Source: a bacterium (GTDB taxonomy: Bacteria > Patescibacteriota > Minisyncoccia > Phycocordibacterales > Phycocordibacteraceae). Taken from it: 64,000 nt of DNA. The stretch spans positions 433,992 through 497,991 of the forward strand of contig JBBCGK010000001.1 of assembly GCA_037200965.1 (NCBI GenBank), in the 5' to 3' direction. The notes below the pieces were generated by a model. That model was not told the DNA's origin. It searched no databases and saw nothing but the letters and a program-made list of their open reading frames with translations. Positions 1-64,000 of this stretch are shown here, piece by piece (the first letter of the stretch is position 1; each line of letters opens with the position of its first letter). A program made the position numbers and the translations under genes.

Positions 1-404
1 TGCAGCCCAGGGTATCAAGGGACATGCTGATCTGGCGTCATCCCCACCTTCCTCTCCCGTGAGGGAGCAGTCTCGCCTGACATATATAACAGGCAACGGG
101 GGTTGCGTTCGTTACCCCACTGAAGGGAACAGTTCAAACCACGAACTGACGACGACCATGCATCACCTGTCCAGCACCCTCGAAGGCTCCGTCCCTTTCG
201 GGTCGGATGCAGCTGGATTTCTAACCCTGGTAAGGTTCTTCGCTTGCCGACGAATTAAGCCACATGTTCCACCACTTGTGCGAGTCCCCGTCTATTCCTT
301 TGAGTTTTAAGCTTGCGCTCGTACTACCCAGGCGGCTCGCTTATCGCGTTAGCTTAGCCCCACAGAGGGTCGATACTCCGTAGAGCGAGCGAGCAACGTT
401 TAGG

Positions 405-436
<32 letters not shown>

Positions 437-702
437 ATCCCCTGGCTTTCGTGTGTGAGCGTCAGGAACGTACCAGTCTATTGCCTTCGCCTTTGGTGTT
501 CCCCATGATATCAACGGATTTCACCCCTACACCATGAGTTCCATAGACCTCTTACGCCCTCGAGCCGTACCGTTTCCCGTGCGGACCGGAAGTTGAGCTC
601 CCGGATTTTACGCGAGACTAATACGGCCGCCTTGACACCCTTTACGCCCAGTGATTCCGGATAATGCTCGGGGCCTCTGTATTACCGCTCCTGCTGGCCA
701 TC

Positions 703-1632
703 GTGTGTGGCATGCCGCACGGGCATGCCGCTCATATCGCTATGAGGATCGGACTATATCATCACCCACCAATACTGATGGGGCTCGGCGTGTAGTCTCT
801 GAGGGGTCAAAGTATATATTCCGATGATCAGAAGGAAGCTTGTACCTGAAACAGGGCAGGATGTAAGGGGCGACGGTTCTTGTAAACGCGTCGCGTCCTT
901 CTTTCCCGATATACAGTTTCGGATACCGCTTCCCGCGGCACAGCGACAAATAGGTTTTTGCCGCGATGCCGAATCTCTCTAATAACAGCGCTTGCAGTCG
1001 CTTCACCTCCGATTCCGTGAAAGAATCAGTACTGATGTGGTACGCATAATGGGATTTTGCTCGATAATCGAGCCTCCCATCATCCATGAACCACACCGCG
1101 AGCGTGAGCGGCGACCGGAACAATTCGGTGATATTTCCAGGAACGACCTTCTCGCGTCCCGCGTAGAAGATTTTGCGCATGTCTTCGAGGTTCTCGAAGA
1201 AACGCGTTCCGAAATACCACTGTTTCGTATCCGGTCTTTGCTTCGGAGGAGTTTTGACGAGATGCGCGAAGTGACTATAAAGCCACACTACATACTCCTT
1301 TCGTTCCTCCGATTGCTTTACCTGCAATCGGGTGCCTCGATAGCCGTTAAACTCGAGATTTCCATCTCCGAGCATGAGGCCTACGAGCACATCCCGTTGT
1401 TGCTTCGAGAGCGCACAGATCATCTTCACAATTATACTCGACTTCCCTGCTGATTGTCTCTTGGGATCTGATTTTGATTTCAAAGAAATCTAAACCAGAC
1501 GCAGTCCACAAGAGAGTTCCAGCATATAGCCAAGTTTTCGATCTCGATTTCTCGAGAAAGCTGCACGCGGTAACGAACGGTTCGTGAGAACCGTTCGATT
1601 TGCTCCAATGCGCAGAGCCACCTGCGCACGTG
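703..1632 (-). mobile_element. Intron in 16S rRNA (group I-like, approximate boundaries), inserted just 5' of the 515F site (E. coli ~508-515)
   Basis: 16S collinearity breaks after the ...GGCTCCTAACTCTGT block (~1633) and resumes at TGGCCAGCAGGAGCGGTAATAC (~702). ~930 nt of non-rRNA sequence lies between and contains the LAGLIDADG ORF. Conserved core motifs are shared with the 23S introns. Confidence 0.75.
740..1483 (-). CDS. LAGLIDADG homing endonuclease (two-motif), intron-encoded
   Basis: Motifs LVGLMLGDGNL and AVWFMDDGRL in a 247-aa ORF lying wholly inside the 16S insertion. Confidence 0.85.
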   Translation of the reverse strand: MKSKSDPKRQSAGKSSIIVKMICALSKQQRDVLVGLMLGDGNLEFNGYRGTRLQVKQSEERKEYVVWLYSHFAHLVKTPPKQRPDTKQWYFGTRFFENLEDMRKIFYAGREKVVPGNITELFRSPLTLAVWFMDDGRLDYRAKSHYAYHISTDSFTESEVKRLQALLLERFGIAAKTYLSLCRGKRYPKLYIGKEGRDAFTRTVAPYILPCFRYKLPSDHRNIYFDPSETTRRAPSVLVGDDIVRSS

Positions 1633-2223
1633 TACAGAGTTAGGAGCCCCTTATTCCCCGGGTACCGTCAATTACTTCGTCCCCGGGAAAAGCTGTTTAC
1701 GTACCTAAGCACTTCGTCCAGCACGCGGCGTCGCTCCGTCAGGCTTGCGCCCATTGCGGAATATTCTCGTCTGCGGCCTCCCGTAGGAGTATGGGCCGTA
1801 TCTCAGTCCCATCGGTGGGGGTCAGCCTCTCAGCTCCCCTAAACGTCGTAGCCTTGGTGAGCCATTACCTCACCAACTAGCTGATATTACGCAGGTGACT
1901 CCCGGAGCAATAAATCTTTACTCTCGCGAGACCATCGGGAATTACCCAACCTTTCGGCTGGCTATGCCCGACTCCGGGGGATCTCCCTGCGCGTTACTAC
2001 CTCGTTCGCCACTGCCCTTGCGGGCCGTTCGACTTGCATGACTTATCCACGCCGCCAGCATTCATCCTGAGCTAGGATCAAACTCTCATTAAGAATAGGC
2101 GGAACAAAACAAAACATAACTTACAGGTTTTCTTGCACCCCCAAGACCGTGCCGGTCCTGGGGACTTTATTCGTATGTCAGAGAGCAAATAAAACCGGCC
2201 CCCTGTGGGGCAGGTAAAGCCAT

Positions 2224-2250
2224 ACTATAGGAGGGCGGGAGGGGCGTCAA
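2224..2250 (-). promoter_or_regulatory. Putative sigma70-type promoter for 16S rRNA
   Basis: Minus strand reads TTGACG-N15(cccctcccgccctcc)-TATAGT about 130 nt upstream of the 16S 5' end. The C-rich spacer resembles the 23S promoter. Confidence 0.4.
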
Positions 2251-2347
2251 GAGGCGTTTTGATGGGCGTCGTAACGAACCGGAGACCCTTTGGACAGGCC
2301 TTAGCGCTTATGGTATATCTGGCCCAGATCCAACGGAGATTACGCAC

Positions 2348-2833
2348 ATGGGAACTCGGGTAGCCGACATGGCCAAGGCCATGGGAATGTCCTATATAGA
2401 CCTGAACCGCCGACTCTTTCCAGTCAACGCTCCCGCCAGGCTGGTGCCGACCATTGAAGAACTCGAGGAGGAACTGGAAGAATCTGAGACGATGGGCGAG
2501 GTCGCGTACGTCATAAACGAAACGAAGCCCGGAAGCCCCCTCAGGCACCGGGCAACCCAGAAACACTATGCGCTCTGGATCAAAGCCCGTGACGAAGCGC
2601 GCACGATTGCTGAGTGGTACGAAGTGCATCGCTTCGCGCGATTCGACAAGCAACGCGACGCTGCCAGGGCCAAGATCGACAATATCTTCGAGTCGAAATT
2701 CAATGCGGCAGACACTCTCCCGAAACTCATGGAACTTTGGGAAGCGTTGCCGCGGAAGAGCAGGACTTTCGGCTATCTGCGGACACGCATGCTCTTCAAG
2801 ATCGCCGAATACTACCAAGATGAAGGGGGATGA
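2348..2833 (+). CDS. Hypothetical protein (161 aa)
   Basis: Clean ORF with acidic EELEEELEE tract; no recognisable motif. Confidence 0.5.
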   Translation: MGTRVADMAKAMGMSYIDLNRRLFPVNAPARLVPTIEELEEELEESETMGEVAYVINETKPGSPLRHRATQKHYALWIKARDEARTIAEWYEVHRFARFDKQRDAARAKIDNIFESKFNAADTLPKLMELWEALPRKSRTFGYLRTRMLFKIAEYYQDEGG

Positions 2834-2958
2834 ATCTTTGAAAGGGCCTGCGGAAACGCGGGCCCTTCACTGTTTCCCTTATAAAACGATTCTTACCTCC
2901 GACAAGTTGCATGCGGCGTTGAAAAGCGTATGCTGGTTGAAGCCGTCAAACCTTACCT

Positions 2959-3651
2959 ATGAGCGCATCACCGCGGGAGCGTGTTGTCGTGTCTGTCGGA
3001 GGGTCTCTTATCGTCCCTGAGGGGATCGATGCTTCATTTCTCGCGCGCTTCCGCGAGCTTATTCTCAAAAAGATTTCCGAGGGCTTTTCTTTTTATATCA
3101 TCACGGGCGGCGGGAAGACCGCGCGCAGCTATCAGGAAGCCGCGCATCTTGTTCGCGGCGATCTCCCGCGCGAAGACCTCGATTGGCTCGGCATCCACTC
3201 GACCAGACTCAACGCGCACCTCATGCGCACGCTTTTTCGCGAGCAGGGGCACGCGAAGATCGTAAAGGATCCGACAATGGTCCCTGAGGAAAGCCCGGTT
3301 ATCATCGGTGCCGGATGGAAGCCCGGCTGGTCGACCGACTATTGCGCCGTGCTTGCGGCAAAGGCGCTCGGCGCGAAGCGCCTCGTGAACCTGTCGAATA
3401 TCGACTACGTATACGACAAAGACCCGAGGAAATTCGAGGGTGCGAAGAAGCTTGAAAAACTATCCTGGAGCGAGTTCCGAAGCCTTATCCCTGCCGAGTG
3501 GGATCCGGGGCTCTCTTCCCCGTTCGATCCGGTAGCGGCCAAGGAAGCGGAGGCGCTTGGTCTTGAAATCGCCATCATGAACGGCGCGCGTCTTGATGAA
3601 TTTGAAAACTATTTAGAAAATAGGAACTTCGAGGGAACGGTCATTTCATAA
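2959..3651 (+). CDS. pyrH: UMP kinase (short, archaeal-like amino-acid-kinase fold)
   Basis: VVVSVGGSLIV N-terminal nucleotide-binding motif, ITGGG, 230 aa. Confidence 0.8.
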   Translation: MSASPRERVVVSVGGSLIVPEGIDASFLARFRELILKKISEGFSFYIITGGGKTARSYQEAAHLVRGDLPREDLDWLGIHSTRLNAHLMRTLFREQGHAKIVKDPTMVPEESPVIIGAGWKPGWSTDYCAVLAAKALGAKRLVNLSNIDYVYDKDPRKFEGAKKLEKLSWSEFRSLIPAEWDPGLSSPFDPVAAKEAEALGLEIAIMNGARLDEFENYLENRNFEGTVIS

Positions 3652-3692
3652 CGAAACGGGCCGCTTTCGCGGCCCGCAAGTTGGGGAAGACC

Positions 3693-4589
3693 TTAGTGAT
3701 ATAGGAATGAGGAATCCGACATCACGACCTGTCCGAGCGACAGGTCTTTGACCCATCCCGGCATTTCAGTCCGATGCTCATGCACGAGCGCGGCGAGGCG
3801 CAACTGCATGCTCGCCTCGGAACCTGTGATTTTCTTCTCTTCGATCTCACGCAGCACTCGGGCGATCTTGTCGGCAAGATACGGCGCAAGCGCTCCGGTA
3901 AACACGTTGAGCTGCATACCGGACCTGTCTCTGGTCTCTTGCGGGCCCAATGCCTGATAGTGCGTCGCAAGAAGTCCCTGGAGCGATGCGTTCGGCTTGA
4001 GCCTGAAGTCGACTGAAACGAGAGCATGGATGGTATAGCCCCCGTACCAGGCAACTGTGACCGGTACAATAGCGGAACGGCGCCAGACCGGCACCGGGAC
4101 GCTACGTACTTCCAGGCGTTCGGCCTGCACGATCTGCCCCGGCAAGAGCATCCGGCCATCGTCGGTTATCCGCACATACCCAGGAGCGGTACCGAGCAGA
4201 TGTCCGCCTTGGTTTATGTAGAGCGCCGCCGCAGTCGGCATGAGGGCGAGCAGCGTGAAGACGCTCAGCGTGATCGGGATAGCTTCGTCGGTCGCTTCGT
4301 AGAACCAGTACAGCGGACCGAAGTATTTGCGCGTCTTTCCTGTCCAATCATCTGTCCACACGAGAATAAGCGCGTAGGCACTGAGACAGATAACGCCGCC
4401 CGCCGACACCCAGATCGGCGTCCATTCCCAGAACGCGGCATTGTCTTCCATGGCGCTCACCCCATAGGCGTCCAATAGATACAGGGACGAAAAAAGAAAA
4501 GCGGCGACACTCACGGCGAAACCGGCAGCAATAAAGGCGGTCCGGCCCAGCCAGTGTGGGAGCTCGAAGCTCCGCGTTGTTGCAGTCAT
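3693..4589 (-). CDS. Hypothetical integral membrane protein
   Basis: 298-aa ORF with several hydrophobic helices. Confidence 0.5.
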   Translation of the reverse strand: MTATTRSFELPHWLGRTAFIAAGFAVSVAAFLFSSLYLLDAYGVSAMEDNAAFWEWTPIWVSAGGVICLSAYALILVWTDDWTGKTRKYFGPLYWFYEATDEAIPITLSVFTLLALMPTAAALYINQGGHLLGTAPGYVRITDDGRMLLPGQIVQAERLEVRSVPVPVWRRSAIVPVTVAWYGGYTIHALVSVDFRLKPNASLQGLLATHYQALGPQETRDRSGMQLNVFTGALAPYLADKIARVLREIEEKKITGSEASMQLRLAALVHEHRTEMPGWVKDLSLGQVVMSDSSFLYH

Positions 4590-4675
4590 TGGATTATCCT
4601 CCGTAACGAGCTTGGTTGCCTAAGGCATTATAGCAGATAAACGTGGCACTGTAAAACGACGACGTCCACTGATCG

Positions 4676-5227
4676 TTATCTTGAAACTTCCGAGAGGATC
4701 CGGTCTATCTGCTTATGAAGCTCTTCGAGCGTGCCGTCGTTGGTGATTGTAAAGTCAGCCGAATCAATGACGGCACGGATATTGTGCTTTGCCGGATCGT
4801 TCGATGCTATTTCCCGCTCGTTGTCCTCGACAAACTTCTCAAAAGAAACCTGATCGGTCTCGGTTCCCCGCTTCCGTATACGTTCGTAGCGCGCTCTGAC
4901 ATCCGCGTCCACGCCCAGGATTATGGCCCCGTGCTCCCGGAGGAAATTCGCCTCTCCGAGCGTATGCAATGACTCGATGATAACATCGGCTCCGTACGAT
5001 TGCGCGCGCTTCAGAAGCTCTCCCGTGATATATCCGGCTCCATGTTTCGCGCGTAAATCGTTCGCGACGATGCTCAGATTATCGCGAACGCGCGGAAGGC
5101 CCCGGCGATCCACTTCTTCCCAGAGAAAGTTACGAACCGAGAAATGTGTAAATCCTTGTTCTTCGACCAAGTACTCGACCACCGTTCCCTTCCCCGCCCC
5201 GAGCGTCCCGGCGATACCGAGAATCAT
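4676..5227 (-). CDS. P-loop nucleotide kinase (dephospho-CoA kinase-like / NMP kinase-like)
   Basis: GIAGTLGAGKGT Walker A at the N-terminus, ~183 aa. Confidence 0.6.
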   Translation of the reverse strand: MILGIAGTLGAGKGTVVEYLVEEQGFTHFSVRNFLWEEVDRRGLPRVRDNLSIVANDLRAKHGAGYITGELLKRAQSYGADVIIESLHTLGEANFLREHGAIILGVDADVRARYERIRKRGTETDQVSFEKFVEDNEREIASNDPAKHNIRAVIDSADFTITNDGTLEELHKQIDRILSEVSR

Positions 5228-5230
5228 GGG

Positions 5231-6139
5231 CTATTTCTTCGCGAACCGGTGCGCGAGCGGGATAAGGAGCGGGGCGGAGCGGCAGATGGAAGAGAACGTT
5301 CCGGCGACGACGCCGACGAGCATCACGAGCGCGAAGTTGACGGTCACGGGCGCGCCGAAGAAAACGAGTGCGAGGAGTGCGAGCGCGACCGTGAGCCCGG
5401 TATTGATGGAGCGCGTCATGGTCTCGTCGATCGACTTGCCGATCGTCGTCTCGAACGATTCCTTAAGCCCGGTCTTCTCGTTCTTCGCAAGGTGCTCGCG
5501 GACGCGGTCGAAAATGACGATAACGTCGTTCACGCAGTACCCGAGAAGGGCAAGAAGGGCGACCACGAAGAGCGAATCGACTTGAGCGCCCGTGAAATGG
5601 CACAGCGCCGCGAAGAAGCCGGTCGGCACGATGATGTCGATCGCGAGCATGGCGACGACGGTAAGACCGTAGGTCCAGCCGGGGACCGGAGGCGGGACTT
5701 TCCGGAACGCCCAGGCGATATAGAGCACGATGGCGAGGACGACCGCGAGGATGGCCCAGATCGCTTTCTTGCCAAGCTCGGTGCCGAGAGCAGGCCCGAC
5801 GCTCGTGAATTTGTCTTCGGTGAACTCCGCCGTGCCGCCAAGGGTAAGCGCGGAAAGGACTGCCTCGTGTTCCGCGGGAGTGAGCGTCCGGGTACGAAGC
5901 GTTACGCCCGTCTCTCCCGACTGGCGGAGCGATATTTCCCCGAGCGCGACCCGGTCGGTAACGCTCTTCTTAAGCACGTCGAGCGAAGGCTCGGACGTGG
6001 TGTACGTGGCCTCAAGGAGCGACCCGCCCGTGAAATCGATGCCGAGCGGAAGACCGAAGAAGACGATGGCGCCGAGCGCGGCGGCAAGGATGACTCCGGT
6101 GATCCAGAAGAACAGCGTGCGATGGTTGACGATATACAT
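5231..6139 (-). CDS. secF: Protein translocase subunit SecF
   Basis: SecF-like topology and motifs (GIDFTGG..., conserved C-terminal TM bundle); immediately downstream of secD. Confidence 0.85.
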   Translation of the reverse strand: MYIVNHRTLFFWITGVILAAALGAIVFFGLPLGIDFTGGSLLEATYTTSEPSLDVLKKSVTDRVALGEISLRQSGETGVTLRTRTLTPAEHEAVLSALTLGGTAEFTEDKFTSVGPALGTELGKKAIWAILAVVLAIVLYIAWAFRKVPPPVPGWTYGLTVVAMLAIDIIVPTGFFAALCHFTGAQVDSLFVVALLALLGYCVNDVIVIFDRVREHLAKNEKTGLKESFETTIGKSIDETMTRSINTGLTVALALLALVFFGAPVTVNFALVMLVGVVAGTFSSICRSAPLLIPLAHRFAKK

Positions 6140-6142
6140 ACG

Positions 6143-7444
6143 TTATTTGCGAAGCCCGCTACCAGTAAGAAAACGCCATGCCCCCGTGTTTGCTTCGGGC
6201 AGTATCGCAAGCAGGAAGATGCGCGAGACGGTGACGGCGGAGACGAGCGAAGCGATGACGCCGAGCGCGAAAACGAGCGCGAAGCCCTGGATGAGGCTCG
6301 TTCCGAGCCAGAAGAGAATCACCGCGGAAATAAGCATCGTAAGGTGGCCGTCCCTGATCGCGGGCCACGCGCGGCTGAAGCCGATGTGCGCGGCTTCGCG
6401 GGGCCCCTTCCCTTCGCGAAGCTCTTCCTTGATGCGCTCGAAGATGAGCACGTTCGCGTCGACCGCCATACCGACCGATATGATAAGCCCCGCGATGCCG
6501 GAGGCGGTAAACGTGACCGGAATGAATTTCATCACGGAAAGGACGAGCGCGAGATAGCCGACGAGGGCAACGTCCGCGACCAGGCCCGGAAGACGGTACC
6601 AAAGAAGCATGAAAACCGCGACCAGGAGGAATCCGACGATGCCGGCAAGCACTCCGGCGGTAATGGCGTTCGCGCCAAGAGTCGGCCCCGCGGTGTTCGA
6701 ACCGATAAGTTCGATCGGGACCGGAAGCGCGCCGAAGTTAAGGTTCTGCACCAGGCTCTTCGCTTCGGTCGCGTTGAACTTACCGGTAATGGTTGCGGTG
6801 CCGCCCGGAATCGCCTCCTGAATGACGGGCGTCGAAATCGGCGAGCCGTCGAGGAAGATGCCGAGTATGTCGCCGACGTGCTCGCTCGTGATTTTCTCGA
6901 AAAGCTTCGCGCCTTCGTCGTTGAACTTGAGAAGGACAATAGGGCTTCCAAGCACGTTGCTTGCGCCGCCGTTCCCGAATTCAAGCGACGCATTCGCAAG
7001 ATACTGGCCGGTGAGTCCGGTCGAGACGAACTCGGTCGTCGTGCCGACCGTCTTCTGGAGCCGGAATTCGAGCACCGGCGTCTTGCCGATCGCGTCGACC
7101 GCGGCCTTCACGTTCGTGACGCCCGGGAGATCGACGATAAGGCGGTCTTCCGCCTGGCCGTTGAGGGTGCTCGCCCGCTCGGTCTGGACGAGGGGTTCCG
7201 CGACGCCGAAGAGGTTCACGCGGCGCTCGATAACCTGATGAAGCGACGCGAGGGCGCCCGGGCGGCTTGCCTCAGCGATCGAGGCAGTATCCGCCTTATA
7301 GGTGAGTTCGGTACCTCCCGCAAGGTCGAGGCCGAGCTTGAAGCGCCACGGGGACTCGGGATTGGCCTGGGTCGACCAGACGAACCATATAAGCGCGGCT
7401 CCTATGATAAGGAGCCCGATGGCGGCAAGCCGATGATGCTTCAT
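6143..7444 (-). CDS. secD: Protein translocase subunit SecD
   Basis: LGLDLAGGTEL motif, periplasmic domain plus C-terminal TM bundle, 433 aa. Confidence 0.85.
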   Translation of the reverse strand: MKHHRLAAIGLLIIGAALIWFVWSTQANPESPWRFKLGLDLAGGTELTYKADTASIAEASRPGALASLHQVIERRVNLFGVAEPLVQTERASTLNGQAEDRLIVDLPGVTNVKAAVDAIGKTPVLEFRLQKTVGTTTEFVSTGLTGQYLANASLEFGNGGASNVLGSPIVLLKFNDEGAKLFEKITSEHVGDILGIFLDGSPISTPVIQEAIPGGTATITGKFNATEAKSLVQNLNFGALPVPIELIGSNTAGPTLGANAITAGVLAGIVGFLLVAVFMLLWYRLPGLVADVALVGYLALVLSVMKFIPVTFTASGIAGLIISVGMAVDANVLIFERIKEELREGKGPREAAHIGFSRAWPAIRDGHLTMLISAVILFWLGTSLIQGFALVFALGVIASLVSAVTVSRIFLLAILPEANTGAWRFLTGSGLRK

Positions 7445-7504
7445 GATGGGCCTAGTATAAGGAATTAGGGGCCGGATGCAACCGCATCCGAACCAGGTGG
7501 AATC

Positions 7505-7774
7505 TTATTCAAAAAGATCGGCATGGGTGCCGGTGCGGTGGAGGATAATACTGGATTCCGTGACGGCATAGACGAGGAGCCAGTCGGGTTCGATATGGCA
7601 TTCGTCGGTTCCTTTCCACTCCCCTTGAAGGGGGTGAGGCTTGTAGTCCGGGGGAAGGCTGCCTTGAGCCGCAAGCAAGCGCGTGACGGCCACCATCTTC
7701 TCTCGATCTTTCCCCCGTTTTAACTGACGCCGGATATCTTTCTTGAACCGGCTTGTTTGAAGAAGAATCCTCAT
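7505..7774 (-). CDS. yafQ: Type II toxin YafQ/RelE family (mRNA interferase)
   Basis: DYKPHPLQGEWKGTDECHIEPDWLLVY...RTGTHADLF closely matches YafQ. The true start is probably the internal Met (MRILLQ...). Confidence 0.8.
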   Translation of the reverse strand: MRILLQTSRFKKDIRRQLKRGKDREKMVAVTRLLAAQGSLPPDYKPHPLQGEWKGTDECHIEPDWLLVYAVTESSIILHRTGTHADLFE

Positions 7775-8040
7775 GCGCGCATAGCGCGCAACTCCTTCTC
7801 CCATGCATCGAACGATTTCGGCTTCAGCAGCCCGCGGCCCTTACGGGCATCGCGGATGACTTTTGCGGTTTCGGCGTTGGGGATATTGGTACTGAACGGG
7901 AGTCCTTGGTTGAGGGTTACTTGCGTATAGAAGAGCGTAACGGCATCCGTCGGGGAGAGGCCGATTCTCGAAAGCACCGCCTCTCCCCTGCGCTTGAGCG
8001 AGGGTTCCATGCGGGCTCGTACCGTTGCGGTTTTTGCCAT
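7771..8040 (-). CDS. dinJ: Antitoxin DinJ/RelB family
   Basis: VRARMEPSLKRRGEAVLSRIGLSPTDAV... ribbon-helix-helix DinJ-like; 4-nt overlap with yafQ. Confidence 0.75.
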   Translation of the reverse strand: MAKTATVRARMEPSLKRRGEAVLSRIGLSPTDAVTLFYTQVTLNQGLPFSTNIPNAETAKVIRDARKGRGLLKPKSFDAWEKELRAMRA

Positions 8041-8078
8041 ATGCGCAGTGTAGCCCATTTGGGCTACACTTGCAAATC

Positions 8079-8891
8079 CTAAGAGTATTCGGCGAGCTCG
8101 ATAACGTTCTCAAACAGTTTCGCAACGGCGACCGGACCCACTCCTCCCGGGACGGGCGTAAAAAGAGAACATTTTTCGGCACCCGCCGGATCGGCATCTC
8201 CCCTTATAACGCCGCCGGACTCGGAGGTGCCCGCATCGATAAGGATGACTCCCTCCTTGATTATCTCAGGCTTCACAAGCCCCGCGGAACCCGCGCCCGC
8301 GACGATAATGTCCGCGCCGGAAAGCATGCGCGCGAGCTCTTCCGGAGCCGTTTCGATGGTCGCTATGGAAACGTCCGCACCTTGGCGGTTAAGCCATGTC
8401 GCAACCGGAGCGCCGACCAGCCAGCCATTCCCTATGACTACAGCCTTCTTCCCCGCTATCGATACGCCCCTCACTATTTCCGCGACCGCGCCGACGACCG
8501 GCGGCAGGAGCGCGCCGTCTTCTCCTCTTTCAAACCGCGCCCGGGCCGCGGACGAAAGCACGTCAGCGTCTTTTTCCACAGGAATCGCGTCGAGTACCGC
8601 CTGCGTATCGACCGTGGCCGGAAGCGGAAGCTGTACGATGAGCGCGTCTTCCGTAGCGGCCGTGACCGCGGCGATGAGCTCGGTTGTGGTCGCGGTCTCC
8701 GGGAGCGTCTGCACGATCATCCCGATACCGGCCTCCGCGGCGCGCTTTTCTTTGATCTTAAGATACGACGCCGTCGCGGCATTGCCCCCGCAGGCAACCA
8801 CGCGAAGCGTCGGCATGCGTCCGAGCTGTTCGGAACGCGCTCTGGCGCGCGAGAGTATATCCGCTGCGAGTCTCTTTCCGTCGAGAATCAT
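8079..8891 (-). CDS. folD: Bifunctional methylene-THF dehydrogenase / methenyl-THF cyclohydrolase
   Basis: MILDGKRLA... start, GxGxxVG Rossmann (VVIGNGWLVGAPVA), PVPGGVGP motif. The longer ORF upstream of this Met is an Arg-rich artefact. Confidence 0.85.
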   Translation of the reverse strand: MILDGKRLAADILSRARARSEQLGRMPTLRVVACGGNAATASYLKIKEKRAAEAGIGMIVQTLPETATTTELIAAVTAATEDALIVQLPLPATVDTQAVLDAIPVEKDADVLSSAARARFERGEDGALLPPVVGAVAEIVRGVSIAGKKAVVIGNGWLVGAPVATWLNRQGADVSIATIETAPEELARMLSGADIIVAGAGSAGLVKPEIIKEGVILIDAGTSESGGVIRGDADPAGAEKCSLFTPVPGGVGPVAVAKLFENVIELAEYS

Positions 8892-9952
8892 TTGTGGCGG
8901 CGCGCGCTTTCGGGCACGAACGACTCGTACGCGCCGTTGGTGTAATAGAAGGCGTCGAAGCTCGGGTAAGCATATGCATATCCGAGTTCCCTCGTAACTT
9001 TCGAGCCGTCGACCGCGATGGGATACGAATAGCTTTTCCAGGCCCCCTTGCCGGTCGGAATCTTCCCGCGCGAAAGATGCCAAAATACGAAAAACGGGAA
9101 GCGCACCATCCACGGATATACGGGAAGCAGCCGCTTCCCCACCGCCTTCGCCATATCGGGCCCGAGAACAACCGGACCCGGAGGGCAGATATTGAAGACC
9201 TCGTATCCCTTGACCGGTTCGCCAAACGCGAGACGCTCGACGATACCGACGACGTCGTCCTCGTGTATGAACTGCCGGAGCCACTTAGGCGTGACCGGAA
9301 CAAAGGAAACCATGCCGGAGACGAGACGATAGGCGAAGGAATCCTTGAGCTGCCCCGAAAGCGCGGCCTGAAGCCCGAACCGGATACGCATGAACCGCCC
9401 GCGGGGGCCCGTGATGGCCGCGGGGCGCACGACGGCGACGTTCACCCGCTTATCGCTTTTCGCATATTTCTCTTCGAGATGCTCCTCGGCAATCCTCTTC
9501 TCTTCCGCATATAGATAGTCCATTTTTCGGAACGGCTCGTCTTCCGCATACCGGTGTCCGGTCGAGTTGTCGGGATACGCGCCATAGGAAGCGACGGTGG
9601 AGAAATGGATCAGGCGCTCGACCGAAGGTTCGCCGAGCGCGAAATCGAATACCGCGTCGGATCCGTCGATATTCCACTTCCACGTAAGCGCATGATCGCC
9701 GTACACCTCCCGTATCTGCCACGCGGTGTGGATCACGATATCCGGCCTTTCCGCCCGCGCCCGCTCCTGCCAGGTCCCGTCGGAAGTATTGGCCTCTATA
9801 TAGAGAAGCTTCGGTTCCTTGGCGAGCAGTTCCGGAAGCGGTTCTTTATCGACGCCGATGATGCGTCCGATGTCCTCGCGCTTCGCGAAGCGTTCGACGA
9901 GCATGGCGCCTACATACCCTGCCGCCCCGGTGATGAGTATCGTGCGCTTCAT
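8888..9952 (-). CDS. NAD-dependent epimerase/dehydratase (SDR family)
   Basis: ITGAAGYVG Rossmann motif at the N-terminus; overlaps folD start by 4 nt. Confidence 0.75.
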   Translation of the reverse strand: MKRTILITGAAGYVGAMLVERFAKREDIGRIIGVDKEPLPELLAKEPKLLYIEANTSDGTWQERARAERPDIVIHTAWQIREVYGDHALTWKWNIDGSDAVFDFALGEPSVERLIHFSTVASYGAYPDNSTGHRYAEDEPFRKMDYLYAEEKRIAEEHLEEKYAKSDKRVNVAVVRPAAITGPRGRFMRIRFGLQAALSGQLKDSFAYRLVSGMVSFVPVTPKWLRQFIHEDDVVGIVERLAFGEPVKGYEVFNICPPGPVVLGPDMAKAVGKRLLPVYPWMVRFPFFVFWHLSRGKIPTGKGAWKSYSYPIAVDGSKVTRELGYAYAYPSFDAFYYTNGAYESFVPESARRHK

Positions 9953-9953
9953 A

Positions 9954-11324
9954 TCACCATGAGCTTACGCGAAACAGCATCCTTTTGATAGTCTTGAGCG
10001 CGATAACGATGTCGAGCCCGAGCGAGCGGTATTTGAGGTAGTAGAAGTCGTAAGCGAGGCGGGTTTTGGTCTCTTCTATGGATTGCGGGCTGATGCTTCC
10101 CTGCTCGTACTGCTGGTTGATCTGCGCCCAGCCCGTGATGCCGGGCTTCACGATATAGCGGGCGTCGTAGTACGGAATAGCTTCGGAGAGACGCTTGCCG
10201 AGCCCTTCGATATCGCTTCGGGGGCCGATGAGCGAGATTTCGCCCCGAAGGACGTTGAGCCATTGCGGAAACTCGTCAAGCGACGTCACGCGAAGGAAGC
10301 TGCCGACGCGTGTGACCCGGTTCTCCCCTTCCGTCGTCCATTCGCCGGAACTTGCGAGATTCTTGGTCATGCTCCGGAACTTGCGCGCGGCGACCGGCCT
10401 TCCGCACTCCCCTATGCGGACCTGTTCGATGAATACGGGACCGGGACCTTCGAGTTTCTGCGCGAAATACACGAAGGGCGTAGCGAGCGCGGTTACGAGG
10501 CCCATCACGAGGCCCCCGATGATATCGATTGCGCGCTTGGCGGCCATATACGCAAGCGACGGATTCGCGGAAACGTGCTTGAGGAACCATTCGTGCTTCA
10601 TAAGCGAGAGCGGGATGCGGTCGAAGACCTCTTCGTATACCTGCGTGAATTCGGCAAACTGGTAGGTGCGCCTGAAGCAGGACAGGTGATAGATGAGCGG
10701 CAGGAGGCCCTTGGCAACGGGGTGCTCGGTATCGACGACGAGCATCCCCACGTTCGCTTTCTCGAACTCCGCTTCAAGCGCTGCGGCATCAAGGTCCGCG
10801 AACTCCTCCGGGGTGCGGACAAGCGCGAATTCGAGATGATAGCGGGAATTCCCGTTGACTTCCCGCACAAGCTCGTCCGCTTCCGCGCCGCTTGCGATGA
10901 GCGCCGCGCGAAAACGAACGCGGCGGCTGGTCAGTTTCGGATAGAGCGCAAGGCGCCAGAGGAAGATAAGCCCGAGCGAGATGACGAGATACAGAACGAG
11001 ATTGGTTTTCGGGGCGATGCCGACGCCGGGCACGAGAAAGAAGAAGAGTGCGGCGAGCACGATGTTGAATACCTGCGTCTTGAGGAGCGCATCAGCCAGC
11101 CGGCTCTTGAAGAGGATTACCCGCTTGCCATAGAGGCCCGAGAGATAGAAAACGAGGATCCATAGCGCGAACAGGAGCGCGAATACCGGGAAGTGAGCGC
11201 CGAACGTCTCGCGGCTCGGGAGTTCCCCGTAGCGAAGGAGAAGGGTAAGCCAAAGCGCCGCCACGAAGGCGGCAATATCGCCGAGAAACAGGAGCGCGGC
11301 TCCCCTTTTGCCACCGTGAGTCAT
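9954..11324 (-). CDS. Polyprenyl-phosphate sugar phosphotransferase (WbaP/bacterial sugar transferase family)
   Basis: N-terminal TM helices; C-terminal ...AIDIIGGLV...KFRSM...DEFPQWLNVLRGEISLIGPR sugar-transferase signature. Confidence 0.8.
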   Translation of the reverse strand: MTHGGKRGAALLFLGDIAAFVAALWLTLLLRYGELPSRETFGAHFPVFALLFALWILVFYLSGLYGKRVILFKSRLADALLKTQVFNIVLAALFFFLVPGVGIAPKTNLVLYLVISLGLIFLWRLALYPKLTSRRVRFRAALIASGAEADELVREVNGNSRYHLEFALVRTPEEFADLDAAALEAEFEKANVGMLVVDTEHPVAKGLLPLIYHLSCFRRTYQFAEFTQVYEEVFDRIPLSLMKHEWFLKHVSANPSLAYMAAKRAIDIIGGLVMGLVTALATPFVYFAQKLEGPGPVFIEQVRIGECGRPVAARKFRSMTKNLASSGEWTTEGENRVTRVGSFLRVTSLDEFPQWLNVLRGEISLIGPRSDIEGLGKRLSEAIPYYDARYIVKPGITGWAQINQQYEQGSISPQSIEETKTRLAYDFYYLKYRSLGLDIVIALKTIKRMLFRVSSW

Positions 11325-11359
11325 CGGATACGGTTATACTATAGAACATCTACAGCCGC

Positions 11360-12490
11360 ATGGAAGTTACGCCCCCGCACAAGATTCTCTACGTCATCAC
11401 CAAGGCAAACTGGGGCGGCGCGCAGAAATACGTCTTCGACCTCGCGCTTGAGGCGAAAAAACGCGGGTACGATGCGGCGGTCGCGTACGGCGAGGAGGGG
11501 CTCCTGGCAAAAAAACTCGCGGAGGCGGGCGTGCGGACGATGCGCGTCGCGGCGCTTCGCCGCGACGTATTGGGGCTCGGGGAGTTCAAGGCGGCGGCGG
11601 AGCTGTGGCGTTTGTTTCGGGAGGAACGTCCGGACATCGTGCACCTTAACAGCTCGAAAGCGGGGTTTATAGGCACGCTCGCGGCGCGGATGGCCCGCGT
11701 GCCGCGCATAGTCTTCACGGCGCACGGATGGGCCTTCAACGAACCGCGCCGGAAGTTCGAGAAGAACCTTTTCGGCATCCTCCACCACCTCACCATTCTC
11801 GGGACGCACCGGACGATCTGCAATTCGGAAGCCACGTACCGGGACGTTGCGTGCATGCCGGGCGCCCGGGGAAGGCTTGTCGTGATATATAACGGGGTCG
11901 AACCGGTGGAACTGCACGGGCGGGCGGCGGCGCGCGCGAAGCTTGCCCCCGGTCTTAAGGCTACATTCTGGCTCGGTACGCTTGCGGAACTCCATCGCGT
12001 GAAGGGCCTTGATGTCGCGCTCAGGGCGTTCTCGAAGATCGCGGAGCGCTTCCCCGACATGGCGCTTGTGCTTATGGGAAGCGGCGAGGAACGCGCGCAT
12101 CTCACCGCCCTTGCGCACTGGCTTGGCATCGAGAAGCGCGTCTTTTTTTGCGGACATGTGGAAAACGCGGCGGGCTATCTCCCGGCGTTCGATCTGTTTC
12201 TCCTTCCGTCGCGCTCCGAAAGCTTCGGGTACGTGGTGGCCGAAGCGGGGCTTGCGAGGGTGCCCGTGATCGCAAGCAGCGTGGGCGGCGTGCCGGAGCT
12301 TATCGAACACAAGGTGACAGGGCTGTTGGTACCTCCGGACGATGCCGATGCGCTCGCGCAGGCGATAGCAGACCTGCGGGAAGATCCCGCGCTTGCCGCC
12401 GGACTTGCCGGGAAGTTCTTCGAGCGCGTGCACAGGGATTTCTCAAAACAGAAATCGCTTGACGAGACATTCGCGCTTTACGGCCTTTAG
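11360..12490 (+). CDS. Glycosyltransferase family 4 (GT-B)
   Basis: C-terminal ...PSRSESFGYVVAEAGLARVPVIASSVGGVPE... EX7E-like GT4 motif. Confidence 0.8.
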   Translation: MEVTPPHKILYVITKANWGGAQKYVFDLALEAKKRGYDAAVAYGEEGLLAKKLAEAGVRTMRVAALRRDVLGLGEFKAAAELWRLFREERPDIVHLNSSKAGFIGTLAARMARVPRIVFTAHGWAFNEPRRKFEKNLFGILHHLTILGTHRTICNSEATYRDVACMPGARGRLVVIYNGVEPVELHGRAAARAKLAPGLKATFWLGTLAELHRVKGLDVALRAFSKIAERFPDMALVLMGSGEERAHLTALAHWLGIEKRVFFCGHVENAAGYLPAFDLFLLPSRSESFGYVVAEAGLARVPVIASSVGGVPELIEHKVTGLLVPPDDADALAQAIADLREDPALAAGLAGKFFERVHRDFSKQKSLDETFALYGL

Positions 12491-13623
12491 CCTATATATT
12501 CCTGGCCCGCGAGCGAACGCGAGACGCTCCTGCCGTGCCGGGCAAGCGATGAGACGATGCCAAGCGCCGCGAATTCCATAAGGAGATGCGACCCGCCGGA
12601 GCTCATGAACGGTATCGTCGTGCCGGTAACCGGCAGGAGTCCCAGGTTGATCCCCGCGTGTATGAAAAGGTGCGCCATAAGGACGAGGGCGACGCCAAGC
12701 GTGAAGAACGCGTCGAAATTGGTCGCCGCGCGCTTCGCGATATCGATGAGGCGGGCGAGCAGGAGGCCGTAGAGAAGCAGGAGAAGGAGAACGCCGACGA
12801 AGCCCCACTCTTCGGCGAACGCGGCGAACACGAAGTCCGTCTCGTATTCCGGAAGGAACCGGAGCTTCGACTGCGTGCCGTATCCGATTCCCTTCCCGAG
12901 CCACTCCCCGGAGCCCACGGCGACCGTCGCCTGATAGGCGTTATAGCCCGCGCCGCGGATGTCGGCCGCGGGATTGAGGAAGGCGACAATGCGCGTCCGC
13001 TGATAGTCGTGAAGGCCAAGGGACCAGAACCCCGCCGCGGCGACGATGCCCGCAAGCGCGACGAGCGCCAGATGCTTTTTCGAGATGCCGGAAACGAGCA
13101 TCATGCCAAGCCATACGGCGGAAAGTATCACGGCGGTCCCGAGATCGGGCTGCACGAGGACCAGAAGAATCAGGGCGGCCGCATAGAGGCCGGAAATGAT
13201 GACGTGCTTCAGCTGCGCGATGTCGACGTGCCGGCGAGAGAGGTATTTCGACAAAAGCATTACGAGCGCGAGCTTCGCGAAATCGGCGGGCTGGAACGAA
13301 AAGCCGCCAAGAAGAAACCAGCTTTTCGCCCCCATTACCTTATGCGCGACAAGGAGGAGGAGCGCGAGGAGCGCGACCGCAAGCGCGTACGCCGCGAACA
13401 CGACCTCCTTGCGCCTCAGGAACCGCAAATCAAGCGAGGAAAGGGCGAAATACGCGAATACCGCGAGGACGAGCCACTCAAGCTGGCGCGGCGCGAGGCT
13501 TGCGCCCACGCCGAACGTATTCATGGTAAGGACGCCAAGCAGCGTGAGCGTTATGGCCGGAAGGATGAGGAGCCAGTCGAACCGGCGGGGGAAGCCCTCG
13601 GCCTTCGAAAACAGTTCCCTCAT
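12487..13623 (-). CDS. SEDS family peptidoglycan glycosyltransferase (FtsW/RodA)
   Basis: ~10 TM helices; conserved ...FAEEWGFVG... and ...PVTGTTIPFMSSGGSHLL... motifs. Confidence 0.85.
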   Translation of the reverse strand: MRELFSKAEGFPRRFDWLLILPAITLTLLGVLTMNTFGVGASLAPRQLEWLVLAVFAYFALSSLDLRFLRRKEVVFAAYALAVALLALLLLVAHKVMGAKSWFLLGGFSFQPADFAKLALVMLLSKYLSRRHVDIAQLKHVIISGLYAAALILLVLVQPDLGTAVILSAVWLGMMLVSGISKKHLALVALAGIVAAAGFWSLGLHDYQRTRIVAFLNPAADIRGAGYNAYQATVAVGSGEWLGKGIGYGTQSKLRFLPEYETDFVFAAFAEEWGFVGVLLLLLLYGLLLARLIDIAKRAATNFDAFFTLGVALVLMAHLFIHAGINLGLLPVTGTTIPFMSSGGSHLLMEFAALGIVSSLARHGRSVSRSLAGQEYIG

Positions 13624-14411
13624 CGCGGGAGCATAATGACGGGCTTGACCTCAATGCGGGCTACCGGGGCCGGGAAGGCCGCGTTCCAGGTGAAGATCGC
13701 AGAAGCGCTACCCTGCGGCTGGATCGCTTCGAGCACGGTCTGCGAGGCGCCGACCGCGTTTCCGGATGCGTCGAATACCGTCGCGACGACTTTCGTATTG
13801 TAAAGCGGCTCAACGTCGTCGTTTTGGAGAACGGCAGTGATGCGGGGCGCATCCGGCGTGCCGCCAAGCTCCGCGCTCCTTGCTTTCGGAAGTACGCGCG
13901 TCTCCCGATAGCTTTCCCACAGGACGGAATCCTGATCGAACGTAAGAAACACCCGAACGACCTGCTGGTTGCCGGAAAAGAAATTCGGCACGTAGACCGG
14001 GACGACCGACTTCGGCGGGAGGTCAACCGTACCGTTCGAGCTCGCGATGATCACATTCCCCGCTCCGTAGAGATCGATGCGATACGGGGCGCTGCGGGCG
14101 GCAGCGGATGGATTCTGATTCTCGACGTACGCGATCACATCGGTACGGCCCGCGCGAGGCGAGAGCGCCCTGACGAATTGCACCACCGGAGCTTCGGTCT
14201 TGACCGCACAAAGGTACGGACAGGGTCCGCCGCAGTCCACGCCTTCTTCGCCCTGGTTCTGCTTCGTGTCGGTACATGAAGGCGCCCTATACACCGCGGC
14301 AAACAGAATGGCCGCCGCGAGCACAGCCGCAAGGGCGATAAGCCCCCCGAGTATCCAGAATCTTCGTCGCGCTGCCCAGGACATATCTCTAGTATAAACG
14401 AATGCAGCCAA
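13620..14411 (-). CDS. Hypothetical membrane-anchored protein (possible start at 14384)
   Basis: Single N-terminal TM then Cys-containing extracellular domain; no known motif. Confidence 0.45.
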   Translation of the reverse strand: MAAFVYTRDMSWAARRRFWILGGLIALAAVLAAAILFAAVYRAPSCTDTKQNQGEEGVDCGGPCPYLCAVKTEAPVVQFVRALSPRAGRTDVIAYVENQNPSAAARSAPYRIDLYGAGNVIIASSNGTVDLPPKSVVPVYVPNFFSGNQQVVRVFLTFDQDSVLWESYRETRVLPKARSAELGGTPDAPRITAVLQNDDVEPLYNTKVVATVFDASGNAVGASQTVLEAIQPQGSASAIFTWNAAFPAPVARIEVKPVIMLPR

Positions 14412-14747
14412 CTCAACGAGTCGGCCGCAAACTCACCTTATGATCTCTTATCGTCTGAAAAGCACGCGGTCGACCGAAGCTTGGAATCGGCGTTTGCAGA
14501 AAGCGCATCCGCTTCCCGCGAACATATGTTCGTAGATAGCAGCAAGCGATGCATGCGGGTCCGCCGACGCTCCTAAACAGGTAGCGTAGGTGCCCACAAA
14601 AGGAACTTCCCATTCATCAATTGCCGCGATGTGCGGATATTTGTTCGCTAACGCCAAAACTTCTGCCGATTCTTGTCCCGAAGTTCTCATGGGCCTTACT
14701 CCTTCTCTCCTTTACCGGGAACTCGTAAATACGGTGCAAGGTTACGA

Positions 14748-14868
14748 AAACACGCCCGCAGTGCTGGCGACTACCTACTCTCCCCCTTGCGGAGTACCAT
14801 CGGTTCAAGAGGGCTTGACTGCCGAGTTCGGAATGAGATCGGGTATGACCCCTCCGACAAATCACCAG
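14748..14868 (-). rRNA. rrf: 5S rRNA
   Basis: Reverse-complement resembles 5S (…ctacctactctccc…accatcgg…gagttcggaatg…). It lies ~80 nt downstream of the 23S 3' end. Confidence 0.7.
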
Positions 14869-15262
14869 CACCGCGGGCGCGTTTTATAAAACGGCACGCA
14901 CGATGCAAACGAGATACGTATAGATGGAAAATGCGAGCGCGCGCAGATTGTGGCACGCAGAGTTCCGCACAGTAGACTCGGCATATTAGTATTCCTCCGC
15001 TCCGGCAATTGCTTGCCTTCCACGTAGAACCTATCAACCTGGTAATCTCCCAGGTGCCTGATAACGATTTCTAATCTTGGAGCACGCTTCCCGCTTATAT
15101 GCTTTCAGCGGTTATCGCAACCCGACATAGCTACCCAGCGGTGCCCTTGGCAGGACAGCTGGCAGACCAGAGGTCAGTTCATCCCGGTCCTCTCGTACTA
15201 GGGACGACCCTCCTCAAAAATCAACGCCTGTAGTAGATAGGAGACCAACCTGTCTCACGCAT

Positions 15263-15945
15263 GTTCTCACGCATTACTGCGTGCATCGGACTGTAACTTC
15301 ATCGGTTCTCGATGTTCAACGTTCAGTCTCTACGGGCGATATACCTCCGTATCCGCTTCTTGGAGTAGTTCAGTTCTCCGAAAGCGTTTACGAGTTCGAG
15401 CAATTTCTTGAATGCTGCCTGATTCTGTTCGCGCTTCTTGCAGTCCAGGACCTTCTTCAGGAGAGCGATCTGTTTCTTCTTCAACCGAACGAAAGGTTCG
15501 ACGAGTCGGATCATCTCTTCTAAGTCGTCAAGACGCTGCACCGTGTACTCGCACACGCCATCCTTGCGTTCCCGAAGGGAACCGAACGGCATAAGCGTAC
15601 ACATCTTCTCGAAAGAATCCTTCGACTTGGCGGACTGGAAGAACACTATCGCTGGTGCAATCTGGTATCCGAACCGATAGGTTGAATTAGGTTTTGCACG
15701 AACGTAGATGCTTCCATCCCCATCGAGGAATCCTGCGAGATAAGCCCTGTCAGTGTCAGATAGGCGAATTTGCTTCATATCTTCCCTCGGTATTATCCTA
15801 CCATATGACAGGTTAGGACTTCACCGATATAAGTTGAATTGTCGTACTGCATTCCTGCAATACGCCGCCGTGATCATGTCTTCTGCCTCGGGGCTCAGAC
15901 CGTTCAGTGGCCGATGCTTTCATCTAGCCGCTGAACGGTCTGAAC
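15263..15945 (-). mobile_element. Intron in 23S at the L2593-equivalent site (I-CreI site)
   Basis: The exon block ...gatagggaccaacctgtctcacg is followed by non-rRNA sequence. The exon resumes at acgtaacattttaa... (~15950). Confidence 0.75.
15323..15778 (-). CDS. LAGLIDADG homing endonuclease, single-motif (I-CreI-like, 151 aa)
   Basis: [11 protein letters not shown] motif; size and insertion site match the I-CreI family. Confidence 0.85.
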
Positions 15946-16262
15946 CCAACTCACGTAACATTTTAATTGGCGAACAGCCAAACGCTTGGGACCTTCTCCA
16001 GCCCCGCGCTATGTTGAGTCGACATCGAGGTGCCGAACTCCGCCGTCGCTATGGACGCTTGGGCGGAACTAGCCTGTTATCCCCAGAGTAACTTTTATCC
16101 GTTGAGCTCTGGCCGCATCTAAGGCGTACCATCGGATCACTATGCTCTGCTTTCGCATCTGCTCGGGATGTACCCCTTGCAGTTAAGCTCTCTTATGCCA
16201 TTACACTATCGGCACGGTTTCCATTCGCGCCTAGAGAACCTTAATAGACTCCTCCGTTACTT

Positions 16263-16548
16263 TTTAGGCGTGTGGTACTCAATCGCTTGAGCGCGCGATC
16301 ACGGAATCGCACCTCTATGTCGCCATAGAGATCGGACTATATCTTCATCACCTTGCGGTGAGATCGGCGTGTAGTCTCTGAGGGTTCTCTTACGAGTCTT
16401 CCCTGCTGATTGTCCGCACCGGACGGATTTTCACTCTTTCGAGTACCGCCGGATACCCGGATGTTCCAGCATTTGGCCGATTTGCTTGTACCGGTTGCCC
16501 GGCACAGTCCCCCTTTTTTATATTTATCGGTTTTCGGATGATGGTCGA
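16263..16548 (-). mobile_element. ORF-less intron in 23S at the L2449-equivalent site
   Basis: ~290-nt insertion between exon blocks ...ctcctccgttactttttagg and gaggatagcgccccaccaaaactgcc. Carries the atcggactatatcttcatcacc...ggcgtgtagtctctgagggt core shared with the 16S intron. Confidence 0.65.
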
Positions 16549-16912
16549 ACGGGCGCCGCTTTCGAGGATAGCGCCCCACCAAAACTGCCTACCACGCACG
16601 GTCCCGAGGAGGATCCCTCCTCGGTTAGGAACTGCACAATTCAAGAGTGGTATTTCACTGACGAGTCCACGGGAGCCGAAACCCCCGCTTCAACCTCTCC
16701 CACCTATGCTACGCAGGAATCACGCAGCCCCAATACGAAGCTGCAGTAAAGCTTCTGGGGTCTTTTCGTCTAACTACAGGTAACCGGCATCTTCACCGGT
16801 AATGCATTTTCACCGAGCGAGTCCTCGAGACAGTTCCCCAGTCATTACGCCATTCGTGCACGTCGGAATTTACCCGACAAGGAATTGCGCTCTTCTATTC
16901 CTCTACGAAGGA

Positions 16913-17860
16913 CCATTTCTTCACCCCCGAAGGGGTGCGCGGCGTATGGCCTCTCTTGTGAGCCGCGGATCTGCTATGCGTTGCCGCATAACGAGGTAGC
17001 TTGTCATGACGTAATCTTTCGAACTGTTTACGGTCTCCTACAATCGTCCCAATCCGTTCCGCGCTCGATCGCTCGAACGCGGAACCTTAGGCATATCTCC
17101 TTCCTGTCGCCAGGAGGTTGGACTTTATCATCTCGCGTCTCAAGCGAGTCCGACGTAAAGTCTCTGAGGATTCATGTGTTCAATTACTAATCCGGGAGCG
17201 TCGCGAGCATCTCTTGTAGAGCGTGCTTGCGGCCCTTTCCTTGTTGATTCATCGAGTATGCGAGTGTTGCTATCCTCACAAACCCTTCCTTCGTCCAGTG
17301 CTCCCGCTTCTCCATTGCCGCGACGATCTCCTTGAAGATCACGAATGTCTCGGCTTTGACGAGAAGCGGGTATCGCTCGAAGAACGGTATAACCCGCTCG
17401 ACGATTGAACGTCTCGAATCGATGCTGAAGTTGAGGACGGGATGAGTTCCGGATTTTCGATATATCGACCCTGTCCCGAAGGTTTCCTTCATGAGTTCAA
17501 GCACCTCGCGGTGCTTCTCATGCTGGTATACCTGGAAACAAGGATTGATCATCCATCCGAACTTTTGGGTCGGATGCTTGATGATCGATACCGAGAAGCT
17601 TCCCTCTCCGTCCACGAATCCTGCTACATAGTAGTTGCGCTGATGTCGCTTGCCACGGAAGTAGCTCATGACATCAGCCGAGTTATTCAGTCTCATGGCT
17701 AAGTTTGTTAGTTGTGAGACGAACACATGTCTTTCCTGCTGATTGACTGCACCGCGCGCATTGTTACCTGCTCGGTAGCGGCGGATACACCAGTTATTCC
17801 AGCATTTGGTCGGATTTTATAATCGCCCGACTTTTGACCTACTTGCGCAGGTTTGTAGGG
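16913..17860 (-). mobile_element. Intron in 23S at the L1917-equivalent site
   Basis: The exon block ...cccgacaaggaattgcgct...ggacc is interrupted. The exon resumes at gattatagttatcgccgacattcacc (~17863). Confidence 0.75.
17187..17726 (-). CDS. LAGLIDADG homing endonuclease (179 aa), intron-encoded
   Basis: VAGFVDGEGSF motif. Confidence 0.85.
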   Translation of the reverse strand: MFVSQLTNLAMRLNNSADVMSYFRGKRHQRNYYVAGFVDGEGSFSVSIIKHPTQKFGWMINPCFQVYQHEKHREVLELMKETFGTGSIYRKSGTHPVLNFSIDSRRSIVERVIPFFERYPLLVKAETFVIFKEIVAAMEKREHWTKEGFVRIATLAYSMNQQGKGRKHALQEMLATLPD

Positions 17861-18059
17861 TCCACGATTATAGTTATCGCCGACATTCACCAGGGCATAT
17901 ACAGCCCAGCACTATATCCGAAGACATAGCACCCTCCGTACTTAACCTTCTGGCATCGGTCAGGCGTCACCCCCTATACATCCTCTTACGAGTTCGCAGG
18001 GAGCTGTGTTTTTGGTAAACAGTTGCCAGGGAATCTTTCGCTGCGGCCCGCGCACCACT

Positions 18060-18405
18060 TTAGCCTCAACTCTTTTGGAAGGAGCGGAAACTAAAGTACT
18101 CGACGATCAAGACATGTTGTGAATCCGGATATCCGTTCCGATCTTCGTGGAATTATCCACAAAGAAAAGTCGGGGGCGTCTCCGTTCTACAACGTCATCC
18201 ATCAGCTGGCCCAGGTCTTCCGGGCCGCAGATGTATTTCTGATCATCGTTCACGAACTCTAACGTGCACTCGGAAGCACTCGGATAACGATACTTGAACG
18301 ACCTCAACTCTCTGGTCGTGAGCATCGTATACAGTACTTCGAGGTCAAGTTTTGTTCTTTGCTGCGTCATTTTGCTCTCCATATGTTGAGGACAAAGTGG
18401 TGCGC
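18060..18405 (-). mobile_element. Possible additional 23S insertion (intron or expansion) at E. coli ~1700
   Basis: ~345 nt with no rRNA similarity, between ...ctgcggcccgcgcacc and its complement ggtgcgcgggcaggccttatcgctaacttacgg. Confidence 0.45.
18107..18382 (-). CDS. Hypothetical intron-borne ORF (92 aa from MESKM...), not LAGLIDADG
   Basis: Same strand as the rRNA and fills the insertion; no recognisable motif. Confidence 0.3.
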   Translation of the reverse strand: MESKMTQQRTKLDLEVLYTMLTTRELRSFKYRYPSASECTLEFVNDDQKYICGPEDLGQLMDDVVERRRPRLFFVDNSTKIGTDIRIHNMS

Positions 18406-19651
18406 GGGCAGGCCTTATCGCTAACTTACGGCCGCTTTTTTGCCGAGTTCCTTGAGGACCTCTCACTCGTTCGTCTTGGTCTTCTCGACCTGACCACCTG
18501 TGTCGGTTTACGGTACGGTCGTCGCACATTAAGCTTAGAAGTTTTTCTTGGAACCGCGCTCTCTACTCTCCGCTCCCCCGTGGGAGAACGTTGCGGCTAC
18601 GCTCGGAATAGCGCATGGCGGATTTACCTACCACACTTCCTCGCGCAACCGACCCAAATCCAATTATGGGCGGTAGATACAGCAGTCCGTCGCTCCATCG
18701 CATATGCGAACGGTCACGGAATATTAACCGTGTGTCCATCGGGTTCGGCTCTCGCCTACCCCTTAGGCCCGACTAACCCAGAGTTGATCATCATGGCTCT
18801 GGAAACCTTGGTCTTTCGACGTGCGGGGTTCTCACCCGCATTGTGGTTACTTGTACCGGCATCCTCACTTCCGTACGCTCCACGACGGGTTACCCCTTAC
18901 GCTTCAGCGCATACGGAACGCTCTCCTACCGCATACCTTTCCCGAAGGAAAGGTACACCCGCAGTTTCGGCACTACGCTTAACCCCGATCATCTTCGGCG
19001 CAGGAACCCTCGATGAGTGAGCTGTTACGCTTTCTTTAAATGGTGGCTGCTTCTAAGCCAACATCCTCATTGTCGAAGGATTCCCACTTCCTTAAGTCGT
19101 ACTGAGCGTAGATTTTGGGGCCTTAACTTGCGATCTGGGCTCTTCCCCTCTCGACCAGTGGAGCTTCGCCCCCACGGTCTAACTGCCATATTCTTGACCC
19201 TTGGTATTCGGAGGTTGATAGGGTCAACGAGATTTCTCCCTGTTTGACCCTTCCAGTGCTCTACCCCCAAGGGGAACATATGACGCCAACCCAAAAGCTG
19301 TTTCGGAGAGAACCAGCTATTACTAGATTCGATTAGCTTTTCACTCCTTACCACAAGTCATCCGAAGACGTTGTACGATCTACCGGTTCGGGCCTCCATC
19401 CGTCTTTCGACGAACTTCACCCTGCTCATGGCAAGCTCATCTAGCTTCGGGTCGTATGCATACTACAGGCGCGCTATTAACACTCGGTTTCCCTGAAGCT
19501 CCATCCGGTAAAGGATTTAGCTACGCAGCATGCATACACTCGCCGGCTCATTCTTCAATAGGCACGCTGTCACGGATACGGCTTGCGCCGTTCCGCTCCA
19601 ACCCCTTGTAAGTGCACGGTTTCAGTTCTATTTCACTCCCCTCTCGGGGTG

Positions 19652-19691
<40 letters not shown>

Positions 19692-20470
19692 CTGCGTGAT
19701 ATTTAGCCTTACCGGTTAGTTCCGGCAGATTCATTCGAGCTATTCGTGTCTCGAACTACTCAGGAACGGAAGCACAAGAGAGATCTCTATTTCGCGTACG
19801 GGGCCATTACCCTCTGGGGCGCTGCTTCCCAGCAGCTTCCGCTATAGAGACCTTTTGTAACTCCTGCCGTATAAATACGGCGCTTCCGCCCTACAACCCC
19901 GAAGATCGAAACCTTCGGTTTGGGCTCTTCCCGTTTCGCTCGCCGCTACTAAGGGAATCGCGAGAGACGTGTTCCACCCCCTCGACGAATCGAGGAGCCG
20001 GAACACGGCTCGCTGTTGTTTTCTATTCCTCCGGGTACTGAGATGTTTCACTTCCCCGGGTACGCTTCCATCCTCTGTCGAGGCGGATTCCCGATATACG
20101 GGAGGGTTTCCCCATTCGGAAATCTTCGGATCAAAGGCTATAAGCCGCCTCCCCGAAGCATATCGCTGGCTGATCGCGTCCTTCATCGCTCACGCAAGCC
20201 TAGGCATCCACCGTGCACCCTTATGTCTCCTGTGCGGAGATCTGTTCACCACAATCTGATAGCACTTGCATTTTGCTGACCGCACGGGCTTAGCCCATAC
20301 GGTTTTGCTTACCATCTATACGTATTCGTATGTCAAAGGGCGCACTATCCACGCGATTTTTCCGACTAAAAAACCGCTCAGAGGAGCGGTCGCATTTGCA
20401 TGCAAGGCCTTCCGGCCTTTATCCGCTACTCGTTGTTAGGGTTTTTCGGGTCGGTATCACGTGTAGGGAG

Positions 20471-20499
20471 AGTATAGGGGAGGGGGCAAAGGCTGTCAA
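20471..20499 (-). promoter_or_regulatory. Putative sigma70-type promoter for the 23S-5S transcript
   Basis: Minus strand reads TTGACA-N17(gcctttgccccctcccc)-TATACT about 220 nt upstream of the 23S 5' end. Confidence 0.55.
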
Positions 20500-20615
20500 C
20501 AAGGGCATGAGTGGGTGGTTTATAAGGTCCGCCCGCAGATTTGACAAGAATATAGAACTAGTCCATAGTTATATACGAAACAGTGGAGAGTCGGCCTAAA
20601 GGCCGATATGCTCAT

Positions 20616-20777
20616 ATGAAGCCAGGAGTTACGCCTCAGATGAAGGAAACAACCAGGACTGCTAAGGAGCGGCGCGAGCGGTCAAGAATTGCCATGTTGA
20701 TTGTCGGCATTCCTGTTATTTCGATCGTTCTGGCACTGATCGGGTTAGGGGTTCTTCTCTTGCATGGGCCCTTTTGA
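20616..20777 (+). CDS. Small membrane protein (53 aa), speculative
   Basis: MKPGVTPQMKETTRTAKERRERSRIAMLIVGIPVISIVLALIGLGVLLLHGPF: basic N-terminus plus one TM. A plus-strand TTGACA sits at 20543 and a terminator follows. Confidence 0.3.
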   Translation: MKPGVTPQMKETTRTAKERRERSRIAMLIVGIPVISIVLALIGLGVLLLHGPF

Positions 20778-20851
20778 CGGACTGATGTGTTGGGAGTGCG
20801 AAGCGAGCAATCGCTTCCCTCCCTGCCCATCGGTTTTTGTTTTTATAGACT

Positions 20852-20894
20852 AAAAACAAACACGCCGCGCTTCTGCGCGGCGTGTTTGTTTTAA
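20852..20894. terminator. Bidirectional rho-independent terminator
   Basis: Perfect hairpin aaacaaacacgccgcgc-ttct-gcgcggcgtgtttgttt with flanking A/T runs. Confidence 0.7.
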
Positions 20895-20907
20895 AACCCG
20901 AGAAACC

Positions 20908-21588
20908 TTATCCGACCTGCTCGCGAACCTTGTCGATGTAGCGGGCAGCCGCTGCCTGGCCGCCAAGGCCGAAGGCAAGGCCCACCGCCAGGGAAACCGC
21001 GATGACGACGCCCGTGAAGAGGGTCTGCACGAAGGCGGTCGCGACCTGAAGCTGCGCGAGCGCCGCGAGGATCGCGAAGATCCAGATCGCCCATCTTGCG
21101 ACGGAGCCGAGGAAGTTCGCCGACGGCATGTTCGCCGCGCGCGCTGCGCCCGCGACGAGGTTCTGCACCACGTCCGCGATCACCGCTGCGACGAGAAGGA
21201 TAAGGACGGCCACGATAACCTGCGGGAGATACCCGAGCACTACTTCGCGAAGGAAGATCGTCACGTCGGAGAGCCCGAGTACGTCGAGGGACGCGATGAG
21301 GAACACGACGATGAAGAACCACTTGACCAGGGCGCCAAGGAACGCGCCGGAGTTAAGGGTGAATCCTGCGCGGGTGAGGACGCGCTCTACGCCCGCCGAA
21401 CGGAGCGCCTGATCGACGCGGATCGAGTTAATGATCTGCGCGACCACGCGGCCGACGCCTGCGCCGATAAGCCAACCGATGACGAAGATGATGATCGCGA
21501 CGACGAGCGTCGGGATGAACTGCACGAGGCCGTAGAAGAGACCCAAAAACGACTGGCTGAGCACGTCTGACCAAGTAGTGAGAAACAT
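20908..21588 (-). CDS. Membrane protein with repeated TM-helix motifs (possibly mechanosensitive-channel related)
   Basis: 226 aa, ~6 hydrophobic helices; repeated Vxxxxxxxxxxl motifs. Confidence 0.5.
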   Translation of the reverse strand: MFLTTWSDVLSQSFLGLFYGLVQFIPTLVVAIIIFVIGWLIGAGVGRVVAQIINSIRVDQALRSAGVERVLTRAGFTLNSGAFLGALVKWFFIVVFLIASLDVLGLSDVTIFLREVVLGYLPQVIVAVLILLVAAVIADVVQNLVAGAARAANMPSANFLGSVARWAIWIFAILAALAQLQVATAFVQTLFTGVVIAVSLAVGLAFGLGGQAAAARYIDKVREQVG

Positions 21589-21735
21589 AGTGTGGGTAGT
21601 TTTTATAATTGTCCCTCGAGGCTGCCTCTCTTGGAACGGTTATCCGGTAAAGCCGGCCCGGGTCTCCCCGTGTGGCCTGCTGTCTATAAGTGTAGCAGGG
21701 ATGGGCAAAAACAGCCTTTCGGGTGTGGATAGTTT

Positions 21736-22302
21736 TTAGGAAGGTTTGAGCCCTATTTTATCGAAAATGGCCCGGTGCGGATAGTCGAGAACGTTCCGTA
21801 TGAGGCGGTCGTAGACGCCCAGACGGTAGCGGAAGTCTTCCGTGGAGAACGAGGCGTAGCGTATCTCGCGCCCGAGCTCGGCTTCGATGCCGTGAACCGC
21901 TGCCTTAAGCGCCCGCTCGACAAGCTTGTCGCCTACGATAAGCAAGTCGATCTCGGATTCGGCGACGCCCGTGAAGAGCCCTGAAGTAACGACAAGGCGA
22001 AGAGTTCCTCCTTTTCTAAGTGCGGCCAGAACTTCGGCATTCTCCACGTTCGTCGTCGTGCGCACGAAGTCGGCAAGCGCGTCGTAATACGGGAAACGCT
22101 TCTCGGCGGCATACCCGCTTCCCCGCTTCTTGATAACGCCCGCGGCGGCAAGGGTGCTTATCTCCTTGCGCGCCGCGGCTTTTGAAAGCTTCGTCCGGAA
22201 TGCCGCGTCGGAAACGGAGAACGCGGATGCGGGGTTGAAAATGAAAAGACGAAGGAGCTTGAGGCGGGCGTTCGAGCCGAAGAGTTTCGCGAGCGGATCC
22301 AT
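21736..22302 (-). CDS. Hypothetical protein with N-terminal winged-helix-like domain
   Basis: Start assumed at MDPLAKLFGSNARLKLLRLF...; no catalytic motif. Confidence 0.45.
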   Translation of the reverse strand: MDPLAKLFGSNARLKLLRLFIFNPASAFSVSDAAFRTKLSKAAARKEISTLAAAGVIKKRGSGYAAEKRFPYYDALADFVRTTTNVENAEVLAALRKGGTLRLVVTSGLFTGVAESEIDLLIVGDKLVERALKAAVHGIEAELGREIRYASFSTEDFRYRLGVYDRLIRNVLDYPHRAIFDKIGLKPS

Positions 22303-22356
22303 ATTCGATTCCGCGCATTCTACCGCGCTTCGAAGTCCCGTGTCCAAGCCTTGACG

Positions 22357-22399
22357 AAAACAACAAAAAACGCCCTGTGGGGGCGTTTTTTGTTGTTTT
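22357..22399 (-). terminator. Rho-independent terminator downstream of rplL
   Basis: Hairpin aaaacaacaaaaaacgccc-tgtg-ggggcgttttttgttgtttt. Confidence 0.65.
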
Positions 22400-22409
22400 C
22401 GCTTTCGGA

Positions 22410-22883
22410 TTATTTGAGCGTAACCTTCGCTCCTGCCTCCTCGAGCTTCTTCTTGAGTTCATCGGCTTCCTCCTTCTTCATGTCGGCCTTCACGACCGAC
22501 GGAGCCGCGTCGACGAGATCCTTCGCCTCCTTGAGACCAAGGCCGAGCGCCTCCTTCACCACCTTGATGACGGCGATCTTCGATGCGCCGGAGTCGGTAA
22601 GTTCGACGGTTGCGGTCGACTTCCCTTCCTCGGCGGGACCCGCGGCTGCGGGACCCGCGACCGCGACTGCCGCAGCCGAGACGCCGAACTTCTTCTCGAG
22701 CACCTTCACGAGTTCTGAGAGCTCAAGAACAGTCATGTTCTCAACTTCCTCGACAAGCTTCTTGAACTTTGCCGGTACCTCCACCTTCTCCTCTTCTTTC
22801 GGGGCTGCCGCAGGAGCCGGAGCCGCCTCCGGCGCAGCTGCCTCGGGGGCCGCCGCTTCCTCTACCTTCTTTTCTTCGTCCAT
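22410..22883 (-). CDS. rplL: Ribosomal protein L7/L12 with ~37-aa Ala/Pro/Glu-rich N-terminal extension
   Basis: ...[25 protein letters not shown]...[24 protein letters not shown]...AGAKVTLK is canonical L7/L12. The first in-frame ATG adds [33 protein letters not shown]. Confidence 0.85.
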
Positions 22884-22908
22884 AGTAATGAGTTAAATGG
22901 GAATAAAG

Positions 22909-23403
22909 TTATGCCGCTTTCTTTTCCGCGATCTTGTTGAGCGCGACCACGAATCCCTGGATAGGGCTATTGATCACGTTCACGAACATGCCGCGAAGCA
23001 CCGGTACCGGCGGGATGGTGGCGATGGCCGTCATCTGGCCCGCATCCGCGAATGCGTTCTCGAACACGCCGCCGACAATCGCGAGCGCTTCCTTGAGCTT
23101 CTTCGCGTGCTCGTAGATCGAGCGGGCGGGAAGCGTCGCGTCTCCCTTGCCCCAGGCGATCGCGATTTCTCCGGCAAGCTCCGGAACGTCTCCGGTATAG
23201 CCTCGCTCGGCGAGCGCGCGACGGATAAGCGTCTTCTTCGCGACATAGAACCCGACGCCCTCGGCGCGAAGCGCCTTGCGCATTTTGGTCGTGTCCGCGA
23301 CCGAAAGCTTGTGGAAGCGCACGAATACGACCGAAGCCGCTTCGCCAAGCGCGCCCTTGAGCTTTTCAACGATGTCTACTTTCTTTTGTTTGGTGATTGC
23401 CAT
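22909..23403 (-). CDS. rplJ: Ribosomal protein L10
   Basis: MAITKQKKVDIVEKLKG... L10 N-terminus; immediately upstream of rplL. Confidence 0.85.
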   Translation of the reverse strand: MAITKQKKVDIVEKLKGALGEAASVVFVRFHKLSVADTTKMRKALRAEGVGFYVAKKTLIRRALAERGYTGDVPELAGEIAIAWGKGDATLPARSIYEHAKKLKEALAIVGGVFENAFADAGQMTAIATIPPVPVLRGMFVNVINSPIQGFVVALNKIAEKKAA

Positions 23404-23650
23404 GTGATTTGTTAGTACGAAACGACACTGGTCCCGGAAGCTTTCGCTTCCGGGACCGAAGGAGGGCTCGACCTCTTTCACCCCGCATGAGGGGATCAAG
23501 ATGTGCCTCGGCAGGGTTTACGGCCTTTCGGGCCACCTGCTGTCTTCGGTCCGTACCCGGCCACCATACTAAATGGTGGCCGATAAGGCAAGCGCCGCTT
23601 CATGAAGGTTCTTCATGAAATCTTCGTAATCCGTAGGTTCTACTGATTGC
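23404..23650 (-). promoter_or_regulatory. Ribosomal protein L10 leader (autoregulatory 5' UTR)
   Basis: ~250-nt structured untranslated region upstream of rplJ with strong hairpins (e.g. ggtcccggaagc-tttc-gcttccgggacc); its position matches the L10 leader. Confidence 0.45.
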
Positions 23651-23681
23651 GTTCCCCTTAGAAACCGTTACCCTCTACACT

Positions 23682-24359
23682 ATGCGCATCCTTATCGTGG
23701 AAGACGAGCCGCAGCTCGCCGAAAACCTCAAGAAGGGCCTTGAAATGAAGGGGTTCGCCGTCGACTGGGTCGCCGAGAGCGAGAAGGCGCGGACCCGGAT
23801 CATGCTCTATAAGAACGAGTACGACCTCATACTCCTTGACCTCATGCTTCCGGGCCTCGGAGGCGACGCCATCTGCCGGGAAGCCAGGGAAGCGGGGGTG
23901 AAGACGCCGATCATTATCCTCACCGCCAAGGCCGAAGCCGAAGAGAAGGTGTCGCTCCTCAACTCGGGAGCGGACGACTACGTCGTAAAGCCGTTCTCGT
24001 TCGACGAGCTTGTCGCCCGCATAAACGCCGTGCTGCGGCGCCCCGAAAGCGCGCTTCCCGCCGCGCTTACCGTCCGCGATATCATTCTTGACCCGGCAAC
24101 GAGACAAGTCACCAAAGCCGGCGAGAAAATCGCGCTTACACTCAAGGAATACTCTCTCCTCGAATACTTCATGCGCCGGCCGGGCGAAGCGCTTACCCGG
24201 GAAGACGTGCTCGATCATGTCTGGAATTTCGACTTCTCCGGGTTCAGTAACGTGCTTGACGTGCATATGAAGAATCTCCGCAAGAAGCTCGACGATTACG
24301 CGGGCGGCACTCCCCTCTTCGAGACGGTGCGGGGCGTAGGGTACCGCCTGAATCCGTAA
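23682..24359 (+). CDS. Two-component response regulator, OmpR/PhoB family
   Basis: Receiver domain (LILLDLMLPGLGG, phospho-Asp) plus winged-helix trans_reg_C (...VRGVGYRL). Confidence 0.85.
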   Translation: MRILIVEDEPQLAENLKKGLEMKGFAVDWVAESEKARTRIMLYKNEYDLILLDLMLPGLGGDAICREAREAGVKTPIIILTAKAEAEEKVSLLNSGADDYVVKPFSFDELVARINAVLRRPESALPAALTVRDIILDPATRQVTKAGEKIALTLKEYSLLEYFMRRPGEALTREDVLDHVWNFDFSGFSNVLDVHMKNLRKKLDDYAGGTPLFETVRGVGYRLNP

Positions 24360-24530
24360 CATGGCCGATATCCCCCACGACATCCGCAGTTCCCTCGCGA
24401 TCATCAAGAGCGGTACCGAACTCGCGCTCATGAATCCCGGGCTTGATCCTGAGTCGAAAAAGATATTCGATTCCACGCTTCGCGAAATCGACCGCATACA
24501 CGAACTTCTGAAACAGCTTCCGAAATAAAA
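24360..24530 (+). pseudogene. Histidine-kinase H-box remnant (56-codon ORF)
   Basis: MADIPHDIRSSLAIIKSGTELAL... resembles the HisKA phospho-acceptor box (HELRTPL). No ATPase domain follows before the terminator. Confidence 0.4.
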
Positions 24531-24537
24531 TCCGGGT

Positions 24538-24575
24538 AAATCAAAACCGCCCCGTACGGGGCGGTTTTGATTTCT
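24538..24575. terminator. Rho-independent terminator
   Basis: aaatcaaaaccgcccc-gtac-ggggcggttttgattt. Confidence 0.65.
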
Positions 24576-24586
24576 AGCGTGAGAAT

Positions 24587-26143
24587 TTACTTAATCCACG
24601 CACGGGTCTTCGGACCGAAGTAGCCAGCAGCAGGCGTGATGCCGACCGATGCCTGGTACTTTGCGAGCGCGGCCTGGGTAAGGGCCCCGAAGAGGTCGGT
24701 TTCCATACCAGCCGACCCTGGTCCCGTCGCGGCGACCATGAAGCCATGTGCGTTGAGCCACATCTGGAGAGCCTTCACGTCGGCTCCGCTTGAACCGATG
24801 GTGAGGTCGCGGGTGAAGGAAGCCGAAACTCCTCCCATCGCGTTTGCCTGCGCCATAAGTGCTGCGAGCTGCGCGTTGAGGGCTGCAAGCTGCGCTTCTA
24901 CGCTCGTCGAGGTGGTAGTCGTGGTGGTGGTAGAACCGGAAGTGCTCGAGCTCGAAGAAGACGAGCCGCCGGAGCTGTGGTGATGGCTTCCGCCACCGCC
25001 ACCGTTTGTGCTTCCCGCGCCCGCTCCCACTTCAACGTCGGTGCTGTAAGTGAAGGCGGTTCCTGCGACAGCGGCCGTACAGGTAACCATGACATCGTCT
25101 TCGGTACAGGTGACATCCGTATTCGAAGCAAGCTGCCCGTTCAGTGCTTCAACGACCTGCTGGGCAGTAACATCGGTTCCGGAGCTGTAACTATAATCAG
25201 TATCGTTGATCGTTACCGTGTACTTCGCGCGAATGACGCTTCCCGGAGTAAAGGTAACTACCTGTGCGGTCGTGCCGTAGTTAGAATCGCCAAGGACGAT
25301 TGACCCGTTCGCTCCGTTCGCCCGCGTGAAGGTCAGGTTGGCCGCGCTCGGGTTCGTTACAACGTATGCGCCCGTCGAGCCGTAGCTGGTACCGCCGGTG
25401 TACGTAGCAGCAGCGAGAGCCGCAGCAACTTGATTCGCGGTGAGCACGGACGTGCCGAGGTTGATGACGACACCGTCAACCGTCACCGAATGGTCGCCAG
25501 CGTTTGCCGGGAGACCAGCGGGAATGACGACGGTCGTCGTTGCCGGGATGGCGTTTGCGCCCCCGGCAAGCGCGGTGAGCGTAAATCCTGCGTTCGTCAC
25601 GCCTTCGGCCCAATAGCCAGAGTTGACGGCAATATTTCCTGCTGCGCCAGCCGTGTCGTTTGTCAGGACCAGGATTCCCCCGCCGCTGTTAGAGGACGTA
25701 ATGGTGAGTGCGGAGGTGACTCCATTGATTGCCGTGTTGATAAGTGCGGCAACGCTTGCGGCGTCGGTCGCGGCGCTAACTGCGATCTCGATGCCTCCTG
25801 CTACGCCGTTGGCATCTTTACAAGCCTGGGCCGTACCCGCATCGCTTGAAAGCGAGTTATCCACGTCGAAGTAGAAACAGACCGCGGTCGCGGCGACTCC
25901 GGTGTGCGAGAGGATGAAGTAATCGTTGTTCGCGAGGTTCGCTTTCGCGACGGCCGTCAGGGTTGACGTTGCCGCGATTGCTACGGTACCGCCGGTAAGG
26001 GCGATAGCCGGGATCGAAGCGGTCTCGGTATTGGCCACAGTTTCCTGTGCGGTCAGGGTCGGCGTGACCGCTGCAAGCCCGACCGAAGGAAGGACAAGAA
26101 GCGCGAGCGCCAGGACCGGGGTTAATAGGGCAAGCTTTTTCAT
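24587..26143 (-). CDS. Secreted Ala/Thr/Gly-rich surface protein with C-terminal coiled-coil plus peptidoglycan-binding (PG_binding_1-like) domain
   Basis: Signal peptide MKKLALLTPVLALALLV; poly-S/T linker; C-terminal ...GADVKALQMWLNAHGF...YFGPKTRAWI. Confidence 0.7.
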   Translation of the reverse strand: MKKLALLTPVLALALLVLPSVGLAAVTPTLTAQETVANTETASIPAIALTGGTVAIAATSTLTAVAKANLANNDYFILSHTGVAATAVCFYFDVDNSLSSDAGTAQACKDANGVAGGIEIAVSAATDAASVAALINTAINGVTSALTITSSNSGGGILVLTNDTAGAAGNIAVNSGYWAEGVTNAGFTLTALAGGANAIPATTTVVIPAGLPANAGDHSVTVDGVVINLGTSVLTANQVAAALAAATYTGGTSYGSTGAYVVTNPSAANLTFTRANGANGSIVLGDSNYGTTAQVVTFTPGSVIRAKYTVTINDTDYSYSSGTDVTAQQVVEALNGQLASNTDVTCTEDDVMVTCTAAVAGTAFTYSTDVEVGAGAGSTNGGGGGSHHHSSGGSSSSSSSTSGSTTTTTTTSTSVEAQLAALNAQLAALMAQANAMGGVSASFTRDLTIGSSGADVKALQMWLNAHGFMVAATGPGSAGMETDLFGALTQAALAKYQASVGITPAAGYFGPKTRAWIK

Positions 26144-26243
26144 CGTTAAATTAAAGTTGAGACTAATAAATACTTCTTCAGTATACCTACGCACTCCGCA
26201 TGAAGATAAGTTATCCCCCATTGGTTCTTCCCTCCCTCAAACG

Positions 26244-26271
26244 CAAAACCCCCGCTTTCGCGGGGGTTTTG
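26244..26271 (-). terminator. Hairpin terminator downstream of the 658-aa surface protein gene
   Basis: aaaacccccgc-tttc-gcgggggtttt. Confidence 0.5.
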
Positions 26272-26325
26272 CTGCCTGACAACTCGTCTGGCTAACGTGT
26301 TCCGGAACGAATCCCGGAAAGCTCG

Positions 26326-28302
26326 TTAGTCAGCCGTGATGTACACAGCGTCGGTCTCGTAGTCCGCATTGTCGAGGTCGACATTGAACTTCGAGAGCGG
26401 CGTGAGGTCATTCTCTACAGAGTAGTTGACCTCAGCGAGCTGGATCGCGTACTGACCGGTGCCGGTCAAGGTGAGCGGATCAAGAGTGACGGTGAGCGTG
26501 AACGTTTCCGTCGCGCCTGCGTCAACCTTGAAGTTTCCGTTCTTCGTGTGCGCCGTCGAAGAAAGCGTTGCCGTCTTCGAGTCGAACGCGACCGAGGTGG
26601 TTGCACCGTTCTTGATGATGTCGTAGACCGCACCGGCAGTGTCGTTGCCAAGCGTCGAGCTTGCAGCCGTCTTACCGATGAAGATCGGATCATCCTCGTC
26701 AGCCGTCACATCGAACTTGATGATGAAGGTACCGTACGCATCGGAGTTGTCGGTCGAAGCCGTTACCGATTGCGAGGTGCTCTTCGGCGCGACATCGAAG
26801 CCGGTCTCCGAGACCATGTGGTCTTCAGAGGTTGCCGAGCCGGAGATGTCGGTCGATTCGACTTCGTCACCGCTTTCGACGCCCTCAGCCTCTACGCTCG
26901 AGTGATCGATCGCGAAGGTGATGGTGTTCGGAAGGTCGGAAGCGTATCCGCTGTCCGAAGCGAACTCGACGGAGAGGGTGAAGGTCTTGGTGCTGTCACC
27001 GTCAACCTGCGCCTCAATGTCGTCAAAGTCGATGGTTCCGTCATCGTTGATGTCGCCATCGTACTCATCATCGCCGTCGGAGACGGTCGCCTTCCGGATG
27101 ATATCCGATACATCGGCGGTGTTGAAGAGATCAGAGCTCGTCGCGACCGTGATGGTGAAGTCGGTGATGAGCGTATCCGCGTTGTCCTTGTTGCGGACAT
27201 CCCATGCGAATACGTCATATGCGTCCGAGGACTGGTCGTTCTCGACCTTAAGGGTCGTGGCATCCGGATTCTCGTCGCTTTCGCGGATCGAGAGGTCACC
27301 GTTCTCCTCGGCCTGGAAGTCGAAGCCAACCTTGTCGCTCGTCTTACCCGTGTACTGCTGGATGCCAGCGGCATCGATTGCGCGGATACCCTGGTCGGTC
27401 TCTACGGAGAGATCGAAGGATCCGTCATCGACATCGTCGTCGTCCATGTTGTCCGCGATGTCCGCTGCGAAGGTGAGCTCGGCAGTGCTGCCGTCCCTCA
27501 CCATGTAATCGAAGCCGGAAACCGAGATAGTGTAGACGCCGTCATCCTGGTCATCCCAATCGGCACGGCTGTCGGCATTGACATCGGCAAGCTTCTTGCC
27601 GTTGCCCCATACCGAGATCGTGTCGAAGTAGTCCCAAGGGCGCTCGCTTGCGGAACCCGAACCGGTGAATTCCACCGTGAGTTCTGCGCGCTGCACGTTC
27701 ACGTCACCGCCGTCAACGTCGAACTTCGCCGTTGCAAGCTTGACGTCCTGCTCGCCTTCCGCGCCGTCTCCGTCCTCCGAGCGGAGGTCGAAGTCAGTGA
27801 GGTCCGCCTCGCCGCCCTTAAGGGTCGTCGTGGTGGTCGTGGTCGAGCCGCCAGTCGTGGTGGTCGTGGTGGTCGTAGCGGACATCGAAGCGACCTTGGC
27901 GCGAGTGATCGGACCGAAGTAGCCTGCTGCCGGGCTTACGCCGTTTGCAGCCTGCCATGCGGCGAGAGCCGCCTTGGTCTGAGCACCGAAGTAGCCGGTT
28001 GCGCCAGCTGGGATCGCGAAGCCTTTCGCGATGAGCCAGGTCTGGAGCGCGGTTACGTCTGCGCCGGTCGAACCGATGGTGAGGTCACGAGTGAACGTGG
28101 TGCTCGTCGTGGTGGTCGTAGAGCCGTTCACCTGCGCCTGAAGCGCTGCGATGGTCTGCATGAGCGTCGCGATCTGCGCCTGGAGATCCGCCTGGCTCTG
28201 TGCGTGTGCCGGAGCAACTGCCGCAACAAAGGAAAGCGAAGCCGCCATAGCGAGACCGGCCGCAACTGCAGCGATCTTGGAGATCGAAGTTGCTTTAGTC
28301 AT
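26326..28302 (-). CDS. Secreted surface protein with N-terminal coiled-coil plus peptidoglycan-binding domain, and acidic Ca-binding-like D-rich repeats
   Basis: Signal peptide; ...GADVTALQTWLIAKGF...YFGPITRAKV (same PG-binding module as the neighbour but N-terminal); poly-T linkers; DGDDEYDGDINDDGTIDFDD tracts. Confidence 0.7.
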   Translation of the reverse strand: MTKATSISKIAAVAAGLAMAASLSFVAAVAPAHAQSQADLQAQIATLMQTIAALQAQVNGSTTTTTSTTFTRDLTIGSTGADVTALQTWLIAKGFAIPAGATGYFGAQTKAALAAWQAANGVSPAAGYFGPITRAKVASMSATTTTTTTTGGSTTTTTTTLKGGEADLTDFDLRSEDGDGAEGEQDVKLATAKFDVDGGDVNVQRAELTVEFTGSGSASERPWDYFDTISVWGNGKKLADVNADSRADWDDQDDGVYTISVSGFDYMVRDGSTAELTFAADIADNMDDDDVDDGSFDLSVETDQGIRAIDAAGIQQYTGKTSDKVGFDFQAEENGDLSIRESDENPDATTLKVENDQSSDAYDVFAWDVRNKDNADTLITDFTITVATSSDLFNTADVSDIIRKATVSDGDDEYDGDINDDGTIDFDDIEAQVDGDSTKTFTLSVEFASDSGYASDLPNTITFAIDHSSVEAEGVESGDEVESTDISGSATSEDHMVSETGFDVAPKSTSQSVTASTDNSDAYGTFIIKFDVTADEDDPIFIGKTAASSTLGNDTAGAVYDIIKNGATTSVAFDSKTATLSSTAHTKNGNFKVDAGATETFTLTVTLDPLTLTGTGQYAIQLAEVNYSVENDLTPLSKFNVDLDNADYETDAVYITAD

Positions 28303-28840
28303 AACTTGGTGTGCTTGTTTAATTTGGAACGCATGCGTCCGCGGCGTAACTGATAAGGTGCCGCGGCGCGCATGCGCGTTTTAAGTAATGTGAGTTCGCA
28401 CAAGAACTTCGCACTTTCAAACTACCCCGCGAAACGCGGTATCGACCTGCGCTCCCCGGGTTAGTTGGCAAGGTTTGGCGGAATTCGGCGGTTCTTTCGT
28501 AGAGGTAAAGCGGTCGTTCGGTACTCCGTTTTAGCAAACGGGCAAACACGCGGATGCTCCCGCGATTTTCTATGTACGCGCTTTCACGCGTTATTTCATT
28601 TTCAAAGTCCGGTCACTTCTGCCTGCTGCCCCGTATACAGTGACTGGATCAAAGTATACGGGATAGCCGCGGCGTTCTATACCGCAAGAAGCCTGTATGA
28701 ATGTGGATAACCGACTCCGCCTGGAAAACACAAAGAGGCCGTTTCCGGCCGCAGTCGTGATTACCGGTAGGTCGTCACCACATATAGAAGATACCTCCTG
28801 CGGCGGCCTAAGTCAATCTACCTCTAACTACCCAAAGAAA

Positions 28841-29626
28841 TTATGAAGGCTGCCCGGCAAGGCGATATGAGGTCCACCTGCGTTCCCCCGCTTTAATCAC
28901 AACTCCTTCATCGACAAGGGCCTGGAGCTCCCGCTGGATAGTCTTCTCGCTTACGTCTCGTATTACCATCGAAACATCCTTTATATAGAGGGGGCCTTTC
29001 CCGCGCAGTACGGCAAGTACGGCATCGCGGCGTCCTGATTTGCGCGGTTTGTCCGATATTTGTCCTATATGTCCTATATGCTCCGGGCGGTTCGCCGGTG
29101 TCCCCGGACGCGATTGCGGAATGGGTTTTACAAGCGTCTGAATGTTTCTTTGCGTCAGGATCTTGGCGAGTTCGGCAAGGGTCGGCGTGTTCTCAAGCAT
29201 GACGCGCGGCTCCTCATAGGCAGCAACTTCCTGGAGAAGTTCCCGGGCCTCATGCGCGATTAGGTCGGCATTCATGGAAGAGAGGAGGCCTCCGGTACGG
29301 GCGATCGCCAAAACACTTGAGAGCGCAAGAAGCTCGCGGGAAAGAGCCTCGCGCGCTTCTCGCGGTGCGAGTATCGCGCCGTCTATGAGGCCGACGGCGA
29401 CCGCGTCGATCTTGTCTCTTAGAGAGGGCGCGCGGGAAAATGCCGGACTTACTAAATGCACGGCTTTCGCGAGGCGCTCCGCTTTCTTGTAAATGAATAC
29501 GCGACGTATGTCCTTATCGAATATGTTGGAGAATATGCTCTTCTCTAGGACAAAGTCAGACAAGTCGGGGTTATAAGGACGCTGTGCGCTTGACTGGATT
29601 TCTGGATGTTGTCCTTTTTCCGCCAT
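28841..29626 (-). CDS. Hypothetical protein with C-terminal winged-helix-like domain
   Basis: 261-aa ORF; C-terminal ...VLAVLRGKGPLYIKDVSMVIRDVSEKTIQRELQALVDEGVV. Confidence 0.5.
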   Translation of the reverse strand: MAEKGQHPEIQSSAQRPYNPDLSDFVLEKSIFSNIFDKDIRRVFIYKKAERLAKAVHLVSPAFSRAPSLRDKIDAVAVGLIDGAILAPREAREALSRELLALSSVLAIARTGGLLSSMNADLIAHEARELLQEVAAYEEPRVMLENTPTLAELAKILTQRNIQTLVKPIPQSRPGTPANRPEHIGHIGQISDKPRKSGRRDAVLAVLRGKGPLYIKDVSMVIRDVSEKTIQRELQALVDEGVVIKAGERRWTSYRLAGQPS

Positions 29627-29731
29627 AAAGTCTTTTATGTAGTTCGTCCTTGAGAAGGAGTATATGTCTTATATACCGCTCGCGCAAATGTGTATAACAC
29701 CGCCAGAAAACCTAAGTGGTACAATGCTTAA

Positions 29732-31969
29732 ATGAAGAAAGCCAAGAAGAAAAATGTCGAGACGTACGAAACGCTGTTGCGGATCGCTGCGGCCATAGTA
29801 CTTCTCGCCCTTGGCGCGCTTATGGGACTTGCGGCGTTCGCGGACCTTGGCGGATCTCCTCTTGCGGGTCCAGTCGGCTCTACGATATTCGGGTTTGCGT
29901 ATCTTCTCGTCGGTATCGGCGCATTTCTTCTGCCGCTCCTTATGATTTGGCTTGGAATCTATGCGGGTTTCAGGCGTCCGCGCATCGCGCCCCTTACCGC
30001 AGCCGGTACCGCGCTCATCCTCGCTGCGGTGCTCGCTTTCGCCGGGCTGTTTTCCAAAACCGTCGGAGGCCTTGCAGGTGCTTCCCTTGGAGACGAACTT
30101 CAACAGTTCTTCGGATTTTGGGGGGCGCTTGTCCTGGTACTTGCGATAGCAGCTGCGGGGATCGTTATCGTAAGCGATGTGGCGGCCATAGTACGTGTAC
30201 TGGTAAACGCGCTCGCCGCGCTTGGCCGGGCAATCGGGAACGCGTGGCTTGCGGCGATTGCGCGCAGGCGCGAACGAAGGCTTGAGCGACAGGCGCAGGA
30301 GCTTGAAGACAACATTGCTACAGAATCTTCGGAAACGGAGGCCGAAGTGGCACCACAGGAAGTATCGGATGAGCTCGTCGAGCGAGACCCGCTCGTCACG
30401 ATGTTTAACGAAAGCCCGTCCCAAGCCCGTGCGGCGTCCCCCGGCGGCATCCCGAGCTTTGATGCCGAGTACGACGCCCCTCCCCTCTCACTCCTTGGGG
30501 GCGACAAGGGCAAGCCTGACGTAGGCGACATAAAGGCGAACGCCAATATCATCAAGCGCACGTTCCAAAATTTCGGCATTAACGTGGAGATGGACGAAGT
30601 ATCGGTTGGCCCTACCGTCACGCGCTACGCGATAAAACCGGCGGAAGGAGTGCGACTTTCAAAAATAATATCGCTCCAAAACAACCTTGAGCTTGCACTC
30701 GCCGCGCATCCCGTGCGCATCGAGGCGCCGATCCCAGGCAAGTCGCTTGTCGGTATCGAGGTCCCGAACGCCTCAAAAGCGACCGTGGGCCTCGGCGGCG
30801 TTATGGGCGCGCCGGAGTGGACCAAGAGCGCGAAGCCGCTTCTCGCGGCGCTTGGCCGTGATATCACCGGCACGCCGCACTACGTGAACATCGCGAAGAT
30901 GCCGCACGGACTTGTCGCGGGCGCGACCGGTTCCGGAAAGTCGGTTGCCATGCACGCAATCATCACTTCCCTGCTCTATCGGAACGGCCCGAACCAGCTG
31001 CGGTTCATCATGGTCGACCCGAAGCGCGTCGAGCTCACCCTCTATAACGGCATCCCCCACCTTCTCACGCCCGTCATCACCGACTCGAAGAAGGCGATCC
31101 TTGCGCTTAAGTGGGCGGCGAAGGAAATGGAACGCCGCTACAACATCCTCGAGGCCGAGACCGTGCGCGATATTGATTCCTATCACGCGACCGTCTTTGA
31201 GCCCGCAAAGAAACTTAAGGGCGAGGCGCGCCCGGAAGCGATGCCGTTCATTGTCATCGTCATCGACGAGCTCGCCGATATTATGCAGACCTATCCGCGG
31301 GAACTCGAAGCGGCTATCGTGCGCCTTGCGCAGATGAGCCGCGCCGTGGGCATCCACCTGGTCCTTTCGACACAGCGCCCTTCGGTGAATGTCATCACCG
31401 GCCTCATCAAGGCGAACGTGCCAACGCGTATGGCGCTTCAGGTGGCCTCGCAGATCGATTCGCGCACCATTCTCGACTCGGGCGGCGCCGAAATGCTTCT
31501 TGGCGCCGGGGACATGCTCTATCTCTCGGCCGATATGCAAAAGCCGGTACGCATCCAGACCGCCTATATAGGAGAGGGTGAAGTGAAGAAGGTGGTGCAG
31601 TATATAAAAAAGAACAATGCGGGCGATCTTTCTTCGCTTGACCTTGGAGGTACAGGCGGCGCATCTGAAGGCCCGAATGACGCGATCCTCATGGCGGGAG
31701 AAGATGACGACGTGGACGACGACCTCTACACACAGGCAAAGGCAGCGGTCGAAGAAGCGGGCCGGGCTTCCACGTCGTACCTGCAGCGCAAGCTCCGCAT
31801 CGGATATTCCCGCGCGGCCCGCCTCATGGATCTCCTTGAGGCCAAGGGGGTCATCGGCACTGCCGATGGCAGTAAGCCCCGAGAGGTGCTCACGGCAGCG
31901 GGAGCCGCGGCAGCCGCGTCTTCCGCCGATCTCTCCCCTTCCGAAGATGAAGAACCGTCAGTCTTCTAG
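29732..31969 (+). CDS. ftsK: DNA translocase FtsK/SpoIIIE
   Basis: N-terminal TM segments, motor domain GATGSGKS...VDPKRVEL, C-terminal gamma wHTH (...YLQRKLRIGYSRAARLMDLLE...). Confidence 0.9.
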   Translation: MKKAKKKNVETYETLLRIAAAIVLLALGALMGLAAFADLGGSPLAGPVGSTIFGFAYLLVGIGAFLLPLLMIWLGIYAGFRRPRIAPLTAAGTALILAAVLAFAGLFSKTVGGLAGASLGDELQQFFGFWGALVLVLAIAAAGIVIVSDVAAIVRVLVNALAALGRAIGNAWLAAIARRRERRLERQAQELEDNIATESSETEAEVAPQEVSDELVERDPLVTMFNESPSQARAASPGGIPSFDAEYDAPPLSLLGGDKGKPDVGDIKANANIIKRTFQNFGINVEMDEVSVGPTVTRYAIKPAEGVRLSKIISLQNNLELALAAHPVRIEAPIPGKSLVGIEVPNASKATVGLGGVMGAPEWTKSAKPLLAALGRDITGTPHYVNIAKMPHGLVAGATGSGKSVAMHAIITSLLYRNGPNQLRFIMVDPKRVELTLYNGIPHLLTPVITDSKKAILALKWAAKEMERRYNILEAETVRDIDSYHATVFEPAKKLKGEARPEAMPFIVIVIDELADIMQTYPRELEAAIVRLAQMSRAVGIHLVLSTQRPSVNVITGLIKANVPTRMALQVASQIDSRTILDSGGAEMLLGAGDMLYLSADMQKPVRIQTAYIGEGEVKKVVQYIKKNNAGDLSSLDLGGTGGASEGPNDAILMAGEDDDVDDDLYTQAKAAVEEAGRASTSYLQRKLRIGYSRAARLMDLLEAKGVIGTADGSKPREVLTAAGAAAAASSADLSPSEDEEPSVF

Positions 31970-31984
31970 GGCGCCGAAGACGCC

Positions 31985-32311
31985 ATGCTAGTCCGTATAG
32001 CTATCCCCCTGGTACTTCTCGCCATTCTTGGCTTCGGGGTCGTGAAAGGACTGCCGCTTGTCCTCGGGCCCCGCATCGTCCTTTCTTCCCCCGCAGACGG
32101 GGCCGTTATTCCCGACGGATTCCTCGTGGTCTCCGGCACCGCGTACCGGATCGACTCGCTCACCCTCAACGGCGCAAAGATTCTCCCGGAGGCCAGCGGG
32201 CACTTCGAGAAGCTCCTGGTACTCCCTTCGGGGCATACTATACTGTCCCTGACCGCCGCCGACCGCTTCGGGAGGTCCACGATCCTTCGCCGCACGGTCG
32301 TCGTTCCGTAG
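31985..32311 (+). CDS. Hypothetical small membrane-anchored protein
   Basis: 108 aa, N-terminal TM. Confidence 0.4.
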   Translation: MLVRIAIPLVLLAILGFGVVKGLPLVLGPRIVLSSPADGAVIPDGFLVVSGTAYRIDSLTLNGAKILPEASGHFEKLLVLPSGHTILSLTAADRFGRSTILRRTVVVP

Positions 32312-32361
32312 TCCTTTGTTTCAGATTTATTTCATAACTTACCCGTTAGCCTTACGAAACC

Positions 32362-33411
32362 ATGGCCGCCAAGAAATCCGCAAAGACCGCAGAAAAAGAA
32401 AATCAGGCCGAAGGGGCCGCGCCTCAGTCCGACAAGCAGAAGTCTATCGACCGTGCGATCAAGGAAATCCAGACCAAGTTCGGCGATGAGGCCATCATGA
32501 CGTATGGCTCCACTTCCCCGGCAAAAATCGCATTCGTTCCGACGGGCTCGATCGGGCTCGACGCGGCGCTCGGGATCGGCGGGCTTCCCCGCGGCCGCAT
32601 CATCGAAATATACGGGCCAGAATCCTCAGGCAAGACGACGCTTGCGCTCCATGTGATAAGCGAAGCACAGAAGCTTGGCGGCATCTGCGCGTTCGTCGAC
32701 GCCGAACATGCGCTTGATCCGGAATACGCACGCAGGATCGGCGTACGGCTCCAAGAGCTTTTGATATCGCAGCCGGATACCGGCGAACAGGCGCTCGAGA
32801 TCGTCGAGAGCCTCGTGCGCGCCGGCTCGGTCGACGTGATCGTGGTCGACTCGGTCGCCGCGCTTACCCCGAAAGACGAGATCGAGGGCGACATGGGACA
32901 GGCCCAGATGGGCAAGCAGGCCAGACTCATGTCCCAGGCGCTCAGGAAGCTCACGGCCATCACCGCGAAGTCGAAGACCATCATCATTTTCATCAACCAG
33001 ATCCGCATGCAGCTCGGCGTGATGTTCGGGAATCCCGAGACGACGACCGGCGGCAAAGCCCTCAAGTTCTATACTTCCGTGCGCCTCGACATCAGGCGCA
33101 TCGCATCCATCAAGAAGGGCGAAGAAGTTGTCGGCGGGAGGGTGCGGGTGAAGGTGGTGAAGAACAAGGTGGCGGCGCCCTTTAAGACCACCGAGTTCGA
33201 TCTCCTCTATAACGAAGGCATCAGCCGCGAAGGCGAGCTTATCGCGCTTGGTGAGAAGTATGAGCTCGTGCAGAAATCAGGCAATACGTACAAATTCGGC
33301 GAACAGAAGCTTGCCGTCGGGTACGATGCTTCGCGCACCTTCCTCAGGGAGAACAAGGCTATCGCGAACGATCTTCTGAAGCAGATCAGAGCGAAGCTTG
33401 CGGAGGGGTAA
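32362..33411 (+). CDS. recA: Recombinase RecA
   Basis: GPESSGKTT Walker A, ...[22 protein letters not shown]... L2 region. Confidence 0.95.
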
Positions 33412-33417
33412 ATTCTT

Positions 33418-34158
33418 ATGAGGGAAGGATACGTCGCTCCGAAGCAATCAGGTGAGACATCGCCTGAAATGCGGATTACCGCTTGTATCGGAGCAAAGGC
33501 GGATTTCGACCCGTACACACGAGCAGATATACACGATTTGGACGCCATCCCCGTCGACTATTACGGGAACACAAAAAAATGGAACCGCTTCAATCAACTT
33601 AATGGAGGCGAGGGTACCTATGTAATTTCGGCCATCGATGCAAGCAATAAGGAATCGAAAGATTATCTCGACTGTACCGGTCTTGCCGCCGTAGGCACGG
33701 ATAAGAGATCTGGTGAAACTGTTTCGCTTTTGACTCATCAAGACCCCAAACAGATCGTACAAGAACACCGCGATCGGTACATTGTCGATATGACATCGCG
33801 TTTAATGGAATTGCATGACAACTGCTCCCCTCATTCAATCGATGTGATGCTTTTTGGTGGAGCGGCAAGGAATTCCGAAGATATGAAAGGGTACCGAGAA
33901 TCAATTATGCTTCTAAGGAAACTGTGCGAAAAGACCCTAGGCATCGATCCGCATGTCGTAGTAGGACCGAACAATCCTGATTTTAATCAATGGGATTGGG
34001 AGGTTGGAGCGGTACTCGATACCAAGCATCGGCGACTTTATATTACTCGAGCGCCACAAGATACAGTTCGTGATGCCGAAACTAGTTTTGGATTCAAAGC
34101 TTCTGAACTCGAAAACGTCGAGAGGCGGTGGCGAAACCCTTCCAACGGAAAAACTTAA
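33418..34158 (+). CDS. Hypothetical protein (246 aa) immediately downstream of recA
   Basis: 7-nt spacing after recA; slightly lower GC; not RecX-like. Confidence 0.5.
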   Translation: MREGYVAPKQSGETSPEMRITACIGAKADFDPYTRADIHDLDAIPVDYYGNTKKWNRFNQLNGGEGTYVISAIDASNKESKDYLDCTGLAAVGTDKRSGETVSLLTHQDPKQIVQEHRDRYIVDMTSRLMELHDNCSPHSIDVMLFGGAARNSEDMKGYRESIMLLRKLCEKTLGIDPHVVVGPNNPDFNQWDWEVGAVLDTKHRRLYITRAPQDTVRDAETSFGFKASELENVERRWRNPSNGKT

Positions 34159-34177
34159 TGGGTATCGTTTAGAATTT

Positions 34178-34513
34178 CTAGGCTTGTACTGAAATAGCAG
34201 CAGAAAAAACAAACGCCCGCGCGGTCTCGCGCGCAAGATAGACAACCGCCACGAGCACGACGAGCGAAAGCAGCTGTACCGGCAGGCGTGTGTCAAGAAA
34301 TGCAGAGACCCAGAAGTGCATAAAGGCGTTTATATGCGCGAGCGACGGCGCGTTCGCAAATACCTTCGCCACCCACACTTCCCTGCCGATGCCGTAGAGC
34401 GCGAATGCGGCAAGAATAAGTGCCCCGGTCTCGAGGCTCAGGGCCATGCGCGAAGCGCGTATGATGCGCACCCGGCGCATCACGGTTTTCTGGATCGCAG
34501 AGGTTGGTTCCAT
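34178..34513 (-). CDS. Small membrane protein, possible anti-sigma factor
   Basis: 111 aa with TM helices directly downstream of the ECF sigma gene. Confidence 0.35.
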   Translation of the reverse strand: MEPTSAIQKTVMRRVRIIRASRMALSLETGALILAAFALYGIGREVWVAKVFANAPSLAHINAFMHFWVSAFLDTRLPVQLLSLVVLVAVVYLARETARAFVFSAAISVQA

Positions 34514-34526
34514 ACGGAAAAGATAA

Positions 34527-35111
34527 CTAGCGCTGCTTGTTAAAAGTTTCCCTGAAAAGCTTCTTCGCCCGGTGTACCCGCGTCTTCACGGCCGAGACGC
34601 TCGCGCCTTCTATTCGCGCCATTTCCTCTTGGTTTTTTCCTTCAAGGAATTGGAGTCTCAAAAGCCTTGCGGCGGACTCCGGAAGCTTCGCGAGCGCCTG
34701 GAGCACCTCGTCCCTAGCGGTAAGGTCAGCAACGAAATCCTCGCGGTCGGCGATGCGCTCGAAGCTTTCGGGCTCTAACTCGGTGCGCACGCCCCGCTCG
34801 GCTTTCAGTTTCTGATACTTGGTATAGGCGACCCGGTTGAGGATGGCATACGCCCAGGAAGAGAAGCTCGCGCCCTCCTGGGCCTCATAGCGGTCGGCGT
34901 AGAGGTATATGCGGGTGAAGGCGTCCTGCACCGCCTCTTCCGCGTCCTCGTCGCTCCGGAGTATCGCTTTGGCCCGCCGGAGCAGGGGTGCCTCGTAGCG
35001 GGCGACGAGGATGGCGAAATGCTCGGGAGAACTTCGGGAAAGGACGAGTATCTCGGCGTCGGGAAGCTCGGGGGCCGCCTCTCTTGAAAAGCTCATAATA
35101 GCCTGTATCAT
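34527..35111 (-). CDS. RNA polymerase sigma-70 factor, ECF subfamily
   Basis: Region 2 (...FTRIYLYADRY...SSWAYAILNR...) and region 4 HTH (...MARIEGASVSAVKTRVHRAKK...). Confidence 0.85.
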   Translation of the reverse strand: MIQAIMSFSREAAPELPDAEILVLSRSSPEHFAILVARYEAPLLRRAKAILRSDEDAEEAVQDAFTRIYLYADRYEAQEGASFSSWAYAILNRVAYTKYQKLKAERGVRTELEPESFERIADREDFVADLTARDEVLQALAKLPESAARLLRLQFLEGKNQEEMARIEGASVSAVKTRVHRAKKLFRETFNKQR

Positions 35112-35186
35112 ACGCTACATCCGCGGGTCGGACATTTTTTATAACCGCCCTTCCCCGCCGTTAGTTTCAAGCACTAATCAATCCCT

Positions 35187-35762
35187 ATGGCAGTACTCAG
35201 CTACAACGAGATAGTCCCGAAGGTCGTGATCGAATACGAAGGCGCTCCGTACGAGGTGCTCTCCTCGCACGTGTTCCGCATGCAGATGAGGAAGCCCGTG
35301 AACCAGACCAAGCTCCGAAGCATGCTCACGGGCAAGGTCACCGAGATATCCTTTCACCAGAGCGAAACGGTCAAGGAAGCCGATATCTCGACTATGGAAG
35401 CGAACTATCTCTATACCAACCGCGGCCAGTCGTGGTTTGCCGAAACCGGCAACGCGAAGAACCGTTTCTTTTTCGAGGAGGACGCCGTATCTGACAAGGT
35501 GAAATACCTGGTCCCAAATTCGGAAGTCGAGATATTCCAATACGAGGGCAAGCAGGTCTCCGTGAAGATTCCGGTCAAGATCGATCTTAAAGTCACCGAC
35601 GCTCCCCCGGCCGTCAAAGGAAACACCGCCCAGGGCGGCAGCAAGCTCGTCACGCTTGAGAGCGGGGCGACCGTAAACGTTCCGCTCTTCATAAACGAGG
35701 GGGATATCCTCCGCCTCAACACGGACACGGGCGAATACGTGGAACGGGTCGAGAAAGCGTAA
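35187..35762 (+). CDS. efp: Elongation factor P
   Basis: 191 aa with the three-domain EF-P pattern (KPGKG-like region ...QMRKPVNQTKL...). Confidence 0.85.
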   Translation: MAVLSYNEIVPKVVIEYEGAPYEVLSSHVFRMQMRKPVNQTKLRSMLTGKVTEISFHQSETVKEADISTMEANYLYTNRGQSWFAETGNAKNRFFFEEDAVSDKVKYLVPNSEVEIFQYEGKQVSVKIPVKIDLKVTDAPPAVKGNTAQGGSKLVTLESGATVNVPLFINEGDILRLNTDTGEYVERVEKA

Positions 35763-35766
35763 AGCG

Positions 35767-35797
35767 AAATGGCGGGACCCCGGGGTCCCGCCATTTA
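35767..35797. terminator. Rho-independent terminator after efp
   Basis: aaatggcgggacccc/ggggtcccgccattt palindrome. Confidence 0.65.
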
Positions 35798-35817
35798 CTG
35801 CAGCTCCGTTTCTTCGA

Positions 35818-36369
35818 TCATCGTGACCTCCGGCCGGTCCGAACGGTCACGGAAGAGTCCGAAGCGACGAACGTCAGTCCGTCAGGCGTAAGCGCGTAGG
35901 GAAGGAGGAAATATGATTTTCCCTGCGGTACGCCATATTCGCCTTCCCGTCCGAACCATTGCGAGCGAATACCAAAGACGGTGAAAACCCGCGCGACCGC
36001 GATTACGCGGCACGCTCCCGCGCCGGAGATCGCGACAAATCGCGCTCTTGCTACGCGTAGCGATACCGCATGCTCGAGCCTCTGCGTCATGTCGTGCCGA
36101 GCTACCGCTTGAACGACTGGTTCCGGCCATTTCAAACATTCAGCCGCTTTCACGCTTGCCGCCCGAATCTCGGCTACAGTCAATCGCCCGCCGACCGCTG
36201 ACGGGCGATCATACAGGTCGACAGACCAATCAAGCGCCATGATGAACATCATCCCGAGCGTGAATATGATGCTCGACCTCGGGATTGCCGCCTCTACTTC
36301 GGCAAGCAGTCTTTGCAACGTTTTGAGCCCAAGCACCGCAGCGCGCCGAGGCCAGGTTTGAATCCGCAT
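35818..36369 (-). CDS. Hypothetical membrane protein
   Basis: 183-aa ORF; no motif. Confidence 0.35.
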   Translation of the reverse strand: MRIQTWPRRAAVLGLKTLQRLLAEVEAAIPRSSIIFTLGMMFIMALDWSVDLYDRPSAVGGRLTVAEIRAASVKAAECLKWPEPVVQAVARHDMTQRLEHAVSLRVARARFVAISGAGACRVIAVARVFTVFGIRSQWFGREGEYGVPQGKSYFLLPYALTPDGLTFVASDSSVTVRTGRRSR

Positions 36370-36454
36370 CGCTTTCGGGCCTCGTTAAGGTACGGGCGGC
36401 ACCCCGTGTGCCGCCGCTTCCTGAAGCGGAGAGTGCCACAGCAAAAATGTAAAC

Positions 36455-36482
36455 GCAAGAAGGCGGTAAAAACCGCCTTCTT
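36455..36482 (-). terminator. Terminator of the rpsF-ssb-rpsR operon
   Basis: aagaaggcgg-taaaaa-ccgccttctt hairpin followed by a T-run on the minus strand. Confidence 0.55.
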
Positions 36483-36501
36483 GTAGTTTGCCTAACGAGA
36501 A

Positions 36502-36708
36502 TTACGCCGCGAGGTACGGCATGAGGGCCATGTAGCGGGCGCGCTTTATCGCCTGCGTGATATCGCGCTGCTTTCCGGCCGGAAGTCCGGTGCGCTTTCT
36601 GGGGAGCATCTTCGCGTGCGGGCTCGTGAACTGGCGAAGATATTCCACATCCTTGTAATCGATGTGCTTCTTAAGCTCTACCTCTTCCCGTTCGGATTGA
36701 TATGCCAT
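36502..36708 (-). CDS. rpsR: Ribosomal protein S18
   Basis: ...YKDVEYLRQFTSPHAKMLPRKRTGL...KRARYMALMPY. Confidence 0.9.
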   Translation of the reverse strand: MAYQSEREEVELKKHIDYKDVEYLRQFTSPHAKMLPRKRTGLPAGKQRDITQAIKRARYMALMPYLAA

Positions 36709-36718
36709 AGGTGATTAT

Positions 36719-37168
36719 TTAAAACGGAATGTCTTCCGGGTTGATGTCTTCGTCCGGGTACTGGATCTCGTCGGCGGGCGCGCCCTTGTCCTGGCTTCCC
36801 TCTCCCGCGCCCTCCTGGCCGCGGGTACCTCCGCCCATTCCGGCACCCGCAGGACCGAACTGGAAGTTCTCGACGACGATCTCGGAGCGGTACTTCTTCT
36901 GCCCTTCGCTCTCCCAGGAACGGGTCTGCATGCGGCCTTCGACGAAGATCGCCTTGCCTTTCTTCATGTACTGGCCGATAACTTCCGCCTGGCGGCCGAA
37001 CGCCACGATGTTATGGAACTCGGTCGACTCCTGCTTCGCCCCCTCCTTGTTCTTGTATGTACGGTTGGTCGCGATCGAAAACGACGCGACTTGCTGGCCC
37101 GAAGGGAGCGCGCGGAGTTCCGGATCGCGGGTGAGGTTGCCGTAGACGAAAGCTTTGTTGAGATACAT
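36719..37168 (-). CDS. ssb: Single-stranded DNA-binding protein
   Basis: OB-fold N-terminus (NKAFVYGNLTRDPELR), Gly-rich linker, acidic tail ending DIPF. Confidence 0.9.
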   Translation of the reverse strand: MYLNKAFVYGNLTRDPELRALPSGQQVASFSIATNRTYKNKEGAKQESTEFHNIVAFGRQAEVIGQYMKKGKAIFVEGRMQTRSWESEGQKKYRSEIVVENFQFGPAGAGMGGGTRGQEGAGEGSQDKGAPADEIQYPDEDINPEDIPF

Positions 37169-37180
37169 CTGGGTAAGGTA

Positions 37181-37669
37181 TTAGACGGTCGTAGCCGTTT
37201 CAAGCGCCGCGTCGAGCTCGACTTCGGAGATGCCCTCCTCCTTTTGCGGAACCTGCATGCGGATAGAGCGCAGATCGGCCGCATGACGAGCGGCCTCACG
37301 GTCAGTCTTCACATCGATAAAGCGAATGATGCGCTTCTCTTCCCCCGCTTTCGAGATAACTGCAGCATGTCCTTCGCCTTTCGCTTCATATGCGATCCAT
37401 GCGAAGAACGCGCTGTTGAAGTCGCGGCGTCCGCCTACATCGCTTCTTGAGATGGTGTACGCGAGCGGGATACTTTCCGGCTCTCCCTCGGCAACGATCT
37501 CGCCTGCGGCTTCTGCCGCATCGCGGATGCCCTGATAGACCTTCTTCACTTCCTCGCTTGGAAGCTCGGGGTCGATATGGAAACCAAGCTCGTATACGCG
37601 GGCCTCGCCATCATCGATGTCGGCGTCGAATTCCGCGCTCTCCGCTGCCTGATCCTTCTTCTTGGCCAT
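37181..37669 (-). CDS. rpsF: Ribosomal protein S6 (with acidic N-terminal extension)
   Basis: ...RVYELGFHIDPEL...FFAWIAYEAKGE... S6 fold; first gene of the rpsF-ssb-rpsR operon. Confidence 0.8.
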   Translation of the reverse strand: MAKKKDQAAESAEFDADIDDGEARVYELGFHIDPELPSEEVKKVYQGIRDAAEAAGEIVAEGEPESIPLAYTISRSDVGGRRDFNSAFFAWIAYEAKGEGHAAVISKAGEEKRIIRFIDVKTDREAARHAADLRSIRMQVPQKEEGISEVELDAALETATTV

Positions 37670-37726
37670 AATAGGGGCATCCTAGCACGCTGCCCTACCC
37701 CTCGCAAGGCAGCTTTAAAGCGTAAA

Positions 37727-38524
37727 TCAGGCGAGCTTAAAGATCCGCCTGGCGTTTATAAGAAGCGCTTCGCGGACAGTTTCGACTTCCTCCCCGCGGA
37801 TGCGGGCGATGGCGGAGACGACATCCATGACGGCCAAAGGATCGTTCCTCTTCCCCCTGCGGGATGAGGGAGCGACGTAGGGAGAATCGGTTTCGGAGAG
37901 AAGGTGCGTAAGGGGCGCGGCGCGTACCACCTCGTCATAGTCGTGGGTAAAAGTGAGCACGGCCGTATAGGACGTAGTGAAATCAAGCGCGAAGAGCTTG
38001 CGCGCCTCTTCGATGCCGCCTACGAAGAAATGTACATTTCCGGTAAGGCGGTCTCCGTGCTCGCGCTTCGCGCTTTCGAGAATATCGATGAGATCGCTAT
38101 ATGCGTCGACCGTTCCCTTGGAAGGCCGCGCATGAATCATCAGGGGCTTCCCGGTCTCGGCTGCAAGCACGACATGGCTCTCGAATACCGCTCGCTGTTT
38201 TTTCTTCGCTTCGTCGCTTGTATCAACGGGGCGGAAATAGTCTAGCCCGCACTCCCCTATCGAAACTACCTTCGGGTGCGCGGCAAGCGAGCGGAAGGCC
38301 GTCTCGTCGAATCTTTCTTCGGGCGTGTCGTTCGGATGGAGTCCGACAGAGGCGTAGAAGTCGGGACGGCTCTCCACGAGGACTATCGCCTGCTCGGAAG
38401 ACTTCCGGTCGACGCCGACAACGATGCCGCCGACCTCATTCTCCGCAAGATTCTCGAAGAGCCTTCCTCGGTCCTCGTCGAACAGGTCGAACTGGACGTG
38501 GCAATGCGCATCGAAATACTTCAT
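37727..38524 (-). CDS. tatD: TatD family metal-dependent hydrolase/DNase
   Basis: MKYFDAHCH...GECGLDY...HxR...ETDSPY motifs. Confidence 0.85.
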   Translation of the reverse strand: MKYFDAHCHVQFDLFDEDRGRLFENLAENEVGGIVVGVDRKSSEQAIVLVESRPDFYASVGLHPNDTPEERFDETAFRSLAAHPKVVSIGECGLDYFRPVDTSDEAKKKQRAVFESHVVLAAETGKPLMIHARPSKGTVDAYSDLIDILESAKREHGDRLTGNVHFFVGGIEEARKLFALDFTTSYTAVLTFTHDYDEVVRAAPLTHLLSETDSPYVAPSSRRGKRNDPLAVMDVVSAIARIRGEEVETVREALLINARRIFKLA

Positions 38525-38558
38525 GCGGTTGAACGATAGCATAAAAAGGTCTGAGTGA

Positions 38559-38594
38559 GTTGCACAACCTCCTTTTTACGAACGATCCTGCAGG
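38559..38594 (+). repeat. CRISPR-like repeat copy 1 (distal)
   Basis: Exact 36-mer, 34 bp upstream of the tatD start on the opposite strand. Confidence 0.9.
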
Positions 38595-38603
38595 TTAAAA
38601 GCC

Positions 38604-38912
38604 GTGACTGATTTTCATCGAAAGCACGGCTACGACGTGGGGACCGGGAACATGGCGGTCATGTCGCTCAGAATTGGACTACTCATAGAAGAACTGGGTG
38701 AACTCCACGCCGTGGTTTCAAAGGGTGTTGGCGACATTTCAGAGGAACACGCAGACCTCTTGTATCTACTTCTTGGAAACTGCGTCACGCTTGGTATTGA
38801 TATAGAAACTGCTTTCTTTGCAAAACATGCCATTAACATGCGGAGGGAAGCCAAGGTAGTGAGGGGGAACCGCCGTGTATCGGATTGGTCCCATGAAAAA
38901 TCTCAGGAATGA
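38604..38912 (+). CDS. MazG-like all-alpha nucleoside-triphosphate pyrophosphohydrolase
   Basis: ...RIGLLIEELGELHAVVSKG...EEHADLLYLLLGNCVTLGIDIE... EExxE/ExxD metal-binding helices. GTG/ATG start ambiguous; the reading frame is open straight through repeat 1. Confidence 0.65.
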   Translation: MTDFHRKHGYDVGTGNMAVMSLRIGLLIEELGELHAVVSKGVGDISEEHADLLYLLLGNCVTLGIDIETAFFAKHAINMRREAKVVRGNRRVSDWSHEKSQE

Positions 38913-39940
38913 AAGCTACAGTCATCATCGGTGCGCAGTATGGCAGCGAAGGAAAAGGTAAGATTGCAGCTTATCTTTCAGATGAGTTCGCTCGTGCAGT
39001 TCGAACTGGCGGGCCAAACTCGGGGCATACCGTCGAGCGCAATGGCACGTTCTATCAAGTTCGAGCGGTCCCTAGTGCCTTCGTGAACCAACAATGTCGC
39101 CTCGCGATTGGTGCCGGGGCCATAATAAACACTGCCGTACTATTAGGAGAATTAACGGCATGTGGTATTGTCGAGGGGCGTTTGATAGTTGACCCTCAGG
39201 CTGTCATAATTGATGAAGAATATCAAAATTCGGAACTAGATTTAATCAGTTCGATTTCGTCCACCGGACAAGGCGTTGGTGCAGCAATCGCAGCTAAGGT
39301 CTTACGTCGGAAAGTAACTCTCGCAAGAGACGTGCCCGAGTTGCGGCCACTGCTTGCCGATGTTGCTGGCACGATCAATTCCGAACTCCAACAAGGCCTA
39401 GCTGTAATGATTGAGGGGTCGCAAGGATTTTTCTTGAGTTTGCATCATGGTTACTATCCGTTTGTAACAGGCAGGGAAACGACCGCAAGTTCATTTTGCG
39501 CCGAAGTAGGAATCGGTCCCAAAGATGTGGGTCAAGTGATTGGAGTTCTCCGCACCCACCCGATTAGAGTTGGCGGCCCTTCGGGACCTCTTCAAGACGA
39601 AATCGATTGGCAGACCGTCACCGCCGAGTCGGGCTACCCAACACCGCTGTTAGAGATAACTACCGTTACCAAACGAATTCGACGCGTCGGGAGGTTCTCA
39701 ATGGCCGAAGCTAAACGATCTTTGATGATCAATTCGGCGACCCAAATTGCTTTAAACTTCGTCGACTACTTGGACCATGCAAACTTTGGACTTAGAAGCT
39801 ACACCGCACTGACTGCTTCAACAAAAAAATTCATCGACGCACTAGAGACACAAACGGGAGTTCCCGTTTCGCTGGTGGGCACGGGGCCCCGTAACAGCGA
39901 TATGATAGACTTACGACGCGAAAAGAACCTCCCCCATTAG
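38909..39940 (+). CDS. Adenylosuccinate synthetase family protein, short form (343 aa; PurA/PurZ-like)
   Basis: GAQYGSEGKGKI P-loop (Ser where PurA has Asp13), GGPNSGHTV, STGQGVGAA, MIEGSQGFFLSLHHGYYPFVTG, ITTVTKRIRRVGRF, GTGPRN. It is ~90 aa shorter than housekeeping PurA and overlaps the MazG-like gene by 4 nt. Confidence 0.75.
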   Translation: MKATVIIGAQYGSEGKGKIAAYLSDEFARAVRTGGPNSGHTVERNGTFYQVRAVPSAFVNQQCRLAIGAGAIINTAVLLGELTACGIVEGRLIVDPQAVIIDEEYQNSELDLISSISSTGQGVGAAIAAKVLRRKVTLARDVPELRPLLADVAGTINSELQQGLAVMIEGSQGFFLSLHHGYYPFVTGRETTASSFCAEVGIGPKDVGQVIGVLRTHPIRVGGPSGPLQDEIDWQTVTAESGYPTPLLEITTVTKRIRRVGRFSMAEAKRSLMINSATQIALNFVDYLDHANFGLRSYTALTASTKKFIDALETQTGVPVSLVGTGPRNSDMIDLRREKNLPH

Positions 39941-39948
39941 ATACCAGC

Positions 39949-40701
39949 ATGAAAAACCAATACTTTGGCGACTTGAGCGACTATAAGAAGTACGGTTTGC
40001 TGCGCACACTTTCGATTGAGGGTGAGTGCTCGCTCACTGTGTGTTGGATGCTGACGCGAGATGATCAAAGTACCGACGGGCGGCATACAACTTATTTGGC
40101 GGACGTAAGAGAATGGCGCAACCATGAGCCGTTGGTATTTGATCTACTCGCGGACGCAGTCTTCAAAAATTCCCGTAATCTCGAAATAGTTGAAAAGTCC
40201 GGACTAATACCGAACTCAAACTACTTTCGTGAGGAAATCGGCGATGCTCCCTCCCAACGGGAAGCTTTTTTTGCCCGATTGGCAGATGAAGCCCGCAATT
40301 CTGATATTGTGTTCTTGGACCCCGACAACGGCCTTGAAGTGAAGTCAGTCCCCTATGGCTCCAAGGGAGCACATAAGTACATTTATCGGTCTGAAATCGA
40401 AAAGTTATCTCGGAATGGACTTTCAATCTTGCTGTATCAACATTTTGGTCGGAAAGAACGGTCTGAGTTTATCCGAGCTATTGCATTGAAACTCATCGAT
40501 TGGCTGAATGTGGAGGAAGTATTTTCACTTCGGACGACGCATACCGTATTTTTTCTTGTGCCGAAAGCTGCCCACAGGTCGCGAATAGATCGATCCCTCC
40601 AGGCAGTAAATAGACAATGGGGAGATAAGATCTTTATCGAGATACACTCTAAGGAGTCTGTATCAACGGTTACAACGAAAAATCAGTTAGACCTACTCTA
40701 A
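39949..40701 (+). CDS. Hypothetical protein (250 aa) co-transcribed with the PurA-like gene
   Basis: ...YFGDLSDYKKYGLLR...VFLDPDNGLEVKS...KYIYRSEIE...; family not recognised. Confidence 0.5.
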   Translation: MKNQYFGDLSDYKKYGLLRTLSIEGECSLTVCWMLTRDDQSTDGRHTTYLADVREWRNHEPLVFDLLADAVFKNSRNLEIVEKSGLIPNSNYFREEIGDAPSQREAFFARLADEARNSDIVFLDPDNGLEVKSVPYGSKGAHKYIYRSEIEKLSRNGLSILLYQHFGRKERSEFIRAIALKLIDWLNVEEVFSLRTTHTVFFLVPKAAHRSRIDRSLQAVNRQWGDKIFIEIHSKESVSTVTTKNQLDLL

Positions 40702-40774
40702 GTAAGTGAGCAACATGGATATTGGAAAGGAGCCTGACTTCGCCTCGGATGCCTACTTTGATAATCCGCAACAA

Positions 40775-40810
40775 GTTGCACAACCTCCTTTTTACGAACG
40801 ATCCTGCAGG
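40775..40810 (+). repeat. CRISPR-like repeat copy 2
   Basis: Exact 36-mer. Confidence 0.9.
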
Positions 40811-40878
40811 ACGATATCCACAAATCACTGCTGCGCAGCGCGGGCCTCGCGCATCTCTCGGCGGATGAGATTGGGGAC

Positions 40879-41427
40879 TTGAGGGACTTGGCAGCGCATG
40901 AGCTACGGAATGAGACCGCGGACCGCGGTGGTCTCATGGCGGGATTGCGACTGCGCCTGCAACAATGCGACACACGGCTATCACGCCTTACAGACGCGCT
41001 CCTCGACCACCTCATCGAAAAGCAGGAATACGAAGCCAAGAAGGCCGCGCTCCTGGGCGAGCGGCGCGAACTGCTAGACAAACTGGAAAGCCCGGAGGCT
41101 TCGCGTCAACCCGCCGACGGCGTGCTGCAAGCATTGGAACTGCCAGATGTCGTGGAAACACGCTACGAAATGGCTTTGCCGGACCAACGGCGCCGCATTG
41201 CGTCTGCAATCGCTTGGAACCTAACTGGTAGCGGAAAAGAGGCCGTACCTGAGCTGAAATCTCCGTACCGGGAGATCGTACAGTGGCGTCTTTCCAATCC
41301 GGTGCGCCGTAACGGGGAGCGATCGGAACCTGACATAAAGCTGCTATACGAAGCGCTCAAAGAAGTCTGCCGGCGAGAAGACAAGCCGCCGCAACGTCCC
41401 CAACGTCCTGATGTCTCCGGCATATAA
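40879..41427 (+). CDS. Hypothetical protein / possible 5'-truncated gene fragment (coiled-coil region)
   Basis: No ATG start. The frame is open back to repeat 2 (...TILQDDIHKSLLRSAGLAHLSADEIGDLRDLAAHEL...); ...LDHLIEKQEYEAKKAALLGERRELLDKLE coiled coil. Confidence 0.35.
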   Translation: MRDLAAHELRNETADRGGLMAGLRLRLQQCDTRLSRLTDALLDHLIEKQEYEAKKAALLGERRELLDKLESPEASRQPADGVLQALELPDVVETRYEMALPDQRRRIASAIAWNLTGSGKEAVPELKSPYREIVQWRLSNPVRRNGERSEPDIKLLYEALKEVCRREDKPPQRPQRPDVSGI

Positions 41428-42724
41428 GGCGACATACTTTTTCGAGAATTGTCGCGCCTTATGCCGCGTGAATGTCAGGCAGATGCTGTTCTGCATGGAT
41501 GCGAGCATCAGCTACTTCGCCCGCACCAACTTCCGCAACCGAAACCAGCTCTTCGGTGTGAGGCAAGCCGACCGTCTTTCGCACCTGTACGTCATCGGCA
41601 AGACTGGCACGGGCAAGTCCACCCTCCTTGAAACCCTCGCCCGGCAAGACCTTCGGGCCGGGCGCGGCTTCGCCCTCATAGACCCGCACGGCGATCTCGT
41701 GGAACGGATCGCGAGGGACGCGCCGGAAGCCGTCTATCTGAACGCCCCCGATCCCTCCCAGCCCTTCGGCTATAATCCGCTCCGGAGGGTCAGGGACGAC
41801 AAGATACCGCTTGCCGTCTCGGGCTTCCTCGAAACCCTCAAGAAGCTCTGGCCCGACGCGTGGGGCGTGCGCATGGAGCACGTCCTTAGGAATACGCTGT
41901 ATGCGCTATTCGAGCAGGAGGATGCGCGGCTTCCCGATATCCTCCGCCTCTATGCCGACGAGACATACCGGAAGGCGCTCGCCAAGGGGATTAGGAACGA
42001 TACCGTCCGCCGCTTCTGGCTCCATGAGTTCGAGCACTTCCACTTTCGCCAGAGGGCGGACGCCGTGGCTCCGATACAAAACAAGATCGGGGCGCTCCTT
42101 GCCGACCCCACGCTCTATCGCATCCTCGTCGAGCCAAAGGAGGATATCCGCTTCCGTGCCCTCATGGACGGCGGCGGGGTTCTTCTGGTCAATCTCTCGA
42201 AGGGCAAACTTGGCGAGGACAGCTCGCACATCCTCGGCGCGCTCATCGTCTCGACCCTGGGCCTTGCTGCCTTTAGTCGGGCCGACAGTCCCCCAACCTC
42301 CCGCCGCCCTTTCTTCGTCTATATCGACGAATTCCAGTCCTTCACGACCCTTATGCTCGCCGACATGATGTCGGAGCTGCGGAAGTACGGCGTGGGCCTT
42401 ACCTTGGCGCACCAATATATGCACCAGCTTGAACCCGAGATACGGCATGCGGTTCTGGGGAACGCTGGGACGCTCATATCATTCCGTGTTGGCCCCGAGG
42501 ATGCGTCAATCCTGGCGAAGGAGTTTCAGCCGACGTTTGACACACACGATCTCCTGAACCTGCCTAACCACCATATCTATCTGAAGCTGATGATTGATGG
42601 GGTGCCGGGCGGGGCGTTTAGTGCAAATACAGTCGATCATTCGACGCGGGGAGAGACAAAGCTCGCACCGCTACGAAGGACTTCAGACTTGAATGCGGGC
42701 GAAAGCGCGTCTGACTATGTGTGA
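41411..42724 (+). CDS. P-loop ATPase of the HerA/FtsK/T4-coupling-protein (DUF87/TraD-like) class
   Basis: Walker A GKTGTGKST, Walker B FFVYIDEFQSF, ...LTLAHQYMHQL... Confidence 0.7.
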   Translation: MSPAYKATYFFENCRALCRVNVRQMLFCMDASISYFARTNFRNRNQLFGVRQADRLSHLYVIGKTGTGKSTLLETLARQDLRAGRGFALIDPHGDLVERIARDAPEAVYLNAPDPSQPFGYNPLRRVRDDKIPLAVSGFLETLKKLWPDAWGVRMEHVLRNTLYALFEQEDARLPDILRLYADETYRKALAKGIRNDTVRRFWLHEFEHFHFRQRADAVAPIQNKIGALLADPTLYRILVEPKEDIRFRALMDGGGVLLVNLSKGKLGEDSSHILGALIVSTLGLAAFSRADSPPTSRRPFFVYIDEFQSFTTLMLADMMSELRKYGVGLTLAHQYMHQLEPEIRHAVLGNAGTLISFRVGPEDASILAKEFQPTFDTHDLLNLPNHHIYLKLMIDGVPGGAFSANTVDHSTRGETKLAPLRRTSDLNAGESASDYV

Positions 42725-42859
42725 GCGGGATCACGTTTTTTTGCAGATGGCACGCCCGCGTGGGCTGTTTTGGTAATTGCCATAGCGTCTTGGCAACAAC
42801 TGGGCGTCAGTACCTGGCTTCCCTCACAGGTTGAATATATTACAGTATAGCTCAACCAT

Positions 42860-43864
42860 ATGTTGAGTCGCCGCATGCCCGGTATTACCGAATTACTTTT
42901 GAAAATCGCGCCCAAGATCGGCGCAAAAGTGCTGATCGAGCCTGAGTGGGGCTACGTCGGGCAAATCGCCTTCCGAAGCGGTCGCAAGCGGTACTTCCGG
43001 TTCTCCAGCGTTGACGTGAATACGCTGGGCGCATCGGAAGTCGCGAAGGACAAAGATTTTGCGAACTTCTTCATGAAGCACATGGGTTATCCCATCGTGA
43101 AAGGAAAAACGTTCTTCCGGGACGACTGGGCAGAGACAATCCGCTCCAAGCGAAAGATCACGGCCGCCTATCGATACGCGCGACGGCTGGGATTTCCGGT
43201 GATTGTGAAGCCTAACAGCGGCAGTCAGGGGAAAGCAGTATGCTTGGCTCGCACGAAGCGTCAATTCTATCGCGGAATGCGGGCGACCTTTGAGGTGGAC
43301 AAAGTCGCGCTTGTCCAAATACCTGTTTCAGGAAAAGACTACCGCATCGTGGTCTTGGACCGAGAAATCATTTCGGCGTACTACAGGGTTCCGCTAAGCG
43401 TCGTCGGCAATGGAAAAGCTTCCGTAGCGGCGTTGCTCAAGTCGAAGCAGAAAGAGTTTCGGCGCGCCGGGCGCGACACGGCGATCAGGGCCGACGATCC
43501 GCGCATAGCGGAAAAGCTCGAGCATCAGGGACTGAGCTTCGCTTCCGTTCTCCGAAAGGATCAAAAGGTTTTTCTTTTGGATAACGCCAACCTTTCGACG
43601 GGCGGCGAATCGGAAGACGTAACGGAAAGCGTGCACAAGGAGTTCAGGAAAATCGCGGTGTCGCTTACGAGGGATATGGGACTGCGCCTGTGCGGCGTCG
43701 ATCTCATGATAGACGGGGATATCTCGGAGCCGCCCAAAACGTATTGGGTGCTTGAAGTCAATTCGGCCCCGGGGCTCGATCATTATGCGAAAAGCGGCGC
43801 GGCACAAAACAAAATCGTCGAAAAGATGTATACGACGGTGCTTAAGAGCTTGGATCGTGACTAG
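42860..43864 (+). CDS. ATP-grasp domain protein (RimK/cyanophycin-synthetase-like ligase)
   Basis: ...PVIVKPNSGSQGKAV...YWVLEVNSAPGL... ATP-grasp signatures. Confidence 0.65.
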   Translation: MLSRRMPGITELLLKIAPKIGAKVLIEPEWGYVGQIAFRSGRKRYFRFSSVDVNTLGASEVAKDKDFANFFMKHMGYPIVKGKTFFRDDWAETIRSKRKITAAYRYARRLGFPVIVKPNSGSQGKAVCLARTKRQFYRGMRATFEVDKVALVQIPVSGKDYRIVVLDREIISAYYRVPLSVVGNGKASVAALLKSKQKEFRRAGRDTAIRADDPRIAEKLEHQGLSFASVLRKDQKVFLLDNANLSTGGESEDVTESVHKEFRKIAVSLTRDMGLRLCGVDLMIDGDISEPPKTYWVLEVNSAPGLDHYAKSGAAQNKIVEKMYTTVLKSLDRD

Positions 43865-43956
43865 CTCGTGTATAGTCCATACGACCGATCTTCCTGACAC
43901 CAATAGGCATCGGCCAAATCGTGATTGCTGACCAACGTTTTGCGCCGAGCGACCGC

Positions 43957-44247
43957 CTAGTCGGGATCGTAGGGATTATTGGTATCCGTGCCATTGCGCG
44001 AGGAACCAGACGGCGAACTATACGGATCGACGCGCTTGTGACCTTGCTCGCCCGTATAGGGGTTCACGTTTGGATACGTCGAGTAATTGTTATAGGGATT
44101 GCTGTCAGGCGATGAGCGATGGTGTGGCGGAACATACGTGCCGTCCTTCCGCACATAGCCTCTGACACTGACGTCCTTCGCTGCCGCCTCAGCGCCAGTG
44201 GCCAGCAGGGTCGTGAAGACCAAAAGGGCGGCAAAAATCTTGCGCAT
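43957..44247 (-). CDS. Small secreted protein with NPY repeats
   Basis: Signal peptide MRKIFAALLVFTTLLATGAEAA; ...RKDGTYVPPHHRSSPDSNPYNNYSTYPNVNPYTG... Confidence 0.5.
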   Translation of the reverse strand: MRKIFAALLVFTTLLATGAEAAAKDVSVRGYVRKDGTYVPPHHRSSPDSNPYNNYSTYPNVNPYTGEQGHKRVDPYSSPSGSSRNGTDTNNPYDPD

Positions 44248-44357
44248 ATTAACTCCGATCAAAAATGCGGCTCGATGCTAGTTTAGTGGCTGGCGCAGGG
44301 CCAGAGGAATAATCTTCGCAAGCGTGCGTCAGGCCACGCCCTACGGTAACGCGTCGA

Positions 44358-45341
44358 TCAGTTCGCCTCGTCGAAAATCCCATTCAGGATCGCCCCAAGC
44401 CGCACCCCTGCCGCCTGCAAGCGCTCTTCCACGATGGCGGCGCGGTCTTCCTTGTAGTTGCCGTCGGGCGCGAAGACGCGAACGGCGCCACCGGTATACG
44501 TCTCGCTGTCTTCGGAATAGCGGCAGGTGGTGCCGGAGAGCGTACAGTATCCGGTGTCGGGCGCGCGGGAGACGGTGAGCGATTCGTTGGCCCATACCAT
44601 CGGATCGAGCGACGCCTTCCACGTTGCCCGCTGCTCGTCCGTGATTTCCTTTTGAAGAACATTGCCAAACGCCTCGCGCCCAGGGCCTGCTGGCTTCGTC
44701 TGCGCGATGTGGAGATCACGCATGACTTGTTCGGGAATGCAGGTGTCCCACACGGTATGGAGCGCGGTTTTGCCGTCATAGGCGCAGCCCGAGACGCCCT
44801 TCACGCCGACGCTGTTGCCGCCGCGATCATCGGCATACGAAATGTGGAGCGGCTGGTGTATGTCGCCGAGCCAGTGCCCGAGGAATTTGAGGGCCGTGCG
44901 CTTCTTGTCGGTTGAGGCATTCGGGTCTTTGAGGATGGCGATATCGGCGGGGATGGCCGTGAAAAGGCACGTCGCCGCATTCACGCACTTGGCCTCGGGG
45001 AAGCTCGTCCAATCGCGCGGCATATTGATGAAGTGCTCCGCCCTCCGGCTGCTTTGCACATCGCCCTTCTCGTCCGGCCAGGTGCAGGCCCCGTGGAAGG
45101 TTCTCGGTATCTCCTTGCCGTCAGCGTCCTTAAGCGGGGTTTCTGAGCGGATAAGCTTGTTGACCGCCTTGCGGGCCGTCGGCGTGAGCTCCTTGTATGC
45201 GATCTCGCAGACCGCCTCGTGGCCGGTGCCGCCGAAGGCGAGGGCACCGCTCGTTGTGAGACAAAGACTGACGAAGCCACCAGCTCCAAACAGCGCAAGA
45301 AGAACCCGCCGACGTCCACCCATGTACCCGCTCCCCCTCAC
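44358..45341 (-). CDS. S1/P1-family zinc-dependent nuclease, secreted
   Basis: ...FGGTGHEAV... N-terminal Trp/His zinc site and ...LKFLGHWLGDIHQPLH... motif. Confidence 0.75.
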   Translation of the reverse strand: MRGSGYMGGRRRVLLALFGAGGFVSLCLTTSGALAFGGTGHEAVCEIAYKELTPTARKAVNKLIRSETPLKDADGKEIPRTFHGACTWPDEKGDVQSSRRAEHFINMPRDWTSFPEAKCVNAATCLFTAIPADIAILKDPNASTDKKRTALKFLGHWLGDIHQPLHISYADDRGGNSVGVKGVSGCAYDGKTALHTVWDTCIPEQVMRDLHIAQTKPAGPGREAFGNVLQKEITDEQRATWKASLDPMVWANESLTVSRAPDTGYCTLSGTTCRYSEDSETYTGGAVRVFAPDGNYKEDRAAIVEERLQAAGVRLGAILNGIFDEAN

Positions 45342-45453
45342 TATTCGTGCCCAGGATGCGAGGACTCGCCCTAGCCGAAGAACGGATGATGCCCGGATGA
45401 TTTCACCCGTCCAAGAGGAATGTGCGCCTTAGACTTCGTATCGGGCCGGGCCT

Positions 45454-46359
45454 ATGCTGCTTCTATTGGTGGGGTGTTTCTCAGGGGGTATTGGCATGAC
45501 TAGCGGCACGCGAGTTTTTCCGACGCGTTCGTATCGGGCATCATTTCCCATTCATGCGCTTCTTGCCGTCTTCGCGCTTCTCGTCGCGGGTGCGTATGGC
45601 CCGGCCGGTTCGGCCTTGGCCGCGACCAGCGCGGCGTCCTTCTGCCTTGACGCATGCCCCGAGGGCGCGCCGGCAAAGAACAAGACGGTCGTGCACCATG
45701 TCTATGCGCTCAGCTCGAACCCCGACACGAAATTCGCCGATTGGGTCGCGTACAAGATCTCCAAAGCGACCATCGGGTCGAACTGTTCGCGCAAGTGGGC
45801 GAAGGACCCGGACCTAGCGGCCGGCACCACGCTCAAGCCCGCCGATTACAAGGACATCAGTGCGGCGCTCCAGTCCGACCGGGGCCATCAAGCGCCCTTG
45901 GCAAGCCTATGCGGCTCGAAGTTCAATGCCGAGGCGAACTATCTCTCGAACATCACCCCACAAAAGTCCGACCTCAATCAGGGCGCATGGGTGCGGCTCG
46001 AAACCGCCGAACGCAAGCTCATTACGGGCGGCACCGCGAAGACCGTGTATACCGTCACCGGGACGCTCTACGAAAAGAAGATGCCGCCGCTTCCCAAGGC
46101 GAGCGTCAAGCACAAAGTCCCTTCGGGCTATTGGAAGATCGTCGCCGTCGAGACGGACGACGGGATCGACGCCGTGGCGTTCGTCATGCCGCAGGATACA
46201 CCCAAAGCCGCCGATTATTGCGAAACGCGCACCACCATCGGCGACGTTGAGACGCGCTCGGGCCTCAAGTTCTTCCTCGATCTCAACGAGACCGACCGCA
46301 CGCAGCTTGAGGAGAGCGAGGCGAAGACCGGCCTCTATGAGGATTTGGGCTGCGAGTAG
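45454..46359 (+). CDS. DNA/RNA non-specific endonuclease (Serratia/NUC family), secreted
   Basis: ...SDRGHQAPLASL... DRGH active-site motif; signal peptide. Alternative start at 45496. Confidence 0.75.
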   Translation: MLLLLVGCFSGGIGMTSGTRVFPTRSYRASFPIHALLAVFALLVAGAYGPAGSALAATSAASFCLDACPEGAPAKNKTVVHHVYALSSNPDTKFADWVAYKISKATIGSNCSRKWAKDPDLAAGTTLKPADYKDISAALQSDRGHQAPLASLCGSKFNAEANYLSNITPQKSDLNQGAWVRLETAERKLITGGTAKTVYTVTGTLYEKKMPPLPKASVKHKVPSGYWKIVAVETDDGIDAVAFVMPQDTPKAADYCETRTTIGDVETRSGLKFFLDLNETDRTQLEESEAKTGLYEDLGCE

Positions 46360-46381
46360 CACGAGCGCGGGAAGATACGGC

Positions 46382-46669
46382 ATGCGCAAGGCATTCATAC
46401 TGACGCTGGTGGCGTTCTCCGCACTTGCGGCAACCCCACTCATCGCGCGGACCACGGATGCGGAAGTCCGGGGACAAATGATCCGCGAGTCCATCGCAAG
46501 CTATCCCGGCAACTGCCCGTGTCCGTACAGCACGATGCGAAACGGGCGCTCCTGCGGCGGGCGAAGCGCGTACAGTCGGCCCGGCGGATATGCTCCGCTG
46601 TGCTACCCGTCTGACGTTTCGGACGATATGGTGCGCGGCTATCGAAGCACGCATGGGCTCGGGAACTGA
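46382..46669 (+). CDS. Small secreted Cys-rich protein (95 aa)
   Basis: MRKAFILTLVAFSALAATPLIA signal peptide; CPCPYSTMRNGRSCGG. Confidence 0.5.
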   Translation: MRKAFILTLVAFSALAATPLIARTTDAEVRGQMIRESIASYPGNCPCPYSTMRNGRSCGGRSAYSRPGGYAPLCYPSDVSDDMVRGYRSTHGLGN

Positions 46670-46865
46670 TCGATCCGATTGATATCTGGCGAAGCGCGCA
46701 AACGCTCATCTCGCTCTATGGCGATGAGGCGGAACAGTTCGCGCTTCGCCGCGCCGCTACCCTGCTCGGCGAAGGAGACCGGGAGGGCCATGCGGCAATG
46801 GCAAGCGTTGCGGAAGCGGTGAAGAAGCTGCGGCAGGAGCGGCCCGAAAGCGGCGATGCCGTCCA

Positions 46866-47339
46866 CTAGTCGGCGTCCGGCAGCTTATCGGAAGCCTCGG
46901 CAAACTCCCGCACCAGCGCGACGATGTGCTTGCGCCGGGCGGGCGACTTGACCTGCGCGAACGCTCTCGCAAGCGCCCGCCCGTCGGCGCTCGAAAGCAG
47001 CGGCATTTCTTCCGCGAACAGTGCCGAACGGGCTTTGTCGTATGCCTCGGAAACGAAGTATTCCCAGGGCAGATCAAGCACCACCATCATCCGCAACAGC
47101 GCTTCAAGCGGCAGCCGGTTGGTTCCCTTTTCATACTTCTGCATCTGTTGGAAACTAACGCCGAGGCGCTTTCCGAGAGCGAGTTGCGACAGGCCGCGCA
47201 GCGTCCGTGCGGCAAATATCTTTTGGCCGATAATCTTATTGATCTCTGACGAACTGTGCTTGCGCGGGGCCATTCTCAATCCCGTTATACTATCGATCTC
47301 GCAAATTCTATGGCGCGAAAACCCCATTGTCGCGCGCAA
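46866..47339 (-). CDS. XRE-family helix-turn-helix transcriptional regulator
   Basis: ...LRGLSQLALGKRLGVSFQQMQKYEKGTNRLPLEAL... HTH_XRE. The start may be the internal Met at 47273. Confidence 0.75.
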   Translation of the reverse strand: MRATMGFSRHRICEIDSITGLRMAPRKHSSSEINKIIGQKIFAARTLRGLSQLALGKRLGVSFQQMQKYEKGTNRLPLEALLRMMVVLDLPWEYFVSEAYDKARSALFAEEMPLLSSADGRALARAFAQVKSPARRKHIVALVREFAEASDKLPDAD

Positions 47340-47349
47340 TCTCAGCCTG

Positions 47350-48333
47350 TTACGCCTCCTTCATCCACTCCCGGTGCATGCGCTCCCATTCCGGGCGCGG
47401 CGCTTCGAACTCTTCCCGGAACCACGGCATATGCTCTGGCACGAAGACCGTCTCGCGCAGGAACGCGAGCGTCGATTTGACGGCGGGTTTTGCGGCATGC
47501 ACGCGGTTATATGAGATGTAGAGCTTGCCGGGAAGGCGAAACGCAAGCGGAAGGGCGACGAGGTCCGGGTCGCCAAGCGCGTGGTAGGTAGGTGCGAGCG
47601 CGATGCCCGCGCCAAAATGCAGGCACCGCTCGAAGAAGCTCGTCTGGTTGGTGAGGATCGACACGTTCTTGACGACGTTTCCGCCCGACCATGCGGCCCA
47701 GGATGCCGTGCGCGTCTGATACTGGGCGAGATCGAGCAACCGGTGCTCGCTAAGCGCTTCGCTCGTCTGCGGCGTCCCGTGTTTTTGCAGATAGGACTTC
47801 GACGCGAACAGGGCGTAATGGACGGTCGCGAGCGGCCTCGACACCTGATCCGAATTTCCCGGATCGTAGAAGTGGATGCGGATGTCGAAGCTGTCGCTTC
47901 GGGGCGCGGTGATGTCCTGATCGGGCGATACCTTGAGCTCAATGTTCGGATGCCGTTCGAGGAAGCTCGGCATGAACTGCGCCAGCCAGAGGCTCGCAAC
48001 CCCGTCCGCGACCAGGATGCGGCAGTCGCCTTGAACGCTGCCTCCGCTGTCCTTCGCGTCCCTGCGAAGGAGCGCAATGCATTTGCGCGCCTCAAACGCG
48101 TTCGGAAGCAGACGTTCGCCGAGGTCGGTGAGCGCGCAGCCGTCGGTGCCGCGTATGAATACGCGCCCGCCGATCCACTGTTCGAAGCTGCGCAGCCGCT
48201 TGCTCACGGTTGCCTGCGTTGATCCGAGCATCGCCGCGGCCCGCTTGATGCTGCCGCCCTCGGCGATTGCGAGAAAATAGCGGAGATCGTTCCACTGCTC
48301 GGGCGAGGGGTCATCACTATTGGAAAGTACCAT
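47350..48333 (-). CDS. LysR-family transcriptional regulator
   Basis: N-terminal HTH (...LRYFLAIAEGGSIKRAAAMLGSTQATVSKRLRSFE...) plus LysR substrate domain. Confidence 0.8.
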   Translation of the reverse strand: MVLSNSDDPSPEQWNDLRYFLAIAEGGSIKRAAAMLGSTQATVSKRLRSFEQWIGGRVFIRGTDGCALTDLGERLLPNAFEARKCIALLRRDAKDSGGSVQGDCRILVADGVASLWLAQFMPSFLERHPNIELKVSPDQDITAPRSDSFDIRIHFYDPGNSDQVSRPLATVHYALFASKSYLQKHGTPQTSEALSEHRLLDLAQYQTRTASWAAWSGGNVVKNVSILTNQTSFFERCLHFGAGIALAPTYHALGDPDLVALPLAFRLPGKLYISYNRVHAAKPAVKSTLAFLRETVFVPEHMPWFREEFEAPRPEWERMHREWMKEA

Positions 48334-48434
48334 CTTCCGTCCCTTGGCTTCCGGGCGGCGATAATCGAATGGCAATTTAAGCTCCGGCAACAAAAAAATG
48401 CATAAGGCGCCAGGCGGCGCCGTGGAGTAATTCC

Positions 48435-49601
48435 TTGGAAAAGAACGATTTTAGCGCGATACGAAGCGGTACCTACGGGCCCGAACATGCCGCAGCGCAT
48501 CCCGATGGGGGAAGCGTATGGCTGCGTCCGGCCGGGGTCGGGGATATTCCGTTTGTGCATAGCCTGACCGTCTCGGACATCTCCGCCGAAACGGCACCGG
48601 AGGAGGTTATTCGGGCTGTTCACGCCCGCAATCCCGATGCCCTGTGGCTTATCGAGCGCCAAAGAGGCGGGGAGCCACCGGCCCCTATCGGCTATTTCGG
48701 CTTCCTGCCGCTCACCGATCCCGGTCTCGACGCGCTCAAGGAAGGCGCGCTCGACCGCAAGAGCCCGCCGCTTGAGCTTGTGGCCGAGGGCGGCACGCGT
48801 CCGGCGGCGGTGTACGTGTGGGGCGTCGTGGCGCATCGCCTAGTGCGGGTCACCGCGCCGCTCCTCACCCTCGCGCTTTCGCCTTACATCGACGTTCCCT
48901 TCTACACCGTCTCCCAGACCGAAGAGGGGCTGCGCTCGGCCCGTAGGCGCGGCTTCGTGCCGGTCGATGCGCGGATCGGCGACCGGGGCGGGCTCGTGCT
49001 GCTGCCGCTTGGCAGCCTTCTTGCGCCGCCGCCAAGCAAAGTCGCGCAGCTCGACGTGATCGTGGCCTCGAACGCCGAGCACCTCATGATGTGCGCCTAT
49101 GTTCGCGGCGTGGTGTTCGGCGCGGAGCAGCTCGCCCCCTACCGCGAGGAATTCGACGGCAACGACTTCTGCGGCATCCAGCTTCTGGGGTTCGTGAACA
49201 ACGAGCCTGCGGCAGTGCTTCGCATCCGTCACTTCGCGTCATTCGCGAAATTCGAGCGGTATGCCGTGCTCGAGCGCTTCCGCAAAACGCGGATCAAGTA
49301 CGAAATCCTGGAGTTCGGAATCGAGCTGTGCCGCCGCAAGGGATACACGAAGCTCTACGCGCACTCGCAGGTGCGCCTCGTCCGCTTCTATGAGCGGTTC
49401 GGCTTTCGTCTGTGCGCCGCGCAGCGTCCGCTCGTCTTCGCGGATCACGAATACGTCGAGATCGAAGCCGACCTCGCGCCGCATCCCGAGGCGATCACGA
49501 CCGCCACCGATCCCTACGTGATCATCCGACCCGAAGGGGCGTGGGACAGGCGCGGCGTTCTTGACCAGTCAGCGGCACGGCCCGCGACTAATCCCGTCTA
49601 G
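48435..49601 (+). CDS. GNAT-family acetyltransferase domain protein (tandem GNAT-like halves)
   Basis: C-terminal ...LRIRHF...RRKGYTKLYAHSQVRLVRFYERFGF... acetyl-CoA-binding motif. Start uncertain. Confidence 0.55.
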   Translation: MEKNDFSAIRSGTYGPEHAAAHPDGGSVWLRPAGVGDIPFVHSLTVSDISAETAPEEVIRAVHARNPDALWLIERQRGGEPPAPIGYFGFLPLTDPGLDALKEGALDRKSPPLELVAEGGTRPAAVYVWGVVAHRLVRVTAPLLTLALSPYIDVPFYTVSQTEEGLRSARRRGFVPVDARIGDRGGLVLLPLGSLLAPPPSKVAQLDVIVASNAEHLMMCAYVRGVVFGAEQLAPYREEFDGNDFCGIQLLGFVNNEPAAVLRIRHFASFAKFERYAVLERFRKTRIKYEILEFGIELCRRKGYTKLYAHSQVRLVRFYERFGFRLCAAQRPLVFADHEYVEIEADLAPHPEAITTATDPYVIIRPEGAWDRRGVLDQSAARPATNPV

Positions 49602-49603
49602 GA

Positions 49604-49840
49604 GTGCTCGACATGGCCGGAACGCTCGATTGCTTTGTCCGCCTTGTTGAACTCGACACCTGCGTGCGTGAGTTGGCACAGCGCAAGCGCGCGAATAATA
49701 GGATCAGCATATCCGATCTTGATGACGTTCTCCTGGCGCTTGCTGAAGCTCGGGAAACGATCCAGGACGACGCGTATGACGAGATGGCGAGGCGGCGAGC
49801 GATAACAACGGCGGACATAATGCAGTTCGCAAAAGATTAG
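49604..49840 (+). CDS. Hypothetical small protein
   Basis: 78-aa ORF; no motif. Confidence 0.3.
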   Translation: MLDMAGTLDCFVRLVELDTCVRELAQRKRANNRISISDLDDVLLALAEARETIQDDAYDEMARRRAITTADIMQFAKD

Positions 49841-50107
49841 CGAAAGCGCGCGGCTCTATTCAAAACGCGGCCTACGACAAGTTCGCAACTATTCGTCCGA
49901 CAACACTCGCCCGATAACGGATCATTCGGCAACCAGAGGATAATGAGTATATCGCGGGAGCGAAGCATAGGAGACGATGCAGTGCATAGTCCGTCATAAA
50001 TTCAACGGCGGCATCCTGATGGTAGCTGTATAACAGCGTGGTGCCGGAACTTCCCCTTGTAGCCAATACCGGGCTTCGTTACAAAGCTTCAAGGGGAGGC
50101 TATATGC

Positions 50108-64000: not shown

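Follow-up and report, generated by a model that had tools for sequence, protein, structure and literature searches.

The 64,000-nt stretch of DNA analysed here (the window) contains rRNA genes that are repeatedly interrupted, and it raises the question of what the interruptions are, at which sites they lie and whether they derive from a single element that has spread from one rRNA gene to another. Insertions and introns in the rRNA of CPR bacteria were reportedly first described by Brown et al. 2015. According to the main text of Tsurumaki et al. 2024, insertions are found in 82% of CPR 23S genes and 48% of CPR 16S genes, and group I introns with LAGLIDADG_1 genes lie at positions 1917, 1931, 1952, 2593, 2604 and 2657 (PMC11270868); introns at L1917, L1931 and L2593 are also known from cyanobacteria and Thermotoga (PMC1995217). 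As judged from its sequence, the window very probably belongs to a Paceibacteria (CPR/Patescibacteria) MAG in which group I introns occupy five rRNA sites of universal conservation, three of them with a LAGLIDADG gene in the P6 loop, and in which a fifth 23S insertion is not an intron.

Map of the interrupted rRNA genes

The 23S rRNA gene extends over 14965-20235 (-), with an exon total of ~2.95 kb, and is followed downstream by the 5S gene (14762-14869, -; Rfam RF00001, 73.8 bits). The 16S gene (1-2093, -), the 3' part of which lies beyond the window edge, is unlinked to this 23S-5S unit and is split in two by Rfam RF00177 (1-837 and 1571-2093). Rfam RF02541 matches the 23S gene over 15891-20235 at 1902 bits, and the 3' domain (14965-15259) was recovered only by a sub-range Rfam run; a preliminary description of the window had placed the start at 15263, short of the end at 14965. 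The collinearity of the gene is broken relative to both E. coli and the Rfam bacterial LSU model. Sites are given in E. coli numbering, with landmark positions used as a check (the reference copy is offset by +1). After splicing, the 23S exons share 84-86% identity with the 23S of Sungbacteria, Kaiserbacteria and Paceibacterota, and the exon variant is almost exclusive to Patescibacteria MAGs. In reverse complement, the window is identical to a part of GCA_037975565.1 contig JBBCBH010010897.1.

The preliminary description had proposed three to four introns in the 23S gene. The interruptions are real, but they number five, namely four group I introns (L1923, L1931, L2262 and L2593) and an extended helix 63. 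Only one of the four sites assigned earlier, L2593, was right. The supposed single L1917 intron consists of two, L1923 (17092-17863, -; 772 nt) and L1931 (16892-17083, -; 192 nt); the ORF-less intron assigned to L2449 is at L2262 (16269-16564, -; 296 nt), the 2449 region being collinear at ~16040-16083; and the possible intron near L1700 is the helix 63 extension (18045-18409, -), which has no intron hallmarks.

Between L1923 and L1931 lies an exon of only 8 nt, CCUAAGGU (17084-17091, -; E. coli 1924-1931), bordered upstream by the ...AUAUG that ends the first intron and downstream by the start of the second. Intron-less relatives read GGCGATAACTATAATCGT-CCTAAGGT-AGCGCAATTCC across this region, with ...AATCGT followed by CCTAAGGT and AGCGCAATTCC. 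The whole 969-nt insertion was also considered as one intron, at L1917, L1923 or L1931, accompanied by an odd 11-13-nt exon insertion; this was rejected because intron-less relatives have CCUAAGGU, and the 8-mer was then found inside the insertion. The 3' strand of H69 before L1923, UCGU, is that of the intron-less relatives. The P1 of L1923 comprises 9 bp between exon UAUAAUCGU and guide GCGAUUAUA (17818-17826, -), with a G.U pair at the splice site, and its core elements are P 17797-17809, Q 17731-17744, R 17151-17165 and S 17118-17132 (all -). The inter-intron exon of 8 nt compares with one of 14 nt in Synechococcus C9 (PMC1995217).

The boundaries of the ORF-less L2262 intron are set by intron-less relatives, which read TGGGGCGCTATCCT-CCTAAAAAGTAACGGAGG. 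Its core elements are P 16464-16476, Q 16398-16411, R 16365-16379 and S 16332-16346, and its guide AGGGGGA lies at 16508-16514 (all -); the P1 pairing is supported by a compensatory change in CPR locus L068, where exon C(-4) faces a guide G. The exon pairing GGGCGCU/GGCGCCC had pointed to U2257 as another possible 5' splice site, but with that choice the mature H81 would be unable to form, and the junction is in any case fixed by relatives, so U2257 was rejected. Introns at the L2262 site are present in four other CPR genomes.

The L2593 intron (15260-15934, -; 675 nt) follows exon AGACCGU, ends in AACAUG and is succeeded by CGUGAGACAG, where intron-less relatives read GGGTTCAGACCGTCGTGAGACAG. 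R (15317-15331) and S (15286-15300) are on the minus strand, P (UAUAUCGGUGAAG) and Q (UAAUACCGAGGGAAG) stand just upstream of the ORF, and in 24 introns at this site P1 shows covariation with position -8 of the exon (UCAGAC/GUCUGA versus UUAGAC/GUCUAA). In the 16S gene, the S516 intron (699-1633, -; 935 nt), with Q 1442-1455, R 786-800 and S 749-763 (all -), is flanked by CUAACUCUGU and GCCAGCAGGAGCGGUAAUAC and ends in CACGAUG; 22 metagenome relatives share identical exon junctions. Removal of all five introns yields exactly the sequence of intron-less relatives, the junctions having been compared with relatives and with E. coli.

The remaining 23S insertion differs in kind. The extended helix 63 measures 365 nt, ~320 nt longer than in E. 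coli, and contains an 87-aa orphan ORF (18107-18370). Its large size, the annotation of the ORF by a gene caller and the long perfect stem that bounds it would suit one more 23S intron, the fifth, or else a mobile element with a gene for the 87-aa protein. That bounding stem, however, is helix 63 itself: in the alignment to the Rfam model, the 16-bp perfect stem GCCCGCGCACCACUUU/AAAGUGGUGCGCGGGC coincides with the H63 stem, and the MFE fold of the insert is one long hairpin. Helix 63 is also a variable helix, extended by 83 to 275 nt of unrelated sequence in many relatives. The insert shows neither R/S elements nor any further sign of a group I or group II intron, and Rfam gives no intron match at E<=1; the 87-aa ORF matches no Pfam or NCBIfam family, has no homologue but itself in 5.8 billion proteins, and gave no tblastn hit on the loci. 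An intron or mobile element at this position is thus very unlikely, and the insert is better read as a lineage-variable non-intron sequence, which would be either an expansion segment kept in the mature rRNA or an intervening sequence of the RNase III type, cut without ligation. Long, stem-closed extensions of variable helices likewise make up the 23S intervening sequences of Salmonella, Leptospira and Coxiella and rRNA expansion segments, although the classical intervening sequences occupy helices 9, 25 and 45, whereas the present one is in helix 63 and lacks an ORF of the 23S_rRNA_IVP type.

Group I hallmarks and endonuclease genes

All five introns have U(-1) in the 5' exon and a terminal G (omega-G). 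The R element AGAGRCYNNAYGYYG has exactly five matches without mismatch, one per intron and all on the minus strand, and S is present in four of the five, with a variant in L1931. P and Q were found in S516, L1923 and L2262, and in divergent form in L2593. Q (AATCAGCAGGRAAG) recurs three times, at 1442-1455, 16398-16411 and 17731-17744, where 0.04 occurrences would be expected by chance. An S-like motif at 58371-58385 was set aside as a chance match, as it lies inside a protein ORF. P1 helices with G.U at the splice site are formed in L1923 (9 bp), L2262 and S516 (4-5 bp); in L2593 and L1931 the guide pairings are well supported, but U(-1) stands opposite A and not the canonical G.

Covariance-model annotation, one of the checks proposed in the preliminary description, gave scores that differ widely from intron to intron. 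RF00028 (gathering score 50 bits) recognises L2262 at 67.6 bits over 16313-16529, whereas S516 (26.5 bits, E 2e-4) and L1923 (14 bits, a partial match to the 3' half) fall below threshold, their ORFs splitting the core, and L2593 and L1931 gave no match even at E<=10. In the main text of PMC11270868, RF00028 assigned only 45% of CPR 23S insertions to group I. Group II Rfam families were found neither in the window at gathering score nor in the rRNA regions at E<=1-10.

Three introns, S516, L1923 and L2593, contain LAGLIDADG ORFs. Two of these are in the 23S gene, as had been stated earlier, and the claim of a single-motif I-CreI-like ORF exactly at the I-CreI site holds. This 151-aa ORF (15323-15778, -) is located in P6 of the L2593 intron, its stop codon lies within the R element (P7), and it matches Pfam PF00961 at 44 bits. 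In the PDB it matches I-MsoI 3fd2, a tandem two-copy chain, at 6.5e-34, native I-MsoI at 3.4e-16 and I-CreI at 3.6e-16. In length (the subfamily spans ~150-170 aa), in its single-motif, homodimer-type form and in its L2593 intron, the predicted protein agrees with the I-CreI subfamily. The I-CreI intron of the Chlamydomonas reinhardtii chloroplast LSU and the introns of I-MsoI and I-CvuI likewise follow U2593 with the ORF in P6, and their enzymes are also homodimer-type LAGLIDADG proteins of ~150 aa (E ~1e-16 to the native I-CreI and I-MsoI chains). In contrast to these systems, the host here is bacterial and the predicted protein is only distantly related.

The LAGLIDADG_1 ORF of the L1923 intron (17187-17726, -), also single-motif and in P6, encodes 179 aa from GTG or 169 aa from ATG at 17696; the GTG form has no exact database entry, the gene being called from ATG. 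It matches PF00961 at 76 bits, half-domains of the I-OnuI family in the PDB at E 6.5e-44 and I-CeuI at E 6.7e-19. I-OnuI enzymes are double-domain, whereas the L1923 protein is single-domain; I-CeuI has L1923 as its site. The S516 ORF (740-1423, -; 227 aa from ATG) encodes a double-motif, I-SceI-like LAGLIDADG_2 protein in a frame that stays open through the ribozyme core, and matches PF03161 at 113.6 bits over residues 10-175 and I-SceI in the PDB at E 3e-16. The natural site of I-SceI is in mitochondrial LSU rRNA, as against S516 for the 16S ORF. The motifs LVGLMLGDG and AVWFMDDG are visible in the ORF translations. By domain, acidic residue and intron location, all three ORFs would qualify as LAGLIDADG homing endonucleases.

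These features also bear on two readings in which the conserved-site insertions would not be introns of this organism at all. One would have them as expansion segments or intervening sequences, retained or excised without ligation. CPR rRNAs are indeed rich in non-intron insertions, as the main text of PMC11270868 describes, and four of the five introns score below the Rfam group I gathering threshold. Yet the sites (H69-H71, beside the P loop at H80/H81, near 2593 and in the 530 loop) are functional cores, which makes 190-935 extra nucleotides or a chain break implausible, and the insertions carry the R/S core, U(-1), the terminal G and exon-complementary guides with covariation in every case, while three also contain homing endonuclease genes of the sort usual in mobile group I introns. 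We consider this reading very unlikely. The other reading is that an assembly artefact or chimera has stitched the introns of other organisms into the rRNA of the MAG. The rRNA regions of MAGs are prone to misassembly, and the contig of a related MAG (L005) breaks inside the 23S gene, near window position 16118. However, the present rRNA locus lies inside a 960-kb contig, the L2593 intron with its flanks and its 151-aa protein recurs in a second, independent assembly, the exons are continuous and self-consistent once the introns are removed, and the same intron architecture is common in relatives. Such an artefact is scarcely credible.

For the five elements as group I introns, each would fold into a group I core (P1-P10) and leave the precursor rRNA through two guanosine-initiated transesterifications, after which the exons would be ligated. 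The insertion boundaries, core elements, P1 pairings, covariation, endonuclease families and same-site relatives are shown here, whereas splicing is inferred from the location of the sites in essential rRNA cores and from sequence features, as are, in their turn, the activity of the endonucleases and what becomes of the insert in helix 63. Alleles that lack the intron would be cleaved by the endonucleases at the corresponding rRNA site, which would drive site-specific homing, and the ORF-less L1931 and L2262 may be endonuclease-free derivatives, which are common in such lineages.

The shared core and same-site relatives

The preliminary description had drawn attention to core motifs common to the 16S intron, the ORF-less 23S intron and the intron then called L1917, and had concluded that one intron family had spread between rRNA genes. 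The motifs are present where it reported them, on the minus strand, and they lie inside introns, not exons. The conclusion itself does not follow, as the strings are the classical P/Q/R/S core elements, common to group I introns of a related subclass, and the best matches of each intron are same-site introns elsewhere.

If the S516, L2262 and L1923 introns were copies of one intron that had recently spread within the genome by ectopic transposition, their exact matches (21, 17 and 14 nt between S516 and L2262; 26 and 13 nt between L1923 and L2262) would be accounted for, as would their P, Q, R and S elements, which resemble one another more closely than do those of L2593 and L1931. The three probably belong, on this account, to the same structural subclass and have a distant ancestor in common. 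The similarity within the genome, however, is restricted to ~90 nt of catalytic core, with 73% identity over 92 nt (51 bits) between S516 and L2262 and 77% over 90 nt (62 bits) between L1923 and L2262. For each intron, the better and longer matches are to introns that occupy its own site elsewhere, in other CPR genomes or metagenomes. S516 is 73-88% identical over 90-220 nt to the 22 metagenome S516 introns, at up to 153 bits; L2262 matches CPR locus L044 at 74-80% (103+72 bits); and the closest relative of L1923 is the same-site intron of CPR locus L021. Further, L2500- and L1917-site introns from other genomes match the S516 core at least as well as the introns of its own genome do, and the endonuclease families differ, being LAGLIDADG_2 in S516 and LAGLIDADG_1 in L1923. 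The BLAST ranking points toward a grouping of each window intron with its same-site relatives. Recent spread between rRNA genes is left without evidence by these closest relatives and is very unlikely; the match ranking is the pattern that would be expected of site-specific homing lineages, in which the endonucleases would account for nearest relatives at the same site in other genomes. Motif sharing between introns of one genome should not be read as within-genome spread without a same-site comparison.

The L1931 mini-intron and the standing of the locus

Overall, the pattern is already well documented for CPR, and the locus is ordinary except for the L1931 mini-intron. It shares with the introns in the main text of Tsurumaki et al. 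2024 (PMC11270868) the host phylum, the multiple insertions per rRNA gene and the clustering of group I introns in the 3' half of 23S, as well as single-domain LAGLIDADG_1 proteins at 1931/2593-type sites, LAGLIDADG_2 in 16S, ORF-less versions at the same sites and short non-intron insertions in variable helices. That main text names neither L1923 nor L2262 as a site, and the 192-nt L1931 form would escape the Rfam-based classifier it describes. With the introns described in 2007 (PMC1995217) the window shares the L1931 and L2593 sites, the close spacing in H69-H71, ORFs that begin in P6 and extend as far as the P7/P3/P8 core, and single-motif endonucleases. The L1931 introns of that study, however, are 654-700 nt long, carry a homing endonuclease gene and are IC1-like without P2, whereas the present one has 192 nt, no ORF and a different 5' organisation.

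The L1931 intron has its R element at 16940-16954, an S-like element GAAGAAAUGGUCC and a guide GCUACCUC at 16993-17000 (all -). Among the CPR loci examined, 27 homologues of 187-237 nt occupy the L1931 site, alongside ORF-bearing versions; identity to same-site CPR introns is 78-81% over the full length, and BLAST finds the mini-intron family at L1931 only. Covariation in the family supports P3, P8, P9 and helix A, and P7 likewise. Numerous short stems returned by an all-pairs scan are spurious, an effect of the division of the family into two main clades.

The 5' half departs from the canonical group I order. The 5' strand of P3 lies only 9-11 nt upstream of P7, so that a P4-P6 domain appears to be absent from its canonical place; no canonical P4-P6 was found, and RF00028 gave no match, a six-locus scan included. 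The guide is split, with UrGr beside helix A and GYUACCUU, the exact complement of the ligated junction, ~50 nt further on; the two lie within an upstream domain that helix A (GGAYU/ARUCC) closes. Canonical group I fits were tried, with hp1 as P2/P3, helix A as P3/P7 and X as P6, and none fits. It is conceivable, if doubtful, that the L1931 family (187-237 nt, widespread in CPR) consists of domain-rearranged group I ribozymes.

The locus adds one more well-resolved case of multiple group I introns with LAGLIDADG genes in CPR rRNA. It also illustrates how automatic rRNA annotation can truncate such a 23S gene, and how merging two introns hides an 8-nt exon. The corrected map yields exact ligated-junction sequences, predicted to be AAUCGU-CCUAAGGU-AGCGCAAUUCC, CUAUCCU-CCUAAAAAG, AGACCGU-CGUGAGACAG and ACUCUGU-GCCAGCAGG, which would be testable in metatranscriptomes.

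Finally, the mini-intron family, which appears to lack P4-P6 in the usual place, is the sole unusual item of the locus. Being unclassified by Rfam, abundant in CPR and apparently non-canonical in its organisation, it could repay experiments. The Azoarcus intron measures ~205 nt; should L1931-type introns prove to be self-splicing, they would rank with the smallest group I-type ribozymes found in nature and would have a new connectivity.

Corrected map of the rRNA gene insertions

The rRNA genes of this genome carry the introns S516, L1923, L1931, L2262 and L2593 (named by E. coli rRNA site, S for 16S and L for 23S), together with an expansion of 23S helix 63. Rfam runs on the whole window and on sub-ranges place the 23S gene at 14965-20235 on the minus strand, the 5S gene just downstream of it, and the 16S gene, in two pieces on the same strand, at 1-2093. 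Some 12.7 kb with protein-coding ORFs separate the 16S gene from the 23S-5S unit (14762-20235), leaving the rRNA operon unlinked, and an ARAGORN run over the full 64 kb gives no tRNA gene. In the whole-window Rfam run, the sole group I intron call is at 16313-16529 and the 23S gene ends at 15891; a sub-range run recovers the 3' domain at 14965-15259, past the L2593 insertion, which measures 679 nt in that run. Since the true 3' domain lies beyond this intron, automatic annotation would truncate or mis-end the 23S gene.

BLAST against the E. coli 23S rRNA bears out the breaks in collinearity noted in the preliminary description. Substantial extra sequence is present at five places, of about +106 nt near 228-293, +320 nt at 1705-1771, +964 nt at 1920-1933, +296 nt at 2264 and +674 nt at 2594 (E. 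coli coordinates). The E. coli copy is 1 nt longer than standard before H69, and these coordinates are thus the standard ones plus one, an offset verified on H69, the P loop, position 2593 and 16S 515-530. In the 16S gene, extra sequence of this kind occurs once, between E. coli 453 and 517. The +106 nt in the 23S 5' domain (window ~19845-20014) is not an intron, and many CPR relatives have +102 to +108 nt.

A 30-nt 23S exon string, searched against species-representative genomes, matched 93 loci, nearly all in Patescibacteria/CPR MAGs (Paceibacteria; Kaiser-, Sung-, Ryan-, Vogel-, Taylor- and Giovannonibacteria; Saccharibacteria). The Sungbacteria, Kaiserbacteria and Paceibacterota genes in this set share 84-86% identity with the spliced window 23S, and part of a 960-kb contig of MAG GCA_037975565.1 is the exact reverse complement of the window.

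The largest insertion, of ~969 nt, had been described as a single intron at L1917. Intron-less relatives read GGCGATAACTATAATCGT CCTAAGGT AGCGCAATTCC across H69-H71; the 5' flank in the window matches through ...AAUCGU (U1923, 17864), and the 3' flank picks up at AGCGCAAUUCC (A1932, 16891). The missing CCUAAGGU, absent from the flanks, is found inside the insertion at 17084-17091, with ...GGAGAUAUG upstream and a new structured element downstream. The insertion is therefore two introns around an 8-nt mini-exon, L1923 (17092-17863, 772 nt, minus strand) and L1931 (16892-17083, 192 nt, minus strand), with the predicted ligated junction AAUCGU/CCUAAGGU/AGCGCAAUUCC (slashes mark splice sites). H69 backs this reading, as its 3' strand UCGU, also seen in relatives, compensates the variant 5' strand GGCGA. 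The intron formerly assigned to L2449 is moved to L2262 by the junction of relatives, TGGGGCGCTATCCT CCTAAAAAGTAACGGAGG, and the window shows no break in collinearity around 2449; this ORF-less intron spans 16269-16564 (296 nt, minus strand) after U2262, with the predicted junction CUAUCCU/CCUAAAAAG. The L2593 intron (15260-15934, 675 nt, minus strand) stays where it had been placed, given that relatives read GGGTTCAGACCGT CGTGAGACAG and the predicted junction is AGACCGU/CGUGAGACAG. Junction comparison places the S516 intron at 699-1633 (935 nt, minus strand) after U516, with ACUCUGU/GCCAGCAGG as the predicted junction. In every one of the five introns, U occupies position -1 and the final nucleotide is G. 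The nearby 16S 530 loop (window 676-698) reads GCCAGCAGGAGCGGUAA against GCCAGCAGCCGCGGUAA in E. coli, a mismatch to 515F-type universal primers that recurs in ~18 metagenome relatives of the S516 intron (L099-L118).

A further intron had been thought possible near L1700. This insert (18045-18409, 365 nt, minus strand) is bounded by a 16-bp perfect duplex that aligns with the helix 63 stem of the Rfam model, it has neither an R or S element of the group I core nor an Rfam match, and an intron was accordingly rejected. The entire insert folds as one long hairpin, and relatives have 83-275 nt of extra, unrelated sequence in helix 63. Judged by alignment and fold, it is a lineage-variable expansion or intervening sequence. 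The public assembly annotates its 87-aa ORF (18107-18370) as a gene. No protein family matches this ORF, and a search of 5.8 billion proteins returns the ORF product alone; being without a homologue, it is probably not a real gene.

Group I cores and endonuclease genes

The R element AGAGRCYNNAYGYYG has five zero-mismatch matches in the 64 kb, one per proposed intron and all on the minus strand; in four introns the spacing to the S element that comes next is as expected, and L1931 has the variant GAAGAAAUGGUCC. An S-like string, AATGATAAAGTCCGA, at 58371-58385 on the plus strand lies within a 351-aa ORF, away from any R element, and was judged a chance match. The covariance model RF00028 (gathering score 50 bits) recognises L2262 at 67.6 bits, with P2 through P9 in the alignment, and stays below threshold on the 3' halves of S516 (26.5 bits) and L1923 (14 bits), because ORFs split the core in both.

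P1 and P10 pairings of internal guides with the exons can be traced for each intron. In L1923, the exon UAUAAUCGU and the guide GCGAUUAUA form a 9-bp P1 that has a G.U pair at the splice site, and the GG adjoining the guide pairs as P10 with the CC opening the mini-exon. The S516 guide, GCAGG, likewise has G.U at the splice site. The L2262 guide AGGGGGA, ~50 nt inside the intron, is kept in four other same-site introns, and P1 shows a compensatory change in the related locus L068 (exon C(-4) with guide G). Across 24 same-site introns, the L2593 guide ACGGUCUGA covaries with exon position -8 (UCAGAC with GUCUGA vs UUAGAC with GUCUAA); in these introns (the window and 23 loci) the splice-site U(-1) faces A, as in the window, or C, and not the canonical G.

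An ORF occupies P6, between Q and R, in each of the S516, L1923 and L2593 introns. The two 23S introns with LAGLIDADG ORFs proposed earlier are L1923 and L2593, both encoding LAGLIDADG_1 proteins. Homology upholds the I-CreI-like nature of the single-motif 151-aa L2593 protein: its homologues I-MsoI, I-CreI and I-CvuI are all L2593 enzymes. The L1923 protein (179 aa from GTG or 169 aa from ATG) has a single LAGLIDADG_1 domain and is most like half of an I-OnuI-type enzyme; I-CeuI is also matched. The 16S ORF (227 aa from ATG) encodes a double-motif LAGLIDADG_2 protein related to I-SceI. The predicted intron-less targets are GGGTTCAGACCGTCGTGAGACAGGTTGG for the 151-aa, GATAACTATAATCGTCCTAAGGTAGCGCAATTCC for the 169-aa and CTCCTAACTCTGTGCCAGCAGGAGCGGTAATAC for the 227-aa protein. 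Since the expected ~20-bp L1923 target spans the L1931 site, each of these introns should affect the homing of the other. Coding sequence also runs into the core: the L2593 stop codon (15323-15325) falls inside the R element (15317-15331), and the 16S frame is open through R, P8 and S (740-830), its LAGLIDADG_2 domain ending ~50 residues earlier. Such overlap has likewise been noted in cyanobacterial introns (PMC1995217).

The mini-intron family at L1931

The related loci hold 27 ORF-less members of the L1931 family, of 187-237 nt, and ORF-bearing versions such as that of L088. RF00028 matches none of the family, including in a search of a 216-nt stretch with the cutoff relaxed to E<=10. Four helices have strong support from covariation, namely a P3-like helix of 6 pairs with compensatory changes in all, P8, a terminal P9 that takes in the last intron nucleotides, and an upstream helix A (GGAYU with ARUCC). 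The 5' strand of the P3-like helix lies just 9-11 nt before P7, a gap that contains the endonuclease ORF in L088, so that the canonical position is left without a P4-P6 domain.

The ligated junction AAGGU/AGC is exactly complementary to an invariant GYUACCUU, an element that matches GCUGCCUUAG, the guide of an ordinary ORF-less group I intron (212 nt) at the same site in locus L024. In contrast to L024, where the guide is at the normal 5' position, the element lies ~85 nt into the mini-introns, within the helix A domain. A UrGr segment adjoining helix A covaries with exon position 1924 (C-G 12, U-A 12, U-G 2), and U(-1) faces A. The canonical group I order could not be fitted to the family. 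Its members may be a rearranged group I ribozyme, or the family alignment may be missing something.

Probable site-specific lineages and the CPR setting

The core motifs quoted in the preliminary description as shared among introns do occur where it located them, as reverse complements; three of its four site assignments do not hold. Exact matches of 21, 17 and 14 nt link the 16S and L2262 introns, others of 26 and 13 nt extend to L1923, and the Q-type motif, with a chance expectation of 0.04 occurrences, is present 3 times. On established knowledge of the family, these strings are the P, Q, R and S consensus elements by which group I cores are defined. S516, L1923 and L2262 have a closer version of them in common and so probably belong to one structural subclass.

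The proposal of one family spreading between rRNA genes is not supported, as same-site relatives outscore the neighbours in the window. Similarity within the genome is confined to ~90 nt of core (S516 vs L2262, 73% over 92 nt, 51 bits; L1923 vs L2262, 77% over 90 nt, 62 bits), whereas for every window intron same-site introns elsewhere match longer and stronger. L1931 is 78-81% identical over its full length to its counterparts in L036, L023 and L011, L2262 matches that of L044 at 103+72 bits, L1923 has its same-site match in L021, and L2593 in L028 and L008, ORF included. A metagenome scan with the S516 endonuclease gave 24 loci, 22 of them with similar flanking ribozyme segments (73-88% over 90-220 nt, up to 153 bits) and with the same junction (CUAACUCUGU/ or /GCCAGCAG) wherever the contig included the exon flank. 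On these sequence comparisons, the pattern is the signature of site-specific homing lineages and not that of an intron moving recently from site to site within this genome.

Insertions at L1931 (~190-235 nt, ORF-less) and L2593 are very common in the related loci. Loci L006-L098 have others at L1917, L2262, L2449 (in L039), L2500, ~2533 and L2657 (standard numbering), and also in helix 45 (~1165-1187) and helix 63; the L025 23S gene has nine insertions. Tsurumaki et al. 2024 (PMC11270868) report insertions in 82% of CPR 23S and 48% of CPR 16S genes, group I introns clustered in the 23S 3' half, LAGLIDADG_1 genes at 1917, 1931, 1952, 2593, 2604 and 2657, sites that also have versions lacking an ORF, and numerous short insertions left unclassified by the Rfam model. 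With this pattern already reported, the window introns are a new instance of a known phenomenon and ordinary for a CPR bacterium, the L1931 mini-intron being the one unusual piece.

Follow-up and report, generated by a model that had tools for sequence, protein, structure and literature searches.

A 2.2-kb fragment of an ICE-like cargo operon, carrying a putative PurZ-lineage synthetase gene, in the spacer position of a CRISPR-type locus

Introduction

What function, if any, is served by a MazG-like pyrophosphatase gene lying beside a short PurA-family gene in a circular patescibacterial genome of roughly 0.96 Mb? The initial annotation of the 64,000-nucleotide stretch of DNA analysed here, which we call the window, took the pair for an operon cassette reminiscent of the mazZ–purZ modules of phages, and proposed that a nucleotide-modification or nucleotide-depletion module had been captured. 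The question carries some weight, as synthesis of 2-aminoadenine (Z) has been reported from phages only (PMC13128860).

Results

The block is a fragment of an ICE-like operon

The features of the locus are collected in Table 1. The open reading frames described initially are real, the first two overlapping by 4 nt (one ends at 38912, the next starts at 38909), and the block is indeed low in GC, at 48.5% against 57–60% in its flanks. They do not, however, make up an intact operon cassette, because the fragment is cut mid-gene at both ends, inside the kinase-MazG gene at its start and about 20 codons into a cytochrome P450 gene at its end.

Table 1. Features of the repeat-bounded block and the adjoining CRISPR-type locus (window coordinates)
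Feature	Position	Strand	Remarks
36-nt direct repeat copy 1 (GTTGCACAACCTCCTTTTTACGAACGATCCTGCAGG), left block boundary	38559–38594	n/a	Six exact copies
Low-GC block, cut mid-gene at both ends	38595–40774	+	Identical to ICE-like locus L001:8647–10826
3' remnant of kinase-MazG/HisE-type NTP pyrophosphatase fusion gene	38595–38912	+	105 codons; 102 aa if read from GTG at 38604
Intact gene, putative 343-aa PurZ-lineage adenylosuccinate-synthetase homologue	38909–39940	+	Profile, motifs, tree
Intact gene, 250-aa RlmJ-fold (class I methyltransferase-like) protein	39949–40701	+	Motifs YxxDxxDxxKY, DPDNG and YQH invariant
Start of cytochrome P450 gene, ended by repeat	40715–40774	+	About 20 codons (20–21 residues)
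36-nt direct repeat copy 2, right block boundary	40775–40810	n/a	Exact repeat copy
Four more repeat copies (51744, 53328, 54739, 57678)	51744–57713	-	Low-GC segments of 1.5, 1.4 and 2.9 kb between, with truncated genes
cas1 (58039–59094) and divergent cas2 (57746–58042)	57746–59094	-	31 bp from repeat copy 6

Comparison of the 2,180 bp of the block with the ICE-like locus L001 revealed no mismatches, and the identity ends exactly at the two repeats. The source element sits, within the assembly that contains the window, on another contig of 4 Mb and encodes serine and tyrosine recombinases, a TrwB-type coupling protein, a relaxase and AlpA, all of which are ICE-like traits. We conclude that the block is a piece, 2,180 bp long and without alteration, of this element's cargo operon. 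The module is foreign, as had been supposed, but it is a gene-truncating piece between CRISPR-type repeats and no intact operon.

In the source operon, the genes for a P-loop kinase-MazG fusion, the PurZ-lineage synthetase, the RlmJ-fold protein and a P450 follow one another in that order, which recurs in the related copies L005 and L006 together with a purB passing TIGR00928. The fusion gene encodes 297 residues, with an AAA_17/18 kinase domain at residues 10–132 and a PRA-PH domain at 217–266. The window retains fusion residues 193–297 only, the kinase domain and some 10 residues of helix 1 having been lost. The 102-aa MazG-like frame is therefore a truncation product and no gene in its own right; its GTG start and its PRA-PH/MazG match stand. 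The P450 is best fitted by models of cyclodipeptide-associated and TxtE-type enzymes. We note that the P450 and the methyltransferase-fold protein would be no less at home in small-molecule biosynthesis than in DNA metabolism.

The block lies in a spacer position

The layout of the locus was judged from assemblies and unitig-level contigs. The sequence directly upstream of the block is a CRISPR repeat of 36 nt, present in the window in six identical copies that are separated by inserts of 2180, 10933, 1548, 1375 and 2903 bp; regular short spacers (about 25–50 bp) were found nowhere in the array. As the repeats occur six times and end beside cas1 and cas2, the block is in a spacer position, where it fills 2.2 kb between two CRISPR-type repeats, 50–60 times the normal length. 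The other inter-repeat segments likewise start or stop within genes, among them those for a patatin and an SpvB/FG-GAP protein and a recombinase frame that is open from 40813.

The locus shares with CRISPR arrays a bona fide Cas1 (PF01867, 1e-63; TIGR00287, 221.5 bits against a cut-off of 71.7), a divergent Cas2, identical hairpin-capable 36-nt repeats, and foreign DNA joined to the repeats at exact junctions. The Cas2 match is weak (PF09827, E = 0.003, under its cut-off). The reverse strand of the repeat, which is the cas strand, folds to a hairpin of -10.4 kcal/mol (z = -2.5). The differences are considerable. The inserts span 1.4–10.9 kb rather than about 30–40 bp, the repeats number only six, no effector (interference) genes were seen beside cas1, downstream of which lie genes for MetRS and an AI-2E transporter, and an Rfam search of window positions 36000–60000 at a permissive threshold gave neither CRISPR-DR nor any other RNA family. 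An exact search for the repeat in GTDB representative genomes produced no match, so that the species bearing it is absent from that set, and a literature search on kilobase-long CRISPR spacers found nothing relevant. Relatives of the Cas1 (55–64% identity) are accompanied by homologous 37-nt repeats spaced at 0.2–7.7 kb, so that kilobase spacing recurs in independent metagenomes with diverged repeats.

Other known systems fit less well. An integron is ruled out, there being no IntI or tyrosine integrase near the array; the repeats are identical 36-mers starting GTTGCAC rather than the GTTRRRY (R''/R') of attC sites, and the inserts cut through genes. Casposons offer a distant comparison, the locus having no terminal inverted repeats and the inserts being random gene fragments. 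Insertion of a mobile element into an ordinary spacer is ruled out by the identity to the ICE, which begins and ends at the exact repeat edges, and recombination with an ICE-borne mini-array by the absence of any repeat copy from L001.

The 343-residue protein groups with PurZ

The initial reading of the second frame, as a PurA homologue about 90 residues shorter than bacterial PurA and with Ser in the P-loop, proved sound (PF00709, E = 7e-59). The P-loop is GSEGKGK, with Ser13 where PurA has Asp13, and the motif G[S/G]E[G/A]KG is found in 120 of the 120 best homologues. Asp13 is the catalytic base of PurA, present in 99% of the PurA group that PMC12884076 examined. Serine at this position defines PurZ, as S14 in phiVC8 and S23 in S-2L, and contacts the 2-amino group of dGMP (PMC8342488; bioRxiv 10.1101/2025.10.22.683976). 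Further features are H40, Q172, a loop RVGGPSG...W234, a loop TTVTKRIRRV, and Asp286 in the guanine pocket. Residues H40, Q172, N37, T119, T187 and R133, which are invariant, are the equivalents of PurA H41, Q224, N38, T129, T239 and R143, and the protein also retains the Asp of the GTP pocket and every contact to phosphate and ribose.

In overall similarity the protein is closest to the short archaeal enzymes. The best NCBIfam match is the archaeal short-PurA model NF003295 (361.8 bits against a cut-off of 368), and the best PDB match is PurA from Pyrococcus horikoshii (PDB 2D7U/5K7X; 235 bits, 43% identity), which is of the same length class and has in common with it the GTP pocket and the contacts to the IMP phosphate. 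Relative to the archaeal enzyme, however, Asp13 is replaced by Ser, the loop after the RV motif has an insertion, and GRRRR becomes K-R-I-R-R. The protein falls below every PurA equivalog cut-off (TIGR00184, 246.6 bits against 395.55), and the PurZ model NF038379 is not reached either, at 219.3 bits against 300; in PHROGs it matches a generic PurZ-type family only.

With PurZ and PurZ0 (PDB 6FM1, 7ODX and 7VF6) it shares a short fold of the PurA family, Ser where PurA has the Asp13 base, the longer RVGGxSG...W loop, the TTVTK(R/K)hRRV aspartate loop, and, with PurZ0, the guanine-pocket Asp. In a distance-based neighbour-joining (NJ) tree of 330 columns with a single archaeal PurA, the clade of Ser-bearing proteins and the PurZ/PurZ0 group exclude P. 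horikoshii PurA in 200 of 200 bootstraps. Alignment and phylogeny against PurA, PurZ and PurZ0 thus give a grouping on the PurZ side, Ser13, both loop signatures and a retained Asp286. Identity to PurZ and PurZ0 is just 30–38%, the profile score lies under the PurZ cut-off, and the contexts differ, PurZ and PurZ0 being phage-encoded whereas the present clade occurs on ICE-like elements and on bacterial and archaeal chromosomes, without DatZ or DpoZ. On profile scores and motifs, the proposal that the 343-residue protein is no canonical PurA is supported, and the tree places it in a cellular clade that appears as sister to phage PurZ/PurZ0. What we suggest below about the base (G or I) and the sugar (ribo or deoxy) that the enzyme takes draws on three motifs and this single NJ tree. 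PurZ itself is considered a descendant of archaeal PurA by way of PurZ0.

The MazG remnant resembles MazZ in part

The 102-aa frame scores 29.5 with the PRA-PH model (cut-off 21.3) and 14.7 bits with HisE (cut-off 42.7), bearing out the view that it is not the housekeeping HisE. The closest solved structure is MazZ of phage S-2L (PDB 7ODY), with which it shares an all-α NTP pyrophosphatase domain (32% identity over about 100 residues) and a place directly upstream of, and overlapping, a PurZ-type gene. Residues E29, E30, E33, E48 and D51 align with the MazZ metal ligands (EExxE...ExxD). By contrast, the MazZ guanine determinants D60, I56 and K31, whose roles are taken from PMC8342488, are replaced by G58, Y54 and L26 and are not conserved, and the MazG domain here is natively fused to an N-terminal P-loop nucleotide kinase, the fusion being truncated in the window. 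The likeness to a MazZ–PurZ pathway that was noted at the outset holds for the serine, the loops and the tree position of the synthetase, and does not extend to the guanine-specificity residues of the pyrophosphatase.

The 250-residue protein has an RlmJ-like fold

The third frame follows as first described. An HMM search, the check proposed at the outset, yielded no Pfam or NCBIfam match, and nothing meaningful was found among solved structures by sequence; longer members of the family, including one JGI-named Atl1 fusion, contain no Pfam domains. The protein has an RlmJ-like class I methyltransferase fold. Alignment of the family with Escherichia coli RlmJ by hhalign was not significant (probability 0.13), so the fold alone links the two. 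RlmJ is the 23S rRNA m6A2030 methyltransferase (PDB 6QE5 and 2OO3), and on inspection only, four motifs occur in the same order in both. The identity is 9%, motif IV changes from DPPY to DPDN (in DPDNG), and the Gly-rich motif I is absent. In further contrast to RlmJ, the family resides on mobile elements and in defence islands.

The Ser clade is cellular and patchily distributed

The Ser clade was found at 547 loci among 185,579 species representatives; it is patchy and lies in accessory and mobile contexts. Neighbours in a set of 84 loci were DCD-like proteins (64), an RNase_H_2/kinase cluster (55), RlmJ-fold proteins (30), dNK (19), P450 (7) and PurB (5), and defence-type genes such as RmuC and an IetA-like AAA were nearby. 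Nudix enzymes are further pyrophosphatase neighbours in the clade, and four Firmicute contexts (L015, L016, L020 and L022) contain, on inspection of the sequence, reading frames resembling Nudix, carrier-protein and radical-SAM genes.

These partners are not those of PurZ. The kinase-MazG fusion, RlmJ-fold protein, P450, RNase_H_2 protein and dNK that accompany the clade set it apart, and the partner genes of the 343-residue protein are absent from viral PurZ-type loci. Neither DatZ nor S-2L-type MazZ was found in the window or in the cellular loci. The suggestion of a phage Z-cluster module is not supported on this evidence, since the source is an ICE-like or cellular context and neither DatZ nor DpoZ is present in the window. 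The absence of purB and datZ from the window was correctly noted at the outset and extends to DCD-like genes; PurB appears in the native operon copy L005. One parallel with phages is that in those encoding PurZ0 a dUTPase-like enzyme, DutZ, makes dGMP (PMC12884076), and relatives of the 343-residue protein adjoin dUTPase/DCD-like enzymes.

A second parallel concerns the anti-phage dCTP deaminase (PADLOC dCTPase, NF041025), whose kinase region is matched by the kinase domain of the fusion (E = 1.5e-13) and by stand-alone neighbour kinases of 186 residues (E = 4e-15), and DCD-like genes flank most PurZ-lineage genes. Here, however, kinase and DCD-like proteins are encoded separately with the PurZ-type enzyme between them, and the DCD-like neighbour has no PADLOC match. 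PADLOC gave no defence-family match for the three window proteins. The literature on PurZ-like defence held nothing relevant beyond a brief mention of four archaeal Ser/Gly PurZ-related sequences (PMC12884076).

Discussion

We favour, with moderate confidence, a two-part explanation in which the block is an ICE fragment held as a giant spacer and the operon from which it came specifies a PurZ-lineage pathway from guanine to 2-aminoadenine nucleotides. The Cas1–Cas2 module of this clade would have integrated a long DNA fragment, duplicating the repeat. The fragment would be archived DNA and not a functioning operon, with genes running against the direction in which the array is probably transcribed; it shows no conspicuous promoter signal. 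An observation that counts against the giant-spacer explanation is that the block is the unit furthest from the cas genes and yet identical to its source, which is unexpected under leader-proximal acquisition.

For the native operon of the clade we predict, from domain content and motifs, a guanine-to-2-aminoadenine nucleotide pathway. The first step, from (d)GTP to (d)GMP, would fall to an NTP pyrophosphatase, which is MazG in this operon and a DCD/dUTPase-like or Nudix enzyme at other loci. The PurZ-lineage enzyme would then phosphorylate O6 and add aspartate to give N6-succino-2-amino-(d)AMP; its retention of the guanine-pocket Asp makes GTP the likely source of the phosphate. PurB would take off fumarate to leave the 2-aminoadenine nucleotide, which the linked kinases would phosphorylate again. 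Mobile elements and defence islands might use the pathway to rewire nucleotide pools, either for phage defence through dGTP drain or Z poisoning, or for modification of the element's own DNA.

The native operon could instead be a biosynthetic cluster for a small molecule, a nucleoside or purine natural product, and no DNA-precursor or defence pathway. The toyocamycin pathway provides a precedent for PurA/PurB-like pairs, and the affinities of the P450, the methyltransferase-fold protein, the kinases and Nudix proteins, and the frames seen in the Firmicute contexts are all in keeping with it. We judge it unlikely. The P450 is found in only 7 of the 84 loci; most loci pair the enzyme with DCD/dUTPase-like, dNK and RNase_H_2 exonuclease-like proteins near defence-type genes, and the RlmJ-fold family is also found alone in defence islands.

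Quite improbable, in our estimation, is the idea of a functional captured MazZ–PurZ cassette through which the genome of the window makes 2-aminoadenine DNA or depletes dGTP. The PurZ-type Ser and loops are present, the metal-binding motif of MazG is intact, and so are the purZ-like and rlmJ-like frames. On the other hand, the first gene lacks both its start and the kinase domain as well as part of helix 1, only 20 codons of the P450 survive, and a CRISPR repeat stands immediately upstream. Scans of the block for promoters and terminators gave counts no higher than in shuffled sequence, and PurB, DatZ and DpoZ are missing from the window. The perfect (100%) match to the ICE copy points to passive capture in the recent past and away from a maintained function.

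We regard as very improbable an assembly artefact by which the assembler linked the ICE fragment and the CRISPR locus, for example via short ICE-matching spacers, the real array having ordinary spacers. Source and copy do occur in one assembly accession, the array lacks ordinary spacers, and contigs L003 and L004 end exactly at 40774, revealing a second path there, at the right junction; the left junction shows no corresponding break, so that the two are asymmetric. Against this, the repeat-block junction is reproduced in GCA_037975565.1, in two contigs of GCA_015655515.1 and in a Logan contig from SRR10968228. The Logan contigs (k=31, two runs) run from repeat to repeat, and two of them, L093 (1604 bp) and L210 (1431 bp), each consist of one segment with 28 nt of repeat at either end and no internal branch. 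The ICE-identical sequence reaches precisely to the repeat edges and leaves no remnant of a spacer, and the same kilobase spacing is seen in the independent metagenomes with diverged repeats.

Finally, that the 343-residue protein is a horizontally acquired archaeal-type housekeeping adenylosuccinate synthetase, converting IMP to adenylosuccinate, is scarcely credible, its closeness to NF003295 and P. horikoshii PurA and its conserved GTP-pocket, phosphate and ribose contacts being outweighed by Ser or Gly at the Asp13 position in all 120 closest homologues, scores under the PurA equivalog cut-offs, the tree grouping with PurZ, and the patchy, mobile distribution of the clade.

Returning to the giant-spacer explanation, we advance its full form tentatively, as falling a little short of an even chance: that a Cas1–Cas2 clade, with a divergent Cas2 and no effector close by, stores kilobase-long, gene-truncating pieces of mobile elements ('giant spacers'), here in a probably episymbiotic genome of roughly 0.96 Mb, that the present block derives from the ICE of a 4-Mb organism living alongside, and that a non-viral branch of PurZ may make 2-aminoadenine nucleotides. 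If the kilobase inserts are real, Cas1–Cas2 integrates fragments 50–300 times longer than known spacers, which would bear on the transition from casposons to CRISPR and would give small-genome bacteria a new route for archiving or acquiring foreign DNA. The placing of the Ser clade beside PurZ, with partners of its own, opens the origin of the Z pathway to direct testing, and raises the possibility that Z is made, or dGTP drained, by cells or conjugative elements as a means of defence or of DNA camouflage.

The block occupies a spacer position between CRISPR-type repeats

The content and composition of the block (window 38595–40774) are as the initial annotation described them: the three ORFs and the overlap of the first two are present, the P-loop of the 343-aa protein reads GSEGKGK, and the GC content is 48.5% against 57–60% in the surroundings. 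Elsewhere, at 15000–21000, GC falls to 50–54% versus ~60%, and GC and AT skew are strongly negative. The 343-aa ORF belongs to PF00709 (E = 7e-59); the 102-aa ORF matches PRA-PH at 29.5 bits and MazG weakly in Pfam, its best solved relative being the MazZ of S-2L (7ODY, E = 0.003). The 250-aa ORF has no family match in Pfam, NCBIfam, PADLOC or PHROGs.

A 36-nt direct repeat flanks the block to the base, and four further exact copies are present (see the table). These exact borders place the block in the position of a CRISPR spacer, though it is 2180 bp long. Only the cas strand of the repeat folds into a hairpin (−10.4 kcal/mol, z = −2.5). The last copy is followed by a divergent cas2 and a genuine cas1, the gene after cas1 being MetRS, and no effector genes adjoin the structure between 38559 and 59094.

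Coordinates of the block, the associated repeats and cas genes, and repeat spacing at related loci
Feature	Position	Strand	Description
MazG-like ORF	38604–38912	+	102 aa, GTG start
PurA-homologue ORF	38909–39940	+	343 aa, 4-nt overlap with MazG-like ORF
Third ORF	39949–40701	+	250 aa
Repeats flanking the block	38559–38594; 40775–40810		36 nt
Further exact repeat copies	51744; 53328; 54739; 57678		36 nt
Divergent cas2	31 bp past last repeat copy	−	PF09827, E = 0.003, under cut-off
cas1	beyond last repeat copy, region to 59094	−	TIGR00287, 221 bits
L098 (Cas1 relative)	4939–7793		repeat spacing 1.3–1.5 kb
L096 (Cas1 relative)	7323–15068		repeat spacing 7.7 kb
L105 (Cas1 relative)	1432–1688		repeat spacing 220 bp
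L118 (more distant locus)	16661–17892		normal 74–76-bp units mixed with 388- and 508-bp units

The five inter-repeat inserts measure 2.2, 10.9, 1.5, 1.4 and 2.9 kb, and four of the five are low in GC. Several start or stop within genes (truncated patatin, SpvB/FG-GAP, recombinase): the patatin and SpvB/FG-GAP genes both run into repeats, and an open recombinase frame extends from the base immediately after repeat 2. The 10.9-kb segment (40811–51743), with a host-like GC of 59.6%, opens with this 5′-truncated recombinase-like frame, ends with the SpvB/FG-GAP gene cut by repeat 3, and encodes a TraD/VirD4-like ATPase (PADLOC mad8, 1e-16; phrog_5156), a cyanophycin-synthetase-like ATP-grasp protein, an S1/P1 nuclease, a non-specific endonuclease, LysR and GNAT. 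In the 1.5-kb insert, a 446-aa ORF contains a 74-nt direct repeat (53046–53119 and 53174–53247; 74% identity, 128 nt apart), which probably reflects an internal protein repeat.

The block is a fragment of an operon carried by an ICE-like element

An identical 250-aa protein is encoded at locus L001, on a second, separate contig of 4.0 Mb in GCA_037975565.1. This locus is ICE-like, with serine and tyrosine recombinases, a TrwB-type coupling protein, a relaxase and AlpA. Its operon (L001:8071–11975) has a GC content of 47–51% within an element of 55–69% GC and is therefore cargo of the element. Upstream of the PurA homologue is a 297-aa gene with an AAA_17/18 nucleotide-kinase domain (residues 10–132) and a PRA-PH/MazG region (217–266); a 402-aa P450 gene comes after the 250-aa gene. 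The same operon is found in an unrelated metagenome (L005/L006), comprising the fusion, the PurA-like protein, a 253-aa protein and P450, then a convergent purB scoring above the TIGR00928 cut-off.

Window 38595–40774 equals L001:8647–10826 with zero mismatches, and the window therefore keeps only part of the fusion gene, residues 193–297, the kinase and ~10 residues of MazG helix 1 being missing, and 20 codons of the P450. We conclude that the 102-aa MazG, taken initially for a gene, is a truncation product of the kinase–MazG fusion and that the block is not an intact MazG–PurA cassette but one piece of a larger operon of the ICE-like element, with a CRISPR-type repeat on either side. The pair had been noted to lack a purB partner in the window; the native arrangement, as seen in L005/L006, does have one. 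The genes of the block run opposite to the likely direction of array transcription, and promoter-like sites are no more numerous in it than chance would give; we therefore see no signs of its functioning in this genome.

The kilobase-scale layout recurs in independent data

At the level of assembled contigs, the layout recurs in GCA_037975565.1 on contig JBBCBH010010897.1 (960,259 bp) and in two contigs of GCA_015655515.1. The window spans the ends of JBBCBH010010897.1 (46708/46709), 29949–46708 corresponding to record 943500–960259 and 50461–56982 to 3753–10274; it follows that the host has a closed circular genome of ~0.96 Mb, a size typical of ultra-small, CPR-like bacteria. Among Logan k = 31 contigs, L004 consists of 28 nt of the repeat plus the 2180-bp block, and L093 (1604 bp) and L210 (1431 bp) each comprise exactly one segment with 28 nt of repeat at both ends. 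The internal branches expected had the assembly graph jumped from spacer to protospacer were not seen in these contigs.

Cas1 relatives of 55–64% identity in other metagenomes have homologous 37-nt repeats (consensus on the cas strand CCTGCA...TCGCAxAAAGG..TTGTGCAAC) at the same distance from cas1, spaced from 220 bp to 7.7 kb. Many other relatives, on longer contigs, have a single repeat, a second copy being absent within 1–3 kb. A literature search found no report of such kilobase-spaced CRISPR arrays.

The final base of the block, 40774, is also precisely where two independent short-read contigs (L003 and L004) terminate, which implies that the sequence can continue in a second way at the right junction; on the left, at 38594/38595, neither shows a comparable break. 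Speculatively, some of the population might carry a longer insert, which would account for this asymmetry. Unexpectedly, identity to the source is complete in the insert that lies farthest from the cas genes, the block itself.

The PurA homologue resembles PurZ

Overall, the 343-aa protein is most similar to the short PurA of archaea (Pyrococcus horikoshii, 235 bits, 43% identity), and it falls below every PurA equivalog cut-off and below that for PurZ. At the position of PurA Asp13, all of its 120 nearest homologues have Ser (in a few, Gly). Of the PurA group examined in PMC12884076, 99% keep this Asp. The Ser of PurZ is in contact with the dGMP 2-amino group (PMC8342488) and serves to define PurZ (bioRxiv 10.1101/2025.10.22.683976). 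Two loops are likewise as in PurZ/PurZ0: RVGGxSG...E.xW, versus RVG-AGPFPTE in both aligned PurAs, and TTVTK(R/K)hRRV, versus T(V/T)TGRRRR. In a neighbour-joining tree, the Ser clade and phage PurZ/PurZ0 together exclude P. horikoshii PurA in 200/200 bootstraps, the Ser clade being monophyletic in 92%. Neither clustering of the protein within canonical PurA nor grouping of the MazG-like protein with housekeeping MazG/HisE, the two outcomes named as speaking against the initial annotation, was found. Serine, loops and tree thus support, at the level of sequence, the view of the initial annotation that the enzyme is PurZ-like.

The guanine-pocket Asp (Asp286; Escherichia coli D333) is retained, as it is in PurZ0 and archaeal PurA, whereas ATP-using PurZ lacks it; because of this residue, GTP would be the phosphate donor. 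Here we take PurZ0 to use GTP: PMC12884076 gives the preferences of PurZ0 and PurZ as ‘ATP and GTP, respectively’, probably a slip, since its own introduction pairs PurZ with ATP and other sources also contradict it.

Cellular PurZ-lineage genes and their neighbours

A pattern scan of 185,579 species-representative genomes yielded 547 PurZ-lineage loci, with hosts including Dehalococcoidia, Acidobacteriota, Nitrospira, Bacteroidota, Firmicutes, Saccharibacteria, Nanoarchaeota, Halobacteria and Lokiarchaeia. Over 84 loci, the recurrent neighbours are a DCD/dUTPase-like protein (64), an RNase_H_2(+DUF429)/AAA_18 kinase cluster (55), the RlmJ-fold protein (30), a deoxynucleoside kinase (19), P450 (7) and PurB (5). 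Nudix proteins recur likewise, and the MazG fusion is confined to four loci. MazG, DCD-like and Nudix proteins are thus interchangeable in the pyrophosphatase slot, which resembles Z-phages, in which MazZ, DUF550 and DutZ are alternatives (PMC12884076). The cellular partner genes were not found at viral PurZ-type loci. The kinase domain of the operon matches the kinase region of anti-phage dCTP deaminase models, and surrounding genes are often defence-like (e.g. RmuC, IetA-like AAA). At 4679–5227 (− strand) the window has a second AAA_18-type kinase-like sequence, 24.6% identical (E = 2e-12) to a 186-aa kinase flanking PurZ-lineage genes elsewhere; no PurZ-like gene adjoins it. The surroundings differ in four Firmicutes loci (L015, L016, L020 and L022; Halothermothrix, Paenibacillus, Tissierella), which look like biosynthetic gene clusters, with neighbouring ORFs that on inspection resemble Nudix, two P-loop kinases, a carrier protein and radical-SAM.

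The family of the 250-aa RlmJ-fold protein has more than 1200 homologues with invariant YxxDxxDxxKY, DPDNG and YQH motifs. An hhalign comparison with E. coli RlmJ was not significant, and DPPY of RlmJ is DPDN in the family. Some members are also found by themselves, in defence islands or mobile elements, beside AbiEii, Fic, SMODS and Schlafen-like genes, and the family is a candidate PurZ-independent defence or anti-defence gene. Stand-alone examples lie beside Fic and AbiEii, or Schlafen/AlbA_2, HNH, SMODS and PLD (L124, L125/L126). On two ~100-kb phage-like contigs with all genes on one strand (L007/L008), an RlmJ-fold gene (233 aa) immediately precedes a PurZ-lineage gene (349 aa), and a probable virus is therefore among the carriers of this pair.

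For the native operon and its clade, we infer a pathway in which (d)GTP would be converted to (d)GMP, (d)GMP to N6-succino-2-amino-(d)AMP and this to a 2-aminoadenine nucleotide, which would then be re-phosphorylated. Such a pathway might act in defence, modify the DNA of the element or yield a small-molecule product.
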